A stretch of DNA of 64,000 nucleotides from Candidatus Latescibacterota bacterium. GTDB taxonomy: Bacteria > Latescibacterota > UBA2968 > GCA-2709665. The translations under genes were made by a program, and so were the position numbers. Shown here one piece after another: positions 1 through 64,000 of the stretch (positions are counted from its first letter, which is position 1; each line of letters starts with the position of its first letter). The notes under the pieces were generated by a model, which saw only the letters and a program-made list of their open reading frames with translations, was not told the origin of the DNA and ran no database searches. The stretch covers positions 1,952,001-2,016,000 of the forward strand of contig OZ252100.1 of the NCBI GenBank assembly GCA_965248435.1, read 5' to 3'.

Positions 1-852
1 CTTTCCTCACTGGCTTCTTCATTCATTCTTGCCTGGATGATCTACGAGCTTGCAAGGTGGTTAGGAAGAAACCGGATCGGACTTGCCAGGGCCGTCCTGG
101 TGGCGATCGTTGGAGTACTCCTGAGTTCCAGTATTCTGGGACTAAGAAGGGCCGAGGCGGTTTCTCTATATCACTCCGGATGGAATTACATCACAGACCA
201 GGAGTACGAAACAGGCCTTGGACAACTAAGGCGCGCAATCACGCAGAATTCACGCATTCTGCCCCCTGATGCCTACTTGCGACTCGCGACGAGCGGCTTC
301 ATCATCGGTAAATCCGCGGAGGGGTTGCTCCAGAAAGCCCTGGAGGATGATCCAACCTCTCCAGAGCTCAGCATGCTTCTGGGGGCCTCCGCCTTTCTCC
401 ACAAGGACGACATGGGTAGACAAGCCGGCGAAAAGAGAGTTCGGGAGGCGCTTGAATCATCAAAGGACGACAAACTGCTCCGATGGAACACGGCCGTCGC
501 CTTCAATAATCTTGCAGGATTCTACCTCGAGGCAGCGGATCATCAAACAGCAATCGATCTGTCATACCAGGCCTTCCTCTATAGCCCAAACTATTCCATG
601 GCCCTTCTCAACATGGGAAACGCGCTGCACAACAACGGCGAACCCGGTGAAGCCATAGAAATCTTCAAGACACTTCTAAAGTTACAGCCCTCGAATGACA
701 TCGCGTGGAATGCAATGAGAAACCTGGGTCTCATCCTGGCTGAAAAAGGCTTGAAAGAAGAAACCATCTTTTACTACCAACAGGCCGCAGCACTGGATCC
801 AGACAACGAAGAAGTGAGATCCAACCTGAAAACGCTCTTGGAAGGTAAATAG
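1..852 (+). CDS. Membrane protein with C-terminal TPR repeats (TMTC/GT-C-like), 5' truncated by the window edge
   Basis: Frame is open from base 1 (LSSLASSFILAWMIY...). Two hydrophobic segments precede TPR motifs (ALLNMGNALHNNGEPGEAIEIFKTLLKLQP; AAALDPDNEEVRSNL). Confidence 0.7.
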   Translation, partial: LSSLASSFILAWMIYELARWLGRNRIGLARAVLVAIVGVLLSSSILGLRRAEAVSLYHSGWNYITDQEYETGLGQLRRAITQNSRILPPDAYLRLATSGFIIGKSAEGLLQKALEDDPTSPELSMLLGASAFLHKDDMGRQAGEKRVREALESSKDDKLLRWNTAVAFNNLAGFYLEAADHQTAIDLSYQAFLYSPNYSMALLNMGNALHNNGEPGEAIEIFKTLLKLQPSNDIAWNAMRNLGLILAEKGLKEETIFYYQQAAALDPDNEEVRSNLKTLLEGK

Positions 853-856
853 TCCG

Positions 857-1585
857 GTGTATGATAAACGAAAAGCCTCTTACAATTACGACGCTATTCC
901 GGCCGGGTACTACGATCGCGTATTCAAAACCGGATTCTCGACGAGACGATTCTGGCACCAATTCAAGTTCCAATCCGTCATTGCTGACCTCCCCGAAGAA
1001 GCAAAAACGATACTGGATATCGGGTGCGGCCCCGGTTCATTGACTTCCCTGATACAAGGTCATATCAGGTCTGTCGGAATAGACTGTTCAGCCAGCCAGG
1101 TTGCCTATGCAGAGAGGAATTATGGCTCTGACTCAAGGATATTTCTTGCGGCGGAGGTCCCGAACCTCCCATTTGTAGACGGTTCGTTCGACGTTGTCAC
1201 GATGGTGGAGGTCCTCGAGCACCTTCCGCTGCACGTGGTAGAGGAAACGCTATCCGAAGTCGTACGACTCCTAAAGCCAAATGGGAGTTTCTTGATTACA
1301 ACCCCGAATTACAAAAGCATGTGGCCGCTACTCGAGCGGATCATCCCTGTTCTGGGCGCTCCCAGCTATGATGAACAGCACGTATCCAGGTTCACGCCTC
1401 GCCGGATCGAGATTTTACTCGCATCCCACGGTTTCAGCACGAACAGTCTAAGCTCGATTTTTATTCTCTCGCCTTTCGTATCCTTCCTTTCCTGGAGATT
1501 AGGTGCCCGACTATTCAGCCTGGAACGAAGACTTGCAAAGAAGCTGGGGTCTTTGATTCTCGGGCGATTTTACCTGGCACCCTGA
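857..1585 (+). CDS. Class I SAM-dependent methyltransferase
   Basis: ILDIGCGPG motif I, GSFDVVTMVEVLEH, LLKPNGSFLITTPN. Stop overlaps the next ATG. Confidence 0.9.
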   Translation: MYDKRKASYNYDAIPAGYYDRVFKTGFSTRRFWHQFKFQSVIADLPEEAKTILDIGCGPGSLTSLIQGHIRSVGIDCSASQVAYAERNYGSDSRIFLAAEVPNLPFVDGSFDVVTMVEVLEHLPLHVVEETLSEVVRLLKPNGSFLITTPNYKSMWPLLERIIPVLGAPSYDEQHVSRFTPRRIEILLASHGFSTNSLSSIFILSPFVSFLSWRLGARLFSLERRLAKKLGSLILGRFYLAP

Positions 1586-3996
1586 TGCTTAAATATTCAT
1601 CGACATCTAGAATCCGGGTAGCAGCCATCCTCCTGGGCATCATCCTGCTGTCAGGCTGGCTCCGGTTCTCAGGCCTGGACTGGGGAACGGACCCGGACAC
1701 GGGCACATTCCACGCCTTTCACCCCGACGAAGCGACCATCATCCAGAACGCAAAATGGCTCGGCGTCGACCTCCAACAGATCATCGCTTCATACGGAAAG
1801 GCCCCCGTTTACCTCCTCTGGGCGCTTGCCACCTCTGCAGGCTACCTGTTCGACATCGACCCATTCGATCTCGAACAGAACCGGTCCAGACGCTTCGTCC
1901 ACGTTCTCGCGCGAGGAATCTCGGCCGCCCTGGGCACCCTCACCGTATGGATCCTCTTCTCGATCGGGGTTCGTCTGCACGGCGTATGGACCGGTCTCTT
2001 GTCCGCTGCTTTTCTGGGATGCTGTGCGGGACACATCCAGCAGAGCCACTACTACACCGTTGAGGTATCCCTCACGTTCTGGTTGTGCTTGGCCATCCTC
2101 CTCCTGCTGCAGATGCCTTCAAACCGAAAGGCACTCTACCTGGCATTCGGCGTGGTCTGTGGCCTGGCGATCGGCACACGCCTAGTGGGCATCTGGCTCG
2201 GGATCCCCTTTTTGATTACCCACCTGTGGCCACAGAACGGCCGATCGCAGGAGACTTGGCGCACATTGATGACCCCGCAGATTCTCACCTGTGCGGTCTC
2301 CGCGCTCGCAGTCACGCTCGCCTGCGAGCCTTTTCTCATTCTTGACCCAGGCCATTACTTCAGTCACACAGAGCTGACCAGGCTGATGCCGAGCTTGAAG
2401 GTGGCCAAGGGAGAGCAGGTCGTGATCTGGTCCCTTTTCGACTTCTCCACCACCCCCTACCTGTTCTACTTCACTCACCTCTTTCGCTATGCGCTGGGCG
2501 TGCCGCTCGAGATCGTCGCTTTGCTGGGCGTGTTGCTGGCCCTCGCGCGAAGAAGAAGGCATGAGCTCGTGATACTGGGCTGGATAATTCCATACTTCCT
2601 GACCGTTGGCGGCCTGCACACCATGCCCATCCGATATACCACCCCATTGCTGCCGTTCCTGGGCTTGTTGGGCGCCTGGACGTGCGTCGAGGCGTCTTTG
2701 TGGCTGCACCGACGCTGGAGGCTGCTGCCGATAAGTGCCCTGCCGGTCCTATCCGTAGGGCTTCCTGCCCTGGCCCACGGCGCCTCCATCAGTGAGATCT
2801 TTCGCCAGAAAGACAGCCGGATCGCTGCCGCGCATTGGATTCGTGAGCATATCCCCGAAGGGTCCGTCGTCCTGACCGAACGGGGGGGGTTTCAAACCTT
2901 CTGGATGGTGCCTGAGGCGCGCTACCGGAGAAAGGTCGTAGAAGCGAACTACTTTGTTACTGCCGAAAAGTGCGTGCCTTACTGGTCTCAGCTCAATTTC
3001 CTGGAATCCAAACTCCGGGGCGTGGAGTGGCTCGTCCTGATCGAGGAGAACCGGATGCGTCAGTTCCTGGAGGTTCCGGATCGATATCCGATTGCCTACG
3101 GGTTCTATAACAGACTGGCATCCGGGAAGCTGGGGTTCGAAGGCGTAGCCAGCTTTAAGGTCTCCCCAACGATCTTCGGCTGGCGGTTCTCTGAAGCGGG
3201 GGCCGAGCCGACGATCACCGCCTATGATCACCCCCGTGTGTGGGTCTATCGCTCGACCGGTACAGACGTGAAGGCGCTGCTGGCAGATTGGACGAAAAGG
3301 ATGGGGCAGGATGAGCGATTCGCCGACCGCTATATCCGTGCAGGGGTGAAGGCCTATCGAGAAAACGACTGGGAGGCGGCCGCAGCAGAATTTCGTCATA
3401 CGGTGGAACGGCAGCCCGAATTCATGTTGGGGCACCTTCTCCTGCGAGAAGTGTATCTCAAACAGGGAATGGCGGAGGAGGCAGCCAGGGAATGGCAACT
3501 CGCCTCGAAAGATGGGAATGGAATCACGTTTCAGGCTCTCCTCGGACTGGCTCAGGCCGGTCTGGTGGACGAAGGAACTGCCTATCTAGACCAATTCTTG
3601 CGAGTTTCAAAGGGAAAAGGCTCAATAGATTCCCTCAAAATCGCTCAGATTGAATCGACGATTCGATTTGTCCTGGAAACGAAACAGCGTGAGACCGAAA
3701 CAGATTACCTGCGCGACGTCCGGCTGAACCCGGACAACGTAGACCCGATTTTCAATCTGGGTGTTCTATACTATCGTCAAGGAAGATACGAGCAAGCCGC
3801 ATCATATTTCGCGAGGGTAATCGAGTTATCTCCCCATGACCCAGAGGCCCGCTTGGGACTGGCAGGAGCTTACGCCCGTGTGGGCCGAAGAGAAGACGCC
3901 ATCAGGGAATTTCGCGGTGTCCTATCCATCAATCCAGAGGACGCACAGGCAAAGTCAGGTCTGGAGTCCTTGTTGAAACTGGAAAAGAATGAATAA
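1585..3996 (+). CDS. ArnT/PMT-like (GT-C fold) glycosyltransferase with C-terminal TPR domain
   Basis: FHPDE motif after TM1, many TM helices, SHYYTVE, RYTTPLLPF, DSRIAAAHWI. C-terminal TPRs (FNLGVLYYRQGRYEQAASYFARVIELSP). Confidence 0.85.
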   Translation: MLKYSSTSRIRVAAILLGIILLSGWLRFSGLDWGTDPDTGTFHAFHPDEATIIQNAKWLGVDLQQIIASYGKAPVYLLWALATSAGYLFDIDPFDLEQNRSRRFVHVLARGISAALGTLTVWILFSIGVRLHGVWTGLLSAAFLGCCAGHIQQSHYYTVEVSLTFWLCLAILLLLQMPSNRKALYLAFGVVCGLAIGTRLVGIWLGIPFLITHLWPQNGRSQETWRTLMTPQILTCAVSALAVTLACEPFLILDPGHYFSHTELTRLMPSLKVAKGEQVVIWSLFDFSTTPYLFYFTHLFRYALGVPLEIVALLGVLLALARRRRHELVILGWIIPYFLTVGGLHTMPIRYTTPLLPFLGLLGAWTCVEASLWLHRRWRLLPISALPVLSVGLPALAHGASISEIFRQKDSRIAAAHWIREHIPEGSVVLTERGGFQTFWMVPEARYRRKVVEANYFVTAEKCVPYWSQLNFLESKLRGVEWLVLIEENRMRQFLEVPDRYPIAYGFYNRLASGKLGFEGVASFKVSPTIFGWRFSEAGAEPTITAYDHPRVWVYRSTGTDVKALLADWTKRMGQDERFADRYIRAGVKAYRENDWEAAAAEFRHTVERQPEFMLGHLLLREVYLKQGMAEEAAREWQLASKDGNGITFQALLGLAQAGLVDEGTAYLDQFLRVSKGKGSIDSLKIAQIESTIRFVLETKQRETETDYLRDVRLNPDNVDPIFNLGVLYYRQGRYEQAASYFARVIELSPHDPEARLGLAGAYARVGRREDAIREFRGVLSINPEDAQAKSGLESLLKLEKNE

Positions 3997-4020
3997 CCTC
4001 CGACGCATACCAAGAATCTC

Positions 4021-4049
4021 TTGACAACCCTGTTTTTATCCTATATCGT
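4021..4049 (+). promoter_or_regulatory. Sigma70-type promoter
   Basis: TTGACA-N17-TATCGT upstream of the response regulator. Confidence 0.65.
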
Positions 4050-4121
4050 AGTGGATACAGACACTTAAACGATTGCGTCGGGTTTTCATTCGACTCCGCC
4101 ATCTTGCGCGGGCATCCTGAA

Positions 4122-4523
4122 ATGGCCAACGAAACCATCCTCGTCGTAGAAGACAACGTGATGAACATGGAATTGATCACCGACATCCTTGAGGTCAAGG
4201 GATATGAGGTCCTGCAGGCTACGACGGGTTCTGATGCCCTTGATCTTGTCAACTCGAAGCACCCCGACCTGATCTTAATGGACATCCAGCTCCCCGGTTT
4301 GGATGGGCTGACCATAACCGGTATCATCAAGGACAACCCTGATATCCGTGATATACCCATCGTGGCTATCACAGCCCACGCGATGCGTGGCGACGAGGAA
4401 AAGGTTCGCGAGGCCGGATGCGATGGCTACATCTCCAAACCGATCGATACGCGCAAACTCCCGGACACAATTCAGGGCTTCTTAGACAGCCGCCGGCAGG
4501 GCGCTTCCCCAAACGAGGGCTGA
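4122..4523 (+). CDS. Single-domain response regulator (DivK/CheY-like)
   Basis: VVEDN, LILMDIQLP, AITAHAMRGDEE, YISKPI. ATG at 4122 preferred over TTG at 4104. Confidence 0.9.
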   Translation: MANETILVVEDNVMNMELITDILEVKGYEVLQATTGSDALDLVNSKHPDLILMDIQLPGLDGLTITGIIKDNPDIRDIPIVAITAHAMRGDEEKVREAGCDGYISKPIDTRKLPDTIQGFLDSRRQGASPNEG

Positions 4524-4526
4524 GGC

Positions 4527-5627
4527 ATGGGCAAATCCACCGTACTCGTAGTAGATGACAACCCCCAGAACCTGGAGCTCCTCGAGGCTTATCTCATCCC
4601 AGAGGACTACAATGTTCTGACTGCTCTTGACGGCCTGGAGGCGCTAAAGCAGGTAGAGGAGGTGTCTCCTGACATCGTCCTTTTGGACGTTATGATGCCC
4701 AACATGAACGGGTATGAGGTCTGTCAGAAACTGAAAAACGATGAAACGACTCGGTTCATTCCCGTCGTAATGGTCACCGCACTGAAGGAGCTGGACGACA
4801 AAATTCAAAGCATCGAGGCAGGCGCAGACGATTTCCTGACGAAGCCGATCAACAAGCTGGAGCTCCTCACCCGAATCAAGTCCCTCATCCGCGTGAAGCA
4901 TCTGCACGATGATCTCGCAAAGAGTTACCGTGACCTCATGGAGCTGGAGAATACGAAAGACCACCTTACTCAAATGATCATACACGACCTCAAAAACCCG
5001 CTTACCGGGATAAAGGCCAATCTCGAGATCGTGGGCATGGAAGAACTCCGAGAGACTCAGGAATGCCTGGACGCCGCTCAGCGCAGCTGCGACCTGCTGT
5101 TCAACATGATCCAGGATCTTTTGGACATCTCGAAGATGGAGGATGGACAGCTCACGCTTAACAAAGAACCGTGCAACTTGGAAGAAATCATCGGTGCCTC
5201 GGCAAAAGAGTTCGAGGTCACGTCGCTCGCCGAAAACAAAGAGATTGTGTTGGAGCTGAGTCCTGATCTGCCACCGCTGAATTGCGACCGCAATCTGCTT
5301 TATCGTACCATGTCCAATCTATTGATCAATGCGATCAAGTATACGGGTCGTGGAGGGACGATAACCGTTCACGCCTTAGTCGTGGAGGGATCGTTTCAGG
5401 TGAGGGTAGAAGATACCGGGCAGGGAATTCCAGACGAATACCTGGAGAAGGTATTCGAGAAATTCGGTCAGGTTGAGAGCAGATCGCGAAGCGGTACGGG
5501 TCTTGGGCTTACCTTTTGCAGGATGGCGGTGGAAGCTCACCAGGGGCGAATCTGGGTGGAGAGCGAAGAGGGTGTAGGCAGCAGATTCATATTTGAGATT
5601 CCCGAAAATCCTTCTTCCGACGCCTGA
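4527..5627 (+). CDS. Hybrid REC-HisKA-HATPase histidine kinase
   Basis: N-terminal REC (LLDVMMP, KPI), H-box IHDLKNPL, NLLINAIKY, DTGQGI, GTGLGL. Confidence 0.92.
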   Translation: MGKSTVLVVDDNPQNLELLEAYLIPEDYNVLTALDGLEALKQVEEVSPDIVLLDVMMPNMNGYEVCQKLKNDETTRFIPVVMVTALKELDDKIQSIEAGADDFLTKPINKLELLTRIKSLIRVKHLHDDLAKSYRDLMELENTKDHLTQMIIHDLKNPLTGIKANLEIVGMEELRETQECLDAAQRSCDLLFNMIQDLLDISKMEDGQLTLNKEPCNLEEIIGASAKEFEVTSLAENKEIVLELSPDLPPLNCDRNLLYRTMSNLLINAIKYTGRGGTITVHALVVEGSFQVRVEDTGQGIPDEYLEKVFEKFGQVESRSRSGTGLGLTFCRMAVEAHQGRIWVESEEGVGSRFIFEIPENPSSDA

Positions 5628-5635
5628 TGGGTTCG

Positions 5636-6973
5636 TCAGAACTTCATGTGGGACTGAATGTTTAGAATGCGTCGTCTCCGGAAGCCTCCCGTCTCGTCAG
5701 GCTCGTAAGTATATCTCACCTCCCACACCACCAGCAGACCCTTCACGGGTTTGACTCCAACTCTGCAGCCAAATAGGCGGTCTGGCTTCAAGTCCAGACG
5801 TCCTGACCTGGATACGCGTTTCCGGTCCTGGTAAAACGCGTCAGCGTGAGAAAGCCTGGGAATAGTTTTGAGAAACGAAGGCTTTAGAGAAGCTTCTGCA
5901 TCCAGGCGTCTGTCGTCTTCTCCGTTGCCGGACAGGTACTGGTATGAGGCCCGTGTTTCCACGAAGGGTCCTAATGAAATCGAAAGATCTCCAAACAGAC
6001 CCTTCGATGATGCCTCGTTCAAGGTAGCCTCTTTTGTGAGCAGATTCCCGGTCTCCGGCTCAACGCGGGCTCGATCCAGTTCGTAAAGCGCGTCGAAATG
6101 GGTCGGACTCAATTGCCCCCTCACCCAGCGGTACTCCGCCCGCACTTTTCCGCCTTTGAATGCGACCTCTACGCCGGGCCCGTGCAGCCCGCTCCCGCCT
6201 CCCCTCGCTGCCACAGTTTTTAGCACCCCGCCGTAAAGCGTCAATCGAGTTGAAAGTCGTCCTTGAAGGGGGTAAGCCATATCAAATCCGAAGGCCCCGT
6301 AAGGATCTCTTCCCGCGCCCCTTCGCAGCGAGTCTGGAATCCCCCTCAACTGATCCGTGTCAATCGCGAACGTCGTACCATATTCGAAGGGTCCGGCTGG
6401 CTGGAATGCAGCACGCCCCCCAATCACCGCACCGCCACGATCCAAATCCAAAAGATTATTGATGAGCACGCGAAACGTCGTGCTGCCGCCTGATAGGCCC
6501 CCCACGCGCAGGTCTACGCCGGTCTTTTTCACCCCTGGGGCTTCGAGCGTGTTTCGATATCGCCACATGATCGCCCCTCGACCCAACGTAATGTCTTCCA
6601 GATCACCCACCTTCAGGGAAAAGCCCCGGTCGTCATTTTTGTTCTTTCTGGATCGGACATAGTGGATCTTCCGAAGCAGGCTCTCCAGGCTTTTTCGCCC
6701 GCTCGAGAAATCCCATCCCCGGTTCTGGAACCCACCACGGTCGTCCAAAAACAGTTCGAGATCCAGCACTGCTTCAAACTTCTCGGAGAGGAACCTTGGT
6801 TGCAGGACGAGACGCTGCCACTGCTTGGCCTTCACGGTAACCGTCCCCACCAACCCATACAGAGACAGTCCCTCGGCCGCACCGGGAAGTGTCTGCGCCT
6901 CTGTATTGGCCGTGACGATAAAACCGATCGAGACAGCGAGTATTCGACGTCCCCTCAAGGTCCCTCCTTTCAT
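5636..6973 (-). CDS. Exported, probable outer-membrane beta-barrel protein of unknown function
   Basis: Signal-peptide-like N-terminus, alternating beta-strand pattern, C-terminal Phe. Start is ATG 6973 or TTG 6958 after GGAGG. Confidence 0.6.
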   Translation of the reverse strand: MKGGTLRGRRILAVSIGFIVTANTEAQTLPGAAEGLSLYGLVGTVTVKAKQWQRLVLQPRFLSEKFEAVLDLELFLDDRGGFQNRGWDFSSGRKSLESLLRKIHYVRSRKNKNDDRGFSLKVGDLEDITLGRGAIMWRYRNTLEAPGVKKTGVDLRVGGLSGGSTTFRVLINNLLDLDRGGAVIGGRAAFQPAGPFEYGTTFAIDTDQLRGIPDSLRRGAGRDPYGAFGFDMAYPLQGRLSTRLTLYGGVLKTVAARGGGSGLHGPGVEVAFKGGKVRAEYRWVRGQLSPTHFDALYELDRARVEPETGNLLTKEATLNEASSKGLFGDLSISLGPFVETRASYQYLSGNGEDDRRLDAEASLKPSFLKTIPRLSHADAFYQDRKRVSRSGRLDLKPDRLFGCRVGVKPVKGLLVVWEVRYTYEPDETGGFRRRRILNIQSHMKF

Positions 6974-6992
6974 TTGAACGCCCCGTTCTCCA

Positions 6993-7022
6993 ATCTTACG
7001 ACATACCCTCTGCAATGGTCAA
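6993..7022 (-). promoter_or_regulatory. Sigma70-type promoter (divergent from rsmD)
   Basis: Minus strand TTGACC-N18-TAAGAT. Confidence 0.45.
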
Positions 7023-7060
7023 GCCGGGCATAATAGATTCGAGTTGCTGATCGGAGCAAA

Positions 7061-7089
7061 TTGACAAGCAGGTGACTGAAAAGTATCTT
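7061..7089 (+). promoter_or_regulatory. Sigma70-type promoter for rsmD
   Basis: TTGACA-N17-TATCTT. Supports the ATG 7129 start. Confidence 0.7.
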
Positions 7090-7128
7090 GTCGCCACCCT
7101 GCAATCCAACTCCTGGACAACTGAAACA

Positions 7129-7713
7129 ATGCGGGTCATTACGGGAAGTTTAAAAGGCCGAGTTATCCCCTTCGATGTAGAACAACACGGGGAGATCCGC
7201 GTGACATCTCAGAGGGTGAAGAAGGCCGCCTTCTCTATTCTTGGGGAGAATCTCACGAACACGCGGTTTCTGGACCTTTGCGCAGGGTCGGGGCAAATCG
7301 GGCTGGAGGCCGCCAGTCGCGGCGCCCAAGTCGTGATGAACGAACCGGACAAAACAAGACATCGGTTCATCGACAATCTCCGCCAATCCTGGGGTGTGCG
7401 TGAGTCCGTCGAGCTCCTCGGCTTGTCTGCCGAAAGACTGGCAATCACCCTCGGAGCTGAGGGAAGGTGCTTCGAAATCATCTTTCTGGATCCGCCCTAC
7501 AACGATGAGAGTGATGGGCGTCCACTCTCCATTTCTCTGCTCGCCAAGATCGCCGCGACCTCTTTGTCAGCCACCCCTGGGCTCATCCTCGTCCAACACG
7601 CCAGCAAACTCGAGATGCCGGAGTCGGTCGGCCTGCAGTCCAGATTGAAGCAAAGGCACTACGGGGGCACTGCGCTCACGCTCTACAAAAGCGACACGGA
7701 GGATCGACATTGA
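7129..7713 (+). CDS. rsmD: RsmD-family 16S rRNA m2G966 methyltransferase
   Basis: MRVITGSLKGR, FLDLCAGSGQIGLEAASRGA, IFLDPPY, RHYGGTALTLY. Confidence 0.85.
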   Translation: MRVITGSLKGRVIPFDVEQHGEIRVTSQRVKKAAFSILGENLTNTRFLDLCAGSGQIGLEAASRGAQVVMNEPDKTRHRFIDNLRQSWGVRESVELLGLSAERLAITLGAEGRCFEIIFLDPPYNDESDGRPLSISLLAKIAATSLSATPGLILVQHASKLEMPESVGLQSRLKQRHYGGTALTLYKSDTEDRH

Positions 7714-7836
7714 TGGTTGTTGTTTTGAGCGAGATATTGCTCTCGCTTCGATGGTCGGAGGTATCGCTTGGAAAAACAAAAGCCGCCACAGAAACTGTGG
7801 CGGCTTTCCCGGGACGGGTTGGGGATACTCTGAATC

Positions 7837-9090
7837 CTAGGCGATGGCGGAAAGAAAGGCCATGTCTTTCTCAGCATCTCGCATCATGTCGGCCTCCCAA
7901 TCGATGAGATCTTCTGGCTCCATGGCGAGCTGAGTGAAACTAAAGGATTGTATGGCAGGTATCAGCGAATCGCCACCCGATCCAAACCCCAAGTTTCGGC
8001 TCACTGCATCACCGATGTGCACGAGCGAGGCCAGCTCCGGGTCCAACTCTGCTCGATCCGGGGCGTGGTGATGGGCGATCGCTTCGACGAGTCGCTTGGG
8101 GATCCCCCAGTGTTCAGCCAGTTCTCGACCTAGCTTGGCGTGCGTGAATCCCAACCCCTGCTCCTCGGCTTCCAGAACGGAAACGCCGTCTTCTCTTACG
8201 CGGCGAAATACGTCTTGATAGAAATCTGTGTAAAGACCGTCCAGAATCAGCTTTCCGATATCGTGAAGGATGCCGGAAGTAAAACACTCCGGACGAAGGA
8301 TCCTCATCTTGTTCGCGATGAATCGAACGATCGATCCACACGCGGCAGAATGCCGCCAGAATTCCTTCTTGTCCAGCTCGCTACTACCTCCCACGCCTTT
8401 CATAGCCTCCAACACTGAGATACTCAAGACCGCGTTCTTCACGGTCTGATTGCCCAGAAGGGAGATGGCGTCCGAAAGCGATTTGATCTCCCGGTTAAAC
8501 CCGAAAAACGCCGAATTTGAGAGCTTTAGCAGCTTGAGTGTAATAGAGGGATCGGTCTCGATCACCTTGGCCAGGTCACCTGCGTCAACATCCGCGTCTT
8601 CAAACAAGGATTCGACCTGCGCATAAACTGCAGGCAGCGTCGGAAGATCTTCAATCTTGTCTACATCCACTTCCAGCTTTGCTGGTCCCCCGTCGGCAGG
8701 CACGGGTGGGGTGGAATCCAGAATCTTCCAGATCCTGGAAAGGAGGCCCTCGGGCGTGAATGGTTTCTGAATATACCCGTTAAAACCTTTTGCCATGCCC
8801 TGCTTGATCGCACTCTGGTCTCCGCTGAGCATCGCGATACCCACGTGATTGAGATGCGGCATGCGTCGCATCAACTCCACCGCTCGAGTAAAGTCCCCAT
8901 CCATCCTCGTATCCACGAGGATCAGATCCGGCCCCGCTTGAAGTTTATGAATCACGTCCGTTGCCGAGTCAGCGTCAACCACGCGAAAACCGCCAATCCG
9001 CTCAAGGAATATCCGGATAAATTCCTGATCGACCTTGTCGCGCTGAGCGATGATGATGGTTTTAGGGTCCTCACCCTTTTCTACACTCAA
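7837..9090 (-). CDS. REC-like + HDOD domain signalling protein
   Basis: Degenerate receiver (PDLILVD, KPF), then LPTLP, DPSITLKLLKLSNSAFFG, FWRHS, GILHDIGK, HHAP. Confidence 0.88.
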   Translation of the reverse strand: MSVEKGEDPKTIIIAQRDKVDQEFIRIFLERIGGFRVVDADSATDVIHKLQAGPDLILVDTRMDGDFTRAVELMRRMPHLNHVGIAMLSGDQSAIKQGMAKGFNGYIQKPFTPEGLLSRIWKILDSTPPVPADGGPAKLEVDVDKIEDLPTLPAVYAQVESLFEDADVDAGDLAKVIETDPSITLKLLKLSNSAFFGFNREIKSLSDAISLLGNQTVKNAVLSISVLEAMKGVGGSSELDKKEFWRHSAACGSIVRFIANKMRILRPECFTSGILHDIGKLILDGLYTDFYQDVFRRVREDGVSVLEAEEQGLGFTHAKLGRELAEHWGIPKRLVEAIAHHHAPDRAELDPELASLVHIGDAVSRNLGFGSGGDSLIPAIQSFSFTQLAMEPEDLIDWEADMMRDAEKDMAFLSAIA

Positions 9091-9239
9091 GATGCGCTCT
9101 CCAAGAGGTGTGTGGCTTGATTGGATCTACGCGATGCCGTATATTGCTGCGCGTAAACTCACTCGGCAAAAAACGATGTGATTCTGCGGCAAACGAGAGT
9201 CCCGACTCCCAGCTGAATTCGCAAGCAGGAGACAGCACA

Positions 9240-9767
9240 ATCCAATCGACGAGTGTTCGAAATCTGACTCAAGTGGCGATGGCTGCGGCCCTTGCCTTCG
9301 CCCTTGCCGTAATCGGCAAGGCCATCCCCCTTCGTCTGCCTCAGGGGGGGTCCATTACGCTTGAGTCTGTCCCCGTCCTATTCATTGCGTTTCGTTACGG
9401 TTTTTGGTCGGGATGCTCGACGGGGCTTCTCGTGGGATTGCTGAACCTCCTGCTCGATCCGTTTATCCTTCACCCCGTACAAATCCTCCTAGACTACCCC
9501 CTTCCCTTCGCCCTTCTGGGTACATCAGCTCGCTTTGCCACTCGGCCGTGGATGGGCGTTCTTCTCGCAAACGCACTTCGCTTCCTATCACATTTCCTTT
9601 CTGGCGCAATCTTCTTCAGCAGCTTCGCACCCGAAGGAATGGACGTCTGGGGCTATTCGGCAATATACAATTCCCTCTATATCGTACCGGAAACGTTCCT
9701 TGGCCTCTTGCTCATCCCGACACTCCTTCGTCGTATTCCATCTCGTCATCAAGCAAGCACGTCATGA
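9240..9767 (+). CDS. thiT: Energy-coupled thiamine transporter S component ThiT
   Basis: LPQGGSITL, HPVQILLDYPLPF, RFLSHFLSGAIFFSSFAP, YSAIYN. Start uncertain (ATC 9240 after AGGAG, or GTG 9273). Confidence 0.85.
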   Translation: MQSTSVRNLTQVAMAAALAFALAVIGKAIPLRLPQGGSITLESVPVLFIAFRYGFWSGCSTGLLVGLLNLLLDPFILHPVQILLDYPLPFALLGTSARFATRPWMGVLLANALRFLSHFLSGAIFFSSFAPEGMDVWGYSAIYNSLYIVPETFLGLLLIPTLLRRIPSRHQASTS

Positions 9768-9774
9768 CGGCACC

Positions 9775-10923
9775 TCAACCTCGAGTTGCCGATCGATAAG
9801 TCCAATCGAACAGAACCCTGAATTCGATCTCCTGGATTTCTTCCATAAGCCGAGTCTCCTCAGGCATTCCATTCTGGGTATTGTGCAGACAAAGTTCCAG
9901 AAAATAGAGAGGGTCCCAGGTCTTCCGATCTTCCAGGTGCCTCAAAAACTCGAGCGCGACATCCCTTGCCTTTCCAAAGTCGGGAATTTGAAGCACGCGA
10001 AGTAGGTAGCCCACTACCTGTTCTCGGATTTCACTAAACATCCCAAGCCCACCGGCCTTCCTGAACCAGCCCCTCGCGTTCTGAAAATCAGGCTCGCGAC
10101 GATGCACGATACCGTGCAGGTAATCTGCCTCAGCGCAAGGCCGGTCTCGGCTCACCTCCTGACAGATCGTGTGACAGGCCTCGAGGTCATCGATTCTTTG
10201 ATAGAGCCCGGCTTGAACAAGCCGTGCAGAGGACTCCGACGAGTCGTCGCCCGTATGAAGAAGGTCCCCGAACGCTATCCTGTCCAGGTAAGACTTAATG
10301 AATGGATGGCGAACCTGCTGGGGAACCAGCCTCCTGGGTCTTTCGGGGGGACGGTTCGATGGGGTCACATTCCACACAGCCAGGTCGCTGTCGAGCACGT
10401 CCAATTCATGGCCGCCGTAAATGAACCGTATGGCGAATTCCCATAAAACTTCGGGGACATTGCGATAAACGCCTAGAAGGTCCACCGTCTCCCGCTTTAG
10501 CAGGGCGGCACTCGGACCCCAAGGGGCATCCAATACACACCCGATTCTTGGACCGTAACGACTTATGTCCGCCATATCCAATGACCAGTTCCTCTCGGAG
10601 CCGTCTCTAACCGTCATACAGTGAACACACGCGCTTGCTGATGGATTGGCCTGTAAACTGATAACCTGCTGTTCGATCTTGTTACCATCCCAAACCACGC
10701 CGAGGTGCGCGTGAACCACGTACGAACCTGTGGCCTGCTCCCGAGCCGCATTCAACGCCGAGGTGTTCGCCCCGGGTTCGAAGGGCATGTACTCGACCTT
10801 GATGACCTCCGTGAGCTCCGTCGGGTAGGTCTGCGCCGAAATTCCTTGCAGCGTCTCCTGAGCTTCGGTGCTTTGGCCTGATCCAGATGGCATCACCAAC
10901 AGAATTGAGACTTTCTCTGACAT
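9775..10923 (-). CDS. Degenerate GT2-like domain fused to a conserved HxxxHRREPDxxNAxxW helical domain
   Basis: SALNAAREQATGSYV and KIEQQV are GT-A-like segments without DxD. C-terminal LHGIVHRREPDFQNARGWF. Confidence 0.6.
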   Translation of the reverse strand: MSEKVSILLVMPSGSGQSTEAQETLQGISAQTYPTELTEVIKVEYMPFEPGANTSALNAAREQATGSYVVHAHLGVVWDGNKIEQQVISLQANPSASACVHCMTVRDGSERNWSLDMADISRYGPRIGCVLDAPWGPSAALLKRETVDLLGVYRNVPEVLWEFAIRFIYGGHELDVLDSDLAVWNVTPSNRPPERPRRLVPQQVRHPFIKSYLDRIAFGDLLHTGDDSSESSARLVQAGLYQRIDDLEACHTICQEVSRDRPCAEADYLHGIVHRREPDFQNARGWFRKAGGLGMFSEIREQVVGYLLRVLQIPDFGKARDVALEFLRHLEDRKTWDPLYFLELCLHNTQNGMPEETRLMEEIQEIEFRVLFDWTYRSATRG

Positions 10924-10956
10924 AGATTCTCGTTTCTCTTCGCTTTTGACCTCGAG

Positions 10957-11883
10957 TCAGATGTCGCCGCGGGGGAGACTGCGGTAGACAAGGCCATGGA
11001 TTTCACCAGGCCCCATTTGCAGAAGCTGCTCTATCTGCATCACATCGGCCATTACCAGAGGCGGACATTCCCGCGAGGCAAGGCGATAGGCTTCCTCTAC
11101 ATCGTAGTTAACCCCTTTAAGGCGATACAGGTGTGCCAATGATTCCAGCTGTCTTGATCTTCTTAAGGAATTCGTCACCCCAAGCTTGAAATAGTAGAGA
11201 CGTCGATCTCGACCATCCCCCCACAGTAAGCTTTCCGGTTCAGGTACCCTTTCCATGGCTTCTGACATCTCCGCCTGCAGCCGTTCGATACGGTCATCAA
11301 ACACCTCGAGCAGGGCTACCAGCACCTCCCGGCGCGATCCTCTGGGTTCCTCGTCCATCATGTCCTGAAGGACGATCGCCGCCTTACCATAGAAGGAGTA
11401 ACTTTCCAGGCGGTCATCGCCGAAAAGCTCCGTCTCGACCACCTCCGCACGACGCACAAGCCCCTCCAAATCAAGAAATTCATCCCCAACCCCGGCGTGG
11501 TCATCGTCCGCCCGCGCAACCTGAATGCCGACCAAGAGCGCCCGTTCTATGGCCTGTTCGATCCCACCGCTCCTGTGCTGAACCGGATCAGGGCGCTGCG
11601 TCACCAGGTCATCCGTTTCAAACCCCTCCCCTCTCAACACATCCAGCGAATCATCGCGCCTTACCCCAAGCCCATCCATAAGATCCAAAAGGACCTCTCC
11701 AAGCGCAACCTCCCGATCGCGTACTCGCCTTGCAACCCGTCCGTCCAGGCAAGCTTCCACGACCTGTCGAGCGACCCAATCGCTCTTGTCAACGTGTGAC
11801 TTTCTTCTCGGCCACGGTCCGCCGCCGGTCAACCTCAAAACGACCAATATCACCAGCAGCAATGCGATTCCCACAATCAGCAT
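10957..11883 (-). CDS. Membrane-anchored hypothetical protein
   Basis: 308-aa ORF with an N-terminal TM helix, tightly spaced in the operon, AAAGG RBS. Confidence 0.6.
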   Translation of the reverse strand: MLIVGIALLLVILVVLRLTGGGPWPRRKSHVDKSDWVARQVVEACLDGRVARRVRDREVALGEVLLDLMDGLGVRRDDSLDVLRGEGFETDDLVTQRPDPVQHRSGGIEQAIERALLVGIQVARADDDHAGVGDEFLDLEGLVRRAEVVETELFGDDRLESYSFYGKAAIVLQDMMDEEPRGSRREVLVALLEVFDDRIERLQAEMSEAMERVPEPESLLWGDGRDRRLYYFKLGVTNSLRRSRQLESLAHLYRLKGVNYDVEEAYRLASRECPPLVMADVMQIEQLLQMGPGEIHGLVYRSLPRGDI

Positions 11884-11894
11884 GGTTCGCCTTT

Positions 11895-13574
11895 CTAAAC
11901 CCGGAACAGCTCACCCATTCGCCGACCCAGGAAACGTCCAGCCAGCGAAAGACTGATCATCAGCAGAAGCATACCCAGGATGCCCATCGCGCTCGCAATG
12001 TAGGGGCCATCCGAAATTCTCCCCAGAAGCGCATAGATGGCCTTCGTAATCGGATAGTACTCGTCCTTCAGAGCCAGAATCAGACTATCGCTCACCTCGA
12101 GCATCGCGAAGGCGAAGCAGAGGATTCCTCCTGCGACCAGGTTCGCTATGATGAGCGGAAAGGTGATCTCCAGCGTGGTACGCATCTTGGATGCACCCAG
12201 ATTTTGAGCTGCCTCCTCCAGAGTGATGCTTGTCTGTTGAAAGCCGGCATAGGCGGCGCGAACCATGTATGGCAAGCGCCGGACGGCATACGCGATGACG
12301 AGCAAAGGCACGGGATAGTGCCTCGCATCCAGGAAGGTCCCGGAAAATCCGGCCAGATAGCCGAATGCCAGCACCAATCCGGGAAGTGCAAGGGGCAGCA
12401 TCGACAAGGCATCGAGCACTCCTTTAAAGGGAATGCGGGTGCGGGTAAGCAGGTAGGCGATGCTTACACCCAGAACAATATCGGCCACCGTGCTCAACAC
12501 AGACAACATCAAGCTCATGCTGATACTCGATGAGGATATCGGATGTTCGAAAACATTGGTGTAGTACTTCGCAGTCACCTCCTGGGGGACGACCGACATG
12601 AACCACTGCTCTGAAATAGATGTTAGAAACACACTTATGTGCGGAAGCAGGGCCACGCCCGTCAGGCACAGCATGAACCCATAGATAAATACAACCTGCC
12701 GCCTTGAAGCGCGCTGCAACCCGGCCGACCCTCTGCCGACCACGTCGTAGTGCCTGCCGCCAAGGAGGGTTTTTGAGAGGAAGAAGAAGAAGGCCGTCAG
12801 CAGGAGCACAAACACGACCAAGGCATACGCCATCGGGTTTTCGTTGATATCAGAAATCGAGTTGAATATTTCAACAGCAACAACCTTTCGATAGTTGAAT
12901 ATTAAAGGTGTCCCCAAGTCGGTGAACGCCCATATGAACACGATAATCGCCCCTGCAAAATATCCTGGGAGCATCAGGGGAAACGTGACCGTTCGAAACA
13001 GTCGAAACCCTTTACTTCCGAGATTTCGGGCCGCCTCGTCCAGGCTGGGGTCGATGTTGGAAAGGGCAGCCGCGACGTTCAAATACATAATGGGATAGAG
13101 ATGCAAAACCTCGAGGATCACGACGCCCGCAAACCCTCCACCGAACCAGTCCACAGGGTGATCGACCAAACCTAGTTTAAGCAGGAGCAGGTTGATCGAT
13201 CCAAACCTGGCAAACATCTGTTGCATCCCGATGGCGCCAACAAAGGGAGGGAGCACCATCGGCACCAGAATCAGACCGTTCAGGAATCCCTTTCCGCCAA
13301 AATCGTAACGCGCAATCAAGAAAGCAATCGGAAGGGTGAGAAGCGTCGTCGCAAGGGTTGTGATTACGCCCAATCGGAAGCTGTTCAGGATCATCTCACG
13401 ATAGATGGGATTGGTCCCCATCAATCTAAAGTAAAGCGTGGTCAATTCCCCATCTATCACGAACGCGTTGACAAAGGCGTACCAGAGTGGATAGAAAAGA
13501 AAAACGGCAAAAAACGCGGCGAGCGCTAGAAGAAACGTTAGAATGGGCCAACTCAGGTCGTAACGCCTCAGCAT
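11895..13574 (-). CDS. Fe3+/thiamine-type ABC transporter permease (FbpB/ThiP family)
   Basis: Two EAA loops (LDEAARNLGS; LEEAAQNLGAS), about 12 TM helices. Confidence 0.92.
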   Translation of the reverse strand: MLRRYDLSWPILTFLLALAAFFAVFLFYPLWYAFVNAFVIDGELTTLYFRLMGTNPIYREMILNSFRLGVITTLATTLLTLPIAFLIARYDFGGKGFLNGLILVPMVLPPFVGAIGMQQMFARFGSINLLLLKLGLVDHPVDWFGGGFAGVVILEVLHLYPIMYLNVAAALSNIDPSLDEAARNLGSKGFRLFRTVTFPLMLPGYFAGAIIVFIWAFTDLGTPLIFNYRKVVAVEIFNSISDINENPMAYALVVFVLLLTAFFFFLSKTLLGGRHYDVVGRGSAGLQRASRRQVVFIYGFMLCLTGVALLPHISVFLTSISEQWFMSVVPQEVTAKYYTNVFEHPISSSSISMSLMLSVLSTVADIVLGVSIAYLLTRTRIPFKGVLDALSMLPLALPGLVLAFGYLAGFSGTFLDARHYPVPLLVIAYAVRRLPYMVRAAYAGFQQTSITLEEAAQNLGASKMRTTLEITFPLIIANLVAGGILCFAFAMLEVSDSLILALKDEYYPITKAIYALLGRISDGPYIASAMGILGMLLLMISLSLAGRFLGRRMGELFRV

Positions 13575-14656
13575 TCTGTCTCTCCGGAGTCTCTCAAAAT
13601 AACTACGGCATCCTGGCTAAAGCGCAACCTCACTCGATCGCCGATTTCCGCTTTCTGCTTGAGCGGGTTGTACTCCACCACCTTGAAACGGGTTCCACCC
13701 TCCAGGCCAACACAGTACTGCTCCACGTCTCCGAGGTAAATCAAATCGCTCACCTGTCCAGAAACCACATTGTCTGACCTGCTCGGTTCGCCGTCAAGCA
13801 GGTCAAGGGCCTCCGGGCGTACAGCGCAAAGCACGCGGTCCCCTCTCTGAATCTCTTCATAGCCTACCCGTCCGCGTATCAGGCCGACCGCCGTTTGGAC
13901 ACGGATCAGCGGGTCGACATCCACAACTTCTCCAGACAGGAAATTTATCTCTCCAATGAAATCCGCCACAAACTCGCTCACCGGCCGTGAATAGAGCTGG
14001 CGCGGTTCCCCGACTTGTACGACCTTCCCCATCTGCATCACCGCGACTCGGTTCGCCATGGAGAGTGCCTCTTTCTGGTCGTGCGTAACGTAGATCATCG
14101 TAATTCCGATTTCTTTGTGCAGAGTCTGAATCTGCTCACGCATCTCCAGCCGAAGCCGGGCGTCCAGGTTCGAAAGCGGCTCATCCAGCAACACAACGTC
14201 TGGCTCAATCACGAGTGCCCTTGCAAGTGCAACCCGTTGCTGCTGTCCCCCGGAAAGCTGGTTCGGAAATCGGATTGCGTACGCATCCATTTGTACCATC
14301 TTCAGCGCGCGATCCACGCGCTCTGTTCTTTCTTCGGGGGAGACCTTCTTTATTCTCAATCCGTATTCTACATTTTTTGCGACGCTCATGTGTGGCCATA
14401 GGGCGTAGTTTTGAAATACCATTCCTGTGTTGCGCTCGTGGGGAGGCACATCTGCCATATCCCGATCATCGAAAAGGATACGACCCCCCTCCAACTGATA
14501 AAACCCCGCAATAAGCCTGAGCAAGGTGGTTTTGCCACACCCTGACGGCCCGAGCAGGAAAAAGAACTCCCCCTTTTCAATCTCGAAACTCGCACGATCC
14601 AGGGCGACAACACTTCCGAACCGCTTGGTCACGTTTTCCAGCGTCACGCTTACCAT
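13568..14656 (-). CDS. ABC transporter ATP-binding protein (FbpC/PotA family)
   Basis: GPSGCGKT, LSGGQQQR, LLDEP, C-terminal TOBE-like region. Confidence 0.95.
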   Translation of the reverse strand: MVSVTLENVTKRFGSVVALDRASFEIEKGEFFFLLGPSGCGKTTLLRLIAGFYQLEGGRILFDDRDMADVPPHERNTGMVFQNYALWPHMSVAKNVEYGLRIKKVSPEERTERVDRALKMVQMDAYAIRFPNQLSGGQQQRVALARALVIEPDVVLLDEPLSNLDARLRLEMREQIQTLHKEIGITMIYVTHDQKEALSMANRVAVMQMGKVVQVGEPRQLYSRPVSEFVADFIGEINFLSGEVVDVDPLIRVQTAVGLIRGRVGYEEIQRGDRVLCAVRPEALDLLDGEPSRSDNVVSGQVSDLIYLGDVEQYCVGLEGGTRFKVVEYNPLKQKAEIGDRVRLRFSQDAVVILRDSGETEC

Positions 14657-14696
14657 GGATGCAGATTCCTGTCCGGTCAGCTTCCGATTCGCTAGA

Positions 14697-16100
14697 CTAG
14701 GGCCTCCGGATATACCAGACGTAGGCGACCATCGCGAGCGCGAGCGCCATTGGAAACAACAATGTCAGCAGGTTTCCAAATTGCAGATACACGCTCTGCT
14801 CGTGGGTCCCGTACTTCTTGCGCGCGAAAGCTGTCCACTCACCCAGCATTCTATTGCGGAGCTCTGGATCCCGCCACATCCTTCCCATCTCCAAGGATTC
14901 GGATTCATTGACGGGTACTTCGGCTAACCGCTCGAGTTCATCCGCCGATACACCATCACTCGCCGCCTTCTTCCAGGCCCGTTTGAGTTCTTCGTGAGAA
15001 TCGATGATTAAAACGCCGATCAGGTCGTTGAGCAATCCCCATCGGCTGGAAACCGTTTCCGAATTGTATTCAAGGTCAGAAGTCCACTCGAATGGATTCA
15101 GTGTCACAGCTGCTTCGGATCGCAGCTCTTCATAGAGGTCGGGCAGTACTGTAAAGCGGTTCAACTGTGTCGCCCTCGGTCCCCCAGGCACCCCCTTTTT
15201 CAGGAACCAAAGCTTTTGCCCACGTTCGGACATGACAAACCTGACAAATGTTTCCGCTACGATCAGGTTCGGAGCGCCCTTGAGAATCGCCAACCCATCG
15301 GGGTTCACGATGCTCAGATTCTCAGGAATCACGAAACCGATCGACCCCTTACCCACTCGATCCATCTGGGCCCACGCATAGAAATCTATCGAAAGCGCAT
15401 ATGCAACCTCTCCCACCGCTACATCCCTGGGCGCCTGAGAGCCTCCTGACCCGAACCTTCGGACGTTTCCACCCAGGGTGGTGATGACCTCCCACCCGCG
15501 ATCCCACCCATATCCCTGAAGAATGAGTTCGTAAGCCATGTGAACGCTCCCGCTTGTTCTCGGATCCCCTGACCCGACCCAGGAAAACAGTCGTGGATTA
15601 CCCAGGTCAGCCCAGGTTTTAGGCACGGGCAGGTCCAGCAGATCGAGCACCTTTCGATTGAAGACAATGCCAAAGCCTGCCAGCGTTGCACCGTACCATC
15701 GGTATCTTGAGTCGTAGAGTGGAATGCCACCAAGACGCCTGGGCAGTCGATCGAGTATGTCCTCTGAAAGTGGGCAGGGGAACAACAGCCCTTGGTCTGC
15801 AAGTTCCAAATAAGGATCCAGTCCCCCTCCGAAAAAAACGTCGATGTCGATCCCGTCTTCATTGTGCCCGAACTCGGAGCGAATGTATTTAATGATGGAG
15901 CTCGTCCCCCCTACATCCAGCCACTCCAGCAAGACTTCATTCCCCGTTCGTTCGTAATAGTCTTCTTGAAAAGCCTGCTCGAATTCTGTCTGGACTTCAT
16001 CAGGGTGGGGTGAGATAAGCACCAGCCGGTCCGAAGCGCCCCAGACCTCCCCAACGGACAAAAGCAAGGCACCGATCGCACCTCCGATCGCCTTGATCAT
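14697..16100 (-). CDS. ABC transporter substrate-binding protein (Fe3+/AfuA-like) with C-terminal TM helix
   Basis: Signal peptide, LVLISPH, DVFFGGG, PKTWADL, DPRTSGS. ATG 16100 lies downstream of the promoter. Confidence 0.88.
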   Translation of the reverse strand: MIKAIGGAIGALLLSVGEVWGASDRLVLISPHPDEVQTEFEQAFQEDYYERTGNEVLLEWLDVGGTSSIIKYIRSEFGHNEDGIDIDVFFGGGLDPYLELADQGLLFPCPLSEDILDRLPRRLGGIPLYDSRYRWYGATLAGFGIVFNRKVLDLLDLPVPKTWADLGNPRLFSWVGSGDPRTSGSVHMAYELILQGYGWDRGWEVITTLGGNVRRFGSGGSQAPRDVAVGEVAYALSIDFYAWAQMDRVGKGSIGFVIPENLSIVNPDGLAILKGAPNLIVAETFVRFVMSERGQKLWFLKKGVPGGPRATQLNRFTVLPDLYEELRSEAAVTLNPFEWTSDLEYNSETVSSRWGLLNDLIGVLIIDSHEELKRAWKKAASDGVSADELERLAEVPVNESESLEMGRMWRDPELRNRMLGEWTAFARKKYGTHEQSVYLQFGNLLTLLFPMALALAMVAYVWYIRRP

Positions 16101-16164
16101 GATTCGGCCTTCGGGTCGCAAGTGTAGATCTCTCAGGTTCTTATCACAAGTTAAGGAAATTGCT

Positions 16165-16193
16165 ATGGTAGGGAACCCGCATGTCAATGTCAA
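16165..16193 (-). promoter_or_regulatory. Sigma70-type promoter of the ABC operon
   Basis: Minus strand TTGACA-N17-TACCAT. Confidence 0.7.
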
Positions 16194-16215
16194 TCGCTTT
16201 CCAATCGCACAGTTC

Positions 16216-16245
16216 AAAAAAAAGCCCTGATCAGCGGATCAGAGC
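16216..16245 (-). terminator. Rho-independent terminator
   Basis: Minus strand GCTCTGATC-CGCT-GATCAGGGC followed by T8, downstream of the Vgb-like gene. Confidence 0.8.
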
Positions 16246-16275
16246 ATCGCGATACAGAGCTTGATGAAAATACGC

Positions 16276-17472
16276 TTAGGGTCCGGTTTCCCCTACCCGA
16301 CCGATCCTATCCTTCCCCTGGTCCGCGAACCAGATCAGACCCATGGGGTCAACCACAATGTTGGTGATTTCAGCCCCATGGTCCTCTATTTCATAGACTC
16401 GAAATCTCTTCGACTTTTGAACAAACCTAGCGATTCTCATTGAGTTCGAGCTCCCAATCCAGATCCGGTCGCTGAAGTCTACTGCCAGGGCTTGCGCACC
16501 TGAGACCGCCGACGGAACTTCGTAGAGGGACGTTGTTCCGGAATCGGGGTCAAAAACACCCAGCCCGTGTACACCCGACCGTGTGAACCAGACGCGACCG
16601 TCTAGATCGAGGGCAATCTGCCAGAGTTTTACACCACTCCCCGGAAGGTCGAACTCTTCGATCTCCCTTCTATTCGGATTCAGCCGCCCCAGCTTGCCTG
16701 CGCCACGCTCCCCGAACCACAAGTTCCCCTCGGAATCCAGTTCCAGACCATCCAGGCCCGCCGCGGGTGTAGGGAGGCGGAATTCCTCAAAAGACCCGTC
16801 TGAGGGGTCTAGCAGGCCGATTCGATTTCCGGACTCTTGTGTGAACCAGAGCAATCCCCTACGGTCGAAAGCAAGACTGTAGGGGCGGCTTCCAGGCGTT
16901 GGAATGGCGAATTCACGAATTTCTCCGGAAACAGGATCCAATCGGCCGATTCGGTTTGCCCCGATCTCGGTAAACCAGACCTGTCCGCCTTTGTCGATCG
17001 CGATACTGTGCGGCTGACCCCCGGGCGTCGGCAGTGGATAATCAGTAAAGGTGCTGGTTTTCGGATCCAGTCGGCCGATTCGATTTGCTCCAATTTCGGT
17101 AAACCAGACGATGCCGTCTGTGTCCACGACGAGATCGTGGGGTCGGCTCCCAAGTTCCGGCAGTTCCCAGATCGCAACACGACCGACCGTCTCCTCCACC
17201 TGAACCGCACCGCTTTCCAAGCGAGGATCGAAGGCCGCCACGAAAAGCATGAAGTCCTGAAAATCGACGACACCGTTGCCATTCAGATCGAAGGCAGCCA
17301 GATTAGACCCGTAGGCCTCAACCAGTGCGACGAAATCGTCCTGGTCAACGCGGCCGTCGTCGTCGAAATCGGCGCCACCGGGAACCTGAGCCCAACTCCA
17401 GATAGGCAGAAGGCAGAGCACAAGAATCCACCCTGTCCTGCCTCCCGGCATCGCGTGCAATATCCAGAACAT
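16276..17472 (-). CDS. Secreted Vgb (virginiamycin B lyase)-like beta-propeller with N-terminal dockerin/EF-hand-like domain
   Basis: Signal peptide, DFDDDGRVDQDDF...DLNGNGVVDFQDF, repeated WFTEIGANRIGRLDP blades. Confidence 0.85.
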   Translation of the reverse strand: MFWILHAMPGGRTGWILVLCLLPIWSWAQVPGGADFDDDGRVDQDDFVALVEAYGSNLAAFDLNGNGVVDFQDFMLFVAAFDPRLESGAVQVEETVGRVAIWELPELGSRPHDLVVDTDGIVWFTEIGANRIGRLDPKTSTFTDYPLPTPGGQPHSIAIDKGGQVWFTEIGANRIGRLDPVSGEIREFAIPTPGSRPYSLAFDRRGLLWFTQESGNRIGLLDPSDGSFEEFRLPTPAAGLDGLELDSEGNLWFGERGAGKLGRLNPNRREIEEFDLPGSGVKLWQIALDLDGRVWFTRSGVHGLGVFDPDSGTTSLYEVPSAVSGAQALAVDFSDRIWIGSSNSMRIARFVQKSKRFRVYEIEDHGAEITNIVVDPMGLIWFADQGKDRIGRVGETGP

Positions 17473-17478
17473 CAGGAG

Positions 17479-17844
17479 CTACTTTGCCTGCGCCTGAGGC
17501 GGATCCGTCAAATAGCTCGCCACTGCCCGGTCCACCGTATCGAATGTTCGAAAAATCCCTGCCAGTTGCGTCACCATCAGAATGCTGTCGATCTTTTCGG
17601 TGATGCCTGTCAGCCTCAGATCGCCGCCCTCATTTCGCAGGGTCGTCAAACTGGCGATCAAAACCCCGAGCATAGCACTCCCGAACCATTTCACTTTTGA
17701 AAAATCAATGACGACATTCTTGATGCTGTCACTCACAAGCTTCTTAACGTGGTCGTGAAAGGGTGCCACATCAGGACCGCTCATCAAAGCTCCGCCCATT
17801 TTCAGAATGGCTACGTCCTTGCGAATCTCTTCATCGATGCGCAC
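17479..17844 (-). CDS. STAS-domain anti-sigma factor antagonist
   Basis: VVIDFSKVKWFGSAMLGVLI, GGDLRL. GTG 17844 follows AAGGAGG. Confidence 0.88.
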   Translation of the reverse strand: MRIDEEIRKDVAILKMGGALMSGPDVAPFHDHVKKLVSDSIKNVVIDFSKVKWFGSAMLGVLIASLTTLRNEGGDLRLTGITEKIDSILMVTQLAGIFRTFDTVDRAVASYLTDPPQAQAK

Positions 17845-17948
17845 GGATACCTCCTTCATTCAAAAGAATGCTCGCCGCAGGACAAATGATCGGACCCATC
17901 ATATCCATGATAACCACAATTCTGAAGTTTGTTACTACCGGGCTGTCC

Positions 17949-19400
17949 CTAAGAACCGTGCGATGCCAACTTCAGCACCCCTCTTGCCGCTTCGAGCCGC
18001 ACCTCCGGCGACTGTTCATTTAGGTATTTTCTCAGGGTCCTCAAATGTTCGAGATTCCCGGATTCGCCTAAACCCTCTAGCGCAAGCGTTCTCAGGTCAG
18101 TATATTCGGTTTTTTCCAAAACATCCTTTAACGCTTTCTGCGCGGCGGGCAAAGAGATTCCGCGCAGTGCCTCCACGATCGCGCGCCTCAAAGGTAGCCG
18201 GTTATCCCGAGAAAATGCGTCGCTGAGTGCCGCCACAGCCTCACCGCTCTCCATCCCCCCGAGCGCCTTTACGGCCGCGAACTCGATCGGTTCGCTCCTT
18301 GACCAGATCAGGGCTTCCCTGAGCGAGACGACGCGCCGGACATCTCCGATCGCTCCAAGCACCTCCAGCGAACGTGCCTTTTCCACGTCATTCCGATACT
18401 GGATGTCCCCCAGCTCTGATGAAATCCCGGAACCGAATCCAAGTATTGCGAGCGTCCGTGCCGAGGCCAGCTTTATGGGGTTTATCGGATCTGTTCTGAA
18501 AGCCGCCATAAGGAGCGGAACGGCGGAGCTATCTCGGATGTGGGCGAGCCCCTGTGCTGCCAGACTTCGATCCGAAGCATTCCCGGCCGTCGAGAGCATC
18601 TCTTGCAGGTAAGGCCCGATCGTCTTGGAGCCAGTCGTCCCCAGTGCCTCCAGGCACCTCTGACGCACGTCATAGTATCTTATTTGTTTGAATGCTTCGC
18701 CCAAATACGCGGCCGCCGTAGAATCGCCAAATATCTCCAGCGCCTCTATTAACACAATATCGAGCATCCGCGAGTCCTGGCTTAGCAGACGCTCACCGAT
18801 TGCGGGCAGACTCTCTCGATCGCCAAGTCGGGCAAGCGCGACCGCAGCAGCGCCCTGTACTAAGGGGTCAGGATCTTCACGAAACGCTGTGCGAATGTCG
18901 GCAATCCCTTCAGGCCTTCCGAGACGCCCTAGACCACCCACTGCACTCGATCGCAGGTGGCCCTCTTCCGCATTCCGCAGAACGTCCCTCAGCATACCTG
19001 CCGTGCCAAGGTTCCCCAGACGTTCCAGGGCAGTGGCCGCCTCCATACGAAAGAAAAGGTCCCACCTCTCATCATCCAGCAGGGCCTTCAGAGGCGCCTT
19101 CGCCCTCTGGTCACCGGATTGACCCAGCGCCCGAATCGCCCTGAAGACAATGACACCGCTCTTTTTTGAAAGGGCCTGGACGAGCACCCGAGTCAAACGC
19201 GGGTCATCTGTCTCCTGGAGCAGGTCGATGGCGTTTGCTGCTAGGACACCTTCCACCTGCTTGTCCTCGAGCAGGTCGAACAAGGTATCTGTCGCTTCCC
19301 TTTTTGATTGAGTAAGCTCCTCCTGGTCGACGCCGCAACCCCACACCAAGAACGAGACCAATATTGCACCTGCGTAATTCAGTATTCTCCTGGTCGCCAC
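17949..19400 (-). CDS. HEAT-repeat lipoprotein
   Basis: GTG after AGGAGG, lipobox LVWGC, PBS-lyase-like HEAT repeats (VQGAAAVALARLGD, VRLEAARGV). Confidence 0.82.
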   Translation of the reverse strand: MATRRILNYAGAILVSFLVWGCGVDQEELTQSKREATDTLFDLLEDKQVEGVLAANAIDLLQETDDPRLTRVLVQALSKKSGVIVFRAIRALGQSGDQRAKAPLKALLDDERWDLFFRMEAATALERLGNLGTAGMLRDVLRNAEEGHLRSSAVGGLGRLGRPEGIADIRTAFREDPDPLVQGAAAVALARLGDRESLPAIGERLLSQDSRMLDIVLIEALEIFGDSTAAAYLGEAFKQIRYYDVRQRCLEALGTTGSKTIGPYLQEMLSTAGNASDRSLAAQGLAHIRDSSAVPLLMAAFRTDPINPIKLASARTLAILGFGSGISSELGDIQYRNDVEKARSLEVLGAIGDVRRVVSLREALIWSRSEPIEFAAVKALGGMESGEAVAALSDAFSRDNRLPLRRAIVEALRGISLPAAQKALKDVLEKTEYTDLRTLALEGLGESGNLEHLRTLRKYLNEQSPEVRLEAARGVLKLASHGS

Positions 19401-19440
19401 TTCTACCTCCTGATCGTTCTCCCGTTGATCGCGGTCTGGT

Positions 19441-20445
19441 TTAACTTCCAAATTCTCCGAGCACACCGGTAAGCTCCTCTGCCCCTTTACCCATAATGAT
19501 AGAAATGTCCCACTCGAATTCACCCTTTCCGGGTACGATCCCACACGCCTTAACGCCCTCCGCGACATCCAGGCGATCCACCTGAGAAGTAGACGGCTCC
19601 AGGGCAATGTGATGGAGATTATTCCATCCCCCTTCGTTTATCCAAAGGCCGAGAAAGGGAAGCTTCTTCGCGGGAAAGAGAAATCCAATGAACTCGCCGT
19701 TCGGATAAAGCAGAGCACAGCGGCCTTGCTCCATTCGAGTCGTGAAGATCTTTTCGGCCTCTTTGTTTCTGCTAGAACGAAGTGCGCTCCGGTCGTAAGA
19801 CTTATTCAGGGTCAGATCCGTTACCTTCGGCCAATCGTGAAGCGTTTGGGGCGGTCCAAGACGATCCCCGGTGCTCGAATAGGCCACGACATTCGTACCC
19901 TCCGGGATCAAGATCTTGGTTCGGGTTTCGGCTTTGAAAAGCGGATGAAACGCGTATAGAAACGGCATGTCGTAGGGACTCTCGTTAACCACGCGGTAGG
20001 AGAGGCGAATATAGGGCTGGTCCATTCGAGCGAGCATCTCGAAGCTGATGTCGCGCTCAAACACGTAAGGGAACCTCACGCCACGCACACTCATCTGGAC
20101 CCGTCCCGGCTTGACCTGATACTCCCACGGAAGGGTCCAGACTTCCCCGTGGTCCGGTACCCTCACGGCATCCCAGGGAAAGATGGGATAGGGACAGGGA
20201 CCCACCGTGGGGAAACAATCATCCGCTCCGTCCCGCTCGTAATTTTCGAACGAATCTCCATAGGTACGGTGGCGATACGAAATATTTGTTCGAGATAGAA
20301 ACTCACGTTTTGTCTTCTTGTTGAGCAAGGAGATCATTTTCCCGCCGAGTGCGGGCAGAACAGTAAGGGAGAACCTGGTGCTGTCCATCGTGAGTGCCGT
20401 AATATCTGGTTCGAGCTTCTCTTCCTTTACTTTCATCTTGTTCAT
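19441..20445 (-). CDS. Aldose-1-epimerase/galactose-mutarotase-like protein (DUF5107-like)
   Basis: LPALGGKMISL, GADDCFPT, DHGEVW, YAFHP, LGLWINEGGW, IALEP. Confidence 0.75.
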   Translation of the reverse strand: MNKMKVKEEKLEPDITALTMDSTRFSLTVLPALGGKMISLLNKKTKREFLSRTNISYRHRTYGDSFENYERDGADDCFPTVGPCPYPIFPWDAVRVPDHGEVWTLPWEYQVKPGRVQMSVRGVRFPYVFERDISFEMLARMDQPYIRLSYRVVNESPYDMPFLYAFHPLFKAETRTKILIPEGTNVVAYSSTGDRLGPPQTLHDWPKVTDLTLNKSYDRSALRSSRNKEAEKIFTTRMEQGRCALLYPNGEFIGFLFPAKKLPFLGLWINEGGWNNLHHIALEPSTSQVDRLDVAEGVKACGIVPGKGEFEWDISIIMGKGAEELTGVLGEFGS

Positions 20446-20531
20446 GGCAATCTGTCCTTTCCCCGTCAATTAAGATCTAAAGGCATCTCAGATGAAACTC
20501 GACCCTCAGTCATCCGAATCCCAGGGTCCGC

Positions 20532-21392
20532 CTAGGTTCCAACAAAGACATCTTGATAGACCTGCTTCAGAAATTTGAGACCTTCACTCGCAAGCTGCTC
20601 CGGAGAATCCGCCAGCTGCCTCCAGATACAGATCAACTTCGCGATCCGCTCCATAGCCGGATCGAACGATTCGATCGTGATGCATCCGTCATAACTCACA
20701 CTGTTGAGCGCCTCGAAAAAGTCGGTCCAGGGAACAAGCCCTCTCCCGGGTATCCCCCGCTGGTTTTCACAAGCGTGCACGTAGCCGAGGTGCTTGCCCG
20801 CGTCCAACACCGCCTGAGGGATATCATCCTCCTCGCGAATCATGTGAAAGGTATCCAGGTGGACCATGACATTCGACATCCCGACATCCTCTATGAACCT
20901 GACGGCGTCGGAAGCGATGTTGATGAAATGCGATTCGAACCGATTGAGCGGTTCGATGCCAATAATGAGATCTGAGGTCTCCTCTGCATATTCGGCGGCA
21001 GCCCTGCACGCCTCCACGCCCCATTTCCATTCATCCTCAGACCGCATTCTCCCAGACAGGTACCCCCACCCACAGTAGATGGCCCCGCCAAAGACTTTCG
21101 CACCTGCCTCGTTGCTCAGATCGATCAAACGCCTTGAGAAGTCCATCCCGTTCTGGCGGACCTTCGGGTCAGGGGATATGACGTTGTACTCGGGCGGCAT
21201 CCCGTAGCCCGTGTTGATCGTCAGACCCAGGTCGCCGGCGGCCCGTTTCGTCTTCTTGGCTGGAAAATTGTCTGGATCGAAAGGGATGAGCTCGACGGCA
21301 TCGAATCCCATCTTCTTGCATTTATCCAGAACGGGCAGATCCTTCTCTACGAACGTCTCTTTGAACAGGAGAGAATGGATTCCGAATATCAT
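20532..21392 (-). CDS. Sugar phosphate isomerase/epimerase, D-psicose/D-tagatose 3-epimerase family
   Basis: IEPLNRFE, HLDTFHM, VHACENQRGIPGRG, ITIESF. Confidence 0.9.
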   Translation of the reverse strand: MIFGIHSLLFKETFVEKDLPVLDKCKKMGFDAVELIPFDPDNFPAKKTKRAAGDLGLTINTGYGMPPEYNVISPDPKVRQNGMDFSRRLIDLSNEAGAKVFGGAIYCGWGYLSGRMRSEDEWKWGVEACRAAAEYAEETSDLIIGIEPLNRFESHFINIASDAVRFIEDVGMSNVMVHLDTFHMIREEDDIPQAVLDAGKHLGYVHACENQRGIPGRGLVPWTDFFEALNSVSYDGCITIESFDPAMERIAKLICIWRQLADSPEQLASEGLKFLKQVYQDVFVGT

Positions 21393-21428
21393 CTCACATT
21401 CCTAAACTGTTTTGCGGTGACACCCTGA

Positions 21429-22457
21429 CTAGAATTTTCCGTCCCTGCGTTCATACATCGTCGGCTTGTCCAATACCCTCCCGGCATTCATCACCCAGGA
21501 TGCAACCCACAGGGTGACCTGTTCCAGATCGACTCGGGGAGGCCCAAGCAGGGAGATCAACTTATCCGACTTTCCGAGGAATGCCAGCTCACTCTCGGCG
21601 CCCTCGAAGATCGGTTCCACTCCCATCAACTCCCCCAATCGAGTCGCCAGCCGACGGCTCGAAATCGGCTCTGGACCGGTCAGATTGAACACGGGCGGGG
21701 GGCTGTCGCACAATGGGAAGCACCGGGCGAGATAGGCGTTCGCGTCCCCCTGCCAAATCTGGTTCACGTAGCCCGTCGTGAGGTCGATCGGTCTGCGGCG
21801 CCAGACCTTTTGGGCAACGTCCAAAATGATCCCATACCGTAGTTCAGTGGCGTAGAACAGCCGGATAATCACAGCGGGAGTTCGCTGTCGTTCTGAATAG
21901 AAGCCGACCAGCCGCTCCCCGCCCAACCTGGAAGCGGCGTATTCACCTACCGGATCCTCGTCAGAGGTCTCGCTTGCGCCGCCCAACGACACCTGTGTAA
22001 GGCCGTAGACATTCCCTGTCGAAACCAGGACGATCCGCGACCTTGGAAATCGCTGAACGACCTTGGCGGGAAGCAGCGTGTTCGTCGCCCACGTCCCGGG
22101 TTCGTTCCCTGTCGTCCCGAACTTGGACCCGGCCAGGAGGATGATGTGATCTATGTCCGGAAGCGCTTGAAGGCTTTCATCGTCAAGAAGATCGCACAAG
22201 ATCGTACGGACGCCTGCCGCTTCCAACGCCTCCTGAACTCCTGCGGTGGAAAACCTGGAGACCCCGATAACCCCTTTGGCCCCCGCCCGAATCAGCAGCT
22301 CCGCCAGCGATGGACCCATCTTCCCCGCAGCTCCCAGGATCAACACCTCCCCGTCGATCTCGGAGACGGCCTCGACGACCTCCGGGGAAGGCCGTGTCAT
22401 CTGCTCGAGCAGAGCATCTTCTGTTTCCAGTGGCACCCGGGTCAGGCTCGCATCCAT
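21429..22457 (-). CDS. NAD-dependent epimerase/dehydratase
   Basis: ILGAAGKMG Rossmann motif, STGNVY, EYAASRLGGE. Confidence 0.88.
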   Translation of the reverse strand: MDASLTRVPLETEDALLEQMTRPSPEVVEAVSEIDGEVLILGAAGKMGPSLAELLIRAGAKGVIGVSRFSTAGVQEALEAAGVRTILCDLLDDESLQALPDIDHIILLAGSKFGTTGNEPGTWATNTLLPAKVVQRFPRSRIVLVSTGNVYGLTQVSLGGASETSDEDPVGEYAASRLGGERLVGFYSERQRTPAVIIRLFYATELRYGIILDVAQKVWRRRPIDLTTGYVNQIWQGDANAYLARCFPLCDSPPPVFNLTGPEPISSRRLATRLGELMGVEPIFEGAESELAFLGKSDKLISLLGPPRVDLEQVTLWVASWVMNAGRVLDKPTMYERRDGKF

Positions 22458-22789
22458 CGTCCTCAAAGCGCGCCGACCCCCAGCAGGCTTTTTACATAAA
22501 TCAATATTAAACAAATATATATTCCAATAATTGGACCCGAAAACAACCTTCGAATCCTAATATAGAACGCAAACCCGTTCAACACAACCCAAAATTGACC
22601 GACTAGACCCTGAAAATGCTGGACTTGAGTCCCGGAAGGTGCGTCTAAGGGTGTCTATCAGGAGACCTTCAGGCAGGAAAAATACGGAGTGGAGGACCGC
22701 TTAAAGGAGAGGTGAACCGAAACTGATCTTCTATCTTGCACCCTACTCGGTACCCGAACCCCGGTACCCGTGTTTTGTATTCCCGGATT

Positions 22790-24247
22790 CTAATCCAATC
22801 CCAGCCGTTCCCAGATCTGATCTACACGCGCCTTGACCTCGTCGCTCATGACGATCTTTTCGGGCCAGTCTCGGGTGAAGCCCTCCTCAGGCCACTTCCG
22901 CGTCGCGTCGATGCCCATCTTGGACCCGAACGTAAATGATCGGCTCGAGTGGTCCAGCACGTCGATCGGACCCGGGGTGAAATGGACGTCCCGTTTGGGA
23001 TCGATGTTGTTCAACGTCACCCACCAGGCTTCCTTCGCGTCTTGAACATTCACGTCTTTGTCCAGAATAACGATCACCTTGGCCAGCATCATCTGGCCGA
23101 GGCCCCAGAGGCCGTTCATCACTTTATACGCATGCCCAGGATACTGCTTGTCGATCGAAACGAAAACGAGGTTGTGGAAGATTCCTTCCGCCGGCATGTG
23201 ATAATCCTCGATCTCCGGAAGCATCAACTTCATCAGTGGGAGAAAAATCCTTTCGGTGGCGTGCCCCATCCAGAAATCTTCCATGGGAGGCTTGCCGACA
23301 ATAGTGGTCTGGTAGACAGGATTCTTGCGCATCGTCATCGCTGTGACGTGGAATGCGGGATAGTGGTCCGCGAGGGAGTAGAAGCCGGTGTGGTCACCAA
23401 ACGGGCCCTCCCGAACCAGCCTCTCTGTAGGGTCGACATAGCCCTCCAGCACGATTTCAGCTTCGGCCGGCACCTCCAGGTCGACCGTAACACCTTTCAC
23501 GAGCCCCATCGGGCTTCTGCGCAGAAAGCCCGTGAAGATAAATTCGTCGATCGCGGGCGGCAATGGGGCCGTCGCGCTGAATACCGCCGCAGGATCTCCA
23601 CCTAACGCGACCGCGACTTCGAGCCGCTCGCCACGACGCTTTGCAAGCTCGAAATGCCGGGCGCCCACCTTGTGTCGCTGCCAGTGCATCGCCGTCTTGT
23701 TTCTGTCCAAGACCTGCATTCTGTACATGCCGACGTTGCGCACGCCCGTTTCCGGGTCCCGTGTGATCACCAGGGGCATCGTAATGAACGGCCCGCCGTC
23801 CTGGGGCCAGCAGGTCGTCACCGGGAGTCTCCCGAGGTCTACTTCGTCTTCTCTCAGGACAGTTTCCTGACAGACGCCCGAGCGGACCCTCCTGGGGGGA
23901 AAGCTGGTCATCTCCTTGAGCATGGGCAGCATCGCCAGTTTTCCCATCAAGGAATCGGGCACCTCCAGCTTGAGCATAGCCGCAAGGCGGTTCCCGATCT
24001 CATCCAGATCATCCACGCCAAGAGCCATCGACATCCGGCGCCTGGAGCCGAAAAGATTGATGCCGAGGGGGATCTCACTGCCTTTGACGTTCTCGAACAG
24101 CAGTGCCGGACCGCCGTCCCGGCTTTTCATGATCCTGTCTGCAATCTCCGTCACCTCGAGGGTGGGGTCCACCTCTACGCCGATCCGCCTCAACTCGCCT
24201 GAGCGGTCGAGATCGGAGATAAATTCTTGGAGATTCTTATAGGCCAT
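22790..24247 (-). CDS. ubiD: UbiD-family decarboxylase (menaquinone/futalosine-type)
   Basis: GPALLFENV, RNVGMYRMQ, EGPFGDHTGFY, GSKMGIDATRK. Confidence 0.92.
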   Translation of the reverse strand: MAYKNLQEFISDLDRSGELRRIGVEVDPTLEVTEIADRIMKSRDGGPALLFENVKGSEIPLGINLFGSRRRMSMALGVDDLDEIGNRLAAMLKLEVPDSLMGKLAMLPMLKEMTSFPPRRVRSGVCQETVLREDEVDLGRLPVTTCWPQDGGPFITMPLVITRDPETGVRNVGMYRMQVLDRNKTAMHWQRHKVGARHFELAKRRGERLEVAVALGGDPAAVFSATAPLPPAIDEFIFTGFLRRSPMGLVKGVTVDLEVPAEAEIVLEGYVDPTERLVREGPFGDHTGFYSLADHYPAFHVTAMTMRKNPVYQTTIVGKPPMEDFWMGHATERIFLPLMKLMLPEIEDYHMPAEGIFHNLVFVSIDKQYPGHAYKVMNGLWGLGQMMLAKVIVILDKDVNVQDAKEAWWVTLNNIDPKRDVHFTPGPIDVLDHSSRSFTFGSKMGIDATRKWPEEGFTRDWPEKIVMSDEVKARVDQIWERLGLD

Positions 24248-24297
24248 ACGCCTCATATCCTCAGGTGATCATCTCAGATTTCTTGAGAGTGGGATAT

Positions 24298-24918
24298 TCA
24301 GGATCCCTCTCTCTGTCTCCGTTCCAACTCCGCCTGATACTCCTCAGGCGTGTCCAGATCCCGAAGGATTCCCGCATCTTCTTCGGGCAATTCCAAAGTG
24401 TCCTCAGGATGCCCCCGCATGACCGGTTTCAGCCCCTGATCCTCCGACAGGGCCGCAATCTCTTTTCGATATCGGTTCAGGTCCAGCAGCGCCGGATGCC
24501 CTCGCCTTCCCCGATATGTTGGGATCACGATCCCCTTCGCCCCATCTCGATAGGCCGAAACTACACGGCTCACCACCCCAGCCTCGATCTGGGGCTGATC
24601 CGCCAGCGCGATCAGGGCCGCGTCGGCCGAGCCGGGGAGTGCGGAAATCCCGGAACGAACGCTGGACAGCATTCCCTTCGGATAGTCGGAGTTCAGGCTG
24701 AATCGCACGTTGCGGCCGGCCAGGCTCTCCCGCACCAGTTCGGCACGATGTCCAAGGACCACGACGATCCCGTCCAAATCGGCCGAAAGCAGTGCATCTA
24801 CGACGGACTGAAGGATGGTCTTTTCACCGAAGGGGAGCAGCTGCTTGGGTGACCCCATTCTGGAGGAGATCCCGGCGGCGAGGACAATCGCATAGACTTG
24901 CTTGGGACCCACGGCCAT
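24298..24918 (-). CDS. MocA/MobA-like nucleotidyltransferase
   Basis: AIVLAAGISSRMGSPKQLL, GMLSSV, LADQP, RRGHP, DLDTPEEY. Confidence 0.88.
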   Translation of the reverse strand: MAVGPKQVYAIVLAAGISSRMGSPKQLLPFGEKTILQSVVDALLSADLDGIVVVLGHRAELVRESLAGRNVRFSLNSDYPKGMLSSVRSGISALPGSADAALIALADQPQIEAGVVSRVVSAYRDGAKGIVIPTYRGRRGHPALLDLNRYRKEIAALSEDQGLKPVMRGHPEDTLELPEEDAGILRDLDTPEEYQAELERRQREGS

Positions 24919-25077
24919 AGGGCTATAGTATAACAAAAAGCTTGAGGGCGAACCATAAATTAGGGTTACACAACCACATACAGGAATGATAGTGCAAAAA
25001 GGCCAGTTTATGGCCCTCGTAACCGACGAAATAAGCCCTTGTATATTTTTATCTTGCATCCCCAAACGACAAACAAA

Positions 25078-25160
25078 GCATGGGGTTCGGGCGGGCTGTG
25101 ATTGAGAGGGATGGAGGTCCCAGAGGGCGACCGGCGTTCCCACCGGTCACTGACCCCTGC
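25078..25160 (-). ncRNA. Candidate structured small RNA
   Basis: Minus strand: 10-bp stem GUGACCGGUG/CGCCGGUCGC with two G-U pairs and a GGAA tetraloop, a second hairpin GGGA-CCUCCA-UCCC, a closing stem, then a U-rich tail. Confidence 0.4.
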
Positions 25161-25254
25161 GTAAATGCTCGTAAGTTGCACTTTTGCTCAATACACAATA
25201 TGGCATAACCCCCATAAAATCAATAGGTTTTTCCTGAAATAGTATTCATTTATC

Positions 25255-25282
25255 TTGACATTTCAATTCTAGAGATTAAATT
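25255..25282 (+). promoter_or_regulatory. Possible sigma70 promoter
   Basis: TTGACA-N16-TAAATT in an AT-rich region upstream of the zinc-finger gene. Confidence 0.45.
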
Positions 25283-25344
25283 TTTCCAGATTCATTCAAG
25301 TCTTCGCGTAGAAGAAGCCCATAAACGGAGCAGAAACAGCGGCC

Positions 25345-25584
25345 TTGCATTGCGAAAGTTGTGGAGAACGTGCGGTAACCCGTGCCGTGACGCGCGTAAG
25401 TGGTGGCGAAAAAAGGGTTTACTATTGGTGTGATCCTTGTGCCGATGCAGAGGAACGGGAACCTGCCCCACTAACCAGGCCTTGCGAGCAGTGCGGTCAG
25501 AAGGAAGGAACGGTTAAGCTGACCCGGATGAGGGAGGGATATCGAACCGTCTCATACCTCTGCGAGGCCTGCGCGTCGAGTTAG
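25345..25584 (+). CDS. Small tandem zinc-finger protein (two McsA/ClpE N-terminal-like CxxC...CxxC units)
   Basis: CESC...WCDPC and CEQC...LCEAC form an internal duplication. TTG start. Confidence 0.7.
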   Translation: MHCESCGERAVTRAVTRVSGGEKRVYYWCDPCADAEEREPAPLTRPCEQCGQKEGTVKLTRMREGYRTVSYLCEACASS

Positions 25585-25612
25585 TGTCAAGCTTTTTAGG
25601 CTGGGGAAACCC

Positions 25613-26332
25613 GTGGAAGAAAACCGGACAGTTCTCGTCGTCGATGACGATCCAGATTTCCTGAGAGGAATCTCCGATACCCTCGGAAGAGAGGGCTACG
25701 AGGTCGTCACGGCCCGAATCTGGACCGAGGCGATCGCCGGAATCCAGGAGAAGACCCCGGACCTGGTCCTTCTCGACCTCACCCTGCGTACAGTGAGGGG
25801 CGAAACCTTGCTTCAGTTTATCCGTGAGCTGGACGAGCATCTCCCGGTTGTCATCGTCTCCGCGGAATTCGACGAGGATCATCTGGCCAGGCTCGGGGCA
25901 CGGGGATTTGTGCGAAAACCGTTTCAGGAGGATGACCTCATACTCGTTATCGAACAGGTCCTTGCTGAACACCCTGCCCCTCCCCTCGAGCACGCCCCCG
26001 CGCCAGCTGCGACGCTTGAGTCCGAGGCAGGAAGCGCGCCTGAGGTGCCGCCCTTGCCGAGCGGGCAGACTCCTTCTCCGCCGCCGGCTCCAGCTGTGTT
26101 GCCAGGGACGGGCGCAGGGATTTCGGAACGTCAGCGTCAGACTGAAATCACCAGACCACAAAGCCGAAGAAGGCGAACCGGAAAACGCCACAGCTCTTTC
26201 GCAAAAGGCTTCCGTGGATATGCACTCGCCTTCGTTCTTTGCCTGCTGATTGGCCTTTTGTTCTGGGTCGTCAGACAAACGTTTTCTGTCGGATTTTTCG
26301 GCGTTAGTGTCACCAAAACTACAACAGAGTGA
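25613..26332 (+). CDS. Response regulator with Pro-rich linker and C-terminal TM helix
   Basis: VVDDD, LVLLDL, VSA, RKPF, then a Pro/Ala-rich linker, an Arg cluster and YALAFVLCLLIGLLFWVV. Confidence 0.8.
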   Translation: MEENRTVLVVDDDPDFLRGISDTLGREGYEVVTARIWTEAIAGIQEKTPDLVLLDLTLRTVRGETLLQFIRELDEHLPVVIVSAEFDEDHLARLGARGFVRKPFQEDDLILVIEQVLAEHPAPPLEHAPAPAATLESEAGSAPEVPPLPSGQTPSPPPAPAVLPGTGAGISERQRQTEITRPQSRRRRTGKRHSSFAKGFRGYALAFVLCLLIGLLFWVVRQTFSVGFFGVSVTKTTTE

Positions 26333-26347
26333 CGTCTGGTTTCCCAT

Positions 26348-29300
26348 ATGAATTCTAGAAAGTTCGTTAACCCTCCCGCAGAATTCCGCCTCGTGCCCTT
26401 CTGGTTCTGGAACGGGGCCGTGGAAGAGGGAGAGATCCTCCGGCAGATCCGGGAGATGCGCGAGAAAGGTGTCGGCGGTTTTTGTTTGGCCGCTCGCCCG
26501 GGCCTGCGTCTGCCATACCTCTCCCAGGTGTGGTTCGATCGGGTTCAGCTGGCCGTAGAAACTGCGGCATCTCTTGGTCTGCGGGTGTGGCTTCACGATG
26601 AGTTTCCTTTTCCTGGTGGCATGAGCTCGGAAAGAGTCGCGCTGGGGAATCCAGACCACCGTGCCCAATATCTCATCTTTGAAGAAACGACCGTGCAGGG
26701 TGGACAGCAGGTGGACATGCTGTTGCCGTGGGCGACGGTGCTGCGCGCGATCGCGATACCCCTCAGACGAGACCGCAGTCTGTGGGATGAGGCCCTCGAT
26801 ATCAGAACCCACATCGGTTCTCATCATCGACAGGAGGTCTTTCGGGAATCAAACAAGACAGATGGATATCACGGCAAGCAATACTTTACTCAGGACGCCG
26901 TGCATAGACTGTTTTGGAAAGCTCCCGCAGGACGCTGGCGGGTCCTCGTCTTCCTCCAGAAGGAGTTTGAAACCCCGCAATTCTCGGGGACGCACTTCGA
27001 CGCCTTCAACCGGGAAGCCGTTGATTGTTTCCTGGAGACGACATTCGGACCCTACGCGGAGTCGATCGGAAAGCACTTTGGCAGAACGGTCTCTACCGTT
27101 CTGACGACGGAAACGGTAGAGAGGGAAGATCGTTTGCTCTGGTCCCCTCTCCTTCCACAAATCTTCCGGGAGCGCAACGGCTATGACCTCCTCGACAGTC
27201 TTCCCGGCCTGATCACAGGGTTTGGTCAGAATACGCCTCGAATACGCTACGACTATTTTCAGACCTTGAGTGAATTGATTCGGGACAATTATCACGGGGC
27301 CTGTCAGGATTGGGCTGCCCAGCATAAAGTCAACTATGCGAGCGCTGTACCCGTCCTCAGAAACGCGCATCAGACACGCATCCATCTCCCGGGGAGCAGC
27401 GGCGGCAGGGAAAAGATCGGGGCCCTGGAGATAAAGGGGAGCAACGGAAGTGCGTCTGTATACCGTTGGAACCCCAAATTTTCCGCCTCCCTGGCACACC
27501 AGACCAAACTGCAACGCGTCTTCAACACCTCCTATCAGGGCACAGGCTGGTCCTTGACCCTCCAGGACATGAAGTGGATCGCCGACCGACTGGCATCCCA
27601 GGGTTGCAACCTGTTCACGGCGTATGGTTTTTCCTACACGCTGGATGGACTGCGCAAACACGATACCCCGCCCTCCCAGTTCCACCAGAATCCCTACTGG
27701 AAACACTTCAGGCTCTTTGCCGACTATGTCGGCCGGCTCTCCTTCATACTTTCCCAGGGTCAACACGTCGCGGACATCGCACTCCTGGACCCGGTCACCA
27801 GCTTGTGGACTCACCTTTGTCACCCGGACCTGGGCTGGCAATATGTGGGATCGGATCCTGACGAGAAGAAACTGGCAACGCGCCTGGCTGGAGACTGGAC
27901 CTATCTGATGGATTCACTCAGCCGCATGCAACGAGGTTACGACTGTCTGGACCCCGAAATGTTGGGCAACGCCAGGGTGTCCGGCGGTCGCCTGAAGGTG
28001 GGACCGGCCTCTTACGAGGCCCTCGTGATTCCCCCTATCGCGAATCTCGAACCTCAAGCTTTTGAGCGTATCCGTCAATTTTACAACGCGGGCGGCAAAG
28101 TGATATGCCTGGGGCTGTTGCCCGTGGAGGACATTCAGGAGGAACCGTCCGTAGTCGAGGCCTTTTCCCGGATGACCGACATGGAACCGAGTCGGATGAT
28201 CCGGGATTACAGTGGACACGAATTAGGCGTACACGTCATCCAGCGCGGAAACCTCTACTTTATTCGAACCGGCGGTTCTATCGAAACAAATCGTGCGGCG
28301 AGGGTGCTGGGAGACCTCCTCGATCGGATTTTGCCTCGGCGCGTGACCGTAGAGACAGACAAGCGATACAGCTCTTCCATCCTTTGCCAACACCGTAAGG
28401 AAGAAAACGGGGAAATCTTCTTCCTCACGAATACATCTCAGGTTGCCTTCGACTCCAGAATCGGATTTCGAGTGCCGACCAAATTCAAGAACGTCGAGCG
28501 GTGGGATCTGGAATCCGGCCGGCGTTATCCCATGCCATATAAGCGTGAGGGAAGGCAGGTCAGAATCGATCTCCTATTCCAGCGCTTTGAGTCTCTCGTC
28601 ATTGTGTTCTCGGAGGAGAAGCCGCCGAAGCCGGTCGCCAAAGAGGACGTCGAGCAGCTCCCCCTCGACCTGGCAGGCACGTGGAAGGTCGATCCGGAGG
28701 AGGACAACTGCCTCAGGCTGGACCGGTTCCACATGCAGGTCGACCTCAAGAACAACGGAGTCAGACAGGGATGGCACAAACCCGAATTTTCAGACCGTCG
28801 TTGGTTTACGGCAGAACCCAAACCGTTCGTTGAGCAGATGCAGGGGCTATCGACACTGCCCAGCCTGCCATTCGACTTTTCCTCCGATGACCTTACGTCA
28901 AGAACTCGAATCAATCTTCCATTGGTCTGTTGGTTTCGTACCACTTTCACGTGCGACACGATACCTGCGAAGCTCGCTCTGGTCATGGACAGAAATGCCA
29001 TTCTTGGCAACTACCAGGTATACCTTAACGGATACAAGCAACCGAGCAATGCGTTCCGACCCACCTTCAGATACGATCACGCCAACGTGACCTGTGCAGT
29101 TGGGAGACGGGTTTTGAGAGGGAAGAACGTCCTGGCGGTGCGAGTTGAAATCGATGACCTTACTCACGGATTGGTTGACCCCCTCTTTCTTTTCGGGCGC
29201 TTCGCTGTAAAGCGGGGACGAACGACACACCTGCGACTGGCCGCAACGGTCGACCAGGGTCCCTTTAATCGTCTGGATGATCTGGGGCTGCCGTTTTATT

Positions 29301-29596
29301 CCGGAACCGTCGCCTACACCAGGGATATCGTCTTTCCCAGTCTCTCAAATACGAAAGAGTTTACTATCTCTCTGGAAAAAGAACTGAAGGGCCTGACGGA
29401 CATCTTCGAGCTCCAGATCAATGGCCACTCTCTGGGCGTACGCCCCTGGGCTCCCTATGCCTGGACGGGAAAGACAGCCTGGCTTAAGCGCGGCAAGAAT
29501 CGCGTGATTCTCAGATCCACGAATACGCTCGCCCGCCTCCTTACAGGCAAGGAATTCAAACCCAGATCGCACCGGATGATGCCGGTAAAGGTCTAA
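26348..29596 (+). CDS. Large GH106-like (alpha-L-rhamnosidase-like) glycoside hydrolase family protein
   Basis: FVNPPAEFRLVPFWFWNG, WLHDEFPFPGG, RYDYFQTL, GLRKHDTPPS, LGLPFYSGTVAY, PWAPY. Confidence 0.8.
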   Translation: MNSRKFVNPPAEFRLVPFWFWNGAVEEGEILRQIREMREKGVGGFCLAARPGLRLPYLSQVWFDRVQLAVETAASLGLRVWLHDEFPFPGGMSSERVALGNPDHRAQYLIFEETTVQGGQQVDMLLPWATVLRAIAIPLRRDRSLWDEALDIRTHIGSHHRQEVFRESNKTDGYHGKQYFTQDAVHRLFWKAPAGRWRVLVFLQKEFETPQFSGTHFDAFNREAVDCFLETTFGPYAESIGKHFGRTVSTVLTTETVEREDRLLWSPLLPQIFRERNGYDLLDSLPGLITGFGQNTPRIRYDYFQTLSELIRDNYHGACQDWAAQHKVNYASAVPVLRNAHQTRIHLPGSSGGREKIGALEIKGSNGSASVYRWNPKFSASLAHQTKLQRVFNTSYQGTGWSLTLQDMKWIADRLASQGCNLFTAYGFSYTLDGLRKHDTPPSQFHQNPYWKHFRLFADYVGRLSFILSQGQHVADIALLDPVTSLWTHLCHPDLGWQYVGSDPDEKKLATRLAGDWTYLMDSLSRMQRGYDCLDPEMLGNARVSGGRLKVGPASYEALVIPPIANLEPQAFERIRQFYNAGGKVICLGLLPVEDIQEEPSVVEAFSRMTDMEPSRMIRDYSGHELGVHVIQRGNLYFIRTGGSIETNRAARVLGDLLDRILPRRVTVETDKRYSSSILCQHRKEENGEIFFLTNTSQVAFDSRIGFRVPTKFKNVERWDLESGRRYPMPYKREGRQVRIDLLFQRFESLVIVFSEEKPPKPVAKEDVEQLPLDLAGTWKVDPEEDNCLRLDRFHMQVDLKNNGVRQGWHKPEFSDRRWFTAEPKPFVEQMQGLSTLPSLPFDFSSDDLTSRTRINLPLVCWFRTTFTCDTIPAKLALVMDRNAILGNYQVYLNGYKQPSNAFRPTFRYDHANVTCAVGRRVLRGKNVLAVRVEIDDLTHGLVDPLFLFGRFAVKRGRTTHLRLAATVDQGPFNRLDDLGLPFYSGTVAYTRDIVFPSLSNTKEFTISLEKELKGLTDIFELQINGHSLGVRPWAPYAWTGKTAWLKRGKNRVILRSTNTLARLLTGKEFKPRSHRMMPVKV

Positions 29597-29645
29597 TCTC
29601 TCTTCAGAACTCCACGCTCTACGCCATTGTCTGGCGCACAAAATT

Positions 29646-29676
29646 CGGGGCTTACATCGTTTTGATGTAAGCCCCG
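29646..29676. terminator. Perfect 13-bp hairpin between convergent genes (probable bidirectional terminator)
   Basis: CGGGGCTTACATC-GTTTT-GATGTAAGCCCCG followed by CTTCTTT. Confidence 0.7.
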
Positions 29677-29769
29677 CTTCTTTGCCCATTCTCAGGTTCG
29701 GCATGGACGAATCGGGCAACCGCCTCTACCTGTCCTGCCTGGCTCTATCGCTTCACTTGAATCGAAGGT

Positions 29770-30906
29770 CTAAGCCTGTGGGAGCTTGACCGTCAATGTG
29801 GTCCCATCCGCTTCGTTCGACGCGATGGAAATATCGCCACCGTGGGCGACCGTCACCAGGTAAGCGTAAGTCGTACCGAGCCCCGACCCTCCTTTGCCCT
29901 CTTTGGTGCTGTTGAACTTCTCGAAGAACGCCTCCACCCTGTCGGGCGGGACAGGCGCTCCGCCATTCTGAATGCTCACGACAGCGAGCCCGTTCTCGCC
30001 GGAGAGCGTCACGCTGACCGCGCGTTTCCCCTCATCGGGAAGCTCGATCACGTGCTCGATGGCATTTTTGATCAGATTCTGGAACACGCCGGTAAGCAGA
30101 TCCGCGTCGGCAGCCACCGTGCCTCCCGCAAGAGTGCCCTGGAGCTGGATGCTCACCAGCGCGCCATAAACGGTCTCCTGATCGGCTATGGCCTGCTTGA
30201 GCAGGGGCTCAAGGTCGACCTCGCGCTTATCGAGTGCAAATCGTCCTGTTTCAAAGTCCTGCAGCAGTTTGATCGAATCGATAAGCCGGGACGTAGCCAG
30301 GGCGCCCTCGTGGATTTTCTTGATCCAGTCACTCCGGTCATCGTCCGGATCCCCGGTATCGAACTGCAGGAGCATGTCCGAGTAGCCCAGAATGGGGCTG
30401 ATCTTGTTCTTCAATTCGTGTCTCAAGAAGGCCTCGTGCTCCCGCTTGATCCGGGCAATTTCTTCGACGTTCTCTCTGAGCGCCTCTTGCAGGATGTGGA
30501 TGAAAAGGTGGGTTTTCACGCGAGCTAACAATTCAGGAGCGTTAAAGGGTTTGGTCACGTAGTCTACAGCCCCGAGCTCGAATCCCTGCACGATATCCTC
30601 GGTCTCGGTCTTCGCGGTGAGGAAAACGACCGGGATGTCGGCCGTTTCTGGATCTGACTTGAGCCGTTTACAGGCCTCGAATCCGTCCATCTCGGGCATC
30701 ATAATGTCCAGCAGGATCAGGTCCGGGCGCACCTTCTGGACGAGCTCCAACGCCTGGATGCCATTCTGAGCGACGTTGATCTGATATTCCTGTTCCCTGA
30801 GGATAGTGCCCAGTACCTGGATGTTCTTCGGAACGTCTTCCACGATGAGGATGCGCAGCTGCTTGTTGTCGATGTTCACGATATAAGAGCTTTGGAAATC
30901 GTCCAC
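29770..30906 (-). CDS. REC-histidine kinase hybrid (last gene of the island)
   Basis: REC KNIQVLGT...LLDIMMP...KPF, H-box LRHELKN, NLIKNAIE, GSGLG. Confidence 0.92.
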   Translation of the reverse strand: MDDFQSSYIVNIDNKQLRILIVEDVPKNIQVLGTILREQEYQINVAQNGIQALELVQKVRPDLILLDIMMPEMDGFEACKRLKSDPETADIPVVFLTAKTETEDIVQGFELGAVDYVTKPFNAPELLARVKTHLFIHILQEALRENVEEIARIKREHEAFLRHELKNKISPILGYSDMLLQFDTGDPDDDRSDWIKKIHEGALATSRLIDSIKLLQDFETGRFALDKREVDLEPLLKQAIADQETVYGALVSIQLQGTLAGGTVAADADLLTGVFQNLIKNAIEHVIELPDEGKRAVSVTLSGENGLAVVSIQNGGAPVPPDRVEAFFEKFNSTKEGKGGSGLGTTYAYLVTVAHGGDISIASNEADGTTLTVKLPQA

Positions 30907-30909
30907 CGA

Positions 30910-32925
30910 TCACGTCCTGGCAAGACTGTCGGCCTCCTGGATGATCGATCGGAACTCCTTCAGCGACTCTGAAAGTCCGTCCATATCGAAGGCAGCTGAC
31001 TGGCGGGCAAGTTTCTGGCTCCACTCAAGGAGGGGCTGATACTCATGCCGGCCGCCGGTTGCCTTCATCAAATCCGCAAACGCTTCCACTTCGTTGATCG
31101 TCAGCGTTTCTGCCAGCTGTTCACTCGTCGTTTGCTGACCCTTGAGAACAGACACCAGCTCCGGAAGCTTTTCCCTGGCCGCGGAGCTCATCTGGCCAGG
31201 AGACCACGCCTCGGCCTGAGCACCTTCCGCGATGATCTCCATCTCTGCCTCGAGATCCCCCAGCCTCGTGCTGTCCACCACCTCGATGCCCGGCAGGGAA
31301 ACCTGAAACGTGCTCCCGACACCCTCCTCGCTCGAAACCGTGACGTTTCCCTGCATTATCTCCACAAGGCTGTGAGTGATGGCAAGTCCAAGCCCCGTTC
31401 CACCGTACTCGTTGATGCTCTGACCGCTCTTCTGGGTGAAGGCGTTGAAGATTTCATCAAGCTGATCGTTCGGGATACCTGTCCCCGAGTCCTCCACTTC
31501 AAAACTCAAGTCTACAAACCTGTTGCCGTTGCCCGAGGTCACGCTTCGGACGGCGATGCGAACGTGGCCCTTGTGAGTAAACTTTACGGCGTTGTCCACC
31601 AGATTTCCAAGAACCTGGCTCACACGCTTCTCGTCCACACTGATGGACCGCGGCATGTTGGGATCTACCTCCATCTCGAATCCCAAGCCCTTTTCCTTCG
31701 CTTTTGCCGAGTATCCAGCTTCGACGTCTCCAAACATCTTCAACGTATCTGTGGGCGCTGATTTCAGCTCGAGGCCCCCCGATTCCGACCGCGACAGGTC
31801 CAGGATGTCATTGATCAACGCGAGCAGCGACCTCCCGCTGGTTTCGATCGAAGACAGGTACTCCTTCTGCTGCGGGTCACTCGCCGATCTGTTCAAGATC
31901 TCGGCAAATCCGAGGATCGCGTTCATCGGTGTCCGGATCTCGTGGCTGATGTTCGCGAGGAATACGCTCTTCGCGCGATTGGCGGCCTCCGCCCGTTCTG
32001 TCGCTTCCTGCAGCTCCGCCGTTCGTTCTTCGACCAGACGGCCTACTCTTGTGTTCTGCCTGGAAAGAAGACCGACTACGGAAAGCACCAGCAAAAAGAC
32101 AACGGTCCCGCTCACCTGGACGACGTCAGCCAGCTGTGTGGCCGGTCCCCCGGAGTAAGCAGGGAGGACATCCCAGTAGACTTCCCAGTAGGCCTGTCCA
32201 CTGTCGGTGATGATCCGGAACGTTTGAACGGTTCCAGGATTGGGCGTCTTCCCACCCACGACTGCTCGACTGACTTCGGTACCCGCCGTCGGTTCAAACT
32301 TCTCCACCAGCCGCACACGCATCCCTTTGGGAATGTGAAGCGCGTAGAGGCCCTCGATGAGCGCGGTGATGTCTACCGGGGTCACGATGGCGCCGTCGAC
32401 CCCCCCATTGGGCGCGGCGAAGGCGAGCAAGGCGTGCAGCCGACCCGGCGTGGCCTCGTAGGCTGTCCCGCTGACCACGGCGTCAATGACCTCCATCGCT
32501 TTGGTCACAGCTATACGGGCGCCCTCGTGCGCCGACAGGTCTGAACCGGGTGCCAGGAGGCCATCCGCGTCGGTCGAAAGCGTCACCCGGAGCCGGCCGT
32601 CATCAGAGGGGACAACATACGCCAGAGAGGTGATCGGGATGGCGGATTCGATGGCCTCCATCACCTCGAGCGCGTCGAACAGCTCGTCTTCGAGGACCTC
32701 GGACGAGCTGTAGAAGAGCGTCCCGACCCCCCTCAGCTGTGCGTGGATCATGGACAGCAGGAACAGGCCCGTGTCGGTGACGCGCACGGCATCCTGATAA
32801 GCCTGATTCAACCAGGCCTCCCTCGCCTGAGCGCGCATACGGTGCCCGCCGTAGGTGATGGCCCCGATGCCCACCACGAGGGCACCGAGAAAGGGCAGCA
32901 GCTTCTTGGCGTCGCGAAACCTCAC
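30910..32925 (-). CDS. Membrane sensor histidine kinase (CHASE-like periplasmic domain) with pseudo-Hpt tail
   Basis: Two TM helices, [29 protein letters not shown]. No REC domain. Helical tail EKLPEL...FDMD. Confidence 0.88.
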   Translation of the reverse strand: MRFRDAKKLLPFLGALVVGIGAITYGGHRMRAQAREAWLNQAYQDAVRVTDTGLFLLSMIHAQLRGVGTLFYSSSEVLEDELFDALEVMEAIESAIPITSLAYVVPSDDGRLRVTLSTDADGLLAPGSDLSAHEGARIAVTKAMEVIDAVVSGTAYEATPGRLHALLAFAAPNGGVDGAIVTPVDITALIEGLYALHIPKGMRVRLVEKFEPTAGTEVSRAVVGGKTPNPGTVQTFRIITDSGQAYWEVYWDVLPAYSGGPATQLADVVQVSGTVVFLLVLSVVGLLSRQNTRVGRLVEERTAELQEATERAEAANRAKSVFLANISHEIRTPMNAILGFAEILNRSASDPQQKEYLSSIETSGRSLLALINDILDLSRSESGGLELKSAPTDTLKMFGDVEAGYSAKAKEKGLGFEMEVDPNMPRSISVDEKRVSQVLGNLVDNAVKFTHKGHVRIAVRSVTSGNGNRFVDLSFEVEDSGTGIPNDQLDEIFNAFTQKSGQSINEYGGTGLGLAITHSLVEIMQGNVTVSSEEGVGSTFQVSLPGIEVVDSTRLGDLEAEMEIIAEGAQAEAWSPGQMSSAAREKLPELVSVLKGQQTTSEQLAETLTINEVEAFADLMKATGGRHEYQPLLEWSQKLARQSAAFDMDGLSESLKEFRSIIQEADSLART

Positions 32926-33001
32926 GTTAAAACCTGCTCTTAGGCTGGGATGATTTATAGCGCGCGTTGTTCTCTGCCAACCTGCGCTCCTGAGTGATCA
33001 A

Positions 33002-34084
33002 TCAATTTACAGTGTATATGGCCCGGAAGCCGCTGGGAGCCAGCGTGTTCCTCAAATCGAACTCGTCGATGTTGGATCGGTCCATCACCTGGGGTATCGG
33101 CCCAACGTGCTTGAGAAACGGTTTCCCCTCGAGGATTCGAACCATCTGATCCATCGCGATTCGGCCCTGTATCACGGCCGGATCGACCGGGGCTGCCAGG
33201 ATCTGTCCCCGTTTGATGGCGCGATGGACGCCTGGCGAGAGGTAGTAGGAAACGATCGAGACCTGCTTGCTTAGTCCCCGATTTCGCAGAATCCTGGACG
33301 CCGCTTCCGCTGTGACAGTGGTGCCCACCAGGTAGTCGATGTCAGGGTATTCGTCGAGCACTTCCTTGATAAGCTCTCGCTGTGTCGCCTTTCCGGTGTC
33401 GCCGTATCGGGTGGCTACGACTTCGACCTCACCCGCCTCTACGGCGGTCTTGAACCCCTCATCTCCGGCCTGGACCCATCCAGCGGCCTCTGGACCCGGA
33501 AACCAGGCGACACGCACGGGGGCAGACCCCTTCGGGTGCCGTTTGACGAGAAACTCGCCGGCCAGGCGTCCCATATCGTCGTAAGGCACCAGGGTCTTCG
33601 CCGAGATCTCGCGAGAGGTGACCCCATTGACCACATCCACAACGGGGATGCCTTTGCTGGCAATCTCGGCGATCAGGCTGTCCATACCCGTGTAGGAGAT
33701 GGAGGCCAGGATGATGCCGTCCGGATTCGACGCGAGGCATTTTCTGATCTGCGCGATCTGCACATCCAGATTGTCATAGCCCCCGGCCTGCTCGAGCGTC
33801 ATGCGAACGCCCAGTCTCTTCGCTTCGGAAGCGAGGCCGTAGTTGGCGGCCAGCCAGTAGACGTCCTTCATGTGGGGGAAGAAGACACGGATGTCCCACT
33901 TCTTCGAAGCCTTTTCAAGGGGGATGTAGTCTGCCTCTTTCCGCGGACTGTCCATGTCGAACGGCGGGTCCCAGACTTCGACCGGGTAGGGATACCACTT
34001 GTCCTGTGCCCACACCTGGGCCACCGCGGAAAAGAGGACCACGACGCAGGAAACGACGGTAATGAACTTAGCTTTCCTTATCAT
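33002..34084 (-). CDS. torT: TorT-like periplasmic TMAO-binding protein
   Basis: KASKKWDIRVFFPHMKDVYWLAANYG, AGGY, WFPGP, YGDTGK, YLSPGVHRAIKRG match the TorT signature. Confidence 0.82.
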   Translation of the reverse strand: MIRKAKFITVVSCVVVLFSAVAQVWAQDKWYPYPVEVWDPPFDMDSPRKEADYIPLEKASKKWDIRVFFPHMKDVYWLAANYGLASEAKRLGVRMTLEQAGGYDNLDVQIAQIRKCLASNPDGIILASISYTGMDSLIAEIASKGIPVVDVVNGVTSREISAKTLVPYDDMGRLAGEFLVKRHPKGSAPVRVAWFPGPEAAGWVQAGDEGFKTAVEAGEVEVVATRYGDTGKATQRELIKEVLDEYPDIDYLVGTTVTAEAASRILRNRGLSKQVSIVSYYLSPGVHRAIKRGQILAAPVDPAVIQGRIAMDQMVRILEGKPFLKHVGPIPQVMDRSNIDEFDLRNTLAPSGFRAIYTVN

Positions 34085-34088
34085 CTGA

Positions 34089-37000
34089 TCATCCACGCTG
34101 AGTGGTTTGGTTCAGTTCTTCAAGCACTTCTGCGTATCCTTCCAGCGTCTTCGACATGGCGTCCATGTCGAACATCCCTGTCTGCTCGGCCAGTGTCTCT
34201 GCCCATTTGATCACTGGCGGATAGCCGTATTCCTCGCCCACTCCCTTCACCTCGGCGGCGAAAAGCTCGATCTCATTCATATCCATCGTGGACGCGAGTT
34301 CCTCGCAGATTCCTCGCTTGGCCTCCAATGCATCGGCCAGCTCCGGCAGCTTCTCAATAACCGCTTCGTCCAGTTCCAAGGGTGCTTCTTCAACTTCCGC
34401 TCCCTCCCCTGCGCCGACTTCCAGACCCATCGCCTCCGTGATCGCGGCCACCAGTCGCGAAAGCTCTTCATCCACCGAACTCAGCTGCGACTCGATCTCA
34501 TCCTCGCCCTGTCCCTCCTTGATCGCCGATTCCAGCCCCGCTGCCCGGTGCTGGAGCTCTCCCGCCCCGATCGTCCCGGCCACCCCCTTCAGCGAGTGCG
34601 CGGTGCGCTCCGCCGCCTCGCGATCCTCGTCGCTCAGCTGGCCCCGCACCGTCGTCACGGACTGCGCCTCTTCGCCAGTCGCGAACCCTTTCACCAGCTT
34701 CTCGTAGAAATCTCGCTTCCCCATCACCCGTTTGACGCCGCCCTCTACGTCCAGTCCTTCGATCCCCGCAAGAAGATCATCACCTGATTCCATAGTCGGC
34801 GCCGCCTCGACAGCGACTGCGGAAGGTTCCTCGACCTCCGGGACTTCCCGCTCTCCGGGCTCGATCCACTGGAGTAGCTTCCCAAACATATCGTCGGGGT
34901 CGATGGGCTTGGCGATGTGGTCGTTCATGCCGGCTTGGAGGCAGCGTTCGCGGTCGCCTTCCATCGCGTTGGCCGTCATTGCCAGGATGGGAAGGTCGCT
35001 GAAGCGCGAATCCTTCCGGATTTCCACGGTTGCAGTCACGCCGTCCATCACCGGCATCTGCATGTCCATCAGCACGGCGTCGTACGGATGTTCAGCCACC
35101 ATGTTGACGCCGACTTGACCGTCCTCGGCTAGGTCGACCACCAGGCCCCCCTGAGTCAGCAGTTCCATCGCCACCTGCTGATTCAACTCGTTGTCTTCCA
35201 CGAGCAGGACGCGGGCGCCTCTGATGGGGGCAAGGTCGATGGACCCTCTCGTATCTACGACGGACTCCGCACGTTGGCCACTGAGCACCTGTATGGCCGC
35301 ATCGAAGAGCAGAGACGCGTTCACGGGCTTCACCAGAAAGACCTCTACGCCGGCCTCCTCCGCCTCGTGAAAGACCTCCGCCCGTCCGTACGCCGTTACC
35401 ATCACCGCGTGCGGACGGGACTTGAGTTCCGTCGCCGCCAATCTGCGCACGGTTTCGATCCCGTCGATGCCCGGGGGCATCCTCCAGTCGATGAACACGA
35501 CTTCATACGGCTCGTCACCCTCATCGGCAGTGGCAATTGCGGACAGCGCCTCTTCTCCCGAGCCGACCTCATCTACCCGGAAGGTCATCGCGACGAGCAT
35601 TTCCGACATAATCTGGCGGGCGTGGGCATTGTCTTCTACGACCAGTACTCGCCGATTGCGCAGGTCGGGCTCTGGAAGGAACTGGCGCACCTTCTCCTCA
35701 CCCTTGCCTAGCTTTGCAGTGAACCAGAAGGTGCTGCCGACTCCGTACTCGCTCTCCACGCCGACGTCGCCGCCCATAAGAGTTGCCAACTGCTTGGAGA
35801 TGGTCAGTCCAAGGCCTGTCCCGCCGTACTTTCGCGAGGTGGATGTATCCGCCTGCTGGAACGCCTGGAAAAGCTTGCCCCTCTGCTCTTCCGTCAGTCC
35901 GATTCCGGTATCCTGGACCTCGAACCGAACGAGCAGATCGTCGTCCGTCTCTTTGACCTTCCTCGCCCGGACGATAATCTCGCCCTCTTCGGTGAACTTC
36001 ACTGCATTGTTGGCATAATTGATGATGACCTGGCCGATTCGCAGAGGGTCGCCGCGAAGTGCGCGGGGCAGGTCGGGCTCGATGTCGAAAATCAGCTCGA
36101 GCCCCTGTACCGTGGCCTTGTCTCCGATGAGGGCGGCGGCGTTGTCCATCACCTTGTCGAGGTCGAAGTCGACGGATTCGACATCGAGCTTCCCGGCTTC
36201 GATCTTTGAGAAGTCGAGGATGTCGTTGATGATCCCCAGCAGGTGCTGCCCTGATCCCTGGATCTTCTGGATGTAGTCCTTCTGCTTCGCGTCGAGGCTT
36301 GTGCGGAGGGCGAGATGGGCCATCCCGATCACGGCGTTCATCGGCGTCCGGATCTCGTGCGACATGTTGGCCAGGAAGTCGGCCTTCGCCTGAGAGGCTG
36401 CCTCGGCGACATCCCTGGCTTCGTGCAACTCTTCTTCGTACTGCTTTCGGTCCGTGATGTCGGTGACCATCGCAAAGGCACCGATCTCTCGCCCCCGCTC
36501 GTCGGTAAGGGTCGTCGCGTGGAATAGACAGGGGACCAGGCGGCCGTCGGGCCTCAACAATGAGACCTCGTAGCCACTTGTGACTCCCCGATCCCTGCGC
36601 TTCGCGCCCTCCGCTTCCCAGATGCGCGCGTTCTCCTCATCCGTGAAGTCGTAGATGGAACGGCCGATAATCTCCTCTTCAGGGCGGCCGAGGATATCAC
36701 ACATCATCTCGTTGACCTGGAGAGTGATCAGGTCGTTGTCGGTCAACCAGAACCCTTCCGAGGCCGTCTCGAGGATCCGCCGGATTCGAGTCTCGCTGGA
36801 GCGCAGCGCCGCCGACTGCCTGCGGTTGACCCGGTAGCTCCAAACGACGACGACGAGAAGGATGAGCAGGAGGATGCCGACGACGGACCCGGTGACGAGG
36901 GCCGTCTGCTGTCTCTGGATAGTCGTGTCTTGAGTTTCCAGACTCTTCTTCTGGCGTTCGATTTCCTCCCCCAACCCCGCCATCTCACGCTTCTGTTGCT

Positions 37001-37940
37001 CCAGGACCGTGGCGCTGGCCCCGATCTGTTCGGCCAGGACACTGACCTGCGCCTCCCGGGCCTGCAATGTATCGAGCTTGGACTTCAATCCCTGCTCAGC
37101 CACCCGTGCGCGTGCCCGGTTCCTCTCAAGCCGCGCCCTGTCGTCTTCCAGTTGAGCCGCGAGATCTGTCAGGAGCCCTTCACGTTCACTGATCTTGGAG
37201 CTCTGCTGCTCGATCCGCTCGTTCTGCGCTTCGATCTCGGTCTGCTGCCGAGCGACCTCCGCCTGGATCCTGGTGAGTTCTTCCTGCTGACTTGCCATCG
37301 CCTGTCTTTGTGACTCGAGCGTGGATCCCATCTCCCGGTAGACTTTGACGACTTCGACCTCAGCACCACCCAGATCGAGAACGTCGTCGGAGACGCCGAG
37401 ATTCTCCGCGACGATGTTGGCCAGGTTGGCCTCGAACCCGATACGCCCATCGCTAGAGGTGGTAAGGTTGAGCATCACGACTGCGCCATCGGCACAGCCA
37501 TCAGTTACGAGGAGCGTGCCGCTGCCGCGAAGCGTCTCTGAAACCGACCGGACTCTGGCATTTTCCGACCTGCTCAGGACCAATACGTGAGCCGATCGCG
37601 CTTCCTGAGCGTTGGCGATCGGTTCGACCCGAATGGGTCGCCCGTGGACGCTCCTCCCCGGAAGGGAAGAGGCCAGTTCACGCGAAAGGGCGTCGTCTCT
37701 GCCCAAAAGGGCGACGACGAAGGGGCCACCCTCGTCCGGCCACTGGCCGGATTTGATAAAGTTGTAGACATAGGCGCCCTTGATCTGGACGGGTGACTGG
37801 GCGCCGGCCTCGCCCCCAATGCCGGCCCAGAGCATACAAGAAATGCCGAGGAGGCAGACGGTATTCGCCCAACCCATTGCGATCTTGATGCGCGACACGA
37901 TGGCCTCGTGATATCGGATGGATCTGTTGACTCCCATCAT
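34089..37940 (-). CDS. Hybrid histidine kinase: YfiR/DUF4154 + coiled coil + TM + PAS + HisKA + HATPase + 2 REC + Hpt + pseudo-Hpt
   Basis: [17 protein letters not shown] (YfiR), a long Q/E coiled coil, [22 protein letters not shown] 37940 overlaps the TonB gene stop. Confidence 0.92.
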
Positions 37941-40105
37941 AGCGCGTAGCCCAGCCTGACGGAAACCGGAGCAGCCTCGCTTCGGTACCCGCCCATTCGG
38001 CCGAAAAAGTTGCGTTTGTTGAGATCCGGCTGGATCCATCCCAACACGTTTTGGAGGTGAAGGGCCAACTCGATACCGGGTCCTGGGTGGTAGACGAATC
38101 CCAGGTTGAGAAAAGCGCTGCCCGCGAACGCGTTGGTGCGTCCGTCATCCGTACGGGTGAGCGAGTTCCGTTTGAGCACCTCGTTGTTGTAGTCTGCGTA
38201 GGCTTCGGCGCCCTTGAATCCCCAGAGCAGGCGCAGCGAACTGGATGCCTTCAGCTTCCGGGTCACGTGCCAACGCCAGGTCAGCTTGCCCACGTGCCAC
38301 GGCCAGTGGTGGAGGTCATTACCGTATCCGTAGGGCGCGCTCGTCTCCGTCTGGGTCCGAATGCTCTCGTCCAGGAGCGTGAATTCACGCAGCTTCGTGA
38401 AGGCGTAGGATCCCACCAGGATGTGTCTGCGCCCCGTGTAGCTGGCCTCCGCCTCCAGACCGAAGATCTTCTCATTGCCGACGGGCCTCGTTCGGTTTCT
38501 GGGCGGCCCCACAAAGCCGATGATGTCGATGTCCTGCCAGCACAGTGCGGCCGACAGCACGAGGTCATCCCCGGCCCGGTAGTCGTGGCGAAGCTCGAGC
38601 GAATTGACCTTCTCGATTTCCGCCAATGAGTCAGGGTTGGCATCGGCCTGCTGCTTCAGTTCGATATCATCGCTCTTTCTGACCGACCGATTGTAGAACA
38701 GCTTGGTGATGTTTGACTCGACGGGCGTAAAGACAAGCGCCGCCTTCGGTGAGGCCATCCATTGGGTGAAGCTGTGCTTGTCCATTCGTCCACCGAGGAA
38801 GGCCGTCCATTGGTCGCCGGCGTTCAACTGGTACTCGGCCAGGAACCCCAGCAGGTTTGTGGTCCAGGGCTCGTAATCGGTCCGACCGTTATGGGCCGGA
38901 TCGTCCGTAAGCCCCCAGGGGTCCTTGCCGAACCACTCGCGGGAGTAATCCACACCGACGGCCACCGACTGATTGGCGCGCGGCGTCCAGGACAACAGTG
39001 ATCTCAGGTTGAGCTCATCCTCCCGGAAGGCAGCAATGAACTCCCGGTTCGCGATTTCAAAGACGTCCGCCCTGACCACATCGTGGATATCGTAGCTCGC
39101 CCGCAGCCGCAGCATCAGCCTCGGGTCCAACTCCACGCCCTGCTCACCCTGCATCGTGATCTGCTGGTAGCGCAAACCCTGCACACTACCCTCGAACGTC
39201 TCCCGGCTTTCGATGACGCTGCGAGCGGGCAGGTAGTGGAGGCCGCCGCGGACGAACCGGGCCCAGAGCGCGGAATTTCCGTGTCGGACTTCCAGATGCG
39301 CCTTGTGATGAAGCTTCCCGTCCAACGCTTTGTTGTGACGCACGATGCCGGAATCGATCGCCACGCCGGCCGTAAATAGGTCCGTACCGTCGCTCAGTGT
39401 CTTGGTTTTGCTGAAGGTGAGCGGCGAATCGGCCGGATCGGCTCCACGATAGTCGTCGATCCCGTAATAACCGAAGAGGCTGGATCTGGCCCCGAGCGTA
39501 CGTGTAAATCTCGCTTCGCCCAGCGTGTAGCCTTCCACGAATCCCTGCCTGAAAGTGGCCTCCAGCCCGTCTGATAAGCCCTGCGCGGACGTCCGGATGC
39601 TGATCACACCGTTGATCGCTCCCGGTCCGTAGACCGAAGAGCCCGGACCGCGGACGACTTCGATCGACTCGATGTCTCCGAACAGCGGCAGAAAGCGCTC
39701 CGAGACGGCGCCGTAGAAGGCCCGTTGGTTCATGACCCGGCCGTTTACGAGCAGGAGGGTCTTGTTGTTTTTGCCGCCGAGGATGCCCCTCATTCCGACT
39801 TTCGGCCCTGTCCCGCCGGCCACTTCCAGGCGTATGAGATTGGGCACGTAGATCTCGAGGAGCTCGTCCAGATTCCGGGCGCCCGAATCCTCGATCATCT
39901 CACGCGTAATCAAGGTCACCGAGGCTGGGACCTTGCCCGCCTCCGTCCTGGTCAGCGAAGCGCCGGACGAGATCTTCAGCTTGTCAAGCTCATTCAAGCT
40001 CAGATCGTAGATGCTTGCGTGTTCCTGGCCGGGCACGGAGGAACCGATCAGAAGAAGAAGGATCGGGTAGAGGCACCTCAAGTACACAATCACACCTTTC
40101 ATCAA
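37937..40105 (-). CDS. TonB-dependent receptor
   Basis: [59 protein letters not shown] plug motif. Confidence 0.9.
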
Positions 40106-43100
40106 GCTCCCTCGGTGCGAATCGATTCGATCACATCAGGGAATGCTTCCAGCCCTTTTGCAATGCTGTCCATGTCGAACATCCCGGCCTGCTCGGCCAG
40201 TGTCTCTGCCCACTTGATCACCGGCGGATAGCCGTATTCCTCACCCAATCCCTTCACTTCCGCGGCGAAATTCTCGATTTCATTCATGTCCAGCGTAGCT
40301 GCCAGCTCCTCACAACCCGCTCGTTTGCCTTCCAACGCCCCAGCAAGCTCAGGCAGCCTTTCGATAACCGCTTCGTCCAGTTCCACGGGTGCGTCTTCCC
40401 CTCCCGCTCCCTCATCTGCGCCCTCTTCCAGACCCATCGCCTCCTCGATCGCCGTCACCAATCGCGTGAGCTCTTCATCTACCGAACTCAGCTGCGACTC
40501 GACTGCGTCCTCGCCCCGTCCCTCCTTGATCGCCGACTCCAGCCCCGCGGCCCGCTGCTGCAGCTCTCCGGCCCCGAGCGTCCCGGCCACCCCTTTCAGA
40601 GAATGCGCGGTGCGCTCCGCCGCTTCCCGCTCCCCTTCGGCCAGCTGGACCCGCACCGTCGCCACCGACTGCGCCTCCTCGCCCGTCGCGAACCCTTTCA
40701 CCAGCTTCTCGTAGAAGTCCCGCTTCCCCATGACCCTTTTCACGCCCCCATCAACATCCAGTCCTTCTATCAACTCCAGGGCGGCGGACTCCTCCACTGT
40801 TTCTTCTACAGCAACCGCCGGTGACTCCTCAACTGCAGCCGTCTCGCGATGCCCGGGCGCGATCCATTGCACCAGTGTCCCGAATAGTCCGTCGGGATCG
40901 ATCGGCTTCGCCACGTGATCGTTCATGCCGGCCTCGAAACACCGCTCCCGGTCCCCCTCCATCGCGTTCGCCGTCATGGCCACGATCGGCAGATCGGCAA
41001 ACTTCGACTCCTTCCGAATCTCCCGGGTCGCCGTTACCCCGTCCATCACCGGCATCTGCATATCCATCAGCACCAGGTCATACGGATTCTCGACCACCAT
41101 CTGCACGCCCACCTGACCGTTCTCCGCAAGCTCAACGACAAAGCCCGCATCCCTCAGAAGCTCCATTGCCACCTGTTGATTCAGCTCGTTGTCCTCCACC
41201 AGTAGGAGCCGCGCACCCCGGACCGGCCTCAGGTCCACGCCAGCCACCGCCTCGCCAGGTTGCTTTTCGACCACCTCCCCGCTGAGTACCTGAATGGCGG
41301 TGTCAAACAGCAGAGAAGCGTTCACAGGCTTCACGAGCGATACCTCCACACCCGCCTCTTCAGCCTCCTGGAACACCTCAGCGCGGCCGTAGGCCGTCAC
41401 CATCACGGCGTGGGGAGGGGACTTCATGCTTGCTGAGCGCAATCTTCGCACGGCCTCGATCCCATCTATTCCGGGCGGCATCCGCCAGTCCATGAACGCG
41501 ATCTCGTAGGGATCGTCACCCTCATCCGCCGTTGCGATCGCCGAAAGGGCCTCCTCCCCGGACCCAACCTCATCTACCCGGAAGGTCATGCTGGCCAGCA
41601 TTTCCGACAGGATCTGGCGAGCTTGAGCGTTGTCGTCCACCACTAGCACCCGACGGTTCCGCAGATCTGACTCCGGCACGTACTCCCGCTTCTTCTCCTC
41701 CCCCCGGTCCAGCCGAGCCGTGAACCAGAACGTGCTGCCCACACCCAACTCGCTCTCCACGCCGACCTCGCCCCCCATCAGCGTCGCCAGCTGCTTCGAG
41801 ATCGCAAGACCCAGGCCGGTGCCCCCGTACTTTCGCGAGGTCGAAGTGTCCGCCTGCTGGAACGACTGGAACAGCTTCCCACGCTGCTCGTCCGTCAGCC
41901 CGATCCCGGTGTCCTGCACGTCGAAACGGACCAGGAGGCTCTCCTCCGAAGCCTCCAGCATCCGGGCTCGGACGATGATCTCGCCTTCGTCCGTGAACTT
42001 GACGGCGTTGTTGGCGTAGTTGATGATCACCTGTCCGATACGTAGCGGATCCCCTCTCAGGGCACGCGGCAGGTCGGCCTGGATGTCGAAGATCAGCTCC
42101 AGATCCTTGGCCGTGGCCTTATCCCCGATCAACGCCGCAATATTATCCAGCACCTTATCCAGGTCGAAGTCCACCGTTTCGACGTCCAGCTTGCCGGCTT
42201 CGATCTTGGAGAAGTCCAGGATGTCGTTGATGATCCCCAGCAGGTGCTGCCCGGAGCCCTGGATCTTCTGGACGTAGTCCTTCTGCTTGGGGTCCAGGTT
42301 TGTGCGGAGGGCGAGATGCGCCATCCCGATCACGGCGTTCATCGGTGTCCGGATTTCGTGGCTCATATTCGCCAGGAAGTCGGCCTTTGCCTGAGAGGCT
42401 GCCTCGGCCTCCTGGCGGGCTTCGAGGAGGTCGCGGGTCTGCTCATCCACCAGCCGCCGGAGTTCAAGCCGCTGCTGCTCGGAGGCCCGGACACGCCAGC
42501 GCGTGAATCCGACGACGAGCAGGATGCTGCCCAGGAGGTAGGCCGCGTAGGCGGACCACGTCCGCCAGGGCGCCGCCGCCACGAGAATGTTCAGGGCGAC
42601 CTCCTGGTCGGGACGGGACCAGACGCCGTCGTTGTTCGAGCCTCGAACGCGGAGGCGGTACGATCCGCCAGGGAGATTCGAATACCGCCCGAACCGTTTC
42701 GTACCCGATAAGAACCAGTGCTTGTCGTACCCTTCCAGGAAGTACTCGTATTGATTCTTGGAGGAGTTGGTGAAGTTCATCGCAACGAACTCGAACTCGA
42801 ATTTGTTGTCCCGCCAGCCCAGGTACAGGTCGGTCGCCTTCTCGAACGCGACATCCAGCCGAAGCTCCTGGCCCTCCTGGCGGATCGCGGTCAGGTAGAC
42901 CTGCGGCGGTTCCTGATTGGTCTCCAGCTGCTCGGGATAGAAGCTGTTGAGCCCGTTGAAGCCCCCGAACCAGAGCTGTCCGGCCCTTGTTTTGCCCCGT
43001 GCCGTCGGGAAGAAATCGTGGCTGTGGAGCCCGTCTTCTCTGGTATAGACCCTGATCACTTTCTCCTGCTTCGCATCGAAGGCGACCAGTCCGATGTTGG

Positions 43101-44994
43101 TCCCGAGCCATAGCCGCCCTGAATTGTCCTCCAGAATATTGTGGACGATCTTAGCGTCGAACCCGCGGGTTTCATCGAAGCGCTCGAAGATGCCCTGCCC
43201 CTTGTCGAACCGGTTCAACCCGCGGTCGGTGCAGACCCAGAAGATGCCCCTGGAGTCCTCGTAGACGTCGAAGACGGTGTTCGAACTAATGCTCGTCCCG
43301 TCGTTCTCATCGTGCTGGTGGTGCGTGAAGATCTCGGCCCGCTTGTCGAATCGGTCGAGTCCGCCGCCCCACGTGGCGATCCACATGATGCGCGGGTCGT
43401 CCCGGTCCTGGATGAAACGGACCGACGTGACCGCCGCAAAGCTGCCCGGATCCGCCGGATCGTGTTTGTAGATCTTCCGTTCGCCGGTCCTCAGATTGTA
43501 CCGGTTGAAGCTCTGCTCCCAGCCCACCGCCCAGACGACGTCCGCCTCGTCCGGGTCCTGCAGGATGGTGTAGAACCAGGTATCGTCGGTCAATCGCTTC
43601 TCCACGACGCCGAGGTCCCGGTCGAACAGAACCATGCCTTCCGCCGTGGAAACAATGAACCAATCCCGCTCCGGGTCTTCGTAGAATCCGGCGGGGTACC
43701 CGTGAGGAAGGGTCCGCAAATCTTTTGAGTCGGGCTTATAGTGCGTGAACGTGTGTGTCTCCGGGTGGAATCGATCCAGCCCTGCCCCGAAATGGCCGAT
43801 CCAGATCGTGCCCCGGCTGTCCTCGAATACGGGGACCGCTGCGTCGCTTGCCAGGCTTTGCGGATCGAACGGGTTGTGGCGGAACAGCTCGAAACGATGG
43901 GCCTGCGGGTCCGATTTGTCCACTTTGCCGGTGTTGTCTGTGATCCAGAGAATCCCGCGGCGGTCTTCGAAGGCGCCCTGCACGGCGTCCGAGGTGATGC
44001 TGGCGGGGTCGCCCGGGTCCGCCCGATACTGCTCGTAGGTCCCGTCCTCGGGGTCGAACAGAATCAACCCCACCGCCGAAATCGATGGGATTACCACGAT
44101 TCTGCCGTCGGGCTTCAGGTAAAGATCGCTGATGCTCATCTCTGGAAGGCTGGACGGGTCCTCCGGGTTATGAACATAGTGGTCGAAGGTTCCCGATCGT
44201 TTGTCGAACCGGATCAGACCATCGTCACGCGACCCGAACCAGAGAAAGCCCCGACGGTCCTCTACGATGGCCTGGATTTCGTTGTCCGGGATGCTTCCCG
44301 GGTCCTGGGGATCGTGCAGGTACCGGATAAAGCTCCCGGACGGTTTATCGAAGCGGTTGACCCCGTCGCGCTTCGTGGATACCCACAGGTGGCCGTCTCT
44401 GTCTTCGAACACCGAGTAGATGTCGTTGCTGGACAGACTGCCGTCGTCGTTCGGGTCGTGCCAGTAGTTGGTGAAAGCCCCGGTCCGGGGGTCGAATCGG
44501 CTCAAGCCCTTCTGCGTCCCAAACCACATCGTGCCGTCATCGTCTTCCACGATCGTCCGGGACGACAGGTTGAAGGTATTGCTGGCGAGCGTTTCATTGG
44601 GCCGTTCAGGATCCCGTCTGAACACGTCGAACATGTTTGTCTGTTTGTCGTAGCGGTTCAGGCCATCGTTGGTTCCCACCCAGATGAGCCCCCTGCTGTC
44701 TTCGAAAATCTGTGTGACGAAATCGTTCGATATGGAGCCGGGGCCCTCCTTGAACAGCTTGACGGAGGTGCCGTCGTATCGGGCCATCCCGTTAAAAAAA
44801 GAACCGAACCACAGAAATCCGTCCCGATCCTGAATGATGGCGAACGACGGCTCACCCCCGATATCGAACGCATACTCGAATTTCAGCTGCTCTTCCGAAA
44901 TCGCGGAGTTGCTGGCCCAGGCGAGGTCCCGGCTCGGGAACGCAACCGCAAGAAATGTGAGCAAGGCGCAACAAAGTAAGGGTTTCCGAATCAT
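40102..44994 (-). CDS. Hybrid histidine kinase with periplasmic beta-propellers (Reg_prop) + Y_Y_Y + HisKA + HATPase + 2 REC + Hpt + pseudo-Hpt
   Basis: Repeated EDSRGxxW(V/F)GT blades, [23 protein letters not shown]-box, TAHSLKG. Confidence 0.95.
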
Positions 44995-45003
44995 CGCGAG
45001 AAC

Positions 45004-48000
45004 CTAGTCGTTGGTGTGAAGGTCGGATATCTGGTCCAGCAACTTCGGATAGCGTTTGAGCGTTTCCTGTATTCCGTCCATGTCGAACATCCCGGCCTGT
45101 TCGGTCAGTGCTTCCGCCCACTTGGCGACCGGCGGATAGCTGTATTTCTCACCCAGGTCCTTCACCTCCGAGGCGAAACTCTCGATGCCGCCCATATCCA
45201 GCGTAGTGGACAGCTCTTTGCCGGTGTCCTGTTTCGCTTCGAGCTTCTCCGCCAGTTCCGGCAGTTTCTGCATCACCTCGGAGGAAAGCTCCAGTGGCGC
45301 CTCATCCTCCTCCACTTCCTCGGCCTCTCCATCCAGACCCATCGCTTCGCTGATCGCTCCGACAAGCCGTGTGAGCTCCTGCCCCACTTTTTTCAGATGC
45401 GACTCGACCCGCTTCCCGCCCTTCTTTATCGCTGCCTCCAGGGTCGCGGCCCTCGACTGCAATTCACCGGCCCCGATCGTCCCTGCCACGCCCTTCAGCG
45501 AGTGGGCCGTCCGCTCCGCGGCTTCGAGTTCCCCCTCTTCGAGCTGGGAACGTACCGTCTCGACGGACCTGGCCTCTTCCCCGGTCACAAACCCTTTCAC
45601 GAGCCTTTCGTAGAAGTCCCGCTTCCCCATCACCCGCTTCACCCCGGTCTCGACATCCAGCCCTTCAACGGATTCCAGATCCGCTGTTTCCGATTTTGTC
45701 TCCGCGCTCGCCGCTTTCTGTGAATCTTTCGTGTCCTTTCGTGGACTTTCGCGATCTTTCGTGATCGGTTTGATCCACTTTATGAGCGTCCCGAAGAGCT
45801 GGGCCGGCTCGATCGGTTTGGCGATGTGGTCGTTCATGCCGGCTTCCTCACACTGGTCCTTATCTGACTGCATCGCGCCGGCAGTCATCGCCAGAACAGG
45901 CAGATCCGAAAGCGACTCCTGCTCTCTGATTTTCTTTGTGGCCGTGAGGCCGTCCATCACGGGCATCTGAACATCCATGAGGACAACGTCGTAGTCGCCT
46001 TCCTCCACCATCCGGAGGGCCTCCTCTCCGTTGTTCGCGACGTCGACGACGAAACCGGAATCCGAGAGGAGTTCCGACGCGACTTGCTGGTTGAGGAGAT
46101 TGTCTTCGGTGAGCAGGATGCGGGCACCTTTGAACGGTTCGAGCGCCTCTGCAGATACGCCTTGTTCGATGCTGACCTCCGTGCGCGTCGACTCGCCGCC
46201 CAGTGCGACGATGGCCGCGTCGAACAGCTGCGAGGCGTTGACCGGTTTGGTCAGCGTTGTTTTGATTCCCGCCTTCTCTGCTCCTTCGGACATCTCGTGT
46301 GTGCCGTAGGCGGTGACCATGATGGGCTGGGGCGGGCTTTCCAGCGGGAGGTCATTCATCTTCTCGACCGTCTTCACGCCGTCCATGCCGGGCGGCATGT
46401 GCCAGTCGATAAACAGGATCTCGTAGGGATCCCCCGATTTATCGGCGACGGAGATGCTCTCCAGCGCTTCCTCGCCCCCGGCAGCGACATCGACCCGGAA
46501 CGACATGCTCTTCAGGGTCTCGGACAGGATCTCGCGGGCATACGCGTTGTCGTCCACGGTGAGGACGCGACGTTTGCGCAGATCGAGATCGGGCAGGAGC
46601 GGCTTACTCTGCTCCGTGCCTTTCCCAAGGAGCGCCGTCAACCAGAAAGTAGATCCGACCCCGTGCTCGCTTTCGACGCCGACTTCTCCGCCCATCAGTT
46701 CGGCCAGCTGCTTGGAGATGGTCAATCCAAGGCCGGTACCGCCGTACTTCCGTGTCGTCGAAGTGTCGGCCTGCTGGAAAGACTGGAAGAGCTTGCCCTT
46801 CTGCTCGGGCGTGAGGCCGATGCCCGTGTCCTGGACCTCGAAACGAACGAGCAGGTCGTCGCCGCGCTCTTCGGCCACCCTCGCACGGACGAAGACTTCG
46901 CCCTTCTCGGTGAACTTGACGGCGTTGTTGGCGTAATTGACCAGACACTGACCGATTCGCAGCGCGTCTCCTTTGAGGGCCCTGGGAAAGTCGGGCTCGA
47001 TGTCGAAGATGAGCTCCAGACCCTTCTCGGATGCTTTTTCGCCGACCAGGTTGCCGACGTTGTCGAGGACGCTGTCGAAATCGAAATCGACGTGCTCGAC
47101 TTCCAGCTTGCCGGCCTCGATCTTGGAGAAGTCCAGGATGTCGTTGATGATGCCCAGAAGGTGCCGGCCCGACGTGTGGATTTTGTGGACGTAGTCGCGC
47201 TGCTTGGCGTCGAGGCCAGTGCGAAGCGCCAGATGAGACATGCCGATGATGGCGTTCATGGGGGTCCGGATCTCGTGGCTCATGTTGGCCAGGAAATCGG
47301 CCTTCGATTTGGCAGCGGCCTCGGCGATCTCTTTGGCCTCCTCCAGCTCTACTTCCGCACGCTTGCGGTCCGTGATGTCTAGAATACATTCAATCGCCCC
47401 GATTGTTTCGCCGTTTGAGTCGAAGAGGGGCGTCGCTATTCCGAAAAGGTAAGCTTCCCCTCCGTCTCTGGATTTGAGGTTCGGTACATAATTTTCACCG
47501 GAGATGATGTCACCGTCCCGTTGAATCTGTTCGTACTTGCCGTCCAATTCAGATGGCGGCCGGAGCGCGAGATCGATTAGAATCTCACGCCGCTCCCCAA
47601 AGAAGGGAATCGCATATTCCTGATCGCCCTTGCCAAGCATGTCTTCTGCCTTGGCGCCACTCAAGGCCTCCAACTTCCGATTCCAGAAGACGACTCGACC
47701 TTCGTTATCGATTACGAGCACTGCGTCCGGCAGAAAGTCGATGATCTGGGACATCTGCCGCTCTGACTCGCGGAGAGCTGCCTCTGACTGAGCCAACCGA
47801 AGGGACGTCGCGGTGATCTCACACGCCTTCTCAAGCCAGCGAATCTGCTCTTCGGTGATGGGTTCGAGGAGACAGAGCTCCACAACGCCGGCCAGGTCAT
47901 TGCTCGAAACGAGGGGTGTTGTCACTATCTGACTGGCGGCCGCGCTGCCGAACCCGAAGGACACGGGGTAGGTGCCCTGCGGGGGGATGTGGATAGCCAT

Positions 48001-49794
48001 TTTTCGGGATCTGGCGGCCTGACCGACACTCCCGATACCGAGTCCAAAGCACTTTAGCACTTCCGCATCGGGTGGAAGTGCATGCGCGGCGGTCCTGTAG
48101 AGCTGGCTATCATCTTCCAGGACGTAGAGCGACCCCACAGGAGCTCCGATGAACTCGGTGATGGCAGCCAGCGCCCGTTCCGAGACCCTCTCCACGCTTA
48201 GTTTGCCCTGCATCCGCGAGGTCAGAGCTGCCAGGGTGGACTCCTCCGCGACCCTCGCCTCTGAAGCTTTGGTGAAGTTCTCCAGTTCCTCGGTCCGCAA
48301 TTCAGCCTGCTGGGCGAATTCCTTGAGCTCCTCCTCAGCACGGCTTCTTTCAGTATCCCGAGATGCCAGATCGGTGGTCATCCGGTTGAATGCCTCTGTC
48401 AGAGAGCCGATTTCGTCGCTGGATGTGGCCTCCACGTGCTGGTCGCGTTTGCCGTCGGCATACGCATCGATGGCGCGGCTCAGACGGAGGACCGGTCGAG
48501 AAAGGGTGCCCGACACATAGATGCCGATGAGTAAGATGGCGATAGAAAGGATCACGCTGTCAACGAGGATGTGATTACGGAGTTCGGCAACCGGTTCGAA
48601 GGCCTCGTCAACATCCATTTCCGCGGATATCGCCCAGGTGAGGTTGTCGATCTTCAGAGGCGCGAACGCGCTGAGCACCGACACCCCGCGGTAGTCCTCG
48701 GTGATGCGTGTGTCGGACTGCCCGTTCAGGGCATTTTCAGCGGCTTCCGTTCGAATCTCCTGGCGGCCGATGGTCGTTCCGTCGGATTTCATCATGTCCA
48801 ACACGAAGCGATCGACGCCTCGTTCTTCCTGGGCCCTGAGGAATTCGATGGGGGTCTGAATGAAGAAGCGGGAGTCGTTGCGCATGGTGAAATCTTCACC
48901 CACGAGATAGGTCTCTCCCGTGGCTCCGAGACCTTCTTTTTCCCAATGCCCGCTGCTCGTCATCGTGGAGTTGATGTCGTGAACGTCGAGCTGAACGACC
49001 AGTACTCCGACTTTCCTGCCGTCTTTGAAGATGGGAGAGGCTACGAAACTTGCCGGATGCATCCCGGACGGAGGATAGAGCTCGAAGTCGACGAGGTGGA
49101 CCGATCCCTCGTTTGGGGATGCGGCCGCTTTCCTGAATGCGTCAACGATATGGGTACCCGCATACGGCCCGTTGTAGAGGCTTGTCGCAAAGTCAGGCTC
49201 CTTCAACACCGAGTAGACGACAAACCCTGTCTGGTGATCGATGAATAGGATGTCGTAGAATCCGACTTTCTGTTTGATATTCTCCAGCGCCGGGTGGTAG
49301 TCCGCGTGCACCTGGGCGTAGGGCTCGAGCCGCCCACCTGACGCCACATCGCGCTCCAGAACATATGCAGACTGAAGCAGAGTGCCCGCGTTCGTCCGGG
49401 GCAGCGCTTTGGAGAGCGAGAGCACTTGGTGGGTGGCGTCCCGATTAATAGTGGGTAAATAATGATCGCGGTAGTGAGACCGGAGTCTTACCTCCTGTTC
49501 AGCGCTTCTGGCGTCATCGCCGATCGCGTTGAACGCCTCCGAGAAGCGGGACATCGCGTCGGCGATCGCACGGCCCTGGGCGATGACGACGGTCTCGTTC
49601 CTCACCCGCTGGAAGTAGGCCTGGATTTGGCGGCTCCGGGTTTCCCGGATCCCGGTGAGCTGCTTGAACGTGGCCTCACTCAGGGCATTTCGGGCATCCC
49701 AGTAGCTCTGCAGCCCGGTTACGAGAACAGATGCCAGCCCGACAAGCAGGAGGGACATCATCAGTTTCGTTCTGATATGGAGGTTCTTGAACAT
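45004..49794 (-). CDS. Hybrid histidine kinase: dCache + HAMP + GAF + PAS + HisKA + HATPase + 2 REC + Hpt + pseudo-Hpt
   Basis: YDILFID..G.VVYSV.KE.DFATSL (Cache), [23 protein letters not shown] (HAMP), [13 protein letters not shown] (PAS), H-box, Hpt. Confidence 0.95.
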
Positions 49795-49887
49795 ATTCCA
49801 GGCCTTTCGTAATTACTGCCTTCGTTTGCGCTTTTGAGTTCAGCCGCGTCCTTCGTCTGACGTGATCTTGCTTAACCTTTTCGAGGA

Positions 49888-51306
49888 TCAACGAGTTTCA
49901 TGAGTCGGCCGGTTTCCGTTCCCTGTCTCCTGAGAGAAACGCAGTGCGGTCGCGGTGATCTCTGCCGCCTTGGTCAGCCATCGACCGCGCGCAGCGTCGA
50001 ACTCCGTGAGGAAATACAGCTCGACAACCCCTACCAGGTTGTCGCTGGCGGTTAAGGGACACGTTACGACGTGCCGCGGCGACGTTCGGCCCAGCCCGAA
50101 GGTGATAGACCATTCCTGATCGCCGGGATCGAGCACCTGCATCTCCCTGACCTTGGCCGTGTGACCGATACTGCCAGCGCCCAGCGGGAACGCGCTTTGC
50201 GTTTCCGCTTCAGGCGGCAGCGCATGATCTGCGTGCCGATGGAGATGCCCGTCTCTTTCAAGCACATAGAGCGCCCCGGCAGCGGCTCCCGTATTTTCGA
50301 TTATGGAAGTGAGCGCAGCTTCCGCGATCCGGTCCGCAGTCAGCTTCTGGAGGCGTGACGAGAGGGCGGAAAAACTCGCCTCCGATTCTGCCTTTTCCTG
50401 CAATTCGGATGTGCGCTCCTGAACCTGCTGTTCCAGTTCTGCGCGGAATCGAACCAGCTCATCCTTATCGGCCTCGCTCTGTTTCAGCGCGGCGCTTCGT
50501 GCCTCGACCTGATCTTTGAGCCGTCGTGAGCCGGACCTGAGCTGGCCCATGGCGATCGCCAGGCATCCCAGGCCGAGCAGTGCCGTAATGCCCAGAAGGG
50601 CCATCACGGTCTGCAGGCCACCGCTCATCTCTTCTCGAATCGCATCCAGCGGCAGGACAACCTCCAGCACGCCCCGAACATCGCCTTCCACCCACCCGGT
50701 CCTCGGCGTCTGCGGATGTGTATTGTGACAGTTCACACATTCTGCTCTCATCCGGTCGGCTGTCGCGTAGCGCAACGAGGGCCTGCCTCGGTGCTCTTCG
50801 AACCGATAAAACGGCCTGTCCGGCTGTTCGGTCAGCCCCTTCCAGGCCGCTCTCCTGAAGTCATCCAGCAAACCCCCCTCCGACGCGCGCCAGGGAAAGG
50901 GGTAGGGGCTGTAGAGCGACGCCGCCAGGCCTGTCCCCAGGGAACCGATCTGCTCCCCAAGCTTGATACTCAGGGTCGCCGGCAGTGGGATGGCGCCATC
51001 GTGCTCGTCATAGTCGTGTCTGATATCCACTCCGTGACCTCGAACGCGGCTCACCACATCGGAGGTGTAGATTGTCCGGAAAGTTGCCAGCATCTGGGCG
51101 GTTCGTGAGGCGTTGTTGATCGCGTTCGACTCGATCAGCCTGTCTGAAAGCTGAAAGGCGTACCAGCCCAGAAAGGCGAGGCCGATCAGGAGAACCGCAC
51201 TCAAGACGGGCACCGGTCTGTCGGATACGATCCGAAAAAACCAATTCCGTGGCCGAGGCGAACGTTCTGCGACCCCTTCAGGTGTGTTGGTATCATTCTC
51301 TTTCAA
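49888..51306 (-). CDS. Output-less receptor: TM + DUF3365/Tll0287-like c-type heme domain + TM + coiled coil + GAF
   Basis: PLPATL, YSPYPFPWR, RYATADRMRAECVNCH (CxxCH), GDVRGVLEV. Ends about 12 aa after the GAF. TTG start after AAAGGAG. Confidence 0.85.
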   Translation of the reverse strand: MKENDTNTPEGVAERSPRPRNWFFRIVSDRPVPVLSAVLLIGLAFLGWYAFQLSDRLIESNAINNASRTAQMLATFRTIYTSDVVSRVRGHGVDIRHDYDEHDGAIPLPATLSIKLGEQIGSLGTGLAASLYSPYPFPWRASEGGLLDDFRRAAWKGLTEQPDRPFYRFEEHRGRPSLRYATADRMRAECVNCHNTHPQTPRTGWVEGDVRGVLEVVLPLDAIREEMSGGLQTVMALLGITALLGLGCLAIAMGQLRSGSRRLKDQVEARSAALKQSEADKDELVRFRAELEQQVQERTSELQEKAESEASFSALSSRLQKLTADRIAEAALTSIIENTGAAAGALYVLERDGHLHRHADHALPPEAETQSAFPLGAGSIGHTAKVREMQVLDPGDQEWSITFGLGRTSPRHVVTCPLTASDNLVGVVELYFLTEFDAARGRWLTKAAEITATALRFSQETGNGNRPTHETR

Positions 51307-51351
51307 AGCGTCAAAACTCCTTTCCGAACTGTGGGACTTGACCGATACCCA

Positions 51352-53112
51352 TCAGGACCTCGACTCATGAGCGAATCGGAGCGATGTTGCGGCGATCTCA
51401 CACGCCTTCCCAAGCCAGCGGATCTGTTCTTCAGTGATGGCTTCCAGGAGCAAAAGCTCAACAACTCCGGCCAGCTCATCATTCGAGACCAGGGGTGATG
51501 TCACGATCTGGCAGGGGGTAGCAGTGGCGAACCCGAAGGTGATGCCGTTGGTTTCCGGCGGGGGCGTCTGGACGGACAGCTGTCTGGAACGTGCCGCCTG
51601 ACCGACACTCCCTGTTCCGAACGCGAAACTCGTCAGGGATTCCGCGTCGGGTGAAAGGGCGTACGCTCCGGCTCTGTGCAGCCGGTTGTCTCCATCCAAC
51701 ACGTAGAGCGCGCCCGACGGTGCGCCGATGAACTCAGCGATGGAGGACAGCGTACGCCCCGCGACCTCCGCGACGGTCAAATTGCCGTGCAACTGTGAGC
51801 TGAGTTCGGCCAGTCTGGACTCCTCCATCGCCCTCGCCTGAGACGCCTCCGTAAGGCGCTGCAGTTCCTCAGAGCGCGTTTCCGCCTGCTGGGCGTATTT
51901 CTTTAGTTCCTCCTCTGCTCTCTGTATGTCCGCACGCATCGCATTGAACGACAGCGTCAGGTCGGCAATCTCATCGTCCCCGTCGACCGGGATATCCTTG
52001 ATAAGTTGCCCGGATGCAAAGTCCAACGTTGCCGTCGACAGCGTCTCGATGGGTCTCGTGATGCGTTCCGAGCTTCGCCTTGACAGAACCCACGAAGTAA
52101 TGATCATCAGCGCAATGACGCTAAATAGCAGAACAAGGGCTAAGTTGCTGACAGAGTTCGCCCATCTTGCATCCTCTTGCATAAGACGATCCTGATCGCT
52201 AGTCATCGCGCTCAACATGTCGATACTCTTACGGGCAAGTGGCACCGCCTTGTTCGTCATGAGATACTGTGAGATATTCCAGCGGGAGGATTCACGCATC
52301 TCGATGATTTGCTGTGCCATACGGCAATACACATCAAACTCGTTGCGAAGCCACGTCAATCGATCGAACTGGGAACGAGTGAGCATCTTGCGAAATGAAT
52401 CAACCTGATCAAGCCGATCGCCCGCGAGACCAACCGACACTTCGAAGCCCATCTTGTACTCGGCTCCAGCATCCGCTACATAGTTTGTCAGCTCTGTTTC
52501 GCTGGCCAGGAAGACTCCACGAAAATCTGCCAGAACCACTAGAAGTGCGCTACTTCCTCCCAGCGTCTTCTCCTCGTCAATCAGACCCGAAACCGTTTGC
52601 CGAATCTCCCGCGCCAGCGGTTGCAGCTCCTCCATAAGCAGCACCCGGGAGGGCTCATTCCCTGGGGTATTCGCTACATCTTCGATCCACCACTGCCACT
52701 CCTTCAGCTCCATCAGGGTTTCGACGGCCTCAGTCAGCAGTTTGCGGTCCTTTTCATCCCACTCAGAGCTGAGGGACTTCAGGGAGAGCATCGCCGGCTC
52801 GATCTCACCCTCCCACGCGTGATTTCTGTCCTCCCGAAAATCCGGGTCGGCCAGCGCAACCCATCCCCGCAGCGTGGCCAGAGAATGCTGTACACCGCTG
52901 AGCGCCATCGTCGAAGCTTGAAGGGCAGGCGCTCGGACCTCGGAAAGGGCGCGAACATTCGACCGAAGCCAGATCGTCGTCGCAAGAGCAACGATGAGCA
53001 GAACCACACCGAGGGCAGCCACCTGGAGGTGGGAGCGCAGGAGCCTTGCTCCAATGCCTTGCCTGGTTTCAAGACTACGGTTCGGAGAATCCATCAAGTC
53101 AAACTCCGCCAA
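51352..53112 (-). CDS. Output-less receptor: TM + helical (4HB-like) sensor + TM + HAMP + coiled coil + GAF
   Basis: Two TM helices, ITRPIETL...DDEIADLTLSFNAM HAMP, GAF ending RFAHESRS*. Confidence 0.85.
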   Translation of the reverse strand: MAEFDLMDSPNRSLETRQGIGARLLRSHLQVAALGVVLLIVALATTIWLRSNVRALSEVRAPALQASTMALSGVQHSLATLRGWVALADPDFREDRNHAWEGEIEPAMLSLKSLSSEWDEKDRKLLTEAVETLMELKEWQWWIEDVANTPGNEPSRVLLMEELQPLAREIRQTVSGLIDEEKTLGGSSALLVVLADFRGVFLASETELTNYVADAGAEYKMGFEVSVGLAGDRLDQVDSFRKMLTRSQFDRLTWLRNEFDVYCRMAQQIIEMRESSRWNISQYLMTNKAVPLARKSIDMLSAMTSDQDRLMQEDARWANSVSNLALVLLFSVIALMIITSWVLSRRSSERITRPIETLSTATLDFASGQLIKDIPVDGDDEIADLTLSFNAMRADIQRAEEELKKYAQQAETRSEELQRLTEASQARAMEESRLAELSSQLHGNLTVAEVAGRTLSSIAEFIGAPSGALYVLDGDNRLHRAGAYALSPDAESLTSFAFGTGSVGQAARSRQLSVQTPPPETNGITFGFATATPCQIVTSPLVSNDELAGVVELLLLEAITEEQIRWLGKACEIAATSLRFAHESRS

Positions 53113-54127
53113 ACAGTTGTCCGGGTATACGTTCCACCTGCTCCTGCAGCTCCGTCAACTGACGTTCCAGAATGCCCGCTCGCTGATAGACGTGCGAGGG
53201 ATACTTTTGTCCTGGATGGTAAACTTCTATAGGCGGAGCCGCGTTTGGTACGTGGCTGTGGATGTATGCCAACTCGGAAACGAGCAGGGATGCGATATCG
53301 TAGACATCGCTGGGAACGACGCTGTCGATAGATGAGTCCGTTAGTTTCAAGTCCAGCGTCTCTAATCCCCCTTGGGCCGCAATCCGCCTTGTGCGTTCGA
53401 AGCAGCCGACCAGCCGTCGGTAGACGTCGGCCGGACGCTTGCCGCGCTCGTATTGTGGGGAATCGGGAATCCGGTTCGCCTCCGGAAATTGGGCAAGCAG
53501 ACGAGAGGTGTAGCTCACTGCCAGTGTCACCTGCTGAAACACATCTCCAGGCGAGACCTTGTCATCCAACAGAAGGTTCAATTGTCGGTTAGTCTGGACG
53601 ATCGACTGAAACACGTCGGTAGGAGTCTTGCTGTCGTCCCGCTCGGGCGCAATGGTTTCCCCCGAAGTTGCAATGGCTTCGCGGATCCGATCTATCCGAG
53701 CCAGCGCGGCGTTAACAGCCGAAAAGACGTGGAACGGACGAATGTCTTTTGCGGGGATCTCGGGTACTGGAGCGCGCTCCCGGGTCTGTTCGAAGCAAAG
53801 CCGGTCTGCCTTTCTGAAAAGTGTTAGTGCCTGAAAGAAGACTTCGCGCGGAGCTACATTGGTGACATCGATCTCAGGCTGGGTGTTGGCCGGCCTGCCC
53901 ATCTCGAACCGAATTGCCTCCAGCCTTGCCTGGAGAAGCTCGACCTTGGCGAAGACGTGCGCCGGTGTGATTTCCTGCCCTATGGGCTGCGATCGCGCGG
54001 ACTCCGAAAGGATCCCTTGAAAACAGACCAGAACGACTGTGGCTCGCCAAAACATCGTATGCGGTTTCAAATTCAACTCTCCCCGGCGTGCGGCGGAAGA
54101 ATTCTCCTGGTGCCGATTATTCGGCAT
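53099..54127 (-). CDS. Exported helical-repeat protein of unknown function
   Basis: Signal-like segment, then eight P-x-x-V-(F/Y) initiated helices. Overlaps the start of the downstream receptor. Confidence 0.7.
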   Translation of the reverse strand: MPNNRHQENSSAARRGELNLKPHTMFWRATVVLVCFQGILSESARSQPIGQEITPAHVFAKVELLQARLEAIRFEMGRPANTQPEIDVTNVAPREVFFQALTLFRKADRLCFEQTRERAPVPEIPAKDIRPFHVFSAVNAALARIDRIREAIATSGETIAPERDDSKTPTDVFQSIVQTNRQLNLLLDDKVSPGDVFQQVTLAVSYTSRLLAQFPEANRIPDSPQYERGKRPADVYRRLVGCFERTRRIAAQGGLETLDLKLTDSSIDSVVPSDVYDIASLLVSELAYIHSHVPNAAPPIEVYHPGQKYPSHVYQRAGILERQLTELQEQVERIPGQLFGGV

Positions 54128-54320
54128 GAGATTGTGTCTCGCCGATTAATTTGACGAACTCTCTGAAGGCTTGCTGAGATGCCATCATCGCCTCTCTGAT
54201 GGCCGCCACCGATCGCGTCAGCTCCTCATCTACAAGGGCCAGCTGCTTTAAAATGGTAATCCAAGGCCGGGGCCGCCGTACCTTAGCGTCCGTTTCCTTT
54301 CAAAGCGTCCCCAATTCCTT
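54128..54320 (-). pseudogene. Relic of a deleted hybrid kinase (RBS + 5' end fused to an Hpt end)
   Basis: Reads KETDAKVRRPRPW...QLALVDEELTRSVAAIREAM. 54186-54246 matches 40435-40495 at 47/61 nt. The RBS/TTG region copies the start of the 51306 gene. Confidence 0.7.
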
Positions 54321-54333
54321 TCTCTAACCCGGC

Positions 54334-55947
54334 TCACGACTCCTTACCGGTCTTGATGGACGAGACCATCGTTCCCTCTCGGTCGGCCTTCACACGTGAC
54401 CTCGACTCGTGGGCGAACCTAAGCGATGTGGCGGCGATCTCACACGCCTTCCCCAGCCAGCGGATTTGTTCTTCAGTGATGGCATCCAGGAGCAGGAGCT
54501 CTACAACACCGGCAAGTTCATCATTCGAGACCAGGGGTGATGTCACGATCTGGCAGGGGGTAGCAGTGGCGAACCCGAAGGTGATGCTGCTGGTTTCGGG
54601 CGGGGGTGTCTGGACCGACAGTTGTCTCGAACGTGCCGCCTGACCGACACTCCCCGATCCGAACGCGAAACTCGTCAGGGATTCCGCATCCGGTGAAAGG
54701 GCGTGCGCCGCTACCCTTTGGAGCAGGTTGTCGCCGTCCAACACGTAAAGCGCTCCCGACGGTGCGCCGATGAATTCGGCAATAGCTGCCAGTGCTGTAT
54801 CCGCGACTTCCTCCTCGGTCAGTTTGCCCTGCAGCTGCGAAGTCATACCGGCCAGACTGGACTCCTGCGTCGCCCTCGCCTGAGACGCTTCCGTGAGGCG
54901 CAACAGTTCGTCTGAGCGCGCCTTTTCCGATTTGGCGGCTTCCTCTGCCATCCTCGTGGCATCGGAGAGTTCGGCGGTCCGAAGCCGCACTCTTTCTTCG
55001 AGGCTGCGGTGTGCTTCCTGAAGGGCCCGTTCTCCCCGTCGATTCTGTTCGACGAAGATCGACAGGAGGACAGTCGTCAGGGTGATCACGAAAATGAAGA
55101 GCTGGAGCAGCAGGAGTGAATGGTTCGAAGATGCTACGACAAAGGAGCTCTGCTTCGCCAGGGTTCCTGCAATCGCGATCGTCTCAACCACCACGATAGA
55201 TGCCGTAGCTCCGGGGGTTCCAAGGCGTAGCGCCGACCAGAGCAAAAAAGGCAGGGGAAGAAACACCAGGGGGTAGCCCTGAGTGGCCGTTCCGAAAGTG
55301 GTCGTAAACGCGATCAGGCTGCTCGTGACGATGGCTGCAAGGAGTAAGACGATCTCAACCGACCGGATGCCCGAATCGGTGAGGGTCCGGTCGCGAAGCC
55401 ATGCCAGGAGAAGGGGCGTGGCGACAAACACACCTACCGCATCGCCCAGCCACCAGGTCAGCCAGAGTTCTCCCCACGCCTCCAGGGGTACGACTCCGCT
55501 TACACACAGGCTCGTGCTGCCGAAGGAGGCGCTGACGAGACACATCACCGGAACGATCGCACAGAATCTCAGAAAGGCGGAAACGGTTTCGAGCGGCGGG
55601 CCTCCGATGTACCTCGCAATGAGCAGTCGACCCCACAACGGCTGGAGGAAGGAGCCAACCGCGATGACTGTCCCTGCAGAGAATGTTCGCAAGATCGTAG
55701 ACGCGGATGCGAAGTCGAGGATACTGCTGTTCCCCAGATAGGCACCGATAAACGTTCCGAGCCACGCCCGATTTCCGAAGAGGAGAAACGCTGCGAGCGC
55801 CAGCCCTGCTGGTGGCCAGACCGGGGTGACGTTACCCGGGGGAATCGCGGCCGTTTGCCCGACTCTGGCCAATACATAGTATAAGAGGGCGATCGAAACC
55901 GTTTCGAGGGCATAGCGCCAGTTATTGATCCTGCTGCTGTCGGTCAT
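54334..55947 (-). CDS. Output-less receptor: MASE1 + coiled coil + GAF
   Basis: VTPVWPPAGLALA and TWWLGDAVG (MASE1). GAF ends RFAHESRSRVKAD plus a short tail. Alternative TTG start at 55983. Confidence 0.88.
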   Translation of the reverse strand: MTDSSRINNWRYALETVSIALLYYVLARVGQTAAIPPGNVTPVWPPAGLALAAFLLFGNRAWLGTFIGAYLGNSSILDFASASTILRTFSAGTVIAVGSFLQPLWGRLLIARYIGGPPLETVSAFLRFCAIVPVMCLVSASFGSTSLCVSGVVPLEAWGELWLTWWLGDAVGVFVATPLLLAWLRDRTLTDSGIRSVEIVLLLAAIVTSSLIAFTTTFGTATQGYPLVFLPLPFLLWSALRLGTPGATASIVVVETIAIAGTLAKQSSFVVASSNHSLLLLQLFIFVITLTTVLLSIFVEQNRRGERALQEAHRSLEERVRLRTAELSDATRMAEEAAKSEKARSDELLRLTEASQARATQESSLAGMTSQLQGKLTEEEVADTALAAIAEFIGAPSGALYVLDGDNLLQRVAAHALSPDAESLTSFAFGSGSVGQAARSRQLSVQTPPPETSSITFGFATATPCQIVTSPLVSNDELAGVVELLLLDAITEEQIRWLGKACEIAATSLRFAHESRSRVKADREGTMVSSIKTGKES

Positions 55948-55979
55948 CAGATCCTCGGCAGAAGCGAAAGCTCGTCTGG

Positions 55980-57311
55980 TCAACCGGCTTCCCCACGTGA
56001 CCTCGACTCGTGGGCGAACCGAAGCGACGTTGCGGCAATCTCACACGCCTTCCCCAGCCAGCGGATTTGCTCTTCAGTAATGGCTTCCAGGAGCAGGAGC
56101 TCTACCACACCAGTCAGCTCATCATTCGAGACCAGGGGTGATGTCACGATCTGGCAGGGGGTAGCAGTAGCGAACCCGAAGGTGATGCCGTTGGTTTCCG
56201 GCGGGGGCGTCTGGACGGACAGCTGTCTGGAACGTGCAGCCTGACCGACGCTCCCTGTTCCTAACGCGAAACTCGTCAGGGATTCCGCGTCGGGCGAAAG
56301 GGCGTGCGCCCCGGCCCTGTGCAGCCGGTCGTCGCCGTCCAACACGTAAAGCGCGCCCGACGGCGCGCCGATGAATTCGGCCATGGCTGCCAGCGCTGTA
56401 TCCGAGATCTCCTCAACGGTCACCTTTCCCTGCAGCTGCGAAGTCAAAGCAGCCAGACTAGATTCGTCAGCCGCTTTCGCTTCCGATAGCTGAGAAAGAC
56501 GCTCGAGCTCCGCGGTCCGCTCTGCGACCTGTTCCTCGAGACGGTTGCGGTAGCCGACCAGCTCCGCTTTGTCACGAGCCAGGCTGTCCGACATTCGGTT
56601 GAACGACTCTTCAAGAACCTTGAGCTCGTTGCGACCCGGTGTGGCTACATTCACGTGAAAATCCTCAATATGATCGGGATCGAAGCCTTCTACGGCCGAG
56701 GTCAAGATCGCAAGGGGTCGTCCCAGAAGTCGTCTGAAGAACCAGAGGAAGATGAGACAGAGAGCGGCCGCAGCGACACAGACTTGGACAATCGTCAGTC
56801 CAATCCCCAGCGCGAGCTTTTGCAGAACGACGTCTGAGCTAGAGTAGATGATCGCTTTACCCACCTTCTGACGATTATCTCCCTCGCCGAAGGTGATTTC
56901 GCCAGCGTACGAAATAATCTCTCTCAAGCCTCGGCTTGTCGTGCGGTGGTCCGCAGCGTCGATGGATACGACCACACCCCTGTCGTCGATCACGGTCCCG
57001 CCTATACAGATCGTCTTGCCGGATTCGTCGCGGATCTCGCATCCAACCACAGACGGCAGACTCACCATGCCTTCGAAGAACCTCTTAACTTGCTCGGTGT
57101 TGATATCCCACAATGCTTGTGCAAGGCCCGGACCGAAGGACTTATGGATCAGACGGAGTTCGTCCTGGACTCTCTCTTTTACACTGTAGTACTGAACAGT
57201 CACATCCGCAGCAAGCAGCACCAGGGCCACGCCGATGTAGCAGGCGAGAACTCGCACGAGAAGCTGTTGTGCGACAGAGTTTTTCTGCATCAGCCATTTG
57301 AACGGATTCAT
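55980..57311 (-). CDS. Output-less receptor: TM + periplasmic sensor + TM + HAMP + coiled coil + GAF
   Basis: LAQALWDIN periplasmic domain, RPLAILT...NELKVLEESFNRM HAMP, GAF ending RFAHESRSRGEAG*. Confidence 0.85.
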   Translation of the reverse strand: MNPFKWLMQKNSVAQQLLVRVLACYIGVALVLLAADVTVQYYSVKERVQDELRLIHKSFGPGLAQALWDINTEQVKRFFEGMVSLPSVVGCEIRDESGKTICIGGTVIDDRGVVVSIDAADHRTTSRGLREIISYAGEITFGEGDNRQKVGKAIIYSSSDVVLQKLALGIGLTIVQVCVAAAALCLIFLWFFRRLLGRPLAILTSAVEGFDPDHIEDFHVNVATPGRNELKVLEESFNRMSDSLARDKAELVGYRNRLEEQVAERTAELERLSQLSEAKAADESSLAALTSQLQGKVTVEEISDTALAAMAEFIGAPSGALYVLDGDDRLHRAGAHALSPDAESLTSFALGTGSVGQAARSRQLSVQTPPPETNGITFGFATATPCQIVTSPLVSNDELTGVVELLLLEAITEEQIRWLGKACEIAATSLRFAHESRSRGEAG

Positions 57312-57394
57312 GATCTCTTTCTACCGGTGAACCTCTGAGAGCTTGTGCTTGCGTCGCTCACTTCGATGCCCCTATCCCGCTCAGATACTTCGGG

Positions 57395-58168
57395 TCATTC
57401 GATATATGCATCGATCAGCTCCTGATACCTTCCACTCGATCGAAGGTGCTTCAGACCTTCATCGAAGTCATCTCTGATGCCTTCGTCCCTGAAATTGACC
57501 TGGTAGTGGGTCTCTTTCCCAAAGATGTCGTGAAAGGTCACTTCAGCTGAGGTATCCAATTGGTCTGACAATCGCTTACGAAACCATAGAAATATGGTCC
57601 TATCCACGATAATGACGTCGGCTCGGCCCTTCCAGAAGAAGAGATTCTGGTGTTCCTGATTCGCGAATTCCTTGTACCTCCCGAGGTGGTCACCCTCTGC
57701 TTCGGGTCCGTAGAACTTCACGAATTCAGGCCCCAGGTTCAGATAGGCATTCTGCCAGGCTACGGTGCGGTAGTTGGTCAAGTCCCGGATCGCATCGACC
57801 GTAACCTTGTCCTTCTTCTTGGAAATGGCATAGTTGATATAGGTGACAAAGTCTTCCGAGTAGTAGGTTCCATCTTCACGGTGTTGAACAGAGACCGCTC
57901 CATCGAACCCACTCCTGGCAACAGCATCTGCCAGTCTGCTGTTCGGCATATGACTCTTATGTCCTACTGTGTGTCCTCTGTATCCTAGCGCTTCTCGGAC
58001 AATGGCGATCTCGAATCCTCTTCCCATCCCGTTCTCCTCAAAGACGAAAGGGGGACGTCCCTGACCGAATGCCATTCTCAGGTCTTCCGCTTGACTTTCT
58101 GGAGGCACGAGCGTACAGGACACCAGAAGAGCCACGAAAAGCAGCTCGCCAAAGTGCGCTCTGATCAC
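57395..58168 (-). CDS. Periplasmic substrate-binding protein (family 3, amino-acid type), orphan
   Basis: RPPFVF..GFEIAIVREAL, VAWQNA, GRADVIIVD, RDDFDEGLKHLRSSGRY. Start may be GTG 58168 or upstream (58306). No permease or ATPase adjacent. Confidence 0.85.
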   Translation of the reverse strand: MIRAHFGELLFVALLVSCTLVPPESQAEDLRMAFGQGRPPFVFEENGMGRGFEIAIVREALGYRGHTVGHKSHMPNSRLADAVARSGFDGAVSVQHREDGTYYSEDFVTYINYAISKKKDKVTVDAIRDLTNYRTVAWQNAYLNLGPEFVKFYGPEAEGDHLGRYKEFANQEHQNLFFWKGRADVIIVDRTIFLWFRKRLSDQLDTSAEVTFHDIFGKETHYQVNFRDEGIRDDFDEGLKHLRSSGRYQELIDAYIE

Positions 58169-58302
58169 CCTACTCGTTTCAGCGGTTTGATAACACCGCG
58201 CTGGCCTCACCGAACACCCAATGAACAAAAAGCGCAGCGGTGCTCGTTGCGCCATCGTGAAACCCTCCCCATCGAAAGCTTTACGCGGATTACACAACTC
58301 GA

Positions 58303-60420
58303 TCATCTTTCCAATAACCTGTCATCCTTGACATGATATCGAACAGCCTTGACCGGCTTTGCAATCTTCTCTTCGTGTTTCCCGATGCGAATCGTCACAC
58401 CCTGAAAGGCGGTACTCCAAACCACGATTGACGCGGTTCGCCATCGATAGACTTGAAGCTCCAATTCCTTTCTCTCGGCAAGCAGTTGTTGATTGATCTG
58501 AACGATTTTGCCAAGCTGCTGGGCAGAAAGCGCCAGGATCTTACGTTGAGGACCTGTTGTGGCCGCGAGCATCTTTTGAATCTGAGCGACGTCGAGCCTC
58601 GGAAGTCCAAATTTTCCGAGGTGTTGCAGAATCTGTTTGTTGCCCTTCTGAATGTTCTGTTGAAGTTTTTCCAACTTGCGCCCGTGTTCCAGATCCATCC
58701 CCGCATTCAGCGAGGTTCGTGTTCCGGCAAGGGTACCTGCGAAGTGGGCGTCAATCCCCCTCATGGCCCACGACTGCCCGCCCCAGATCGTGCCGCCCCG
58801 AAGTCCAAGCGCGCGGCGTGCTATGATGATGCCCCCTGCCCGTAAGAGGGCGTCGTCTGCGTGACTCCCCAGTATGATGTCCCTGCCGCTCTGTACTTTC
58901 GCCTCCTTCACGAACTGCGTCCTTACGTCGCCCAGCGCCATCACAGTCGTCTTTCTACCCAGGATCCCTTCGCCCGTCGTAACGTTCCCGTGAGAGAATA
59001 CCTTTGCTCCGGATTCCACTGCACCGGTTATCGTGACGTCACCCGCAGCCTTAACGGAGAAAGTCTGCTTCACGGACCCCACGACGCACACCTCACCCCT
59101 GAAGTCAAGGTTCCCTGTGCCGAAACCAACATCTCCGTCTATGGTCAACAGCTCATACACCGAAACCTTGTCGTCCGTTACTTTCAAAGATCCTTCTATC
59201 GTTGAAGAGTAACTCGCGACGCCGTCTTTTGTCTCAACCCGAACATTTTCACCCGCTTCCAATTTTCGCTCATCCCCGTCTATCGCCGGTACTTCGTTCC
59301 CCCTGACATCTTTTCCCGGTATCCCTGAGCCTGGAGGAGTAACTCGCACAACCACCTGATCCGGCTTCACGTTGGGACCGATGTTGGCAGGCGTGAACTC
59401 GCGGGAGCCGTCTGTGTTCTGTTTTCCCTCTCTTACCGCTGTATCCACCAGGATTTTCAATTCTGAATCCTTGCCCTTTTTGGCGGTTCCGGATGCAATC
59501 AGATATCCGCCCCGCTCGTGCTTACCCTCCGCCTGAAGGCTGAGAAGCTTCCCGATCTCCTCCTCCTCGATGCCCTCCACCACCTCTAGCTCTTCGAGCC
59601 ACGACTGAATCATTTCTCGTGACACCTTCGGGTGATGATCCATCAGACACCAGTAGACCTCCAGTCCGATGGGATCGACCCAAATCGGTGGAAGCACGGA
59701 AAGCGTGTTGTGCAGCAGACAGACATAGCCGTAACGCGTCGCGAGGAACTCGTCGTCCTTCGCTTCCACGAACTGGCCTAAACTGGGTCTCCCGGGGAGA
59801 GGCTGTTCGTCCGTCAGCCTTCCGCCGAACACATCGTATCCCGCCTGCGCCTTCTCTTCCTTGTGCACTTGTGCCAACACATCGCCGGGTGTCGCGGACA
59901 GAGCGGGCGTGGCGCTCAGATCGGACAAAGACAGCTTCTCCGCCCAGAGAACGGGGTTCAACGTCCCTGAAACCACAGCCAGATTTTCTGCAGAGATCGA
60001 CTTCCCTGGTTCTCTGGGATTTCGGTATTCTGTCCACTCCTCGCCCAGTGCCGCGCCCCCTTCGGCCACGGGGAACCACCTGATCCGGTCCCCCTCAAGG
60101 CACTCGCGAATCTGCTGCATATCAGGTATCTGGGCCTCAAAGAAGCTGCACTCCTTGAGCAGTTTGGTGACCTGCCCGGCGCTCTTTATCTCAGGGGCGA
60201 TGCGCGAGAGATAAGCAATCTTCCGGTCCTCCCGAAAGGCGACCTCGATCTCATCAACGGCGACTCTGTAAAACCATCTGCCCTGGTCCAGCCCGGCTTC
60301 CGGACCGGCCTGCTGGTGGATCGCGCCCTCGATAGGCCTGCCCATCCCCTGGACAATCCACCCCGTCTCGGGTCCGGGTGGAAGCTTTTCGAATACGCTG
60401 TCTTCCCCTGTTTCAGCCAC
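58303..60420 (-). CDS. FapA/DUF342 family protein
   Basis: PGKDVRGNEV, IDGDVGFGTGNLDFRGEVCVVGSV, AAGDVTITGAVE, FQGVTIRIG. The N-terminal part partly repeats the GYDVFG/ATRYG motif. Confidence 0.82.
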   Translation of the reverse strand: MAETGEDSVFEKLPPGPETGWIVQGMGRPIEGAIHQQAGPEAGLDQGRWFYRVAVDEIEVAFREDRKIAYLSRIAPEIKSAGQVTKLLKECSFFEAQIPDMQQIRECLEGDRIRWFPVAEGGAALGEEWTEYRNPREPGKSISAENLAVVSGTLNPVLWAEKLSLSDLSATPALSATPGDVLAQVHKEEKAQAGYDVFGGRLTDEQPLPGRPSLGQFVEAKDDEFLATRYGYVCLLHNTLSVLPPIWVDPIGLEVYWCLMDHHPKVSREMIQSWLEELEVVEGIEEEEIGKLLSLQAEGKHERGGYLIASGTAKKGKDSELKILVDTAVREGKQNTDGSREFTPANIGPNVKPDQVVVRVTPPGSGIPGKDVRGNEVPAIDGDERKLEAGENVRVETKDGVASYSSTIEGSLKVTDDKVSVYELLTIDGDVGFGTGNLDFRGEVCVVGSVKQTFSVKAAGDVTITGAVESGAKVFSHGNVTTGEGILGRKTTVMALGDVRTQFVKEAKVQSGRDIILGSHADDALLRAGGIIIARRALGLRGGTIWGGQSWAMRGIDAHFAGTLAGTRTSLNAGMDLEHGRKLEKLQQNIQKGNKQILQHLGKFGLPRLDVAQIQKMLAATTGPQRKILALSAQQLGKIVQINQQLLAERKELELQVYRWRTASIVVWSTAFQGVTIRIGKHEEKIAKPVKAVRYHVKDDRLLER

Positions 60421-60423
60421 GAC

Positions 60424-61386
60424 TCACTCCCCCAGGTCTAACAATGCGGATACTTCGACATTCCCGGCTTCCAGGTCCTCATTCAGCTGGGCCGCACGGA
60501 TCAGCGTGGCCGACTCGCCCCCGAGTCCGAAAAGCGAATTCAGCAAGTCCTTACGATTAACGCCCAGGCCTCCTGGCTTGTCGATCCACAGAACCCCCAA
60601 TGGCTCTTCCCCATAAAGGATGGGGACCATGGCCTCCTCGTCCTCTCCCGTCCGGGGTTTGCTGTCCAGATAGGTCTCCGCAACCGGCGAACCCCCCTCC
60701 CCGATGGGAATCTTCTCCTGTCCTCCCAGCTGTGCTTCATCCTGAATCGCGCCTGGACCGGAAAACCCGATGGCCGCCTTCATCTCCAACCTCTTCCCTT
60801 CAGCATCAGGCCGATAGATAGCAGCCTTTTCCACACTCAACACATCCCCAACGACGTGAAGGGTAGCTTCATAGGCCTCTATCAGCGTCGGAGTGGAATT
60901 CTGCAGATGGGTGAGTTTGTCGCGCCCGTCCAGCTCCCGCACACGGTGGTGGAGCTGAGCCGTCCTCTTCTCGACGAGATGTTCCAGCTCTTGCTGTAAA
61001 TGGTAGACCGTGAGGTGTGTGTTCACGCGCGTCAGAAGCTCGATCGTGTTGAACGGTTTTGTCACATAATCCACCGCGCCCAGCTCGAATCCCTTCACCA
61101 CGTCGTCGGTCTCGACCTTTGCGGTCAGAAAGATGATGGGGATCTCCTCTGTCTCGGGATTCTCCTTGAGCTGCTTGCAGGCCTCGAACCCGTCCATCAC
61201 CGGCATCATCACGTCGAGCAGGATCAGGTCGGGATGAACCTTCCCCACGACATCGAGGGCCTGTTGGCCGTTCTGGGCGACGTTGATCTGATACCCTTCC
61301 TCCTTCAACACGGTGCCCAGCACCTGGATGTTCTTTACCGTGTCATCCACGATCAGGATCCGCGACCCCTTGTTCTCTAAATTCAT
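60424..61386 (-). CDS. Response regulator REC + C-terminal GAF-like domain, no enzymatic or DNA-binding output
   Basis: REC KNIQVLGT...LLDVMMP, then AAIYRPD..RLEMKAAIG..MVPILYGEEPLGVLWID. Confidence 0.85.
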   Translation of the reverse strand: MNLENKGSRILIVDDTVKNIQVLGTVLKEEGYQINVAQNGQQALDVVGKVHPDLILLDVMMPVMDGFEACKQLKENPETEEIPIIFLTAKVETDDVVKGFELGAVDYVTKPFNTIELLTRVNTHLTVYHLQQELEHLVEKRTAQLHHRVRELDGRDKLTHLQNSTPTLIEAYEATLHVVGDVLSVEKAAIYRPDAEGKRLEMKAAIGFSGPGAIQDEAQLGGQEKIPIGEGGSPVAETYLDSKPRTGEDEEAMVPILYGEEPLGVLWIDKPGGLGVNRKDLLNSLFGLGGESATLIRAAQLNEDLEAGNVEVSALLDLGE

Positions 61387-61424
61387 GTCTGCTTCTCCTG
61401 TATGACTTTAGATGCGGATCGAAC

Positions 61425-62450
<1,026 letters not shown>

Positions 62451-62511
62451 ACTCGGAACTCCGTTTGGGTTGTTTTTGAGAGCCGCCAAGCCATTTTTCG
62501 GCAGGATTTGT

Positions 62512-62540
62512 AATATATCCCTGTTATCCTGAAAAATCAA
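62512..62540 (-). promoter_or_regulatory. Sigma70-type promoter at the head of the signalling island
   Basis: Minus strand TTGATT-N17-TATATT. Confidence 0.65.
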
Positions 62541-62670
62541 CCTCTTAGACGATTCTCGCACCCACTGGCGGACCCCGTCGATTCAATCCCGTATCCCGCC
62601 ATTAGAGGACTTTCACCGCAGGGCTCTGCAACCTGCCTGGTGTATACGTATCTCAGAATGATCGCCAAAA

Positions 62671-62710
62671 TCCCCTCCTGGGAGGGGTGTCCCGGAGGGA
62701 CGGGGTGGGT
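62671..62710. repeat. REP-like palindromic element
   Basis: TCCCCTCC-TG-GGAGGGG followed by GTCCC-GGA-GGGAC and GGGGTGGGT. Single copy in this window. Confidence 0.45.
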
Positions 62711-62755
62711 TACGAGGAGGGGACGGGTCAGGCACTTTGTTTCGGTGAAGCACAC

Positions 62756-62790
62756 AAAAAAACCCCTCCGGCGTGTTGCCGAAGGGGTTT
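62756..62790 (-). terminator. Rho-independent terminator after the OmpA-family gene
   Basis: Minus strand AAACCCCTTCGGC-AACAC-GCCGGAGGGGTTT followed by TTTT. Confidence 0.85.
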
Positions 62791-62818
62791 CGTTTTAGAT
62801 CACGCTGTGAGACGTGTA

Positions 62819-64000
<1,182 letters not shown>

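Follow-up and report, generated by a model that had tools for sequence, protein, structure and literature searches.

Phosphorelay wiring or contacts between kinases, as in RetS-GacS, are the usual explanations of how bacteria combine many signals into one decision. In chemoreceptor arrays and among the RsbR paralogues of the stressosome, the input domains vary and one conserved C-terminal module brings many receptors to one kinase. In plants, truncated etr1 reportedly signals via other ethylene receptors.

In Pseudomonas aeruginosa, RetS blocks GacS, which autophosphorylates in trans, through a heterodimer that replaces the homodimer interface (PMC8498467). A ChrS pseudokinase variant of Corynebacterium glutamicum, which arose by a frameshift in laboratory evolution and kept its DHp, still shapes signaling together with the paralogous kinase HrrS, with which heterodimers are formed (PMC9491836). 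Among the plant receptors, ETR1(1-349) comprises the transmembrane part and the GAF domain without histidine kinase or receiver, and the GAF region of the complex was estimated by calculation to bind ~200 kDa of additional protein (PMC2799528). In the NreA-NreB system of Staphylococcus carnosus, the small soluble GAF protein NreA is itself the nitrate sensor (PMC8199190). Our search found no described bacterial array of the form reported below in the literature that it covered.

In this study, we examined a window of 64,000 nucleotides from Candidatus Latescibacterota bacterium (contig OZ252100.1, positions 1,952,001 to 2,016,000). Four minus-strand genes, here called satellites, encode unrelated membrane inputs; in each protein, a long helix and a complete GAF domain follow before the stop. 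The features of the locus are as follows.

REC-guanylate/adenylate cyclase, 61425-62561, minus strand as the cluster, upstream of it
REC-GAF protein, 60424-61386, minus strand as the cluster, upstream of it
SBP_bac_3-like periplasmic binding protein, 57395-58306, minus strand, directly upstream of A443
A443, 55980-57311, minus strand: two-TM sensor with a CHASE5-like periplasmic domain, HAMP, helix and GAF, TGA stop, without kinase
Shared GAF cassette, A443 copy, 55998-56402, minus strand: matches the last 135 codons of C586
B549, 54334-55983, minus strand: MASE1 membrane sensor, DHp-entry relic, helix, GAF and 20-residue tail, stop, without kinase
Shared GAF cassette, B549 copy, 54397-54801, minus strand: matches the last 135 codons of C586
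X342, 53099-54127, minus strand: unannotated 342-aa ORF between B549 and C586, without Pfam match
C586, 51352-53112, minus strand: two-TM protein with an orphan periplasmic domain of ~270 aa, HAMP, K1596-like coiled coil and GAF
Shared GAF cassette, C586 copy, 51355-51759, minus strand: last 135 codons, repeat family D1
D472, 49888-51306, minus strand: Tll0287-like (DUF3365) heme-c sensor with CxxCH, TM, helix and GAF, stop, without HAMP or kinase
K1596, 45004-49794, minus strand: hybrid kinase dCache-HAMP-coiled coil-GAF-PAS-HisKA-HATPase-REC-REC-Hpt, the next gene after D472

We propose, with evenly balanced confidence, that the satellites derive from histidine kinases, carry a GAF docking end and most likely target K1596. 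The logic would be that of chemoreceptors and the stressosome, with a GAF as the conserved module, without MCPsignal or STAS, and a hybrid histidine kinase in the place of CheA or RsbT. As in RetS-GacS, a sensor would modulate another kinase via a homodimer-type surface, here a proposed contact, and inputs would converge on one kinase; however, RetS keeps a full HisKA-HATPase and binds via its DHp, whereas the satellites have neither DHp nor CA (PMC8498467). Their one common cytoplasmic module is the helix and GAF, encoded in tandem with the kinase that it would bind. The ETR1 family likewise places a membrane sensor ahead of a GAF, but the ETR1 truncations were made in the laboratory and the plant receptors read one input, ethylene, whereas the satellites are natural, selected genes with four different inputs (PMC2799528). 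NreA is also a GAF-fold protein without enzymatic output that regulates a two-component sensor kinase system; unlike NreA, the GAF here ends membrane receptors with inputs of their own and is paralogous to a kinase-internal GAF (PMC8199190). The ChrS variant, a kinase without catalysis, works between two paralogous two-component systems, in contrast to the array of different sensors at this locus (PMC9491836).

Domain composition of the cluster

Pfam searches (E ≤ 0.01) detected neither HisKA nor HATPase_c in A443, B549, C586 or D472, and no REC, PAS, MCPsignal, STAS or other output family was found in them by Pfam. No stop interrupts any of the four frames, in agreement with the initial annotation, which had described four intact receptors without an output domain. 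In A443, HAMP and GAF_2 were matched, and CHASE5 (PF17149) reached 26.6 bits over 61 of 108 profile positions (25.3 bits in the orthologue from G080; cut-off 27). Residues 29 to 315 of B549 correspond to positions 3 to 299 of the 299 in MASE1 (PF05231; E = 8.3e-39), a full-length match. C586 was previously read as 4HB-like plus HAMP; HAMP and GAF_2 were recovered, while its periplasmic part has no Pfam match, and among 8,000 scored candidates of 322 to 1,026 aa the sensor part matched only itself. D472 is a predicted heme-c sensor, with a Tll0287-like domain (PF11845) at 49.6 bits (cut-off 24.1) and CxxCH in its translation; it starts with TTG, and AAGGAG lies 10 to 15 nt ahead (9-nt gap). K1596 carries dCache_1, HAMP, GAF_2, PAS, HisKA, HATPase_c, two REC domains and Hpt. 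Both K1596 and K1630 have the sensor histidine kinase features HisKA and HATPase_c; K1630 is a hybrid kinase without GAF.

The product of 57395-58306, whose SBP_bac_3 match reaches 26.3 bits (cut-off 26.4), is likely a ligand-binding partner of the A443 periplasmic domain; an orthologue (35% identity over 232 aa) also precedes the A-type sensor in L009 and L040/L042. X342, a fifth ORF of the cluster not mentioned previously, has a hydrophobic N-terminal segment and matches a P..(V/E)(F/Y)-helix motif nine times. The ORF stops 4 nt ahead of the ATG chosen by gene callers as the start of C586 (called protein P0151, 580 aa), and from this position X342 may be considered a candidate periplasmic partner of C586.

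The shared GAF end

GAF_2 (PF13185; cut-off 28.6 bits) scored 40.0 to 45.8 bits in the four satellites and 57.5 bits in K1596. In the genome (5.67 Mb, two contigs), this GAF type has five matches, all within the cluster, and K1596 is the sole enzyme bearing it; the initial annotation had described K1596 as the only kinase in the window with the coiled coil and GAF of the satellites. Both motifs quoted at that stage, one for coiled coil plus GAF and the other RWLxKAxEIxATxLRF, were found in the translations. An AF2 model of C586 residues 394 to 586 (pLDDT 96.6) contains a complete GAF with a C-terminal helix at model residues 168 to 192, and the last GAF helix ends at the stop codon. Beyond the last aligned GAF helix, the tail measures 0 residues in C586, 5 in A443, 20 in B549 and ~12 in D472. 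The top Foldseek matches were the solved GAF domains 3ci6, 3e0y and 4g3v (E = 1e-9 to 2e-8), and the cAMP-binding GAF 5w10 was among the closest solved folds. Since identity to solved ligand-binding GAFs is just 12 to 20%, no GAF ligand can be inferred.

Identity among A443, B549 and C586 is 40% for the N-terminal helix, 92% for the GAF core and 100% for the C-terminal helix. Between the cassette and K-type GAFs, it is ~60% and even along the length (0.46 to 0.63 in helix segments, 0.60 in the core), with 63% in the C-terminal helix. The D-type GAF belongs to a different lineage, with 34 to 52% identity to the K type depending on the segment. In the tree, the GAFs of A443, B549 and C586 group as a single clade that lies within the K-type kinase GAFs, and the kinase-less state arose separately in at least three GAF clades.

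These patterns bear on what the GAF end would act upon. Helices of the would-be parallel dimer interface show no extra conservation toward the K type over the core, which counts against K1596 as the target. A C-terminal helix invariant among the three satellites and diverged from the K type would fit a common third partner. The four proteins could thus be independent sensors whose GAF end acts elsewhere, with adjacency to K1596 reflecting tandem-duplication ancestry, a reading that we consider rather unlikely. Candidate targets would be the REC-cyclase and REC-GAF proteins encoded upstream on the same strand, the GAF-less K1630 or a small ligand such as the cyclic nucleotide of the neighboring cyclase. 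The presence of 5w10 among the closest folds is in line with the last of these; the low identity to solved ligand-binding GAFs speaks against it.

The initial annotation had described a homologous coiled coil in all of these proteins. This applies to C586, which has the whole linker, including the HAMP-proximal coiled coil, in common with K1596, but not to A443, B549 and D472, whose N-terminal helices differ. At 40% identity among the A/B/C N-terminal helices, one common coiled-coil partner fits poorly. This pattern also weighs on a special case of our proposal with the sign of the effect fixed, in which the satellites would be signal-dependent inhibitors: mixed parallel dimers with K1596 via helix and GAF would leave the DHp unpaired and block trans-autophosphorylation, as a natural dominant-negative in place of the additional inputs feeding the kinase that the initial annotation had envisaged. 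The heterodimer in RetS-GacS (PMC8498467) and the altered signaling by catalytically dead ChrS in heterodimers with HrrS (PMC9491836) are precedents, and the coiled coil of C586 is consistent with such dimers. The other three satellites lack this K1596-like helix. We regard the inhibitor version as unlikely.

Assembly and selection

Short-read contigs (four runs of one sample) span all four GAF-end/stop/next-gene junctions with 0 differences. The A443 3' end and B549 junction lies in a 1,510-nt contig (54558-56067, 0 differences), the B549 3' end in contig 53414-54466, the C586 3' end and D472 start in contig 50890-51501, and the D472 3' end and K1596 start in a contig of 3,645 nt. Because independent contigs bridge every junction, misassembly, named earlier as a possible source of the truncated frames, is ruled out.

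Codon comparisons cover A443, B549 and C586 only, as dS of the more diverged D472 is saturated. Over 155 GAF codons, the three pairs gave dN/dS of 0.15 to 0.17 at dS of 0.34 to 0.50. The last 135 codons contain 28 to 38.5 synonymous versus 12 to 15.5 non-synonymous differences (omega 0.11 to 0.13; Fisher p 1.5e-9 to 2.8e-13), and the last 45 codons contain 10 to 17 versus 1 to 2 (omega 0.012 to 0.055, dS 0.37 to 0.80, dN 0.01 to 0.02; Fisher p 1.6e-5 to 3.8e-11). The earlier observation that GAF differences are mostly synonymous, and the selection on the short proteins read from it, are thus borne out as purifying selection for A443, B549 and C586. In all three pairs, dS is highest and dN close to zero over the last 45 codons, so each copy is separately constrained. 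Identity of the sensor domains to their orthologues (A443, 62%; B549, 65%; D472, 70%) is comparable to that of the kinases K1596 (71%) and K1630 (64%).

Alternatively, the satellites could be non-functional remnants of tandem kinase duplicates heading to loss, their apparent conservation being due to conversion by a functional donor gene or to selection that predates the truncation. The low dS in the middle of the cassette (0.085 to 0.29) does point to some gene conversion. However, the invariant part of the protein is the very one in which dS peaks; recent conversion therefore cannot account for this invariance, and open frames and sensor domains conserved like those of real kinases are not what decay would leave. 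We consider this alternative very improbable, also in view of the relatives described below; the satellites are real, selected and old genes.

Relatives and gene order

The first 250 residues of A443 share 62% identity with a kinase-less CHASE5-HAMP-GAF-PAS-PAS protein of G080 and 45% with the A-type protein of L040/L042. Orthologues of D472 (D' of G038, P0023 and P0153; 65 to 74% identity) all end after GAF-PAS without kinase. The kinase-less state of A-type and D-type sensors is common to two families of the order, which again argues against remnants. B549 differs: its residues 7 to 355 are 64.5% identical to a complete MASE1-HisKA-HATPase kinase of G038 (L056, 3212-5299), from another family. 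Homology ends at about residue 355, where the phospho-His helix starts; B549 retains just ~10 residues of the DHp entry and continues with the C586-type cassette. Such an in-frame swap of a kinase core is unlike decay. Full-length kinase orthologues combined with neutral evolution, named initially as evidence against functional satellites, thus apply only by half: B549 has a full kinase as its orthologue, but A443 and D472 have orthologues that likewise lack a kinase, and evolution of the copies is not neutral.

K1596 orthologues occur in four lineages, G000, G038 (L011/L013), G080 (L012/L039) and L040/L042, with 71% identity over the first 470 residues in G038 and G080. In all four, a kinase-less GAF(-PAS) sensor lies directly upstream on the same strand, although sensor type (CHASE5-like or Tll0287-like) and end (GAF or GAF-PAS) differ between them. 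Two further contexts, G082 contig 62 (L036) and L041, have a kinase-less member beside GAF hybrid kinases. If a conserved pair is defined as a kinase-less GAF(-PAS) sensor adjoining a same-strand hybrid kinase whose GAF belongs to the same subfamily, in more than one genome, such pairs are present in G000, G038, G080, L040/L042, G082 and L041. The initial suggestion to search for GAF-terminal receptors near a homologous-GAF kinase was thereby rewarded. No such pair was found in G113 (L038) or at nine distant complete-kinase loci (L016, L017, L043, L045, L046, L047, L050, L052 and L053). Pairing in four of four lineages despite the varying sensor and end speaks against a target other than K1596. 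So does the failure to find REC-cyclase, REC-GAF or FapA genes beside the pair in L039, L013 and L042, where matches were confined to kinase-internal REC domains.

Turnover is also visible. The cluster as a whole was not recovered from G001, a 97% complete genome of the same genus, and the genus can thus do without it. In G038, one GAF kinase carries an in-frame TAG and a transposase gene interrupts the K1596 orthologue, and several entries that look kinase-less (P0012, P0017, P0020 and P0262) are frameshift products or fragments. Such birth-and-death dynamics of the GAF family, together with the failure to find the cluster in G001, speak for the remnant explanation.

Proposed mode of action and implications

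In the explanation that we favor, A443, B549, C586 and D472 would be working transmembrane sensors, descendants of histidine kinases that lost the whole transmitter. Their common end, in which a complete GAF lies between a signaling helix and a free C-terminal helix, would be the output and serve as a protein-protein docking module. One helix-GAF-stop cassette from a K1596-type kinase paralogue would have recombined onto three unrelated sensors, taking the place of a complete HisKA-HATPase core in B549 and of a GAF-PAS end in A443; the timing of truncation relative to the A/B/C divergence is a parsimony argument.

The likeliest target would be the presumably co-transcribed neighbor K1596, because no further protein of the genome carries this GAF type and its orthologues always come with an upstream kinase-less GAF(-PAS) sensor. 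A binding-protein ligand, membrane state, an unnamed periplasmic cue and heme-c redox or gas would be passed through the helix to the GAF, which would touch the cytoplasmic stalk of K1596 and shift autophosphorylation up or down. The analysis demonstrates the anatomy, the correct assembly, the selection, the recombination junction and the conserved synteny; that K1596 is bound, by which surface and with which sign, is what we infer here. The initial interpretation, plug-in receptors that hetero-oligomerize with the kinase through GAF, is thus supported in part. A mixed 1:1 dimer of satellite and K1596 would probably inhibit, since a heterodimer leaves the kinase DHp unpaired and, by analogy to RetS-GacS (PMC8498467), inhibition rather than activation is expected; a lateral dimer-to-dimer contact could have either sign. 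The contact may not be GAF-to-GAF, because the older D-type satellites have a GAF of another lineage and end in PAS in relatives.

More tentatively, the helix-GAF-stop cassette may be a portable docking module through which any membrane sensor, former kinases included, could join a multi-receptor complex around one hybrid histidine kinase. The phosphorelay would then read five physically coupled inputs, and new ones would be gained by recombination at the signaling helix. If so, two-component signaling would have its own equivalent of chemoreceptor arrays or the stressosome.

We rate the cluster as a new form of multi-sensor kinase network. In these natural genes, the kinase core was lost and the sensor stayed, which happened several times independently and was followed by strong selection on the GAF end, and the clean recombination junction in B549 marks where such modules swap in nature. 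If docking on K1596 holds true, GAF domains of kinases would gain a role in assembly beside that in ligand binding, and an explanation would be at hand for the many "sensor-only" HAMP-GAF or GAF-PAS proteins of genome databases. Docking would also offer a modular route for adding inputs to an engineered kinase.

Four membrane sensors without a kinase core adjoin a GAF hybrid kinase

Six consecutive genes on the minus strand (window 45004-57311) encode four membrane sensors ending in a GAF domain (A443, B549, C586 and D472, here called satellites), a further ORF (X342) and a GAF-containing hybrid histidine kinase (K1596). A second, GAF-less hybrid kinase (K1630) follows K1596, and SBP_bac_3-like, FapA, REC-GAF and REC-cyclase genes lie 5' of the cluster.

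Genes of the cluster and their domains (Pfam; window coordinates)
55980-57311, minus strand: A443; CHASE5 (26.6 bits, just below the cut-off of 27), HAMP, GAF
54334-55983, minus strand: B549; MASE1, GAF
53099-54127, minus strand: X342; no Pfam family
51352-53112, minus strand: C586; periplasmic domain without a family, then HAMP, GAF
49888-51306, minus strand: D472; Tll0287-like (DUF3365, with CxxCH), GAF
45004-49794, minus strand: K1596; dCache, HAMP, GAF, PAS, HisKA, HATPase_c, two REC, Hpt
40102-44994: K1630; second hybrid kinase, GAF-less

Pfam analysis revealed no output family in any of the four satellites, in agreement with the initial annotation, and both motifs quoted there were found in the sequences; its observation as a whole is confirmed. 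Between the last GAF helix and the stop codon lie 0 to 20 residues (about 12 in D472). The genome (5.67 Mb, two contigs) holds five copies of this GAF type, every one of them within this cluster. Modelled with AlphaFold2 (pLDDT 96.6), the C586 end comprises a 46-residue helix, a complete GAF domain and a C-terminal helix ending at the stop codon; the closest solved folds are ordinary GAF domains with 12-20% identity, and a GAF sequence profile gave no match among solved structures (PDB) at E<=0.01. The sensor domain of C586 found no relative but itself among 8000 scored candidates of 322-1026 amino acids. X342 stops 4 nt ahead of the ATG from which C586 is called. A hydrophobic segment lies at its N-terminus, and it matches a proline-x-x-(V/E)-(F/Y) motif nine times, at intervals of about 24-40 residues; eight of the nine matches open a predicted helix. 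X342 may represent a novel periplasmic repeat protein and a partner of the orphan C586 sensor domain.

The kinase cores are not missing through misassembly

The initial annotation had named loss of the cores by misassembly as one outcome that would overturn its reading. This is ruled out, since independently assembled short-read contigs bridge all four junctions with zero differences: 50890-51501 spans the C586 end, the spacer and the D472 start, 53414-54466 spans X342, the spacer and the B549 end, 54558-56067 spans B549 and the A443 end, and 49700-50916 takes in the K1596 start and the D472 end. Each GAF end thus really precedes a stop codon and the next gene, and the cores were not lost via a collapsed assembly. 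The contigs break solely within the repeated GAF stretches, as repeats would cause. The four runs come from one sample, possibly the genome's own source, and therefore test the assembly rather than independent occurrence. Loose contig ends at window 52673, 52707 and 54172 enter unrelated sequence in three to four of the four runs and may come from another strain or a rearranged form present in the sample.

All four satellites, K1630 and X342 end with TGA, and the C586 TGA is in frame with the TTG start of D472, with 15 sense codons between them (window 51307-51354, minus strand). Stop-codon recoding was considered and the shared frame treated as coincidence, since K1630 and X342 also use TGA, D472 has its own AAGGAG site and there was no other hint of recoding.

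The shared GAF end is under purifying selection

Analysis of dN/dS, proposed in the initial annotation as a check on the truncated genes, yielded omega values of 0.15-0.17 for pairs of A443, B549 and C586 over 155 aligned GAF codons (dS 0.34-0.50, dN 0.056-0.077). Just ahead of the common end, the final 45 codons show 10-17 synonymous differences and 1-2 nonsynonymous ones (dS 0.37-0.80, omega 0.012-0.055, Fisher p 1.6e-5 to 3.8e-11). The low dS of the preceding 45 codons (0.085-0.29) suggests some gene conversion there; conversion cannot account for the invariance of the C-terminal helix, because that helix is the site of highest silent divergence. Each of the three copies is kept by selection.

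Mutual identity among these three is 40% in the N-terminal helix, 92% across the GAF core and complete (100%) along the C-terminal helix. The claim that all satellites continue into a homologous coiled coil therefore holds for C586, the only one with the K1596 linker along its full length, and less well for the others. Sensor-domain identities to orthologues are 62-70% for the satellites, on par with those of K1596 (71%) and K1630 (64%), which is not the pattern of decaying genes. We consider it well supported, and highly probable, that the satellites are functional output-less receptors.

A preformed end may have replaced a kinase core

Residues 7-355 of B549 share 64.5% identity with a complete MASE1-HisKA-HATPase kinase without GAF in a relative's genome (G038, locus L056 3212-5299). 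Collinearity of the two proteins extends through the post-membrane helix; where the phospho-histidine helix makes its first turns, homology ends and B549 continues with a C586-type helix and GAF. This junction indicates that a kinase core was swapped in frame for the shared helix-GAF-stop end (the cassette). A C-terminal tail of about 80 residues past the Hpt domain or kinase core is common to the G038 kinase, K1596 and K1630 (L056 about 5000-5299; window 45004-45300 and 40102-40400, minus strand); in this tail acidic, aromatic and YPP positions are conserved, and Pfam assigned it to no family.

The sensor of A443 is 62% identical to that of a kinase-less CHASE5-HAMP-GAF-two-PAS protein in G080 and 45-48% identical to an A-type protein of G005 and the metagenome contigs L040 and L042, which ends in GAF-PAS. 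Since the last 90 residues of its GAF are nevertheless 93-100% identical to those of C586, an older GAF-PAS end was overwritten. DNA of A443, B549 and C586 remains alignable for about 15-20 nt beyond the common last residue, the C586 stop included. Taken with the B549 junction, this favours prior truncation of the cassette as the most economical history, on grounds of parsimony and not as proof. Orthologues of D472 (65-74% identity) in G038, on a 7.4-Mb contig (P0023) and on a 0.6-Mb contig (P0153) all end after GAF-PAS, and D472 has lost its PAS domain.

Maximum-likelihood analysis of 51 GAF segments (quick search, with SH-aLRT as the sole support measure) places A443, B549 and C586 in one clade (support 92) within the K1596-type clade (98), next to long proteins of the kinase type. 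D472 belongs to a separate clade of four members, all kinase-less (95). GAF-terminal proteins with other inputs fall into a third clade (100): P0031 of G082 (PDZ, Reg_prop, Y_Y_Y) and P0029 (PocR). With kinase-less members in three clades, this state arose at least three times.

An SBP_bac_3-like gene (57395-58306, minus strand) directly precedes the CHASE5-like sensor A443, and likewise precedes the CHASE5-like sensor of the G005-type organism (L009 1814-2386, L040 1662-2324, L042 5688-6350; 35% identity over 232 amino acids), suggesting a binding-protein-dependent input for A443.

Satellites accompany K1596 orthologues in relatives

The initial annotation also proposed searching other genomes for GAF-terminal sensors beside a GAF kinase. 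Each of the four lineages having a K1596 orthologue carries, immediately upstream of it and in the same orientation, a gene for a kinase-less GAF(-PAS) sensor. These lineages are the source genome, G038 (orthologue shortened by a transposase gene), G080 (the two frames overlap) and the lineage of the two long contigs L040 and L042. Furthermore, a GAF-terminal protein immediately follows two GAF hybrid kinases in G082, and a PAS-GAF-PAS protein ends 13 nt ahead of a GAF hybrid kinase at locus L041. The kinase stands alone, with no satellite, in G113 and at nine loci that are more distant and have complete genes.

The GAF-kinase family is in turnover in G038, where the K1596 orthologue (L013) is cut after the first REC beside transposase-like ORFs and a third GAF hybrid kinase carries one in-frame TAG within its GAF (L013 3578-6187 and 8540-12520). 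The G005-type K1596 orthologue is spread over two frames, its dCache N-terminal part being separate (L007 3-2110, L040 4506-9604, L042 8532-13630); the identical split in three records points either to a gene that is truly split or to a frameshift common to all three.

The GAF subfamily is patchy, occurring in 3 of 41 close genomes at E<=1e-10 and in 6 of 168 genomes of the phylum at E<=1e-25, the source genome included. Neither the GAF subfamily nor FapA nor the K1630 sensor had a match in the same-genus genome G001 (4.1 Mb, 97% complete), and the signalling cluster as a whole seems to be part of the 1.5 Mb by which the source genome is larger. Among 36 matches of library representatives at E<=1e-30, local typing found a kinase core in 16 and none in 20, of which eight have no more than 33 residues after the GAF. 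The window itself supplies two of these eight (P0001, P0002), and two look cut on inspection (P0017, P0020); P0012, one of the 20 outside these eight, looks frameshifted. P0029 and P0031 look genuinely GAF-terminal. P0262 was rejected as a distant Tll0287-GAF twin of D472, because its end reads as frameshifted kinase sequence. Since such entries make library counts overstate kinase-less forms, genome loci were used instead.

A possible route through K1596

Beyond the observed anatomy, assembly, selection, junction and synteny, we infer that the satellite GAF end would dock on K1596, given that K1596 is the sole paralogous partner, that the pairing is conserved and that the terminal helix is invariant and free. 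That the satellites act through K1596 is moderately likely, with the chances about even for the statement as a whole. Its least secure part is the GAF-GAF contact said to "feed" the kinase. The cassette shows no extra similarity to K1596-like GAFs on the helices that would mark interface-specific conservation, and the N-terminal helices of A443, B549 and D472 are unlike that of K1596; both count against a simple GAF-GAF heterodimer. So does the consideration that a 1:1 mixed dimer would leave the K1596 DHp unpaired, an arrangement that blocks trans-autophosphorylation in RetS-GacS (PMC8498467). The effect could have either sign: inhibition via mixed dimers or modulation via lateral dimer-dimer contacts. 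Complex prediction for the helix and GAF of K1596 with those of C586 (9-row alignments, no controls) gave scores of 0.08 and 0.10, the mark being 0.32, and is counted neither way.

Alternatively, the GAF end may target another partner or a small ligand, for which the REC-cyclase and REC-GAF genes upstream of the cluster would be at hand; these do not, however, accompany the pair in relatives. The upstream region (58303-62561, minus strand) encodes FapA (705 amino acids), REC-GAF (320) and a REC-adenylate/guanylate cyclase (378), possibly downstream response regulators of the hybrid kinases with a link to cyclic nucleotides.

Relation to described systems

Four described systems come nearest: the RetS-GacS network; the ChrS pseudokinase, which arose in laboratory evolution and forms heterodimers with HrrS (PMC9491836); NreA, a soluble GAF protein regulating the NreBC system (PMC8199190); and plant ethylene receptors, of which a transmembrane-GAF truncation was studied in receptor complexes (PMC2799528). 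None is a natural array of different transmitter-less membrane sensors sharing the GAF of a neighbouring kinase, and no description of such an array was found in the full texts searched. We place the finding with multi-sensor networks around one kinase.
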